From: Candidatus Heimdallarchaeota archaeon
GTDB lineage: Archaea; Asgardarchaeota; Heimdallarchaeia; JABLTI01
Assembly: GCA_019056785.1 (NCBI GenBank)
Contig: DXJV01000068.1
Span: 117,954 to 141,953, forward strand
Length of the DNA: 24,000 bases
Direction: 5' to 3'
Shown here in pieces: positions 1 to 24,000 of this stretch (positions are counted from its first letter, which is position 1; each line of letters opens with the position of its first letter). The position numbers were made by a program, and so were the translations under genes. The notes under the pieces are model-generated. The model saw nothing but the letters and a program-made list of their open reading frames with translations, did no database searches and was not told the DNA's origin.

Positions 1-1
1 A

Positions 2-955
2 TCCTTTCTCCATCGTTTAGGGCGGTTTCTGCGAAAATTCATTCTCACTAAAAGTCGGCCGGAATTCCTGCATTTGGTTTCAAATTATCGTACGCGAACA
101 GAGGGGTGGGGAACGAGGTTTGAGGTTATCTCCTTGGACGCGCGGTTTACGACGAAACGCGTGCTCGAATATGTCTACAATTCCATTCACATTTCTGGAA
201 CCATTGAACCTATAGAAGCCTATACGAAAATTGTTGGTTTAGATAAATTGCCTCTCGTGACAAAGGTCCTTCCGTCCCCTTATACAAAAGCAAATGTACA
301 ATGTTATATTATCAATAAATTAAGTACAAAACTTGCTGACCGGACACCTGAGACCTATCAAAAAATGACTGATGTTATTGCTGAAGCTGTCAATAACACC
401 CCCGCTAACTCGGGGATCTTTACCGCTTCCTATGTTGTCCTCGAGAGTTTATTAGATGCTGGTTTAGAACGAAAGATCCAATTGCCCTTGTTTTATGAAA
501 CGAAAAAAATGACTGCAACAGGGAATGACAGATTAGTGAATGAATTCAAGTCCTTTTCCTCAAAGGGTGGTGCTGCACTAATGGGTGTCTTAGGTGGTAG
601 AAGCTCAGAGGGAGCAGATTTTCCAGGAGAATTGATGAATACTTGTATCATTGTAGGTATTCCCTATGCCCGACCAACAACACGAATCGAGGCACAAATA
701 GCTTATCTTGATGAACAATTCGAAAAGAAAGGGCGAGAATTTGGGTATATTATTCCGGCGATGCGCCGTGCTTCCCAGGCTGCGGGCCGGCCAATCCGTT
801 CTATAAATGATAAAGGATTAATCATTTTTCTCGATTATCGCTTTGCTCATACTTATACCTCGAGATTCTTACCTGTTTGGATCAAAGAGAATATGCGTTT
901 GCTTAATTACGAGCCGGGAGTTATAGCGTCTATTGCGCAAGAATTTTTCAAGTGA
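2..955 (+). CDS. xpd: XPD/Rad3-family (DinG-like) DNA helicase, C-terminal half; the 5' end lies upstream of the window
   Basis: The reading frame is open from nt 2, with no stop before the TTG at 74 used by the ORF track, so the gene is cut by the window edge. Helicase C-terminal motifs are GGRSSEGADFPG...IIVGIPYARP and QAAGRPIRSINDKGLIIFLDYRF (motif VI-like QxxGRxxR). Confidence 0.8.
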   Translation, partial: SFLHRLGRFLRKFILTKSRPEFLHLVSNYRTRTEGWGTRFEVISLDARFTTKRVLEYVYNSIHISGTIEPIEAYTKIVGLDKLPLVTKVLPSPYTKANVQCYIINKLSTKLADRTPETYQKMTDVIAEAVNNTPANSGIFTASYVVLESLLDAGLERKIQLPLFYETKKMTATGNDRLVNEFKSFSSKGGAALMGVLGGRSSEGADFPGELMNTCIIVGIPYARPTTRIEAQIAYLDEQFEKKGREFGYIIPAMRRASQAAGRPIRSINDKGLIIFLDYRFAHTYTSRFLPVWIKENMRLLNYEPGVIASIAQEFFK

Positions 956-971
956 GTATTTGCTCTCTAAA

Positions 972-2006
972 TTATGAGAGATAATCCCAGATTGTCGGCG
1001 CATTTTCAGGGTAAAATTGATGAATTTTATTTATATCTACCTTACAACAGATCTTCCCATTCGTATCTTGGACACTGCCTGGAATCTTCAAGATACGTCG
1101 GATGTCAATGGACACCTTCCGGTCAATGCGTGGGTAGCGATATTTTATGATGTGGGTAAAAATCGCGTCTCTATTGTGTTTTTTTCCGAGAAGGCCATCA
1201 TAAATTTTACTAAAAGGCATGCTCCCTTTTTTGAGATTGTATTGAAGACGGTTGATTTGTTCTTTGGTAAATTTGAATGGCGCCGCTTGGAGTTCCTTAA
1301 CCGTCGCTCTTTGGAAATACGACTTCCCAATCATCTCGAGAATGCGATTGCGTAAGGGGATGACATGCTTGAGGTCCTTTTCGACTGCTTGGGTGCGTTT
1401 TTCATCTCGAATTAGTGTGAGGTAATTAATAATGCTATTACGCTGGCTCTGGTTAAGGGTGCCAGCAGTGGGGTCTCTGACCCAGCCATGAAACCCTCGT
1501 CTGCCAGAAAAAACCCAGACAATATCTTTAAACCCGAAGTCCTCTCGGAGCGTTCGGTCAAGAAAAGCAACAGCATCTTGCAACAACGACCAGCAAAACT
1601 TACAATACTGCTCTTTACCGCGACAACCACACGTACGGACAAGGTCATAGTCATTCAAGTCGAGATCAAAACAGAACTCACGATAGCTCCATTTAATCTT
1701 TTGAATGGTGTTATTTTTCGATGGCGGGATTTCATAAACTGCTCCAACATAGCTCCGGCGAATGCGATTAGTGGAAAGGAACTCTTTAAGCTCTGTAGAA
1801 GTTTTAAATGAAATGTTGCGAATGAACGAGCCGTCTTCCAAGAGAAAGGCAAATTCGCGCCGATAAAAGCTCGAGAGTCCAATGATTGAAATAAGTTCTG
1901 CCGGGTCAAAATAGTCCCGATAATATCGTTGAATATCCTCCACAGTAACTTTTCTAGCTTGACTATTACCTCCTGCTTTTATTAGTTGTTCCTTATCTGG
2001 AGGCAT
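972..2006 (-). CDS. priS: DNA primase small (catalytic) subunit PriS
   Basis: 344-aa ORF with the archaeo-eukaryotic primase catalytic signature FCFDLDLNDYD, plus SGRRGFHGWV and a Zn-knuckle CGCRGKEQYCKFCW. Its ATG overlaps the priL stop by 1 nt (TAATG). Confidence 0.9.
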   Translation of the reverse strand: MPPDKEQLIKAGGNSQARKVTVEDIQRYYRDYFDPAELISIIGLSSFYRREFAFLLEDGSFIRNISFKTSTELKEFLSTNRIRRSYVGAVYEIPPSKNNTIQKIKWSYREFCFDLDLNDYDLVRTCGCRGKEQYCKFCWSLLQDAVAFLDRTLREDFGFKDIVWVFSGRRGFHGWVRDPTAGTLNQSQRNSIINYLTLIRDEKRTQAVEKDLKHVIPLRNRILEMIGKSYFQRATVKELQAAPFKFTKEQINRLQYNLKKGSMPFSKIYDGLLGKKHNRDAIFTHIIKYRYPRIDRKVSIDIRRILKIPGSVQDTNGKICCKVDINKIHQFYPENAPTIWDYLS

Positions 2007-3340
2007 TATTTCCGTACTCCTTTTTTAGATAGAGGGGCGCTTCTTTCTTTTCCTCCCCTTTCGTCCTCTTTCTCTTCTTTTATGAGATTCAAAGTCTTTG
2101 CGGCATATTGCAAATAATTGATCGGATGGCGAATTGGTCTGGCATATCTATTATAGCGTAATTGAAACATAATTGCACATGCTTCACTCGGCTTTTTATC
2201 CACTACCTTCCGAAGTAAGCGAGTAATCAATTCTTGTTGTTTATTCGAGGGATTTTTAAATTCTCGGCGCAAACTTTCATCTATCTGTTGGACAGATTGG
2301 TGGAGGAAGGTACAATAAGCATTATCCTGGATGCTTTCACATTTGTGGGCGCTATAATCTGTTCCCCCACCTTCCAACCCATACATGTAGCGAATTTGAT
2401 ACCCCGCTGGGCCACTTACGAATTGCTCATATGTTAAGCCAATATTATCAACTGCCCGTTCGTACCAGAAGAGCAGCTGTTCCTCTACTGACATGCCGAT
2501 ATTCTTTAGAAATAACCCAAGCTGCAGTCGTTCTTGATGGGTGATGTGACCACGATTCATAACCTCGTTATAGAGATCAAGCATGCATTGTGGGAAAAGG
2601 CTCTGCCGGGTATAGAGCCGGTAATCTCCCAGGGCAATCCTGTCTGACATGGTCCCTACACGATGGATAACTCTCCCTAACTCTTCTCGAAGTTCCTTGA
2701 TGGGTTCAGCTATTGAAGCGCGGGTAATGCGGTCAAGTGATTCGCCAGTCTCTTTTATTCTTTCCCGGAGAAGAGCTTCGAAAGCACGTTTGACACTTCC
2801 CGTAAAATTGTCAATTGGTGCAATCACCCATCCCTCCTTGAGCAGTGCGGACCTATTTCCAACCATTTTAGGCGTGCAAGTAAAATGAACACCAATACTG
2901 TTATTTCTTCTCGAAGCCATTTTAAATTCTTTAAAGCAAGGCTCCTCAATATCAAACTTATTCCATAATTCTCTGGGACTAATGACCTTTTCATAGCCGA
3001 AAAGATAACGGGCGACTTCTAGTTTTATCTCGAGAGACCGTGATTTCAAGAACCGCCACTCAAAAAGGTCCCCTTCTTGTTCAATCAGCCACCCCCGAAC
3101 ACGGGGATCTTCCGCAGCAACGATCCGTAAAAGGCCGTGACCAGCATACTCATCATAAATTTCTTTCTCATAGGAGCTGCGATTTATCCCCTCTGCAGGG
3201 AACCATCGTTGCTTGTTTACGAATTTTATGATTCGCTCCCGAGCAATTTTTGGCCATCGTTCCATATCAATTGTGAATTTTTCTCGTGGAATGGCAACTT
3301 CATTAATTTTCTTCACTACCAGCCAATCAGGAGCAGTCAA
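2006..3340 (-). CDS. priL: DNA primase large subunit PriL
   Basis: 444-aa ORF directly upstream of priS on the same strand. The C-terminal region has four spaced Cys consistent with the PriL Fe-S domain (PQCM, HKCESIQDNAYCTF, EACAIMF). The TTG start at 3340 is preceded by GAGGT; an in-frame ATG at 3265 is an alternative start. Confidence 0.8.
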   Translation of the reverse strand: MTAPDWLVVKKINEVAIPREKFTIDMERWPKIARERIIKFVNKQRWFPAEGINRSSYEKEIYDEYAGHGLLRIVAAEDPRVRGWLIEQEGDLFEWRFLKSRSLEIKLEVARYLFGYEKVISPRELWNKFDIEEPCFKEFKMASRRNNSIGVHFTCTPKMVGNRSALLKEGWVIAPIDNFTGSVKRAFEALLRERIKETGESLDRITRASIAEPIKELREELGRVIHRVGTMSDRIALGDYRLYTRQSLFPQCMLDLYNEVMNRGHITHQERLQLGLFLKNIGMSVEEQLLFWYERAVDNIGLTYEQFVSGPAGYQIRYMYGLEGGGTDYSAHKCESIQDNAYCTFLHQSVQQIDESLRREFKNPSNKQQELITRLLRKVVDKKPSEACAIMFQLRYNRYARPIRHPINYLQYAAKTLNLIKEEKEDERGGKERSAPLSKKGVRK

Positions 3341-3481
3341 ATTCTGGAACCTCTAAAAAGAAATACTACGCTTCACTATAATAATTTGCCTTTTTGTTGT
3401 TAATAACTATTCAAACGATTATTAACATTCTGACGAAGAATTTATTATTAGCTATTGCTTCCAATTCAACTGTGATGAATC

Positions 3482-3655
3482 GTGCCGGTGGAAATTGACC
3501 ATAAAGCCTGCGGGAAATGCCTTGGTTGTGCAACAATCTGCCCAGAAACGCTCTATTCCCTAGAAAATGACCGGCTTGTTATTGCCGATGGTTGTACGGA
3601 CTGTGGGTTATGTATTGACTGTTGCCCCGTTAAAGCTATAAAATACATTGAATAG
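3482..3655 (+). CDS. Small 2x[4Fe-4S] ferredoxin (57 aa), absent from the supplied ORF track
   Basis: Hand translation: (M)PVEIDHKACGKCLGCATICPETLYSLENDRLVIADGCTDCGLCIDCCPVKAIKYIE. It has two complete CxxCxxCxxxCP motifs. GTG start (3482, or 3488), TAG stop at 3653-3655, and an upstream in-frame TGA at 3476. Confidence 0.75.
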   Translation: MPVEIDHKACGKCLGCATICPETLYSLENDRLVIADGCTDCGLCIDCCPVKAIKYIE

Positions 3656-3802
3656 TTCGCCTTGTATTTGTCCTTCTTTTCAGCCACCTAGGAAGTTTTT
3701 CAGTAAAAAAAAACGCTGTAATTTCCTTGTATTATATACATATTCTTTGCCTTTTAATGCTGTAAATGACTAATCTAATATGACATAGTTGGAGGATTAA
3801 TA

Positions 3803-4225
3803 TTGAGTGTAATAGCTACTATTGGAATTATTAGTTTAGGTACGGTGATAGGCACCTCTTTGTTCCTCTTTCGGAGAAAGCCCAAGAACAGCTTCTCACT
3901 CGAAAGTGAAAAAAAGGAAGTTGTAACATTAACCCTCCGGGGATTGGGCGACATTGATATGATATGTGAAACCATTAACCGCGGGAATGTTGTTATCTTG
4001 GGTGTTAAAGACCTGGCGCGACTGGATATGATCAGATTAAAGCGCTCCATCCAGCAATTGAAATCTCACATGCGCTCCACCGGCGGGGATATTTTCATGC
4101 TCGGGAAAGAGTTTGTAGTTCTCGTCCCTAATACAATGAAACTTTCTTTCATAAAGAATTTAATTGATAATCCAAATGAAGACGGCCTTCCACCAGAACC
4201 CCCAACAGAGGTAGGAACAATTTGA
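3803..4225 (+). CDS. sepF: SepF-like cell-division protein (DUF552) with an N-terminal transmembrane helix
   Basis: The core aligns by eye to the bacterial/archaeal SepF C-domain: VVTLTLRGLGDIDMICETINRGNVVILGVKDL...STGGDIFMLGKEFVVLVPNTMKLS (compare the B. subtilis ...[22 protein letters not shown] pattern). The N-terminus VIATIGIISLGTVIGTSLFLF is hydrophobic. TTG start with GGAGG 7 nt upstream. Confidence 0.7.
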   Translation: MSVIATIGIISLGTVIGTSLFLFRRKPKNSFSLESEKKEVVTLTLRGLGDIDMICETINRGNVVILGVKDLARLDMIRLKRSIQQLKSHMRSTGGDIFMLGKEFVVLVPNTMKLSFIKNLIDNPNEDGLPPEPPTEVGTI

Positions 4226-4632
4226 ATGCAGTGATAGCCTCTCGTATTTATAATCTGGTTTCGACTGACCCCGTAAAAATTGCAATTCTAAATTTACTTG
4301 CAGATGGCAAATGGCATAAACGATTTGAAGTAGAAATGGTTGCAAAGGAACTTCGCCCTACAATGGGCCTGGTTGGCATTGCAACAATTTTCAGGATGCT
4401 CCAAAATGCTGACAGCGAGTTAATTGAGATTTATGATAATGACTCGGGTGTCTTTTATCGGTTGAACCCTCAGAGAATGGCTATCATCCGGAAAATCCTA
4501 GAGCATCTCCAAAACTCCTCGCGAGAGAAACAAACTTCTTCATCACGGCAGTTTGCGCTCTTTAAGGAGCGTGTGCGTCTTTCTCGGCAAAAAGCCGAGA
4601 AGGTGGATGATGACCTCAAACAGTTCTTGTAA
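4222..4632 (+). CDS. Hypothetical small protein, possibly winged-helix DNA-binding
   Basis: 136-aa ORF whose TTG start overlaps the sepF stop by 4 nt, which suggests co-translation. The pattern PVKIAILNLLADGKWHKRFEVEMVAKEL...GVFYRLNP resembles a wHTH. No family was recognised with certainty. Confidence 0.4.
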   Translation: MNAVIASRIYNLVSTDPVKIAILNLLADGKWHKRFEVEMVAKELRPTMGLVGIATIFRMLQNADSELIEIYDNDSGVFYRLNPQRMAIIRKILEHLQNSSREKQTSSSRQFALFKERVRLSRQKAEKVDDDLKQFL

Positions 4633-4664
4633 AAAAAAGCCTAGAAGTAAATTCATTAAAGGTA

Positions 4665-5897
4665 TTAATCCTTTAATGCCTCTCGTAGCAGCTTCACTAA
4701 TGAGGCGTCCTTTTTCATTAGCTTCGTGCCAAGTTTAATTTGAGCCCATTTGCCTGTGACTGCTTTTGTGAGATCTTCACCCGAAAATGCTTCGACAATA
4801 TGTTCCATTTGTTCATCGGTTATTACATCTAAGATTTTACGTGCTTTAGAGCCCAGACTGAACGATTTACCGTAGGCATTGTTCCATTGTTTTTCATAAT
4901 GCTTTCGCAGAAACTTTTCGGTGAAGTTTTCTTCTTCAAAGGCTTTTACAAGGGTTTTGCTTACCATCTCGCCTGCTTCCATTCCATAAGCAATGCCTCC
5001 ACCAGTTAAAGGATTGACTTGTCTTGCTGCATCACCAACAAGGAGCACTCTATCTGTTGCCAATCGTTTTAATGACCCCCCTACTGGAATGGCGCCTATC
5101 CGCTCTTCAATTATTTTTGCATGTTTGAATCGCCGCTTTCCCTCTGGGTGTTTGTAAATAAAGTCATCAAGGTACTCTTTGACACTCTTTTTCCCAAATC
5201 CCACACCAACACCTATGCCAACATTTGCAGAATGTTCTCCTTTTGGAAAGACCCAGAGATACCCTCGGGGAGCAACCTCTGTGCCCATATATAGGTCAAA
5301 CATTGTTGGCTCATCAATTTCTACACCAACCATTTCATAGCCAACAGACGTGTCGAGGTCCTTCGGGTCAATCGGCCCCGCAAGACCAGCATCACGAGCA
5401 ACGGTACTATAAATACCGTCCGCCCCAACAACCACTGGCGCTTTTTCAAGTCCTTCTTTTCCTTTTCGTTCGACTTGAAGTGTCACGCCTTCGGAAGGAT
5501 CAATTTTAATGCTCTTTACTCGAGTATTAATTTGGATATCTGCGCCTTCTTGAACAGCGCCGATTAACAATTCTTTGTCAAAAACACGCCGGTCAACAAT
5601 ATACCCTTCTCCTGCACCAAGACGGTATTCAATAGTGTTCAGTGACGGGCTAAATACTCGGAAGCCATCTATTTCGGTCCGAAAAACATATTTTGGTATG
5701 TCGAGTTTTAAAATGTCCTCGATGGTGTCTTTTCCCATTGCTTCGCCACATTGGACAGGAATCCCAACATGGCTTTTTGCTTCAAGGATTTTTACTTTGA
5801 ATCCTTCACGGGCAAGAAACCTAGCGGTAGTGGATCCAGCAGGACCACTTCCAACTACAATAACATCATATTTTTGACTTGGTGTTTGTTCATTCAT
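4665..5897 (-). CDS. Geranylgeranyl reductase family flavoprotein (digeranylgeranylglycerophospholipid reductase-like)
   Basis: FAD-binding motif YDVIVVGSGPAGSTTARFLAREG and the family motif LVGDAARQVNPLTGGGI. The longest ORF begins at TTG 5933. I prefer ATG 5897 (MNEQTPSQKYDVIVVG...) because the GxGxxG motif then sits at the usual distance from the N-terminus. Confidence 0.85.
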   Translation of the reverse strand: MNEQTPSQKYDVIVVGSGPAGSTTARFLAREGFKVKILEAKSHVGIPVQCGEAMGKDTIEDILKLDIPKYVFRTEIDGFRVFSPSLNTIEYRLGAGEGYIVDRRVFDKELLIGAVQEGADIQINTRVKSIKIDPSEGVTLQVERKGKEGLEKAPVVVGADGIYSTVARDAGLAGPIDPKDLDTSVGYEMVGVEIDEPTMFDLYMGTEVAPRGYLWVFPKGEHSANVGIGVGVGFGKKSVKEYLDDFIYKHPEGKRRFKHAKIIEERIGAIPVGGSLKRLATDRVLLVGDAARQVNPLTGGGIAYGMEAGEMVSKTLVKAFEEENFTEKFLRKHYEKQWNNAYGKSFSLGSKARKILDVITDEQMEHIVEAFSGEDLTKAVTGKWAQIKLGTKLMKKDASLVKLLREALKD

Positions 5898-5980
5898 TCT
5901 TCCTGACATCCAATACTCATCAAATACTCGCAATTTTTTAAAACCTTTTTACACTTCTTTACCACAAGGAGAAGGTAAAA

Positions 5981-7429
5981 TTACTCAAGTATTTTGTTCA
6001 GTGACAACGCCGGATAGTCCAAAGCGGCAACTAATTCTTGCATACTGTCTTTCGCCAATTCAACCCTCGAGTAACTTTTCAGTAGTTGGTTCACTTTATC
6101 TGTCGCTCGTTGGGCAATGGTTTTCCTTCCGAGAGCTATCCATTCATCATTTGTTCCTCTGTCGATTAGCTTGCTGGGGAGATAGTGGTCCTTTCTAAAC
6201 CACTTTAGGGTATGATCATGGGCGAGTAAGTGAGTGGTCTGCTCATCAAATTCTGCCAATAAATGTTTTGCAATGGGTTCATCCCGTTGTTGTATTCCTT
6301 CGACAAAACGATAGATCATCCCGCAAAGCTCGTTATCTATGACCACTTTTTGGATGCTCTGAGTTGTCTCAAAATTCAACATTCCCGCACCTGAAATCAT
6401 GTTCACTCCCTTTATTCCTGCAAGAAGGGCGCCCATACCAGTTTCAAAGCCGGCTTGCATGTCTAAGATTTTTGTGTCTGACATGCCAAGGTAGGCGTGG
6501 GTTGGTATATTAAGGAATTTGCCAATTTCGACATAGCCAAGGTCCAGTATCATCGTATCAATCGACCCCATAGGTGTAGTACCTTTTCGCATATCAAATG
6601 CGGCTGGTGAGCCACCCCAAATGAGCGGCGCACTTGGAGAAACGAGCTGAGTGATAACTAACCCTGCCAAGGTTTCAGCAGTATGTTGAACGATGGCGCC
6701 GAGAATAGTCACAGGCGCATTTGCCCCTGTCATCGGCATCGAAACAAATTCTGAAGGAATGCCTGCTTTTGCAGCATCAATTATACTCTGGCAAGTTAAG
6801 TCACTCCATTTTAAAGGGGGAGATGGGCATGCATCAAAAATGGCGAGAGGCTTTTGCTTTAGTTCTTTTTCACTTCCACGGATTGCGACTAGCATTTTCT
6901 TCATCGCGGCAAAATTTGTCTTAAGAAAAGTGCCGGTGACAATTGGCTTGCTGGAAAATATGAGGCTTAAGAATAATCGATATTTATCAGAGAGTTCTTT
7001 GGGGACATCGGAACAAATAATGGCCGTACTCTGGGCCTTAATATACTCGAGTTGCTCGACTACTTTAGTAAACTCAATATAATCTCGTGTAACTGCCGAT
7101 CGAATTTCGCCTGTTTGATAATCAAGAACAGTTAGTGCCGCTGAACCGGGGTCAAAACAGATGTTTTCTTTTGTCAAGTCACAGACTTTTTTCCCCTCAC
7201 GGTCAAAAAGTGGAATAATTGATGGGGCTGTGGAAAGTGCCTTCTCTATAAGGTCAGGAGGAAATTTAACCCGATGCTTTTCAATATCAATTTCTGCATC
7301 ATTCTCTTTTAAAAGTTCGAGTGCTTCTTGGTTCTCAATAAACGCGCCGATTTCTGCTAAAATCTCTTTTGCTTCACTAATAACCTTCTTCTTTAACTCC
7401 TCAGTTAGAACCTGTATCGCCGGCCTCAA
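5981..7429 (-). CDS. MttB-superfamily (COG5598) methyltransferase, non-pyrrolysine type (quaternary amine/methylamine:corrinoid methyltransferase candidate)
   Basis: 482-aa uninterrupted ORF with no in-frame TAG. The N-terminus LTEELKKKVISEAKEILAEIGAFIENQEALELLKENDAEID is typical of the family, as is the length. TTG start preceded by AGGTGG. It lies in an operon with a corrinoid protein. Confidence 0.8.
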   Translation of the reverse strand: MRPAIQVLTEELKKKVISEAKEILAEIGAFIENQEALELLKENDAEIDIEKHRVKFPPDLIEKALSTAPSIIPLFDREGKKVCDLTKENICFDPGSAALTVLDYQTGEIRSAVTRDYIEFTKVVEQLEYIKAQSTAIICSDVPKELSDKYRLFLSLIFSSKPIVTGTFLKTNFAAMKKMLVAIRGSEKELKQKPLAIFDACPSPPLKWSDLTCQSIIDAAKAGIPSEFVSMPMTGANAPVTILGAIVQHTAETLAGLVITQLVSPSAPLIWGGSPAAFDMRKGTTPMGSIDTMILDLGYVEIGKFLNIPTHAYLGMSDTKILDMQAGFETGMGALLAGIKGVNMISGAGMLNFETTQSIQKVVIDNELCGMIYRFVEGIQQRDEPIAKHLLAEFDEQTTHLLAHDHTLKWFRKDHYLPSKLIDRGTNDEWIALGRKTIAQRATDKVNQLLKSYSRVELAKDSMQELVAALDYPALSLNKILE

Positions 7430-7504
7430 AATCGTTCGACCACCTTTTGCTAATTACTGCTTTCTTTTGTTAAAATCTTTTTGTGTCCTTGCTTTGTACC
7501 TACC

Positions 7505-8155
7505 TTATTCACGACGAAAGCTACAATTAAGAAGGTCGCATGTGTGGCATTCTCGCAAGCCCAGAAGAGGGTCAATTTCAAGGCCAACATTAACAGCAAA
7601 AGAAATACTCTTTTGGGGGATCATTAAGAATGAGGATGTTAAGCGAACATCAATTTTTTCGGCTGGAAGCAAGTTAAAAATGGTTCTCTGCCCTTCTTCT
7701 AAGGGCCAACGGCAATAGCCAGGGCTGAAACGGTGCGTGAACTTTCGTCCGGGAAATTTTGCTCCAATTTCTTTACAGATAATTTGATAACTTTCTTCAG
7801 CAACGGCTTCCGCAGCACACGAAGCAATTGCATCAAGAATAACTGCTTGCGAAAGTTCGCCTTTATTTATGAGTTTATTACTCTCTTCTTCCAATGCTTT
7901 TCCAATAGTGCAAACACATAAAATTGTCCCTTCTGCTTTGGTAAATAGAAACCTTGGCGACAGCTGTTGGCTCGGGAAGAAATCATACAACGCTTTTGGT
8001 TTGATAAATGGTTTGGCAAACTCGAGTAGCTTTTCCACTTCTGTAAGCAAACTTTTTGGCGGTTCTTTCTGTTCCTCTCTTCCCTTTGCGCTGGTAAGAA
8101 GTTGCAGTATTTCCTGAATGGGCAATTGGAAAGGAATGGTTTCAATGATCTTCAC
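7505..8155 (-). CDS. Stand-alone MetH-type reactivation (AdoMet-binding, Met_synt_B12-like) domain protein
   Basis: HRFSPGYCRWPLEEGQRTIFNLLPAEKIDVRLTSSFLMIPQKSISF matches by eye the E. coli MetH activation-domain block [41 protein letters not shown] (RxxPGY AdoMet motif). The GTG start overlaps the upstream stop (GTGA). Confidence 0.7.
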   Translation of the reverse strand: MKIIETIPFQLPIQEILQLLTSAKGREEQKEPPKSLLTEVEKLLEFAKPFIKPKALYDFFPSQQLSPRFLFTKAEGTILCVCTIGKALEEESNKLINKGELSQAVILDAIASCAAEAVAEESYQIICKEIGAKFPGRKFTHRFSPGYCRWPLEEGQRTIFNLLPAEKIDVRLTSSFLMIPQKSISFAVNVGLEIDPLLGLRECHTCDLLNCSFRRE

Positions 8156-9036
8156 TTGTTCTGCTCCTTCAGCCTATCAGCAATATGCTTAATATAGGTG
8201 GGGTTGGTCCCACAACAACCACCAATAATTTGTCCCCCTAAAGAAACTATTTGAATGATGTCTGTAGCAAAGGCTTGGGGGCCAGTCGGGTAAATAGTCT
8301 CTGTGCCAACCAATTGCGGCCTGCCAGCATTCGGCTTAAAAACCAGAGGCTTATCTGTCAATTTGCGCATAATTGGCACTAAATCGATCATTTCATCACT
8401 TCCGATTGTACAATTTGCTCCAAGAACGTCTGCTCCAGCATTAGTCAAAGTACTAACGCATTCTTCTACAGTGTTACCCATAATGGTAAAGAATCCCCTT
8501 TTGGTCTTCTGAAAGGTTATAGACGTAAAAACCGGGACATCTGAAACCTTTTTTACCGCTTTTGTCGCTGCTTCTGCTTCCTTCAAATCGACCATTGTCT
8601 CAATAAAAAAGAAATCCACTCCACAATCTGCAAGAATCTCTGCTTGCTCTAAATAGTTCTCCTCAAAATCCTTTATAGTTGCGCTTCCGACAGGAGGGAG
8701 AAATTTGCCAGAAGGACCAATATCCCCGGCTATAAATCGTCCTTTGGGACAAGCTGCGCGGGCATTTCCTATTGCCTTGCGATTAAATTCTTCAACTTTA
8801 TCAGCAAAACCATGTGCAGCTAATTTCAATCGCGACGCTCCGAATGTGTTGCTCAGTACAGCATCTGCTCCTGCTAAAAAATACTCTTTATGAATTCTTT
8901 GAATGACTGTTGGTTTTGTGGCGTTCCAACTATCTGGGGGAGTGCCCGGGGGCAGCCCTTCGGCAATCAGTAGAGAACCCATGCCGCCGTCGAGGAGCAA
9001 TACCCGTTCCTCTAGTACCTCGAGGATTGATTGCAT
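8152..9036 (-). CDS. Homocysteine-binding S-methyltransferase domain protein (MetH N-terminal module-like, Zn-dependent)
   Basis: The N-terminus LLLDGGMGSLL and the Zn-ligand Cys motifs GANCTIG and IGGCCGTNPTYIKHI are characteristic of the PF02574-type Hcy-binding barrel. Confidence 0.85.
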   Translation of the reverse strand: MQSILEVLEERVLLLDGGMGSLLIAEGLPPGTPPDSWNATKPTVIQRIHKEYFLAGADAVLSNTFGASRLKLAAHGFADKVEEFNRKAIGNARAACPKGRFIAGDIGPSGKFLPPVGSATIKDFEENYLEQAEILADCGVDFFFIETMVDLKEAEAATKAVKKVSDVPVFTSITFQKTKRGFFTIMGNTVEECVSTLTNAGADVLGANCTIGSDEMIDLVPIMRKLTDKPLVFKPNAGRPQLVGTETIYPTGPQAFATDIIQIVSLGGQIIGGCCGTNPTYIKHIADRLKEQNK

Positions 9037-9052
9037 TTCTCACACCCACTCT

Positions 9053-9688
9053 TTAGTTTTTGATTAATTGTTTGGCTAAACGAACTGCTTCAACGGCATT
9101 TTCAGCCGTACCATCGGCACCAATTTCTTCCACCCACTTTTTTGTTACCGGCGCCCCTCCGACAAGAACTTTGAATCTATTGCGAAGTCCTTGCTCAATC
9201 AAGCGGTCTATAAGTTTCTTCTGCCCAACCATTGTCGTTGTGAGCAAAGAAGAAATGCAAATAAGGTCAGCATCAACCTCGAGAGCTTTTGAGATAAACG
9301 TCTCTATAGGGACGTCGTGTCCCAAGTCAAACACTTCGAACCCTTCTGCAGAAAGCATTGCAGCAACCAGTGTTTTACCAATATCATGAATGTCACCAAA
9401 AATTGTCCCGATAACGACTTTGCCAAGCGTTCGCTTTTTCATCTTCGCCCCCAGCTTTGGTTGGAGGATTGCCATTGCAGCCTTCATAGCCTCCGCACTC
9501 CGCATCAACTCTGGAAGGAAAAATTCTCCTTCTTCGAACAAGTCACCGGCTTTACGAATAGCTTCTGAGAACGCATCAACAATTGCAGGTATGTCCATTC
9601 CGGCGGCAATTGCCTCAGATGCGAGTTTTTGTGCAAGAGCCTTGTCACCTGTTAAGATTGCTTTTTGGTAGTCGTTTGAAAAAGGCAC
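9053..9688 (-). CDS. Corrinoid (cobalamin-binding) protein, MtbC/MttC/MtgC-like: B12 cap plus Rossmann domain
   Basis: B12-binding signature DxHxxG (GDIHDIGK), SxL (ISSLLTTT) and GG (VLVGGAPVT). The N-terminal helical cap is NDYQKAILTGDKALAQKLASEAIAAGMD. GTG start with an AGGA-type SD. Confidence 0.9.
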   Translation of the reverse strand: MPFSNDYQKAILTGDKALAQKLASEAIAAGMDIPAIVDAFSEAIRKAGDLFEEGEFFLPELMRSAEAMKAAMAILQPKLGAKMKKRTLGKVVIGTIFGDIHDIGKTLVAAMLSAEGFEVFDLGHDVPIETFISKALEVDADLICISSLLTTTMVGQKKLIDRLIEQGLRNRFKVLVGGAPVTKKWVEEIGADGTAENAVEAVRLAKQLIKN

Positions 9689-9787
9689 TCTTCCTAACCT
9701 ACTTTTGTAAATGTTTACCTTCTACTGTGGGAAAAAAGCTATTTAGACTTTACCTAGAAAGGGGAAGGGAGAAAAAAAAGAAAAAGC

Positions 9788-10549
9788 TTATTCTTTGCTC
9801 TTTTTTTCTGCTTGTTGAAGATATTCGAGAACCATCTGATCGACAGTATTAAAACCTAGCACCACAGCAAGCTCGTCGAGAACTTTATGTGCATGTTCCC
9901 GAATCTGCTCAGAATCATCTTTCTGAGAGATGTCATATAATAAAGGTATGAAACTAACGTCGTCAAGCTTGCCTATTGCTCGAGTGGCGATAAATCGAAG
10001 TTCTTCACTATATTCCGCGCCTGTACATTTACGAAGAAGCTCTTTCGTCTGTCCATCATCGTAGAGGCCAATAATCTCAAGGAGACAACTCTTTAGTTCC
10101 TCGTTCTTTTCAAGGGTAAAAAGTCGTAAGAGCTCGGGAATGATACTTGCATCACGAAGATACATTGTAGTACCCACAAGGACATCTCGAACAGTTTTAT
10201 CCTTTTCTTTGAGGAGGAGGTGGAGAATATCAAGGGCTTTAACCTTATTAGTGAAAAAGCGAAGACCGCCTGCAGCATTGCGCCGTGTCTCAGAATCATC
10301 ATCGTTCTTAAGAACTTCAAGGAGCACTTCTAATACCTCGTCCCCACCAAGTAAAGAGAGGGAGAGAACGATTGCTCGACGAACTTCGTGGATTTGTTCT
10401 GCTTGCAACAATTTAATCAAAGGTTTTGTTGCGCGTGGGTCCATGGATCGGCCAAGCATCTCAGCTGCATTGCGTCGAACAGCCGGGTCCTTGTCTTTTA
10501 ATAATTGGATGTTGCGTTCAATAGCATTTTTCCCAGTCAACAAAATCAC
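9788..10549 (-). CDS. HEAT-repeat (PBS-lyase-like) protein
   Basis: Repeated DPAVRRNAAEMLG / EVRRAIVLSLSLLG / SETRRNAAGGL / ELRFIATRAIGKL helical-repeat units. GTG start. Confidence 0.7.
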   Translation of the reverse strand: MILLTGKNAIERNIQLLKDKDPAVRRNAAEMLGRSMDPRATKPLIKLLQAEQIHEVRRAIVLSLSLLGGDEVLEVLLEVLKNDDDSETRRNAAGGLRFFTNKVKALDILHLLLKEKDKTVRDVLVGTTMYLRDASIIPELLRLFTLEKNEELKSCLLEIIGLYDDGQTKELLRKCTGAEYSEELRFIATRAIGKLDDVSFIPLLYDISQKDDSEQIREHAHKVLDELAVVLGFNTVDQMVLEYLQQAEKKSKE

Positions 10550-10640
10550 TGGTTAAAATTACTTGTGGAATCACTTTTAAAATAGCTCTTGTTTATGATG
10601 TTTAATGGCAACAATTTTCATCGAGTGTATTTAATGCTCG

Positions 10641-10657
10641 AAAAAAGATTTAAATAA
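10641..10657 (+). promoter_or_regulatory. Archaeal BRE/TATA-like element upstream of the tRNA gene
   Basis: A purine-rich stretch AAAAAAGA is followed by TTTAAATAA (10649-10657), about 30 nt upstream of tRNA position 1 (10686). That spacing is expected for an archaeal promoter. Confidence 0.5.
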
Positions 10658-10685
10658 TTATTGAATCTCTGGAAAGGATAACCAC

Positions 10686-10793
10686 GGGCCGTTAGCTCAG
10701 CTTGGTAGAGCATCGGGCTCATAAGACTTGCACTTGTGAGTGCTCGCCGGAAACACCCGAGTGTCACTGGTTCAAATCCGGTACGGCCCACCA
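10686..10793 (+). tRNA. tRNA with CAU anticodon (Met or, more likely from overall similarity to tRNA-Ile, agmatidine-type Ile2); 31-nt intron at 37/38; genomically encoded CCA
   Basis: Hand-folded cloverleaf. Acceptor GGGCCGT/ACGGCCC; D arm GCTC-AGCTTGGTA-GAGC; anticodon arm TCGGG-CTCATAA-CCCGA once 10724-10754 is removed; variable loop GTGTC; T arm ACTGG-TTCAAAT-CCGGT; discriminator A plus CCA. The anticodon is at 10720-10722. Confidence 0.9.
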
Positions 10794-10916
10794 CTTGATT
10801 TTCCCTTTTGTATCTCAGTTTTTTTATAAAACCATCGCAATATTATTAGCCAAAAATCACCTTCTTTTTTCCACAATATTTGGAGTATTATCTCCGTTGG
10901 GTTGTGACAATAGATA

Positions 10917-11780
10917 ATGCGAATTGGTTTTGGCTTGGAACCGATCAAAGGCCTTTCGATAGACTTGATCATTTATTTATTGCGGAAAATTCTCCTCGAG
11001 CATTTTGAATTTAATTGGCGTATCATCCCAAAAGTCGACCTTGTATTGAAAAGCTTGGGAAGCGCCACCACTACTTTTCATCTCCCCATTTACAACCGTG
11101 ATGGGTTTGATTTTTCATCAATAAATACGCGTTACGAGATTCAAATATCTGAAGTTATTTCTTTCGTTAATCAACGGAAAGATGATTTGAACATGATATT
11201 TGTTCTTGCTCATGCTCCAGAAGATCCAAATCATTCTTATAAGCTTATGTTTCAGCGTCTGGCACAAATTAACGCTCCAATCGTCCTCGAAAATGTTGCC
11301 GGACAATCTGAAGAATACTTCTTGGACTTCTATCGTCAAGCAAAAGACTTTCTGGGGGCTCATCTTGCTGGTTTTGCTCTTGACATCTCTCATCGGTTTG
11401 TTACTGACCCTGAGAATTGGTTGAATATCCCGGAAGAATTAAAGGAAGATATCGCTTATGTCCACATTTCTGATTGTACAAAAACAGAAGACCTCCATTT
11501 GCCTTTAGGGTTTGGGGAGCTGCCTTACAATGAATTTTTCGCTTTCCTAAAAGAGATTGGCTATAATGGGGTGATTAATCAAGAACTAAAACCAAATGGC
11601 GATCAAGCTGAAGCAATTATGTCCTCGAGTCAGTTATGTATTAAACCTTTTTCCAAGACGAAATATCTGCGCATGAAATTCAGGGGCGCTATAATGCGTC
11701 TAATTTTAAAACGTCGCCGAAAGGATTTTACGGAAGTTATTGGCCGCACTGCTGATGAAATTGGTTATGATTTTGTATAG
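10917..11780 (+). CDS. Xylose-isomerase-like / AP-endonuclease-family-2 TIM-barrel protein (paralog 1)
   Basis: The spacing of metal-ligand-type residues fits the fold: TTFHLP, LAHAPE, VLEN, LDISHRF, YVHISD, DLHLPLGFGELPY, INQE. It is clearly homologous along its whole length to the ORF at 19743-20579. Confidence 0.7.
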   Translation: MRIGFGLEPIKGLSIDLIIYLLRKILLEHFEFNWRIIPKVDLVLKSLGSATTTFHLPIYNRDGFDFSSINTRYEIQISEVISFVNQRKDDLNMIFVLAHAPEDPNHSYKLMFQRLAQINAPIVLENVAGQSEEYFLDFYRQAKDFLGAHLAGFALDISHRFVTDPENWLNIPEELKEDIAYVHISDCTKTEDLHLPLGFGELPYNEFFAFLKEIGYNGVINQELKPNGDQAEAIMSSSQLCIKPFSKTKYLRMKFRGAIMRLILKRRRKDFTEVIGRTADEIGYDFV

Positions 11781-11805
11781 AGGATAGGAGCATCACCAGA
11801 AAATT

Positions 11806-13140
11806 TCAGACTTCAAATGCTCTGTGAATCCGAATGAGTTTTCCAGAAAAACGGTTTTTTATCGGCGCTTCAAATCGCACTTCAACCCGAGGTGTTCGGC
11901 ATTTATAACTGTTAAAAACTCGTGCAATGTTTTTTTGGAGTGTTTCAGCTAATTCCTCATTCTTCATCTCTTTCCTCTGGAGGAGAACCCTTACAACCAC
12001 TTTAGTCGGGCTTTTTTGAACAGCTTGATATTCTTCAATGTGTTCTGAACTTATGATTATTGCTCGTCGAATATAGTCAGGAAAGATATACTGTAATTCA
12101 TTAGTGTCTTTTCTCTCGCCCCAGAACATGTCGTCCGCTCGCCCCATGATGTGTTCTATCACTCGAAATGATGAGCCACAAGAGCATTTTTCAAGAGAAA
12201 GGGTGATAATATCATTCAACTCGAATCGTACAATTGGTTGTGAGGTTTTGTGCAAGTCAGTGACAACAGATTGAAAACAGGGTGTGCCTGCAGGTGTTTC
12301 TGTTCCATCCTTATTAAGGAGTTGTAATTTCACCAAGTCTTCATTGATATGTAACGAGCCTGCCTTACAAGTAAGTCCTAATGCCCCTTCACTTGCCTGG
12401 TAAATTTGATGTATTGGTGTACGAAATATCTCTTCCAGTTCCGTCTTGATCTCCGGCTCAAGAACTTCGGCATAGGAAACAACACGTTTCGGTTGAATGG
12501 ACAGTCTTTCCTCTTGAATTTCTCTTGCAAGGATTTTCAACATAGAGGGAGGAGCAGATAAGATATTTGGTTGAAAAGACTCAAGCCGCCGGCGAAGAAC
12601 CTCTAATGGAAGCTTTAGGCTGAAATGAGTCAGCTGTTGCCCGAACTTTTTTACTTGAAAGGCCGGGGTGGTGATTCTGAGGAGAAATGCCCAACGCATT
12701 CGAAGAACCCGTGGAAAGCTAAAGCGTGCAAAAAATGCTGCTTGGAGGTATTTTTCCTCGGCAGGACTTGTAATAACTATTCCCCGATTGCCGCTCGTGC
12801 CGGAAGAGAGGGCAACATTAAAACCCTTTAATCGTTCACCATAGCGCTCCTCCTTTTCAACGCGAGTGGTAAATGCCAGGAGCTCTTCTTTTGTTAATCC
12901 AACAGTATTGTAGGTGGTCAAATTCTCCATCATGACCTTTTTATTAACAGTTGGCAGAGCCCAGACAGCAGAAAGATCCACCCTTCGATAAAGTTCTCTG
13001 AAAAAAACTGATTTAGAAACAATGAACTTTACAACCCTCTGTGCTTCCTTTAATTGATAGCCTGCGATCTTCTCGGGAGAAAATCTCTTGAAACGTCTTT
13101 TACAGCCAATGAAAAAGCGGAGAAAAGAATTCGTTTCCAT
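11806..13140 (-). CDS. PaaK / coenzyme F390 synthetase-like adenylate-forming enzyme
   Basis: ANL-superfamily motifs are present: SSGTSGNRG (P-loop-like, compare SSGTTGKP), YQASEG (compare YGxTE) and MGRADDMF (compare GRxDDM of PaaK). 444 aa with an ATG start. Confidence 0.75.
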   Translation of the reverse strand: METNSFLRFFIGCKRRFKRFSPEKIAGYQLKEAQRVVKFIVSKSVFFRELYRRVDLSAVWALPTVNKKVMMENLTTYNTVGLTKEELLAFTTRVEKEERYGERLKGFNVALSSGTSGNRGIVITSPAEEKYLQAAFFARFSFPRVLRMRWAFLLRITTPAFQVKKFGQQLTHFSLKLPLEVLRRRLESFQPNILSAPPSMLKILAREIQEERLSIQPKRVVSYAEVLEPEIKTELEEIFRTPIHQIYQASEGALGLTCKAGSLHINEDLVKLQLLNKDGTETPAGTPCFQSVVTDLHKTSQPIVRFELNDIITLSLEKCSCGSSFRVIEHIMGRADDMFWGERKDTNELQYIFPDYIRRAIIISSEHIEEYQAVQKSPTKVVVRVLLQRKEMKNEELAETLQKNIARVFNSYKCRTPRVEVRFEAPIKNRFSGKLIRIHRAFEV

Positions 13141-13470
13141 TTTTAAACACTCGTAAGTTACTTTGTCCTTTACTGCTAATCTTCGCTTTTACTGTTAATA
13201 AATACTTTATCCCTCCCAAAATTTGTACTACTGGAAAGCGATTGCATTGTTAGAAACGTGAAACGGCCAACAATTTTGTTTAGTGCATCTTTCCCATACC
13301 TTTATATAGCCATTGCACGTTTCACCAATTGTATACATTTGATGAATTATGATATGGGAATGAAGTCTTTTTTTGATGAGCCTTAACAAAGGCACTCTTG
13401 AAAAGAGCAATCTTTGGGCCTATTTTCTTTGTTCTTCTTGTATAACACAAATATTTGGTGAAAATATAAA

Positions 13471-13629
13471 ATGAGTAGATATGGTAACTACAGCAGACCA
13501 CCCCGAGAAATGTATAAAGTAACTTGCGCTGATTGTGGTATTGAAACAGAAGTTCCTTTCAAGCCTGATGGTGAACGACCTGTTTACTGCCAAGAATGTT
13601 ACAGAAAACGAAAACCAAGAAGATATTAG
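13471..13629 (+). CDS. 52-aa zinc-ribbon protein with a CxxC-x17-CxxC domain, absent from the ORF track
   Basis: Hand translation: MSRYGNYSRPPREMYKVTCADCGIETEVPFKPDGERPVYCQECYRKRKPRRY. There are exactly 17 residues between the two CxxC pairs. ATG start with GGTGA 11 nt upstream; basic tail. Confidence 0.7.
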   Translation: MSRYGNYSRPPREMYKVTCADCGIETEVPFKPDGERPVYCQECYRKRKPRRY

Positions 13630-13919
13630 GTAAACGCCTAAAATTTATCTAGTATTTTTTCATTCCTAGTGAAAATCATAACTTCATCTCGAATGTTGGT
13701 TTTCACTTCTTTTTTAATTTTAGATTTTTCTCATTTTTTCAATAGAGCTGACCTTTTGCTAGCCTTCAGTGAATCTTCCTTTAAAACCGACATTTTACTT
13801 GGCCATTGCTGATGATCCTAAAAAAGAAATAGTGAAAGGAGGAGTGTGATATTCTTACAGGGACTCCTCAATTGTTTTTGCCCTCTCAAAGCAAAATTCC
13901 TACCACAATCAATCCGTAA

Positions 13920-14057
13920 CTATTGACCATCATCGCCAATAGGCCCTGGTTCAACAGTTGGGTCTCCTCGTACTTCCTGGATGGCTGCTGTTCCTCCGAT
14001 TAGGAGTCCTAGCAACAATACTGCTAGACTAATAACTTTTGGGTTGATTTTCTTCAT
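13920..14057 (-). CDS. Putative 45-aa secreted or membrane-anchored micro-protein
   Basis: Hand translation: MKKINPKVISLAVLLLGLLIGGTAAIQEVRGDPTVEPGPIGDDGQ. It has a signal-peptide-like n/h region followed by an acidic, Pro/Gly-rich tail. ATG start with GGTGA 10 nt upstream, the same SD type as neighbouring genes. Confidence 0.4.
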   Translation of the reverse strand: MKKINPKVISLAVLLLGLLIGGTAAIQEVRGDPTVEPGPIGDDGQ

Positions 14058-14185
14058 TTTTGTTTATCACCTTGCTACAGTTTTTTACATCACTTTTGTC
14101 GATGAATACCTCGATTATGGGTAGTTGCGACTACATAATTTATAGTCTCTTATTCCAAAATAATCTTTAGCTACTCCCATGGTGG

Positions 14186-14247
14186 CAATCTAATCGAAAA
14201 AAATCTTTGTTAAACGCTTTTAAAGTCAAAAAATCGCCATTAGATTG
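14186..14247. repeat. Inverted repeat CAATCTAAT ... ATTAGATTG (9 bp arms, 44-nt A/T-rich spacer) in the leader of the 597-aa gene
   Basis: Read directly: 14186-14194 is CAATCTAAT and 14239-14247 is ATTAGATTG, its exact reverse complement. The adjacent CG/CG can extend the pairing with a 2-nt bulge. Confidence 0.5.
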
Positions 14248-14383
14248 GGGTGCCCTTTTTTCTCGATTTTTGAGTTAGGAATTAGGAAAAAACATTAGAT
14301 ATTTATTTAAGTAAAGAGATTTTAATTAGCAAAAAAGAACAAATAAAAGACTGTCTCTCTATATATTATAAAGTGGGAACTCG

Positions 14384-16177
14384 ATGAAACATATTGATAT
14401 CCAGAAATTAGCAGAAGATTTAGCTGTCCTTGAGACATTGGCTATAAAAGAGGTTGATCAAAGAGTTTCCATATTAAATGATTTACAAACAGTTTTTCAG
14501 AACAAGCTTAAAGCTTATACAAAAAAGAAGCCACATTGGCCGCAACGAAGAATTGTCTTAGGGCAAGTTGAAGATAATATGGGAGTGCATTATGCGATTA
14601 AGAGAACCTCGACCAAAACCATTCTTGCAACATGGATCTTTAATTTGCAACCTAAAACACGTTTCTACTTGCTTTCTTTCTTCACAGCAAAAGAGGCCTT
14701 GCTCCCTTTTTTCGCTCAAATTCCAACTGAAGAAGAAGAGGCGATAATTAACATACTTGCGATTCTTCTTCTTAGAGAGATCTATCAAATTCAATCTTTA
14801 GAAAATCCTTTACTTTCAGCCATCCGCTCGAAAATTTATTCTGAATTAATAGCTAATATCAGTTATCTATTATGGGACAATATGCTGGTCATGCTGATTA
14901 CAAAAAAAGTCCCTTTAATTGACGCCTTTTTAGAATTTGACAAACTTCTCAATTCAAAAGAGCAATTACTTCAAAGGAAGCGCTCATTCACTTCTAAGTT
15001 TATGGAATGGGTTAATGAACGAACTATTACAGAACTAGATGCTATTCTCCCCCTTTTTATTCATTATAAATTGATTGAGCTGATAGAGAACTTTTTAGAG
15101 CTCGGGTATGAGCTTAGCTCGACTTCTTTTATTGCTCGTAAATTGAAACTCTCTCAGAAGACCGTTACTAACCGGTTCAAAGCATTAAATGAAAGCTATT
15201 CCACCTTTTGGCTCACAGAAATTAATTTTGAGGAAATGAACTTACATAATTATTTTATCAAGATAACTCTCGCAAAAGAGAAATATCTCAAACCTTTGGC
15301 TACAAAACTGCTCGAAAATCCTTATATACAAAACATCTACACCGGCTTTGATTCAAATAGCGCTATAATCTATTCGCCCCGATTTATTTGCCCGCATATT
15401 GTCTCTGAACGGTTGCATGAACATTTGCGAAAAATAGCTCGTGAGGGGATTGTCTCTGATTTTTCTGTGAGTTTAATTCGAGAGAAATATCGTTATTTTA
15501 CTTTAAGTGAGCGTCCTATCACCTTGAAAAAGATCGCGCCCTTTGAACAAATGGTAAAAACTTTGGAACCTTCTTTAAGAAAGTATCTCTTTTCTCACAT
15601 TAAACGGAGTTCGACTATCCCTGAAAAAGACAAACCAGTCAATTTTGATTATAATCTTCTTTCCTTTCTTTCCATTATCAAAGGGAAATACCTTTTGCGA
15701 GCTCGCTATGCTGTTTGGATTAATGAATTCAAAGACTTTTATCTCCGGAACAAAATCTCTCCTACCAATGTCAAAGAGCAGATTAATTTACTCTATTACT
15801 ATGAATTGCAGGCCAAAAAGAAAAAACTCATTAATTTTTCTCTCTACATTCGCTCGCTGATGAAACGAGCACCAAATGTCTTAATTATAGAGCTACCAAC
15901 CTCTGATTTATCTAATGAAGAACTAAATGCCGTTATTGACAAGCTGCGTATTCTTTCTTTTTTGGGGCAAGTTGATTTATATGACCGGCATCTCTTTCAA
16001 ATTCTCGGTATTTCCCATAGCCATCCTCTTGCAAAGAGCATTGAGCAATTCCTTGTCGATGAAGGGCTTTCACCAAGTCTTTATACCATTAAATTACAGA
16101 AAACAAAGTTTTTGCCATTTCATGAGCTCTATGATTATGAAGAACAGAAATGGAAAATTGAAGGGATTTCTTTCTAA
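14384..16177 (+). CDS. Uncharacterised 597-aa protein with at least one Lrp/AsnC-like HTH plus small alpha/beta (RAM-like) module
   Basis: A long ORF in the most AT-rich part of the window. The segment ELSSTSFIARKLKLSQKTVTNRFKALNES is followed by LHNYFIKITLAKEKYLKPLATKLLENPYIQNIYTGFDSNSAIIYS, which looks like HTH_AsnC plus an effector-type domain. No enzymatic motif (P-loop, nuclease, etc.) was recognised. A TATA-like CTATATATTATAAAG lies 11-25 nt upstream of the ATG, so the mRNA may be leaderless. Confidence 0.6.
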   Translation: MKHIDIQKLAEDLAVLETLAIKEVDQRVSILNDLQTVFQNKLKAYTKKKPHWPQRRIVLGQVEDNMGVHYAIKRTSTKTILATWIFNLQPKTRFYLLSFFTAKEALLPFFAQIPTEEEEAIINILAILLLREIYQIQSLENPLLSAIRSKIYSELIANISYLLWDNMLVMLITKKVPLIDAFLEFDKLLNSKEQLLQRKRSFTSKFMEWVNERTITELDAILPLFIHYKLIELIENFLELGYELSSTSFIARKLKLSQKTVTNRFKALNESYSTFWLTEINFEEMNLHNYFIKITLAKEKYLKPLATKLLENPYIQNIYTGFDSNSAIIYSPRFICPHIVSERLHEHLRKIAREGIVSDFSVSLIREKYRYFTLSERPITLKKIAPFEQMVKTLEPSLRKYLFSHIKRSSTIPEKDKPVNFDYNLLSFLSIIKGKYLLRARYAVWINEFKDFYLRNKISPTNVKEQINLLYYYELQAKKKKLINFSLYIRSLMKRAPNVLIIELPTSDLSNEELNAVIDKLRILSFLGQVDLYDRHLFQILGISHSHPLAKSIEQFLVDEGLSPSLYTIKLQKTKFLPFHELYDYEEQKWKIEGISF

Positions 16178-16402
16178 GAGCATGCCTTTAAAGGCTAGGA
16201 TTACTTTTGCCCTTTTTTTACTATGAACATTTTTTTTACAAATTTTCAAGTTAGGTTTGTGACTATGGTAAAAAAACGCTCTTGTTAGTTTTTCAGTTGA
16301 ATTGAAATTTCCTCTACGTTTGAAGTTTCTGAAGGAAAACAGCATTTAGAAGGCATAAAAATTAAGAGAAAGAAAGAGAAAAAGGAATATGGGTCCAAAA
16401 AA

Positions 16403-17107
16403 ATGGCTTCAAGAATCTTTGCTGGTTTGGTATTTCTAGCTTTGCTTTCTTATCTCTATGGTTCTCTTTGTTGGGCTATTATTATTAGCAAATGGAAACT
16501 TAGGAAAGACATTCGGGTGCTCGGCGATGGTAATCCTGGGGCGTATAATACCGGTAGAAATTTAGGTGGTAAATATTTTCTTCTTGTTATGCTTCTCGAT
16601 GCCTCTAAGGGATTCATTCCGGGGTTAATTGCTTCTTTCGTTAATTTTCAGGCTTATCAAAATTGGGCAGTAGGTTTAGCAGGGTCCTTCTCTGTTTTGG
16701 GGCATTGCTATCCCATCTTTTTCAAGTTTCGAGGTGGTAATGGTTTTTCGACTATTTTTGGTTTCATGATTCTTTACAATCCTTGGATGGTCCTTGAGTG
16801 GGGTATTTTTGTTTTCGTATTGACAGTTATTTTCAAGTACATCCGCCCCGTCCAACTCATCACTATGTTCTTTATTTCCTTTTTCGCCATCTTCATCGAT
16901 TGGCATTTTTATTGGAGGAACTTTTTCCCCTTGTTGACAGAGCCTATGATGCAAGTAACTCTCCCTGCTATGGTGCTAACGATTGCTTTATTGCAAGTGC
17001 CAAGATTTATCCCATACTTTGTTGGCATCTACACTGGAACAGAAGAAAAGATCTTTTTCTTTAAATTCCTGCGGAAGAATAAAACAACTTCTTCCGATAA
17101 TAATTAA
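16403..17107 (+). CDS. plsY: PlsY-family (COG0344) acyl-phosphate:glycerol-3-phosphate acyltransferase homolog, polytopic membrane protein
   Basis: All three PlsY motif blocks align by eye to B. subtilis PlsY. [20 protein letters not shown] aligns with [30 protein letters not shown] aligns with [28 protein letters not shown] aligns with LGHVFPIFAKFKGGKAVAT. Several hydrophobic helices are present. Confidence 0.8.
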   Translation: [234 protein letters not shown]

Positions 17108-17125
17108 ATTACTCGAGTGAATGTC

Positions 17126-18166
17126 ATGTCTTACAAAACTAAACGCCCTCTTTCCGAAAAGACTGTTCAAAAACTCCTCTTGCAACATTTCCCGCATCAA
17201 AGTGTTGAGGGCTTACAAGAAGTGCCAAAATCGTTCGTGAATAAAGTCTATTCATTTCGCGTTTCTAGTAGCGAAGAATATATCCTTAAAATTAATAACC
17301 CCCATTGGCCAGAAAAACAGAGAAGAGAAGCACTGGCACTTACGCTAGTAAAAGAACAGACATCGATCCCAGTTCCGACAATCTATGCACAATCACCTCC
17401 TAAAAGCCCGATAAGTTATTTAATTCTGGAAAAAGTTCCAGGCGTTGAGCTAAAAGATGCACTTCAGGAGGGGCTCCTTGAACAAACAACTGCTCTCAAA
17501 CTCTTCACGGAAGTTGGCCGGTATTTAGGCGAACTCCAAAAGATCTCCTTTGATTTTTTTGGCGACTTTAGTGTTGACTCTCTGTCTCCTTCGTCTTCAA
17601 ATTTCTTGTGGGGGCGAACGTTCGCGACCTTCAAAGAGTGCCTTCAAGCTTTTGCTTTTGAGGTTCTTAATTGGGTTGATACAAACACTTTTTCAGCCGT
17701 TCGGAAAAAACTTCATAAAGTGATTCCAACGTACCTCGAACAAATTCATGATTCATCGCCCTCTTGTTTGGTTCATTCTGACATTCAAGCCTCAAATATT
17801 TTAATACAGGATGGCACCATTTCCGCTCTCCTTGATTTTGAATGGGCTTTTGCAGGCACCTCGAGTTTCGATCTTACACTTGCTAAAGCAGGTTTTTATT
17901 TCAGTACCTTCCCGTCCCTTGCACCAAATTCCCCCCCACTCGCTCTTACTGAGGACAATTATTTTAAGGAAATCTCTCGTGCCCTCGATGCTGGCTTTCA
18001 GTCTTCCTCTTCCCAACCAGTTATTCCTTATCCTGAGGATTTTCCGGCATTTGTTTGGCTTCTCTATCTCATAGGCTCTTGGCGATGGACCACTCGTTTA
18101 CTTTCTTTTGCAGAACGGCGCCGTCTTAAACGTAAAATTCTCTCTCTTTCTGCTCAGTTTTTCTGA
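17126..18166 (+). CDS. APH / choline-kinase-fold small-molecule kinase (phosphotransferase enzyme family)
   Basis: Brenner-type catalytic motif LVHSDIQASNILI and the DFE metal-binding motif (ALLDFEWAFAG). The N-lobe pattern is FVNKVYSFRV...EYILKIN. The ORF track starts at GTG 17117; ATG 17126 has a GAGTGA SD-like motif upstream. It begins only 9-18 nt after the plsY stop. Confidence 0.75.
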   Translation: MSYKTKRPLSEKTVQKLLLQHFPHQSVEGLQEVPKSFVNKVYSFRVSSSEEYILKINNPHWPEKQRREALALTLVKEQTSIPVPTIYAQSPPKSPISYLILEKVPGVELKDALQEGLLEQTTALKLFTEVGRYLGELQKISFDFFGDFSVDSLSPSSSNFLWGRTFATFKECLQAFAFEVLNWVDTNTFSAVRKKLHKVIPTYLEQIHDSSPSCLVHSDIQASNILIQDGTISALLDFEWAFAGTSSFDLTLAKAGFYFSTFPSLAPNSPPLALTEDNYFKEISRALDAGFQSSSSQPVIPYPEDFPAFVWLLYLIGSWRWTTRLLSFAERRRLKRKILSLSAQFF

Positions 18167-18260
18167 TTTTTAATCTTATAATTACCTTTAAATGCAATTA
18201 TTATTGATGGGTAATATAGGTGGTCAATAAAACTCCCTATAAAAAAGGAGAAACGAAAAA

Positions 18261-19529
18261 ATGACTTTGGAAAGAAAGTTACAGAGCATCCTAATTATTC
18301 TAATAATTGTGAGTTTACCGGTCTATGGAACGATAAGCTTGCCAAGTATACAGACGGGGAGAGCCGCCAAGCCAAGAATGCGTACTTTTATCTTCAATCC
18401 AAATGCTGCCGATGAGCTCGTTATTTATACCCATGATAGTTTTATGGCCTGGGGAAAGCCGGAGGATTATCAAATCGTTATGAATCAGACGTTCTATAAT
18501 TTCGGCGTGTTACATAATGTTACCGTTACTGTTAATGTTTTTAGTGGCATGGTGGAGGCATTAAATTTACTTATCAGCCAAAAAGAGCATCCTCAAGCGG
18601 ATCTCGTTATCGGGTTAGATAATACAATGGTCTCCCGAGCGAAAGAAGAGCAGATTCTCCTCCCACTTTTAACGGGTGTTAATCTCGAGAATGTTTCAGC
18701 AGACTTGATTGCTGCGCTCGACCCTGAAAAATACCTGGTACCTATTGATTATGGCTTAATTGCAGTGATTTTTGATACGGCCTACATTAATGTTAGCACT
18801 AACCCGGAACTATTAACAATGGATTTCGATACTTTATTGGACACTTTCGGGAAGACACTTGTCGTTCAAGATCCAACTCAAAGCGCAACAGGTTTGAACT
18901 TTTTACTTTATCAGATTGTTCTCTACGAGAAAGTTTTAGGTCAGGAGTGGCAACAATGGTGGAAGAAGGCAAAAGGGCAAGTGACCATCGATAAGAGTTG
19001 GTCGGACTCTTGGGAACGAGTTTTTTCCAAGAAAGAAGCTCACATGATGGTAAGCTACGGCACTGACCCAGCATACAATGCCTATTTTGGTTATAGTTAT
19101 GAGCACAATGCTGCTATTATTCACCATAACGGAACAAAATATGGTTGGCTACAAATCGAAGGTATAGGTGTCGTGAATGGGACAACCAAAGCCAACCTGG
19201 CAAAAGAATACATTAATTATGCTTTAAGCAGTGAAGTGCAAGATTATGTTGCCACCAACAACTGGATGTTTCCGGCAAATAATCAAACGACTCTGGACCC
19301 AAGTTACGACTACGCCATCACCACTGAGAATGTAACTATTTTAAATAATCTTATACAGCCTAACTATATCGGGGACAATTATCAAGATTGGCTTAACACT
19401 TGGGAACGGCTTGTTTATGGCTCTGGTACTTGGTGGATTTGGGCATTGATTTCGGCTATAGCTCTCTTAATCGCCGGAATTGTCACCTATTTCGTTTTTA
19501 AATCAAAAACAAGAATTGATGTAGAGTGA
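18261..19529 (+). CDS. TbpA/ThiB-like thiamine-binding periplasmic-type solute-binding protein with N-terminal signal/anchor and C-terminal TM anchor
   Basis: Block-wise similarity to E. coli TbpA recalled from memory. VIYTHDSF matches VYTYDSF; ADLVIGLDN matches ADVVLGLDN; VPIDYGLIAVIFD matches VPFDYGYFAFVYD. QDPTQSATGLNFLLYQ matches QDPRTSTPGLGLLLWM; MVSYGTDPAY matches VLSYTTSPAY; NNWMFPANN matches GNWMYPVAN. Eight N-x-S/T sequons. The C-terminal helix is WWIWALISAIALLIAGIVTYFVF. AGGAG SD. Confidence 0.8.
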   Translation: MTLERKLQSILIILIIVSLPVYGTISLPSIQTGRAAKPRMRTFIFNPNAADELVIYTHDSFMAWGKPEDYQIVMNQTFYNFGVLHNVTVTVNVFSGMVEALNLLISQKEHPQADLVIGLDNTMVSRAKEEQILLPLLTGVNLENVSADLIAALDPEKYLVPIDYGLIAVIFDTAYINVSTNPELLTMDFDTLLDTFGKTLVVQDPTQSATGLNFLLYQIVLYEKVLGQEWQQWWKKAKGQVTIDKSWSDSWERVFSKKEAHMMVSYGTDPAYNAYFGYSYEHNAAIIHHNGTKYGWLQIEGIGVVNGTTKANLAKEYINYALSSEVQDYVATNNWMFPANNQTTLDPSYDYAITTENVTILNNLIQPNYIGDNYQDWLNTWERLVYGSGTWWIWALISAIALLIAGIVTYFVFKSKTRIDVE

Positions 19530-19570
19530 AAGTTAGTCTTTTGTCTTTCACTCCAACTTTTTTCTTTTAG
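19525..19570 (+). terminator. Hairpin plus T-tract at the end of the solute-binding-protein gene
   Basis: AGTGAAAG (19525-19532) pairs with CTTTCACT (19545-19552) around a 12-nt loop, followed by CCAACTTTTTTCTTTT. The hairpin spans the stop codon. Confidence 0.4.
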
Positions 19571-19742
19571 TTTTGTCCTTCAGCATTAAAATGGGCTTTT
19601 GTAAGTACTTTGTTATTAAGGAGTCATTGAAGTACCACTCTGGTTCGTCATTTCATAAAAACAAATAGAAATGCTATGTTGGCTTTCTTTCATTGCAAAA
19701 AATACGAGTCCTTTGTCGTAGCTTTCTCTATGCAAAGGAAAG

Positions 19743-20579
19743 TTATTTTTGTGTTGTGTGGGCGATTTTTCGCCGTAAAATTGGTTTTACAAAGGCATAT
19801 CTTGTTTTCATTGCAAGAAATCGCCCTTTATTTGTATATTTTGCCACTTCAAGGCAGGAGTTCATAATCGCTACCAAATCCAATCCTTCTGGTTTGATCT
19901 CCTGATTAATCACCCCTTTATAGCCCAAGCGTTTTAAGAAGCGTAAAAAGTCCCAATAGGGCATTTCTCCTTGCCCCAACAGCAGGTGAGTGTCATTATC
20001 CTTTTTTGTATCTTGTAAATGAACATAAACAATTTCTTTTGCCAGTTCTGTTGGAACCGAAAGCCAATTGTCGTTGTCAGTCAAAAAGCGATGTGGACCA
20101 TCAATAGCGTGCCCTGCGAGTTGCTTGCCAAGAAGATCCTTCGCTTTAAAATAAAAAGCAGTAAAAGTCTCGTCATCTTGCCAAGGAATATTTTCTAAAA
20201 TTATTGGTGTTTGAATTTGTTGTAATGTCTCAATAAGCACTTGGAAGTCAGCATCCGGCCCCTCAGGGGGATGAGCTAACGTAAAAAGTAATTGGAGGTC
20301 CTTGTGATAAGTGTTAATAAAATCAACTACTTTTGTCATGCGTGTTCGCAAAGCAGCTTTTGTCGAACCCGGCTCAAAGCCATCAACACTTGGGATCGGC
20401 AAATGAAATGTTGTTGTTAATTTACCCAGATTCGCAATAATTCCCTCGACATCCTTCATACTATTAATATTGATCTCAACATGATCCAAAGCAATTGCTT
20501 TTGCAAAAGTAACCAACTTGTCAGCAGAAATACCGGCATACGGTTCAATTGTCACACCAATTTTCAATGAGTTCACCAC
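19743..20579 (-). CDS. Xylose-isomerase-like / AP-endonuclease-family-2 TIM-barrel protein (paralog 2)
   Basis: Collinear with 10917-11780. TTTFHLPIPSVDGF matches TTTFHLPIYNRDGF; TLAHPPEGP matches VLAHAPEDP; PIILEN matches PIVLEN; HRFLTDNDNWLSVP matches HRFVTDPENWLNIP. YVHLQD matches YVHISD, and GYKGVINQEIKP matches GYNGVINQELKP. The longest ORF starts at GTG 20579; TTG at 20567 (MKIGVTIEP) would mirror paralog 1 (MRIGFGLEP). Confidence 0.7.
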   Translation of the reverse strand: MVNSLKIGVTIEPYAGISADKLVTFAKAIALDHVEININSMKDVEGIIANLGKLTTTFHLPIPSVDGFEPGSTKAALRTRMTKVVDFINTYHKDLQLLFTLAHPPEGPDADFQVLIETLQQIQTPIILENIPWQDDETFTAFYFKAKDLLGKQLAGHAIDGPHRFLTDNDNWLSVPTELAKEIVYVHLQDTKKDNDTHLLLGQGEMPYWDFLRFLKRLGYKGVINQEIKPEGLDLVAIMNSCLEVAKYTNKGRFLAMKTRYAFVKPILRRKIAHTTQK

Positions 20580-20652
20580 AGCTAAAGCTAGCTATTAAGT
20601 ATCTTTAAAAGAAAAAAAGGTTTCTAAAAGAATCCTCTCTTTCAGAAAGTGC

Positions 20653-21312
20653 TTAATCAAGATCAATTTTAATGTACTTTGTTAGTGCTTTTCGGATTTC
20701 CTGGCAGCGAGAGTCTTGAGAGGCAAATTGATTAGACACAAAACCCAGAACCATGCCCATTTTATCATCGGGAATGTTGCCTTTTAATTTTTCAGCCGCA
20801 TGTACGGTATATTTGTGCTGGCGGACAGTTAACTCATCTATGAGCTTCTGGGCTTCTTCTTTCTCTTCCTCGGATAGCCCCAGGAGAAAAGCGTCATCTA
20901 TCAAAGCAATCAAAGGATTCTCGCGAATGCCTTCTTTTTTTTCAATCTCATCAATAGTTGTAGCCAGTACAAAGGCCGGTGCCGTGCGTTCATAATAGGT
21001 TATTGACGTTCGTTTCTTTTTCTCTTCACGAGCAACACGCACAAACCCGTGCTCTACTAAAAGATCTAAATGATGATAACATTTCGGCGCAGAGACGCCT
21101 AATTTTCTCGCGATTTCAGGAACAGTCATTTCTTTCCGGATGGTGCCATCCTCGTTTTCGATTCCCTCACGCATCGTTCGTAAAATCTTGCGACGCATCG
21201 GGTCGACTAAAATTTTGATTTTCTCTGGACTACCAATAATCTTTACCCTACTACCTGCCCCTTTATTATTCCGCTTTTCTTCATCGCTTAATTCTTTAGG
21301 CTCTGGGGTCAT
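20653..21312 (-). CDS. ArsR-family winged-HTH transcriptional regulator with an extra C-terminal domain
   Basis: The HTH_20-like core is ILVDPMRRKILRTMREG...MTVPEIARKLGVSAPKCYHHLDLLVEHGFVRVAREEKKKRTSITYYERT. ATG start. It lies 73 nt upstream of TIM-barrel paralog 2 on the same strand. Confidence 0.75.
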   Translation of the reverse strand: MTPEPKELSDEEKRNNKGAGSRVKIIGSPEKIKILVDPMRRKILRTMREGIENEDGTIRKEMTVPEIARKLGVSAPKCYHHLDLLVEHGFVRVAREEKKKRTSITYYERTAPAFVLATTIDEIEKKEGIRENPLIALIDDAFLLGLSEEEKEEAQKLIDELTVRQHKYTVHAAEKLKGNIPDDKMGMVLGFVSNQFASQDSRCQEIRKALTKYIKIDLD

Positions 21313-21430
21313 TCTTTGTATTCCGTCCGTTTGATTTCATTATGTTTTTTATTACCTTCTAAATGAAATTAGTGTTTTATTTTAAATATCTTCCTTTTAT
21401 TGATTTGAAACGACTTTTTTACTTTAACTG

Positions 21431-21459
21431 ATTTAAACGTTCAATGGAATTTAAACGTT
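21431..21459. repeat. Tandem direct repeat ATTTAAACGTT x2 (period 18 nt), with a degenerate third copy at 21403-21413
   Basis: Read directly: 21431-21441 and 21449-21459 are identical 11-mers, and ATTTGAAACGA at 21403-21413 is a near copy. They lie between the URO-D stop and the ArsR-family start. Confidence 0.5.
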
Positions 21460-21488
21460 TTTTCTCCTCCGTAGTAAAAAAAGCGTTT

Positions 21489-22493
21489 TTAGCTATTTCT
21501 CTGCTGTAAATAGGAAATAATCGCTGTCAATTTTTCATCAGGAACGTTTAGGGGGATCACACAACCAGGGCCAATAATGATCGGCCGGCCATTAACAGAA
21601 GAAATCGTTTTCTCAAGCCGTTCCAAAACATTATCAATAGTTGCTTTGGGGAGAAATTCCTGTTCTTCAATGCCCCCGACAATAATGCCGGAAAAGAGTT
21701 TTTGAGCTTCAGCAATGGGTGGTGGCGTCAGCTGGTCATGCCAGTTTAATGCTTGGACAGGATAGTGCTTGGCAATTAGTTGAAACATAATATTATTGCC
21801 ATGAATGTGTGCGACATTAAAGGTTGCTTTGTTTTTAATTGCCTTTAAAATTTCGAGGTCAAAAGTCATGCCAAATTCTCGAAATTCTTCTTCCGTTAGA
21901 AAGTCAAAGGTTGCTTCCTGGGTTGCCAGGAAAATACCTGAGGCACCATTTTCGAGCGAAATCTTGGCAAACTCTTTCATGACTTTGGTAATAATTTTCA
22001 ACCCTTCCTTGAAGGTTCCGGGTTCTTCTCTTATGGCTTTTAAAACAAGTTCACGATTCTCCGTGAGTTTTGCTGCAACCATCAAGGGATTAAAAACAGT
22101 TTCAATGAAAGGTGTTTTTCTTTTCATCCCCTGATCAATGATGGTAAGTGCTTTGAGTTGCTCGCCAAACATCCCCTGATTTACGTCCAGCTCCTCGAGA
22201 GCAGCCCAATCCTCAATAGCAGCCACACGGTACTTTGTACAATAGGCTGAGCCGGTTAATTTTTGATCATCAAATGCAATCTCACACCCCCAATCAATAA
22301 CACAATAGCGACCATTGGGGCTCACTTTCATAAAGATCGAGTCAAACTTTTGAAGATACTCGAGTTGTTTCTGAGCCAGCCTTTCAGCTGAAAGGTCATC
22401 ACGAGGAAAATGACGCCAAAAAGCAAAGGGAATGGGTTCGACTTGCTCCCCTTTTAAAAGCGCCCGTAGGATTTCAATCTTTTCTTTCGACAC
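21489..22493 (-). CDS. Uroporphyrinogen-decarboxylase (URO-D) family protein, MtaA/MtbA/CmuA-like methylcobamide methyltransferase candidate
   Basis: 334 aa. The N-terminal pattern EILRALLKGEQVEPIPFAFWRHFP and the overall length fit URO-D-fold MT2-type proteins. GTG start with a GGCGTGAT SD-like motif. The call comes from recalled family features and is not verified. Confidence 0.6.
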   Translation of the reverse strand: MSKEKIEILRALLKGEQVEPIPFAFWRHFPRDDLSAERLAQKQLEYLQKFDSIFMKVSPNGRYCVIDWGCEIAFDDQKLTGSAYCTKYRVAAIEDWAALEELDVNQGMFGEQLKALTIIDQGMKRKTPFIETVFNPLMVAAKLTENRELVLKAIREEPGTFKEGLKIITKVMKEFAKISLENGASGIFLATQEATFDFLTEEEFREFGMTFDLEILKAIKNKATFNVAHIHGNNIMFQLIAKHYPVQALNWHDQLTPPPIAEAQKLFSGIIVGGIEEQEFLPKATIDNVLERLEKTISSVNGRPIIIGPGCVIPLNVPDEKLTAIISYLQQRNS

Positions 22494-22524
22494 AAGTAAT
22501 CACGCCTTTACATGAGCAAGAGAA

Positions 22525-22884
22525 TTAGTCAATTACTACTTCTAACTCCTTGGTTGTTCCTTTTTTTGCTCGGACCTTGTAGGTTCCAGGCTTCAGGTTT
22601 TCAACTTCAATTTTCAGGTCAAAGGGTTTTATCGCCTGGGCAGCCATCATTCCAGCTTTCATCTTTCCCAGCACTTGAAGAATAATCTCATCTTTTTTGA
22701 CGACTGCTGACGCTTCTGCTAACTGCCATCCCAGATGAGAAAAGTAACCCTGAACAAGAACAGTTAAGGGTTCGGTATGCGAAGCACGCTCCGGGAGAGA
22801 GAAGTCTTGGATAACCGCCAATTTAACAATCTCATCTGCTGTGCCCTTCTTTTTTCTAGTGAAAATTCGTTTAAAAAAGTTCAA
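22525..22884 (-). CDS. Hypothetical 119-aa protein (basic N-terminus, probable small beta-rich domain)
   Basis: The ORF lies 31 nt upstream of the URO-D-family gene on the same strand and has a TTG start. No motif was recognised. The C-terminus LKIEVENLKPGTYKVRAKKGTTKELEVVID looks beta-sandwich-like. Confidence 0.4.
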   Translation of the reverse strand: MNFFKRIFTRKKKGTADEIVKLAVIQDFSLPERASHTEPLTVLVQGYFSHLGWQLAEASAVVKKDEIILQVLGKMKAGMMAAQAIKPFDLKIEVENLKPGTYKVRAKKGTTKELEVVID

Positions 22885-23076
22885 TTTGCTTCACCTATGT
22901 AACTACAATAGATGGTAAGCTTATTAATTAAAGTTTTATCCCACTTTTATTGGAGAGCGTAAAGGGCCTCTTTTTTCTTTCGTTGCTACCTAATTTGCCC
23001 CAGAGTTAGTCAAGAATACACAAAATTTTAATTTGGTAAAAGTTTCACTTGAGAATATACTCAAGGTGTAAAAAGA

Positions 23077-24000
23077 ATGCCAGTAATCGACCTCCCTTTG
23101 AAGCGAGTGAATGAACTGCTCGGGAAACAATTGTCATTAGAAGAGCTAGAAGAATATTGTTTGCAACTGGGCGCAGATATAGACGATAAACGAGAAGATG
23201 GCGTCAAAGTAGAATATAATCCAAACCGCCCGGACTTTAGCAGCGTTCCAGGTTTCGTTCGCGCGTTAAAAGGCATAATGAACATCGAGACCGGCTTGCC
23301 AAACTATCCGTTAAAAAAAGGATCGTTAAAAGTTAAAGTTGAAAAAACCGTCGAACCCTTGCGGCCGTTTATTCAATGTGCCGTTGTCCGGAATGTCCAC
23401 CTGACCAAAGAGAGCATCGCTGAACTCATGAATACGCAAGAAACGATTCATTGGGTGGTGGGACGGGACCGGAAGAAAGTGAGTATTGGCATTCATGATA
23501 TGCGGGATATCACCCCCCCGTTTCGTTACTATGGTGAGAAAGCAGATAGCCATGCGTTCATTCCCCTCGGAGAAGAAAGCCGAAAAATGACCCCAAAAGA
23601 GATTTGCGAGGAACACCCAAAGGGAATCAAATATGCTCACCTTGTAAATAAAGATGGTTCAGTACCGTTTCTCGTTGACTCTAAGGGGGGTGTTTTGTCT
23701 TTTCCGCCAATAATTAATGGTATTTTAACACTCGTAACAGAGAAGACTAAGGATCTCTTTATCGATGTCACAGGCACAGATGAGCAAGCAGTAAAAAACG
23801 CCCTAGAGATTCTAACCTCATCATTCGCCGAAGAAGGCTACCAGGTAGAACAAGTGACCGTAGAGTACCCCGACAAGAAAACACTAATAACACCAACCTT
23901 TCAACCTTCGACCTGGTACTTGCGGCCAAAATACTTGAAAGAAGTCCTGGGTTTGGACTTGACACAAGAAGAACTGTTCAAAAACCTCGAGCGCTCACGA
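23077..24000 (+). CDS. pheT: Phenylalanine--tRNA ligase beta subunit, archaeal type (3' end beyond the window)
   Basis: Hand translation from ATG 23077 runs open to the window end: MPVIDLPLKRVNELLGKQLSLEELEEYCLQLGADIDDKREDGVKVEYNPNRPDFSSVPGFVRALKG...FPPIINGILT. This matches the characteristic archaeal PheT N-terminus (B1/B5 region, NPNRPD motif). It is not in the ORF track because no stop is reached. Confidence 0.85.
   Translation, partial: MPVIDLPLKRVNELLGKQLSLEELEEYCLQLGADIDDKREDGVKVEYNPNRPDFSSVPGFVRALKGIMNIETGLPNYPLKKGSLKVKVEKTVEPLRPFIQCAVVRNVHLTKESIAELMNTQETIHWVVGRDRKKVSIGIHDMRDITPPFRYYGEKADSHAFIPLGEESRKMTPKEICEEHPKGIKYAHLVNKDGSVPFLVDSKGGVLSFPPIINGILTLVTEKTKDLFIDVTGTDEQAVKNALEILTSSFAEEGYQVEQVTVEYPDKKTLITPTFQPSTWYLRPKYLKEVLGLDLTQEELFKNLERSR

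What the first reader, a model, noticed from the sequence alone, without database searches (positions are those of the whole stretch)
5981..9688. Disaggregated MetH-like operon with an MttB-family methyltransferase where the folate-binding module would be
Seen in sequence: four consecutive, tightly packed minus-strand genes with a 16-nt gap, a 4-nt GTGA overlap and a 75-nt gap. They encode (i) a corrinoid protein with DxHxxG/SxL/GG. (ii) A homocysteine-binding Zn methyltransferase barrel (GANC, GGCCGT). (iii) A free-standing MetH reactivation domain carrying the RxxPGY AdoMet motif (RFSPGYCRWP). (iv) A non-pyrrolysine MttB-superfamily enzyme. Three of the four MetH modules are therefore present as separate proteins, and the window has no pterin-binding (CH3-THF) module. 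Established knowledge: characterised non-Pyl MttB homologs (the MtgB, MtpB, MtcB, MtyB types) demethylate quaternary amines onto a corrinoid protein, and the methyl group is normally passed to THF by a pterin-binding MT2. Corrinoid reactivation in methylotrophic systems is usually by RamA-type ATP-dependent activases, not a MetH AdoMet domain. Inference: this operon may move a methyl group from a methylated amine directly to homocysteine, acting as a corrinoid-dependent, folate-independent methionine synthase or methyl-salvage route with MetH-style SAM-dependent repair. I am not aware of this arrangement having been characterised.
Basis: partly seen in the sequence, partly recalled or inferred. 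Interest (0 to 1): 0.72.

Follow-up and report, generated by a model that had tools for sequence, protein, structure and literature searches.

The report
MttB-fed split methionine synthase operon
An Asgard (Heimdall) archaeon carries a four-gene operon that probably makes methionine by passing a methyl group from an unknown methylated compound through a vitamin-B12 protein to homocysteine without folate; the same gene cluster was already noted, untested, in bacteria in 2022.

Summary
Four co-directional genes at 5981-9688 encode an MttC-like corrinoid protein, a MetH-type homocysteine/Zn barrel, a TM0269-type AdoMet reactivation protein and a non-pyrrolysine MttB homologue. The junctions are exactly as described, and the window has no pterin-binding gene.

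The window comes from Heimdallarchaeota MAGs. The same gene order recurs in divergent Heimdall genomes, once with unrelated flanking genes, and in FCB-group bacteria.

Among metagenomic loci built around the short reactivation protein, MttB-linked clusters carry either a stand-alone homocysteine methyltransferase (13 loci) or a pterin-binding MT2 (12), never both. One locus has a URO-D MT2 instead.

The idea is not new. Williams et al. 2022 (PMC9324843) described this cluster in bacteria with the same hypothesis. Mausz et al. 2025 showed experimentally a related MttB/split-MetH system that shares a corrinoid protein.

The methyl donor is unknown, because the MtgB glycine-betaine residues are not conserved. 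Whether these genomes lack a folate module, MetH or MetE elsewhere could not be tested.

What is new here: the archaeal members, and the finding that the short reactivation protein accompanies MttB systems generally.

The parts
9053..9688 (-). Corrinoid (B12-binding) protein, 211 aa, MttC/MtgC-like. It is the methyl carrier.
   Evidence: PF02607 + PF02310. TIGR02370 scores 225.7, above its cutoff of 215.3. Closest solved structures are M. barkeri MttC 7xcn_M (172 bits) and MtmC (154 bits); the MetH B12 domain scores 82-102 bits.
9377..9394 (-). D99-x-H101-x-x-G104 motif of the corrinoid protein (lower axial His ligand).
   Evidence: Read from the translation GDIHDIGK.
8152..9036 (-). Stand-alone MetH-type homocysteine-binding Zn methyltransferase barrel, 294 aa. 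Proposed MT2, transferring methyl from methyl-corrinoid to homocysteine.
   Evidence: PF02574, 220 bits. Best solved relative is the T. maritima MetH Hcy barrel 1q7m (197 bits); MmuM-type scores 62 and BHMT 56-61. D16-G17, E146, C209, C274 and C275 are invariant or nearly so in 32 homologues.
8410..8412 (-). Cys209 codon (first Zn ligand, in GANC).
   Evidence: Invariant column in alignment A1.
8212..8217 (-). Cys274-Cys275 codons (Zn ligands, in GGCCG).
   Evidence: Invariant columns in alignment A1.
7505..8155 (-). Short stand-alone MetH reactivation (AdoMet-binding) protein, 216 aa, TM0269-type.
   Evidence: PF02965, 42.5 bits against a cutoff of 25. Aligns end to end with TM0269 (1j6r). 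AlphaFold model has mean pLDDT 90.7. Foldseek best hit is 1j6r (E 2.4e-11, TM 0.68/0.74), and all 19 hits with E<=0.001 are MetH reactivation domains.
7715..7732 (-). R142-F-S-P-G-Y147 AdoMet-binding motif.
   Evidence: R142, S144, P145, G146 and Y147 are invariant in 44- and 55-sequence alignments; F143 is invariant among the seven cluster proteins of A2 and nearly invariant in the larger sets.
7523..7549 (-). C203-x2-C206-x4-C211 C-terminal cysteine motif. With C82 it is a possible metal or Fe-S site.
   Evidence: Invariant in A2 and A4. Present in 19/20 HcyMT-type, 17/17 pterin-type and 10/21 MetH-type family members. The model's tail has pLDDT of about 50. The function is inferred only.
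5981..7429 (-). Non-pyrrolysine MttB-superfamily methyltransferase, 482 aa. Proposed MT1, transferring methyl from an unknown donor to Co(I)-corrinoid.
   Evidence: PF06253, 271 bits. TIGR02369 scores 370, below its cutoff of 525. M. barkeri Pyl-MttB 7xcl scores 206 bits and MtgB 170 bits. It belongs to its own clade, linked to HcyMT genes.
6482..6484 (-). ATG codon for Met316 at the position of pyrrolysine (UAG) in MttB.
   Evidence: Alignment to 7xcl, the sequence itself, and clade-wide Met or Leu at this position.

Best explanation
The four genes form one operon encoding a corrinoid-dependent methyl-transfer chain that ends in methionine.

1. The MttB-clade enzyme (MT1) removes a methyl group from a still unknown small methylated compound, most likely a quaternary or otherwise activated amine. 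It transfers the methyl to the Co(I) form of the MttC-like corrinoid protein.
2. The MetH-type Zn barrel (MT2) transfers that methyl from methyl-Co(III) to homocysteine, giving methionine and regenerating Co(I).
3. When the cofactor is oxidised to Co(II), the TM0269-type protein restores it by reductive methylation with AdoMet. The electrons come from a flavodoxin or ferredoxin, possibly through the protein's conserved four-cysteine site.

The operon is a chimera. MT1 and the carrier descend from methylamine methyltransferase systems. MT2 and the repair protein descend from a Thermotoga-type short MetH.

Shown here: the domain identities, folds and motifs; the conserved linkage; and the modular MT2 slot. 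Inferred: every catalytic step, the donor, the direction of flow and the electron source.
For: **Domain identities:**

**Operon structure:** a 16-nt gap, a 4-nt overlap and a 75-nt gap.

**Conservation of the order CoP-HcyMT-Act-MttB:**
- Heimdall genomes whose HcyMT is 54-64% identical (L007, L008, L038, L093, L094).
- L091, where the flanking genes are unrelated.
- Bacteria L096 and L104.
- 26 contig lengths are shared between the HcyMT and MttB hit lists, a proxy for co-location.

**Modular MT2 slot, among loci with a short Act and an MttB within 8 kb:**
- 13 have a stand-alone HcyMT.
- 12 have a stand-alone PF00809 pterin MT2.
- None has both.
- One (L146) has a URO-D MT2.

**MttB clade:** MttBs linked to HcyMT form their own clade.

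**HcyMT type:** it retains the Zn ligands and the DG/E homocysteine-site residues. It is closest to corrinoid-dependent MetH barrels.

**Precedents:**
- TM0269 is required for reactivation of T. maritima MetH (Huang et al. 2007, cited in PMC7857596).
- An MttB-family enzyme and a homocysteine module share one corrinoid protein in R. pomeroyi (PMC12478193).
- Williams et al. 2022 independently proposed the same function.
Against: - No biochemical or genetic evidence exists for this cluster in any organism.
- The donor is unknown. The MtgB glycine-betaine residues Y97, R312, H348 and F356 align to Ser, His, a gap and Glu, and there is no pyrrolysine for trimethylamine.
- MttB is not always adjacent to the triad. 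It lies 4-7 kb away in L009 and L092, and is absent within 7 kb in the Zixibacteria-like L090.
- Spirochaete members of the MttB clade (about 60% identical) have none of the three partners nearby.
- A pterin- or MtrH-type module encoded elsewhere could also serve this corrinoid protein, as in R. pomeroyi.
- The loci counted are not phylogenetically independent.
Confidence: 0.58

Rival explanations
1. This is a split MetH with a shared corrinoid hub, like MtgBCDE. The corrinoid protein, HcyMT and Act would form a disaggregated MetH whose methyl-folate (or methyl-H4MPT) module is encoded elsewhere. The MttB homologue would merely share the corrinoid protein to feed methyl groups into C1 metabolism, and methionine would normally be made from methyl-folate.
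For: - Experimental precedent in R. pomeroyi and P. inhibens, where the genes are scattered and the pterin module MtgD is essential for methionine synthesis.
- The CoP-HcyMT-Act triad occurs without an adjacent MttB in L090, and with MttB displaced in L009 and L092.
- Other Asgard lineages pair MttB-like and corrinoid genes with MtrH.
- The bacteria in Williams et al. also carry full-length MetH.
Against: - No PF00809 gene lies within +-8-10 kb in any of the 13 HcyMT-type loci, or anywhere in the 24-kb window.
- HcyMT and pterin MT2 are mutually exclusive in sister clusters.
- The HcyMT-linked MttBs form a dedicated clade.
- The four genes stay contiguous when the flanking genes change and across domains of life.
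Confidence: 0.25
2. The MttB homologue uses a donor that is not an amine, such as a methylated thiol, a methoxy compound or a methylated cofactor. It would act as a functional replacement for the folate-binding barrel rather than as a quaternary-amine demethylase.
For: - The glycine-betaine site is not conserved, and there is no pyrrolysine.
- The clade is separate from all characterised members (Williams et al., say 'unknown methyl donor').
- Conservation is very high, about 60% identity between archaea and bacteria, which suggests a common, universal substrate.
Against: - Every characterised PF06253 member acts on methylated amines (established knowledge).
- The clade is sister to trimethylamine-specific MttB.
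Confidence: 0.12
3. The HcyMT works independently of the corrinoid protein. It would be an AdoMet- or S-methylmethionine-dependent homocysteine methyltransferase (YitJ/MmuM-like) that merely sits beside an MttB/corrinoid catabolic system.
For: The best NCBIfam match is the N-terminal half of the YitJ-type bifunctional enzyme (261 bits), whose methyl donor is not corrinoid-bound.
Against: - It is much closer to MetH barrels (197 bits) than to MmuM-type HMT (62 bits).
- It is always flanked by the corrinoid protein and a MetH-type reactivation protein, with a translationally coupled overlap.
- The same triad occurs without MttB.
Confidence: 0.05

Closest known systems
Four-gene cluster of Ca. 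Electryoneota and 'diverse bacteria' (Williams et al. 2022, Environ Microbiol, PMC9324843)
   Same: It has the same four components: a non-Pyl MttB/MtgB homologue, a homocysteine S-methyltransferase, a corrinoid protein and an AdoMet activation protein. The MttB homologue is placed the same way, apart from MtgB and MttB but nearer MttB. The functional hypothesis is the same. My bacterial loci L096 and L104 have the same C-H-A-M order.
   Different: That report covers bacteria only, as far as the main text shows (the supplement is not held). Here the hosts are Heimdall-group Asgard archaea. Neither case has been tested experimentally.
MtgBCDE of Ruegeria pomeroyi / split MetH of Phaeobacter inhibens (Mausz et al. 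2025, PMC12478193; Price et al. 2018)
   Same: An MttB-family MT1 and a stand-alone homocysteine module use one stand-alone corrinoid protein, linking demethylation of a methylated amine to methionine synthesis.
   Different: - That system needs the pterin module MtgD for methionine synthesis.
- It is reactivated by RamA + DUF1638, not by a PF02965 protein.
- Its genes are scattered, and its corrinoid protein is CmuA-like.
- Its hosts are aerobic Proteobacteria.
- Here no pterin gene is nearby, the corrinoid protein is MttC-like and the repair protein is TM0269-like.
Thermotoga maritima short MetH (TM0268) plus TM0269
   Same: The HcyMT and Act proteins are each most similar to these two T. 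maritima proteins among solved structures. The reactivation domain is a separate short protein.
   Different: TM0268 fuses the Hcy, pterin and B12 modules and uses methyl-folate. Here the modules are separate proteins, the pterin barrel is missing, an MttB barrel is present, and Act carries an extra CxxCxxxxC tail.
MtgB/MtgC/MtgA glycine betaine system of Desulfitobacterium hafniense and related MttB-superfamily systems (MtpB, MtcB, MtyB)
   Same: The logic of an MT1 of PF06253 plus a cognate corrinoid protein plus an MT2.
   Different: There the MT2 is a pterin-binding protein that delivers methyl to THF, and reactivation is by RamA. The substrate-binding residues of MtgB are not conserved here.
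Core methionine synthases MesA-D (Price et al. 2021, PMC7857596)
   Same: Folate-independent methionine synthesis that takes methyl groups from corrinoid proteins.
   Different: Those enzymes are MetE-like, not MetH-like (PF02574) barrels, and they are not associated with MttB (one search found no mention of MttB).

Membership tests
MttB superfamily (PF06253 / COG5598) | Full-length match to the family profile above the curated cutoff | tested here: met
   PF06253 scores 271.5 bits against a cutoff of 25, covering residues 3-467.
Trimethylamine methyltransferase MttB proper (TIGR02369) | In-frame UAG-encoded pyrrolysine in the active site, and a score above the equivalog cutoff | tested here: not met
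   Met316 (ATG) sits at the Pyl position. The score is 370.6, below the cutoff of 525. The PYLIS_3 Rfam hit reflects coding-sequence conservation and is also found in other non-Pyl homologues.
Glycine betaine methyltransferase MtgB | Substrate-binding residues Y97, R312, H348 and F356 (Picking et al. 2026, PMC13080624) | tested here: not met
   These positions align to Ser, His, a gap and Glu in this protein and throughout its clade.
Methyltransferase cognate corrinoid protein (TIGR02370) | B12-binding cap plus Rossmann domain with DxHxxG, and a score above the cutoff | tested here: met
   Scores 225.7 against a cutoff of 215.3. PF02607 + PF02310. D99xH101xxG104 is present in the sequence. The nearest structure is MttC.
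MetH-type homocysteine-binding domain (PF02574) | TIM-barrel profile match, three Zn-ligand cysteines, and the DG/E homocysteine-site residues | tested here: met
   220 bits. G17, C209, C274, C275 and E146 are invariant and D16 nearly invariant in 32 homologues. The nearest structure is the T. maritima MetH barrel.
MetH-type homocysteine-binding domain (PF02574) | Uses a methyl-corrinoid, rather than AdoMet, SMM or betaine, as methyl donor | not testable with these tools
   The evidence is only indirect: 197 bits to MetH against 62 to MmuM-type and 56-61 to BHMT, and obligate adjacency to a corrinoid protein.
MetH reactivation domain, short TM0269 type (PF02965) | Profile match, RxxxGY AdoMet motif, and the reactivation-domain fold | tested here: met
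   42.5 bits against a cutoff of 25. R142 and S144-P145-G146-Y147 of RFSPGY are invariant, F143 nearly so. Foldseek best hit is 1j6r (E 2.4e-11, TM 0.68/0.74), followed by 18 MetH reactivation domains.
MetH reactivation domain, short TM0269 type (PF02965) | AdoMet-dependent reductive methylation of Co(II) corrinoid | not testable with these tools
   Activity is known only for TM0269 and MetH (Huang et al. 2007, cited).
MtgBCDE-type shared-corrinoid system (Mausz et al. 2025) | Pterin-binding module (MtgD) serving the same corrinoid protein | tested here: not met
   There is no PF00809 gene in the window or within +-8 kb in 13 related loci. Genome-wide absence could not be tested.
MtgBCDE-type shared-corrinoid system (Mausz et al. 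2025) | RamA + DUF1638 reductive activation | tested here: not met
   Neither family appears among the Pfam hits of the genes flanking the cluster. A PF02965 protein is present instead.
Williams et al. 2022 four-gene cluster | A non-Pyl MttB homologue, a homocysteine S-methyltransferase, a corrinoid protein and an activation protein in one gene cluster | tested here: met

The most novel reading that the evidence does not exclude
In these Heimdall-group archaea this operon is the only methionine synthase. It would be a folate-independent, B12-dependent enzyme system whose methyl-donor barrel is a dedicated MttB clade acting on a substrate class not yet known for the superfamily. The cysteine-rich TM0269-like protein would be a metal- or Fe-S-containing, ATP-independent reductive activator that serves MttB-type methyltransferase systems in general, in place of RamA.
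Probability: 0.15. Interest if true: 0.72.

Novelty: new member of a known kind. Interest (0 to 1): 0.45.

Why it matters
If the chain works as inferred, it is a B12-dependent counterpart of betaine-homocysteine methyltransferase. It would make methionine, and hence AdoMet, directly from an environmental methyl compound and bypass folate C1 metabolism.

That would tie the methyl cycle of Heimdall-group Asgard archaea, the closest known archaeal relatives of eukaryotes, to cobalamin and to methylated osmolyte-type compounds in sediments. It would also add a fifth route to the known folate-independent methionine synthases.

The comparative result also matters beyond this locus. The methyl-acceptor slot of MttB systems appears to be interchangeable (homocysteine barrel, pterin barrel or URO-D). 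A short MetH-type AdoMet repair protein with a conserved cysteine motif accompanies many of these systems. That challenges the working assumption that such systems rely on RamA-type ATP-dependent activases.

Tried and rejected
- **Genome-collection scan with the HcyMT alignment.** It could not be used to count conservation across Asgard species or to look for pterin, MetE or MetH genes in the same genomes.
- **PYLIS_3 Rfam hit inside mttB.** I considered it a possible trace of Pyl decoding and rejected that. The ORF has ATG, not TAG, at that codon, and the same hit occurs in other non-Pyl homologues, including pterin-linked ones.
- **MtgB orthology, i.e. glycine betaine as the donor.** Rejected on the active-site residues.
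- **MmuM- or BHMT-type identity of the HcyMT.** Rejected on relative scores.
- **The 218-aa neighbour of the Spirochaete orphan MttBs.** Tested as a possible divergent Act; it is unrelated.
- **First structure job.** It was repeated with database hits only.
- **Papers not held.** The supplement of Williams et al. (the taxa in Table S4) and Huang et al. 2007 are not held.
- **Taxonomy of metagenomic loci by exact-sequence lookup.** It gave almost no names. A bacterial origin for L096 and L104 was inferred from their neighbours.
- **L150.** Overlapping ORFs on a 2.6-kb contig, left out of the counts.
- **Promoter scan.** Not used, because the tool models sigma-70 promoters and the host is an archaeon.

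Full report
**1. The observation**

The window holds four minus-strand ORFs at exactly the stated coordinates. Read from the sequence:
- The corrinoid gene ends in TAA, 16 nt before the ATG of the next gene.
- That gene's TGA stop overlaps the GTG start of the third gene as GTGA.
- The third gene ends 75 nt before the TTG start of the fourth, which is preceded by AGGTGG.

Pfam gives the following:

| Coordinates | Family | Score |
|---|---|---|
| 9053-9688 | PF02607 + PF02310 | 64.8 and 100.6 bits |
| 8152-9036 | PF02574 | 220 bits |
| 7505-8155 | PF02965 | 42.5 bits (cutoff 25), central part of the profile only |
| 5981-7429 | PF06253 | 271 bits |

The quoted motifs are all present in the translations: DxHxxG, GANC, GGCCGT and RFSPGY. 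Every real ORF of the window was scanned, and none is a pterin-binding or MtrH protein. A pterin HMM built from verified PF00809 neighbours found nothing in any six-frame ORF, even at E<=10.

**2. Source and context**

The flanking genes are archaeal: primase PriS and PriL, SepF, a digeranylgeranylglycerophospholipid reductase, and a 105-nt tRNA that ARAGORN did not detect, which probably contains an intron. A bacterial-type PlsY is also present. The identical activation protein is encoded on at least 23 contigs, including MAGs named Candidatus Heimdallarchaeota (GCA_054386155.1, GCA_003662935.1 and others), all with the same locus.

**3. What each protein is**

- **Corrinoid protein.** It passes the TIGR02370 cutoff for a methyltransferase cognate corrinoid protein. 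It is closest to M. barkeri MttC (172 bits) and MtmC, not to the MetH B12 domain (82-102 bits).
- **Homocysteine methyltransferase.** It is closest to the homocysteine barrel of T. maritima MetH (1q7m, 197 bits), then other MetH enzymes (117-125). The AdoMet/SMM-dependent HMT (62) and BHMT (56-61) score far lower. The three Zn cysteines, Gly17 and Glu146 are invariant and Asp16 is nearly invariant across 32 homologues.
- **Activation protein.** The 216-aa protein aligns end to end with TM0269, the stand-alone activation protein of T. maritima MetH. A confident AlphaFold model (pLDDT 90.7) matches 1j6r best (E 2.4e-11, TM 0.68/0.74), followed only by MetH reactivation domains. TM0269 is required to reactivate TM0268 (Huang et al. 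2007, as cited in PMC7857596). The family also has four conserved cysteines, C82 and C203-x2-C206-x4-C211. TM0269 appears too short to contain them. That tail is the only low-confidence part of the model.
- **MttB homologue.** It is closer to Pyl-containing M. barkeri MttB (206 bits) than to MtgB (170 bits). It has Met316 (ATG) where MttB has pyrrolysine. The residues that bind glycine betaine in MtgB (Y97, R312, H348, F356; PMC13080624) align to Ser, His, a gap and Glu.

The operon is therefore a chimera. The MT1 and carrier are of the methylamine-methyltransferase type. The MT2 and repair protein are of the Thermotoga-MetH type.

**4. Conservation**

Stand-alone HcyMT homologues at 49-75% identity are numerous in Heimdall, Thor and other Asgard MAGs. 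Their contexts show the following:
- L007 (64% identity, on a 2.26-Mb contig) and L008 (58%) keep the order HEAT, CoP, HcyMT, Act, MttB, GGR.
- L091 (54%) keeps the four genes contiguous among completely different neighbours.
- L009 and L092 keep the triad, with MttB 4-7 kb away. A flavodoxin, a roughly 505-aa B12-binding protein and an octopine-dehydrogenase-like gene lie in between.
- L090, which is Zixibacteria-like, has the triad only.

Twenty-six contig lengths are shared between the HcyMT and MttB hit lists, a proxy for co-location. The MttB clade is very conserved: 66-81% identity within Heimdall and about 60% to bacterial members. Two Spirochaete members are orphans with no partner within 7 kb.

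**5. The wider family of the short activation protein**

A profile of the activation protein finds about 1,800 proteins. I annotated 80 metagenomic loci found with it, plus the earlier loci. I used HMMs for HcyMT, Act and pterin, and phmmer searches with the window's CoP and MttB. The pterin HMM came from roughly 269-aa neighbours verified as PF00809.

Four architectures emerge:

| Type | Architecture | Loci |
|---|---|---|
| I | Act beside a fused Hcy-pterin-B12 short MetH of about 800 aa (the Thermotoga type) | about 20 bacterial loci |
| II | Act-MttB-pterin MT2-CoP(-MttB-CoP) | 12 |
| III | CoP-HcyMT-Act-MttB, as in the window | 13, including bacterial L096 and L104 (bacterial by RsmB-NusB and T9SS sorting-domain neighbours) |
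| IV | Act + MttB (+CoP) with neither MT2 | 13, mostly on short contigs; L146 has a URO-D (MtaA-type) MT2 in that slot |

No MttB-linked locus has both an HcyMT and a pterin MT2, and no type III locus has a pterin gene within +-8 kb.

In a neighbour-joining tree, the MttBs of type III, together with L101-103 and L146, form one clade with the motif THAY[LM]G[ML]SD, nearest to Pyl-MttB. Most type II MttBs fall in two other clades, one of them nearer MtgB; a single pterin-linked sequence (L115) is an outlier beside the type III clade. These loci are related to one another, so the counts are descriptive and not a statistical test.

**6. Mechanism**

The simplest reading is that the homocysteine barrel occupies the MT2 position that a pterin barrel or URO-D protein fills in sister systems. 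Methyl groups taken by the MttB-clade enzyme onto the corrinoid protein would then go to homocysteine, and the TM0269-like protein would repair oxidised cofactor with AdoMet.

Shown here: the identities, folds, motifs, linkage and modularity. Inferred: all chemistry, the donor, the electron source (the nearby flavodoxin in L092 and L009 and the cysteine motif are only hints), and whether this is the cell's only methionine synthase.

The main rival is a shared-hub split MetH whose folate or H4MPT module lies elsewhere, as in R. pomeroyi. I could not exclude it, because whole genomes cannot be searched with these tools.

**7. Prior knowledge**

- Williams et al. 2022 (PMC9324843) describe this same four-gene cluster in Ca. 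Electryoneota MAGs and 'diverse bacteria'. They place the MttB homologue in an uncharacterised clade nearer MttB than MtgB. [quoted passage not shown] Those MAGs also encode full-length MetH.
- Mausz et al. 2025 (PMC12478193) show genetically that an MttB-family enzyme and a split MetH share one corrinoid protein in Ruegeria. That system has a pterin module and RamA/DUF1638.
- Asgard papers report MttB-like, corrinoid and MtrH genes in other lineages, with THF or H4MPT as the predicted acceptor (PMC11291895).
- No paper in the library combines Heimdallarchaeota with methionine synthase or links PF02965 to MttB systems, other than Williams et al..

**8. Verdict**

It is a new (archaeal) member of a cluster type already described and hypothesised about, and it has not been characterised experimentally.

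The added value here is fourfold:
- The cluster's presence and deep conservation in Heimdall-group Asgard archaea.
- The MT2-slot exclusivity argument.
- The exclusion of MtgB-type substrate binding.
- The observation that short, cysteine-rich MetH-type reactivation proteins accompany many MttB systems.

Interest is moderate.

Noticed in passing
Loci L114, L117, L126, L132, L137, L147, L149, L156, L159, L166 (e.g. L114:9932-14000): Many metagenomic clusters have the order short Act (PF02965), MttB, pterin-binding MT2, corrinoid protein, second MttB, second corrinoid protein. A MetH-type AdoMet reactivation protein therefore seems to be a common partner of classic MttB-to-THF systems. I found no paper reporting this in the library.
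   Followed up: partly
window 7523-7549 (-) and the C82 codon at 7910-7912 (-): The activation-like family has four conserved cysteines, C82 and a C-terminal CxxCxxxxC. The motif is present in 19/20 HcyMT-type, 17/17 pterin-type and 10/21 MetH-type members, and apparently absent from TM0269. It may be a metal or Fe-S site; the AlphaFold tail has pLDDT of about 50.
   Followed up: partly
window 6385-6484 (-): An Rfam PYLIS_3 hit (39.4 bits against a gathering score of 38) starts exactly at the Met316 codon of the non-Pyl mttB homologue. The same hit occurs in other non-Pyl homologues, up to 56 bits in L114. It reflects coding-sequence conservation, not pyrrolysine decoding.
   Followed up: yes
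window 21489-22493 (-): A URO-D family protein whose best, sub-threshold matches are MtaA, MtbA and CmuA methylcobamide methyltransferases (81 bits). It lies 12 kb from the operon, next to an ArsR-type regulator (20653-21312). It could be a second MT2 for the same corrinoid protein. L146 has a URO-D gene inside an Act-CoP-MttB cluster.
   Followed up: partly
L092:9762-12615 and L009:5854-10607: Between the triad and MttB, these two loci carry a flavodoxin-like gene, a roughly 505-aa protein with an N-terminal B12-binding domain and a weak Met_asp_mut_E-like C-terminus, and an octopine-dehydrogenase-family gene. The flavodoxin would suit MetH-style reductive activation. The opine-dehydrogenase-like gene might relate to the substrate.
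   Followed up: partly
L173:7001-8470 and L174:7001-8467: Spirochaete members of the same MttB clade (about 60% identity) are orphans. They are flanked by a hotdog-fold (4HBT) protein and accompanied by a conserved 218-aa protein of unknown family that is not related to Act.
   Followed up: partly
window 10686-10790 (+): A 105-nt tRNA found by Rfam (55.6 bits) but missed by ARAGORN, presumably because of an archaeal intron. A similar tRNA occurs in L093.
   Followed up: no
window 16403-17107 (+) and 4665-5933 (-): A bacterial-type glycerol-3-phosphate acyltransferase PlsY lies in the same window as an archaeal digeranylgeranylglycerophospholipid reductase. This fits the mixed lipid gene sets reported for Asgard archaea.
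   Followed up: no
window 9788-10549 (-): A HEAT-repeat protein immediately upstream of the operon is conserved in the syntenic Heimdall loci L007 and L008 but absent from L091. It is probably not part of the system.
   Followed up: partly
L008 (ERZ27256827) / protein P0064: The HcyMT of this locus is labelled 'Candidatus Bathyarchaeia' by one source, and L009 is labelled Thorarchaeota. L008, though, is syntenic with the Heimdall loci over more than 10 kb, so the Bathyarchaeia label may be a binning or naming error.
   Followed up: no

Follow-up and report, generated by a model that had tools for sequence, protein, structure and literature searches.

PlsY and its archaeal homologs

The closest known counterpart of the protein discussed here is PlsY, the acyl-phosphate:glycerol-3-phosphate acyltransferase, with structures 5XJ5-5XJ9 from Aquifex aeolicus. 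In this enzyme, the phosphate of G3P is held by a clamp composed of Ser35, Arg45, Lys104, and Asn180, and the 2-hydroxyl is bound by Ser142 and His177. The acyl-phosphate site is formed by His92, the GGxG phosphate-hole loop, and the oxyanion residue Asn37, and the hydroxyl of Thr41 hydrogen-bonds the acyl carbonyl (PMC5700162). Mutation of the G3P ligands lowers activity severely. S35C retains 4%, S35T 17%, and K104R 25%, while N180D loses more than 95%. His177 could not be replaced by any tested substitution, and H177A keeps 6.5% (PMC5700162).

In the parts of the lipid-divide literature covered here, PF02660 genes in Loki-, Thor-, and Heimdall-group bins are described as putative bacterial-type lipid genes (Villanueva 2017; Coleman 2019, PMC6431249; Manoharan 2019, PMC6737245; EMBO Rep 2026, PMC13400652). 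Asgard 'plsY' genes are often cited as a hint that the archaeal ancestors of eukaryotes were able to make bacterial-type ester lipids.

The gene described here lies in a 24,000-nucleotide stretch of contig DXJV01000068.1 from a Candidatus Heimdallarchaeota archaeon, referred to as the window. The genome assembly (G000) is 82.5% complete. Judging from its sequence, the encoded PlsY-like protein is probably not a glycerol-phosphate acyltransferase.

A diverged member of the PlsY family

The gene and its active-site elements are as follows.

16403-17107 (+): PlsY-family membrane protein of 234 aa, a diverged paralog, assigned by PF02660 and fold
16523-16549 (+): motif 1, GDGNPGAYN, with Asp42 for Ser35 and Tyr48 for Thr41; Asn44 (oxyanion) and Asn49 are kept
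16703-16705 (+): His101, the retained counterpart of the acyl-phosphate ligand His92
16727-16744 (+): phosphate-hole loop FRGGNG, with the Gly residues kept and Asn113 for Lys104
17006-17044 (+): motif 3 region, with Phe202 for His177 and Tyr205 for Asn180

Membership in the family is clear. In a profile search, the 234-aa protein matched PF02660 at 121.2 bits (gathering score 24.1), and Aquifex PlsY (5XJ5) was matched with an E value of 9e-22. The AF2 model has a pLDDT of 88.1 and a pTM of 0.82. When this model was searched against the PDB, the top five matches were all Aquifex PlsY (E 7e-9, TM 0.70/0.83), and matches to transporter folds, including ThiT and ECF S-components, were insignificant (E above 2). 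The original prediction of a PlsY homolog at an archaeal locus is confirmed by the family model, the 5XJ5 match, and the predicted fold, and the locus belongs to an Asgard/Heimdall genome. The geranylgeranyl reductase that it placed in the window was also found, at 4665-5933 (-).

The protein scores 107.7 bits against the NCBI PlsY equivalog TIGR00023, below the cutoff of 137.2. Its orthologs share 57-67% protein identity, a distance at which saturation of synonymous sites is expected, and form an isolated orthogroup. Among 1.84e9 representatives, they make up one 50%-identity cluster, and the next match scores 99.8 bits.

Replacement of the acceptor site

Conservation was scored on 22 orthologs of the PlsY-like protein and compared with 128 diverse representatives of the rest of the family, using the residue roles from the Aquifex structure paper (PMC5700162). 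In the alignment and in a tree annotated with residue signatures, the canonical set S35-N37-T41-R45-K104-S142-H177-N180 is present in the large majority of the 128 representatives. In the orthologs, Asp42 and Asn113 are each found in 22/22, whereas 114 of the 128 other representatives have Ser at the first position and 114 have Lys at the second. Gln151 and Phe202, at the positions of Ser142 and His177, are likewise present in all 22. Position 205 (Asn180) is Tyr in 19 orthologs, His in two, and Phe in one, and position 52 (Arg45) is relaxed to Arg, Lys, or Gln. All six G3P-binding side chains thus depart from the family consensus, five through alternatives fixed in the orthogroup and the sixth, Arg45, through relaxation. 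Position 48, equivalent to Thr41, is Tyr (13), Phe (7), or His (2) in the orthologs and Thr in 95/128 other representatives. The motif 3 region also has Gly208 in place of a conserved Arg, and the structural Glu214 is kept.

The donor site is a different matter. His101 is present in all 22 orthologs and in all 128 other representatives, Gly111-Gly112-x-Gly114 and Asn44 are invariant across the 22 orthologs, and Asn49, Asp66, and Lys69 are strictly conserved. Fixed replacement residues together with strictly conserved donor-site residues point to a defined active site. The acceptor site of this copy has been completely remodeled, yet it is conserved.

The two motifs quoted in the original prediction, GDGNPGAYN and FRGGNG, are exact. 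GGKG, which it called motif 3, is motif 2 as numbered in PMC5700162. It described all three motif blocks as alignable to B. subtilis PlsY, but not all three are conserved, as the true motif 3 (His177...Asn180) is altered to Phe202...Tyr205. Its proposal of a non-canonical substrate is strengthened, since the substitutions are uncommon among the 128 representatives and four of them are invariant in the 22 orthologs.

Expansion of PlsY-family and FakB (DegV) genes

The genome encodes eight PlsY-family paralogs, the 234-aa protein among them, and the canonical residue set is found in 0/8. Full surveys of five sister genomes gave 6-13 copies each. Sister genomes L029-L032 encode an operon composed of a FakA-like gene, FakB (DegV), and a near-canonical PlsY. 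This PlsY has the signature S-N-S-R-K-N-H-N and scores 154.6 bits against TIGR00023, over the 137.2 cutoff. Among the copies surveyed, the FakA/FakB-linked one alone keeps the G3P pocket. The operon was not found in the genome under study (82.5% complete), and a FakA-like gene is present in 8/10 other genomes of the genus.

DegV is also expanded, at about 5-24 copies per genome. A DegV gene lies within 600 nt of PlsY paralogs at 12/43 loci, compared to about 0.5 expected, but never beside orthologs of 16403-17107. What repeatedly accompanies PlsY-family genes in these genomes is DegV/FakB together with a FakA-like Dak2 kinase, not an APH kinase. Neither PlsX nor FakA/Dak2 was detected in the window or in the genome (82.5% complete). 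The statement that plsX and fakAB are absent from the window is therefore correct for plsX and fakA, in window and genome alike, but the genome holds about 10 DegV/FakB genes, which could not be seen from the window by itself. A common partner was sought for the other seven paralogs of this genome and discarded, as their neighbors are heterogeneous besides DegV (TPR, peptidase S9, FTR, GatE-like, SDR, and others).

Eight PlsY-family proteins of more than the usual length (304-604 aa) were scanned for fusions. Seven consist of PF02660 and an extension that has no Pfam match, about 370-400 aa long in the six longest proteins, and one has a DnaJ domain. Fusions to a kinase or to DegV were not found in any of the eight.

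For other lipid genes, PcrB-type GGGPS was not detected in these Heimdall-group lineages. In the genome under study, GpsA gave a sub-threshold match of 22 bits, and two matches of 33 bits to Fe-ADH_2, the superfamily of G1PDH, make the presence of G1PDH no more than possible. Apparent matches to bacterial CdsA in the family proved to be cross-hits on the CarS gene and were dismissed.

These results bear on a rival reading, that the protein is an ordinary PlsY that acylates G3P (or G1P) with acyl-phosphate to yield bacterial-type ester lipids in an archaeon. The clear PF02660 match, the PlsY fold, and the retained donor-site residues are all consistent with it, and bacterial PlsY is described as tolerating both glycerol-phosphate stereoisomers in the part of that work covered here (PMC13400652). 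The changes to all six G3P ligands argue against it, as substitutions at Ser35, Lys104, His177, and Asn180 strongly lower the activity of the Aquifex enzyme (PMC5700162). So do the sub-cutoff TIGR00023 score, the separate near-canonical PlsY in the genus, and the search for PlsC, which found none in any of the 12 genomes of the family, the genome under study included. We regard an ordinary PlsY as very improbable. A PF02660 match alone is insufficient support for bacterial-type ester lipids in Asgard archaea, and surveys of the lipid divide across genomes should look at the G3P-binding residues as well as at family membership.

The APH-fold kinase and its neighbors

The genes surrounding the PlsY-like gene are listed below.

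11806-13140 (-): F390-synthetase-related adenylate-forming enzyme (TIGR02304, 302 bits, cutoff 251.9; PaaK structures match)
14384-16177 (+): 597-aa ORF directly upstream of the PlsY-like gene, with no family detected and a low G+C of 0.34
17117-18166 (+): APH-fold small-molecule kinase (PF01636), 349 aa from GTG or 346 aa from ATG
18261-19529 (+): solute-binding protein of the thiamine-type (sfuA/TbpA) subfamily (TIGR01254, 161.6 bits, cutoff 93.4)
19743-20579 (-): xylose-isomerase-like TIM-barrel gene (PF01261), in the kinase's conserved block by synteny
20653-21312 (-): ArsR/TrmB-type HTH regulator, in the same block as the kinase and TIM-barrel by synteny

The gap between the PlsY-like gene and the kinase is 9 nt to the GTG and 18 nt to the ATG. 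The probable start is the ATG at 17126, and a database protein 95% identical to the kinase is 346 aa long. The original prediction of an APH/choline-kinase-fold phosphotransferase downstream of the PlsY-like gene is borne out by PF01636 (70.8 bits, gathering score 23.2) and by intact catalytic motifs that read exactly as quoted, HSDIQASN at 17774-17797 and DFE at 17834-17842. His220, Asp222, Asn227, Asp240, and Glu242 do not vary among the 19 orthologs, which have Lys (16) or Arg (3) at position 58. None of the specific equivalog models passed (best 32 bits), and the thiamine kinase ThiK model TIGR02721 gave 14.6 bits against a cutoff of 299. The kinases form a narrow, fast-evolving Heimdall-group clade with 36-45% identity within a family. 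The adjoining TIGR01254 binding protein is the sole basis on which thiamine is suggested as the substrate.

The kinase is the more constant of the two genes. Its ortholog is present in 12/12 genomes of the family, compared to 8/12 for the PlsY-like ortholog. The TIM-barrel and HTH-regulator genes accompany it in 12/12 genomes, and the thiamine-type binding protein in all but one (G011). In G001, G008, G010, G011, and L036, the kinase occurs without the PlsY ortholog. There, it retains the binding protein (except in G011), TIM-barrel, HTH, and URO-D-like neighbors, with an MFS or 3-beta-HSD-like gene directly beside it. Conversely, L014 has a PlsY ortholog (58% identity) in an unrelated context without the kinase, and in several relatives an isochorismatase gene lies between the two. 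In relatives, the genes upstream of the PlsY ortholog encode MFS, Fer4, Fer4, and 3-beta-HSD proteins. In the genome under study, this position is occupied by another stretch, including 11806-13140, and tblastn found no orthologs of 3-beta-HSD, MFS, or Fer4 in this assembly. A 444-aa unannotated ORF near the PlsY-like gene and a 444-aa ORF beside another paralog were compared and are unrelated.

The adjacency could be read as a functional pair, in which the APH kinase makes a phosphorylated substrate for the PlsY-like protein or phosphorylates its product. Within the MFS...SBP cluster, the PlsY ortholog of all eight genus genomes that carry it there directly precedes the kinase and shares its strand. 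These genomes are kin and not independent samples. The adjacency recurs on other metagenomic contigs. With the 9-18 nt gap of the genome under study, this arrangement leaves room for co-transcription, and some functional link may exist. The link is weak. The adjacency is confined to one sub-lineage, each gene also occurs alone, the other neighbors of the kinase are unchanged where the PlsY ortholog is missing, and the isochorismatase gene intervenes in several relatives. APH-fold kinases target hydroxyl groups, not carboxylates, so this enzyme would not make acyl-phosphate. An acceptor pocket that has no phosphate clamp is contrary to a phosphorylated acceptor, and the eight long PlsY-family proteins contain no kinase domain. 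A functional pair is therefore unlikely, and this tempting pathway, which the original prediction had put forward as speculation, is removed as unsupported.

The protein might instead no longer be an enzyme. It would then be a pseudoenzyme, a membrane protein that binds lipids or another ligand, or the partner in the membrane of the permease-less binding protein two genes downstream. It has lost the acceptor ligands and Thr41, there is no ABC permease or ATPase gene near the binding protein, and the copy expansion leaves room for functional drift. Set against this are the strict conservation of His101, Asn44, Asn49, Asp66, Lys69, and the GGxG loop and the fixation of the replacements. The role of transporter partner was considered and rejected, as the binding protein and the kinase persist without the PlsY-like gene, the ancestral cluster includes an MFS transporter, and the ThiT, ECF S-component, and other transporter structural matches are insignificant. 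A non-enzymatic role is improbable, to the same degree as the functional pair.

Proposed function

The best explanation, to which we give an even chance of being correct, is that the PlsY-like gene is a neofunctionalized member of a lineage-specific PlsY expansion, dependent on acyl-phosphate and directed at an acceptor other than G3P, and that the kinase belongs elsewhere. The protein would be a membrane acyltransferase that still takes acyl-phosphate, a proposal based on the retained residues. The acyl-phosphate may be made by the FakA-like/FakB (DegV) system encoded in the genus, in which FakB is heavily expanded. Counting against this donor route, FakA was not detected in the genome under study (82.5% complete), and the PlsY-like gene is never DegV-adjacent. 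The acyl group would then be passed to an acceptor other than glycerol phosphate. With one Lys fewer and one Asp more in the pocket, a neutral or cationic acceptor is probable. The donor, too, may be a different one, since the position of Thr41, whose hydroxyl contacts the acyl carbonyl in PlsY, is taken by Tyr, Phe, or His. The kinase is likely an active small-molecule kinase whose function is tied to the downstream genes for the thiamine-type binding protein, the TIM-barrel protein, and the regulator. It would stand beside a PlsY paralog because one sub-lineage inherited this gene order, and not because the two enzymes form a pathway.

A broader proposal, which we consider unlikely, is that the PlsY family of the Heimdall group radiated together with FakB/DegV into acyl-phosphate-dependent membrane acyltransferases with varied acceptors, and that the clade with the signature D-N-[YFH]-x-N-Q-F-Y acylates a non-phosphorylated acceptor. 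Candidate acceptors of this clade would be an ether-lipid intermediate, or a neutral or cationic head group that offers an amine or hydroxyl. If this were true, lineages with CarS, without PlsC, and with no PcrB-type GGGPS detected would have lipids that are neither classically bacterial nor classically archaeal. The diverged PlsY paralogs can be cloned, and they are candidates for acyl-phosphate-dependent reactions of a new kind.

Comparison with known systems

APH/choline-kinase-fold enzymes such as the hygromycin-B kinase (3TYK) and ThiK share PF01636, the HxDxxxxN loop, and the metal-binding Asp with the kinase of this locus. Unlike the named APH kinases, it matches no specific equivalog model and belongs to its own Heimdall-group clade.

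The FakA-like/DegV (FakB)/PlsY operon belongs to the same genus, includes a protein of the same family, and probably supplies the acyl-phosphate. It differs in that the PlsY-like gene is another paralog, is not DegV-linked, and has a replaced acceptor pocket. The lipid-divide literature, in the parts covered here, scores PlsY as present or absent, whereas these genomes have many paralogs, most of them without the G3P ligands.

Like Aquifex PlsY, the protein has the PF02660 domain and the multi-helix membrane fold, and it retains the equivalents of His92, the GGxG phosphate hole, Asn37, Asn42, Asp59, Lys62, and the structural Glu of motif 3. Unlike PlsY, it falls below the equivalog cutoff, and is one of eight paralogs, and neither PlsX nor PlsC was found in its genome (82.5% complete). 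The clamp Ser35/Arg45/Lys104/Asn180 has become Asp, Arg-Lys-Gln, Asn, and Tyr, Ser142 and His177 have become Gln and Phe, and Thr41 is Tyr, Phe, or His across the orthologs.

The PlsY-like protein and its locus

The gene content of the window is archaeal and includes PriS/PriL primase, an XPD-type helicase, SepF, the beta subunit of archaeal PheRS, and the archaeal-lipid geranylgeranyl reductase recognized in the original prediction. The features needed here are:

4665-5933, minus strand: geranylgeranyl reductase
11806-13140, minus strand: F390-synthetase-related adenylate-forming enzyme (TIGR02304, 302 bits)
16403-17107, plus strand: PlsY-like protein, 234 aa (PF02660, 121 bits; match to Aquifex aeolicus PlsY, E 9e-22)
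17117-18166, plus strand: APH-family kinase (PF01636, 70.8 bits)

The kinase starts 9 nt (GTG) or 18 nt (ATG, 17126) after the PlsY stop codon, and the ATG start fits a 346-aa database protein of 95% identity. Database homologs of both genes are labeled Heimdallarchaeota or Asgard group. An AlphaFold2 model of the PlsY-like protein (33 sequences; pLDDT 88, pTM 0.82) predicts a PlsY fold. The model is matched only by PlsY crystal structures (TM 0.70/0.83, E 7e-9), and all non-PlsY PDB matches have E above 2. Together with the two Pfam assignments, this bears out the proposed PlsY-family protein followed closely by an APH-family kinase, and the quoted motifs are all present where they were placed. 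The protein scores 107.7 bits against the NCBI PlsY equivalog (TIGR00023), below the cutoff of 137.2.

Active site residues

In Aquifex PlsY, the phosphate of G3P is clamped by Ser35, Arg45, Lys104, and Asn180, and its 2-OH is bound by Ser142 and His177 (PMC5700162). His92 and the main chain at 104-107 make up the "phosphate hole" for the acyl-phosphate; the acyl carbonyl is bound by Thr41, and the oxyanion is stabilized by Asn37 (PMC5700162). Conservative mutations of the clamp have severe effects: S35T and K104R leave 17% and 25% of activity, and N180D loses >95% (PMC5700162). No substitution tested could replace His177, with H177A keeping 6.5% (PMC5700162).

These residues were mapped through sequence alignments of 22 orthologs, the paralogs of the genome carrying the window (G000), and 128 diverse family representatives; HMMER and MAFFT alignments agree on the mapping. 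The donor-side elements are kept in the orthogroup (His101, F109-x-G111-G112-x-G114, Asn44, Asn49, Asp66, and Lys69), as is the structural Glu214. The acceptor-side ligands are all changed.

Table. Aquifex PlsY residues and their counterparts in the orthogroup (n=22) and in other representatives (n=128)
Aquifex; orthogroup; other representatives
Ser35; Asp42, 22/22; Ser 114/128
Lys104; Asn113, 22/22; Lys 114/128
Ser142; Gln151, 22/22; Ser 92/128
His177; Phe202, 22/22; His 111/128
Asn180; Tyr205 (Tyr 19, His 2, Phe 1); Asn 107/128
Arg45; Arg 10, Lys 10, Gln 2; Arg 119/128
Thr41; Tyr 13, Phe 7, His 2; Thr 95/128

Motif residues thus differ from the conserved set, as predicted, and the counts indicate that the substitutions are not common variants of functional PlsY. 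An ordinary PlsY would fit the family match and the retained donor-side elements; with the G3P ligands replaced and the equivalog cutoff missed, this is very unlikely. A non-enzymatic derivative would accommodate the lost ligands, and is itself unlikely given the retained donor side and replacement residues that, judging from the alignment, appear to be under constraint themselves. The PlsY fold and the retained acyl-phosphate and oxyanion apparatus would instead make this protein an acyl-phosphate-dependent acyltransferase, and the replaced but conserved acceptor pocket suggests an acceptor that is not a glycerol phosphate. Because Lys104 is lost and an Asp is gained at position 35, the pocket would be two charge units more negative, which would favor a neutral or cationic acceptor. 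We infer this activity with about even confidence.

Expansion of the PlsY family

A search of 1.84 billion cluster representatives gave a single 50%-identity cluster with a score close to that of the PlsY-like query (290 bits); the next best reaches 99.8 bits, though 11,508 representatives match the PlsY family. On a tree labeled with eight-residue signatures, the canonical S-N-T-R-K-S-H-N dominates, and the orthogroup forms a separate long-branch clade with the signature D-N-[YFH]-[RKQ]-N-Q-F-[YHF]. The G000 assembly (2.87 Mb, 102 contigs, 82.5% complete) encodes eight PF02660 genes, none with the canonical signature. Five sister genomes surveyed in full have 6-13 copies. Other families of the class have fewer, with 1-3 in f2, 1-2 in f4, and none found in the 22 genomes of f3. 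All genomes are metagenome bins, 64-92% complete, absences mean not found in those searched, and the relatives are not independent samples. Six database proteins of 555-604 aa (P0064, P0075, P0119, P0128, P0135, and P0136) combine a canonical PlsY domain at the N terminus with a C-terminal extension of ~370-400 aa that has no Pfam match.

FakA, DegV, and PlsY paralogs

The original prediction reported no plsX or fakA in the window, and this extends to the whole of G000 (82.5% complete), where no PlsX, PlsC, FakA/Dak2, or credible GpsA was found. G000 does encode ~10 DegV/FakB genes (contigs C75, C95, C47, C99, C92, C65, C74, C93, and C80), two of which directly adjoin PlsY paralogs (C92 and C93), and sister genomes have up to 24. 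In a comparison across families, DegV copy number per genome (5-23 in f1, the family of G000; 3-15 in f2; 2-3 in f4; 0-2 in f3) broadly tracks the PlsY family across the class. In five well-assembled, related sister genomes, DegV lies within 600 nt of 12 of 43 PlsY-family loci, compared with ~0.5 expected by chance, in at least four distinct arrangements. At G005:C52:56289-57853, in-frame stop codons interrupt both a PlsY paralog and the DegV gene beside it, and the two appear to be decaying together.

In the sister genomes, the PlsY group with the highest scores belongs to an operon of FakA-like, DegV, PlsY, and GT87-like membrane protein genes (L029:1160-5560, on G010:C6; also L030, L031, and L032). 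The PlsY of this operon has a near-canonical signature (S-N-S-R-K-N-H-N) and exceeds the TIGR00023 cutoff at 154.6 bits. The FakA-like protein is 330 aa, with Dak2 and FakA-like_M domains, and reaches 343 bits against TIGR03599, covering positions 1-299 of the 530 in the model; unlike bacterial FakA, it lacks the C-terminal domain. The gene is present in 8/10 other genomes of the genus, and the FakA/FakB proteins of the genus would be the acyl-phosphate source. None of the operon block's six genes left a tblastn trace in G000, meaning that this genome has lost the block or that it was not assembled. No description of an archaeal FakA-DegV-PlsY operon was found in the literature searched.

A second DegV-PlsY pair (L033:550-4413, on G010:C1, and L034, on G008:C103) has the signature S-S-R-R-K-S-Y-E, and its PlsY is the ortholog of the G000 paralog on C42 (74% identity). 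On its flanks the pair has genes for a small PLAT/LH2-domain protein and a DUF2229 (CoA-enzyme-activase-type) protein; PLAT domains are associated with lipids and occur mainly in eukaryotes.

The neighboring kinase

The kinase ortholog is found in 12/12 family genomes and the PlsY ortholog in 8/12; the two are neighbors in 8/8 genomes having both, in several with an isochorismatase gene between them. G001, G008, and G010 have no PlsY ortholog, yet downstream of their kinase come the usual binding-protein, TIM-barrel, HTH, URO-D-like, and small-ORF genes; G011 keeps this block minus the binding protein. Directly upstream of the PlsY-less kinase is an MFS transporter (G001 and G008) or a 3-beta-HSD-like reductase (G011). 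A more distant contig reads MFS, Fer4, Fer4, 3-beta-HSD, kinase, binding protein, with just 154 nt at the place of the PlsY gene. Conversely, unrelated genes flank a PlsY ortholog of 58% identity with the same signature, and no kinase gene is close by. Thus, the linkage comes apart both ways. The functional coupling proposed earlier is not supported, and despite the 8/8 adjacency a true functional pair is improbable.

The constant partners of the kinase are the downstream TIM-barrel and HTH-regulator genes. The block at 17126-21312 (APH-fold kinase, TIGR01254 binding protein, xylose-isomerase-like TIM barrel, and ArsR/TrmB regulator) is found across f1, and the binding protein is present in all but one context examined (G011). 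This protein passes the thiamine-type TIGR01254 model (161.6 against a cutoff of 93.4), with no ABC permease or ATPase in the block. The kinase reaches the cutoff of no equivalog model. His220, Asp222, Asn227, Asp240, and Glu242 are invariant in 19/19 orthologs; at position 58, 16 of them have Lys and 3 have Arg. The clade is narrow, almost only Heimdall- or Asgard-labeled bins, with 36-45% identity between the kinase and its non-identical orthologs. The kinase evolves much faster than its block neighbors (38-45% vs 56-83% identity).

The genes that relatives have upstream of the PlsY paralog (HSP20, MFS, two Fer4, and a 3-beta-HSD/OleD-like reductase) are missing from the G000 assembly. The ancestral MFS, Fer4, and 3-beta-HSD genes are replaced by the adenylate-forming enzyme and, where G+C is low (0.34), a 597-aa ORF that belongs to no known family. 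One of two TIM-barrel paralogs is inverted at 10917-11780. These differences suggest that 10917-16177 underwent a local rearrangement or received an insertion.

Lipid and methyl-transfer genes

No PcrB-type GGGPS (PF01884) or PlsC-type acyltransferase (PF01553) was found in the 12 f1 genomes (64-92% complete), and CarS is present in 11 of them. A divergent GGGPS might make the first ether bond in f1. GGGPS and PlsC are both present in f3 and f4. Among genomes searched for both acyltransferase families, the PlsY-rich f1 and f2 lack PlsC, f3 has PlsC without PlsY, and f4 has both. Separately, positions 5981-10549 and 21489-22493 encode an MttB-superfamily methyltransferase, a B12-binding corrinoid protein, a homocysteine S-methyltransferase-like protein, a methionine-synthase activation-domain protein, and an MtaA/URO-D-like methyltransferase. 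These five genes together suggest a corrinoid-dependent methyl-transfer system in G000.

Comparison with known PlsY proteins

Reports of PlsY homologs in Asgard bins go back to 2017-2019, and the homologs are discussed as possible ester-lipid genes. The most recent discussion argues that PlsY accepts G1P too (PMC13400652). Neither the multi-paralog radiation in Heimdall-group genomes nor the loss of G3P ligands from most of these copies, this protein included, was found in print. The gene in the window is an orphan paralog that refines the interpretation of "archaeal PlsY", and its protein and the near-canonical copy offer a clean experimental contrast.
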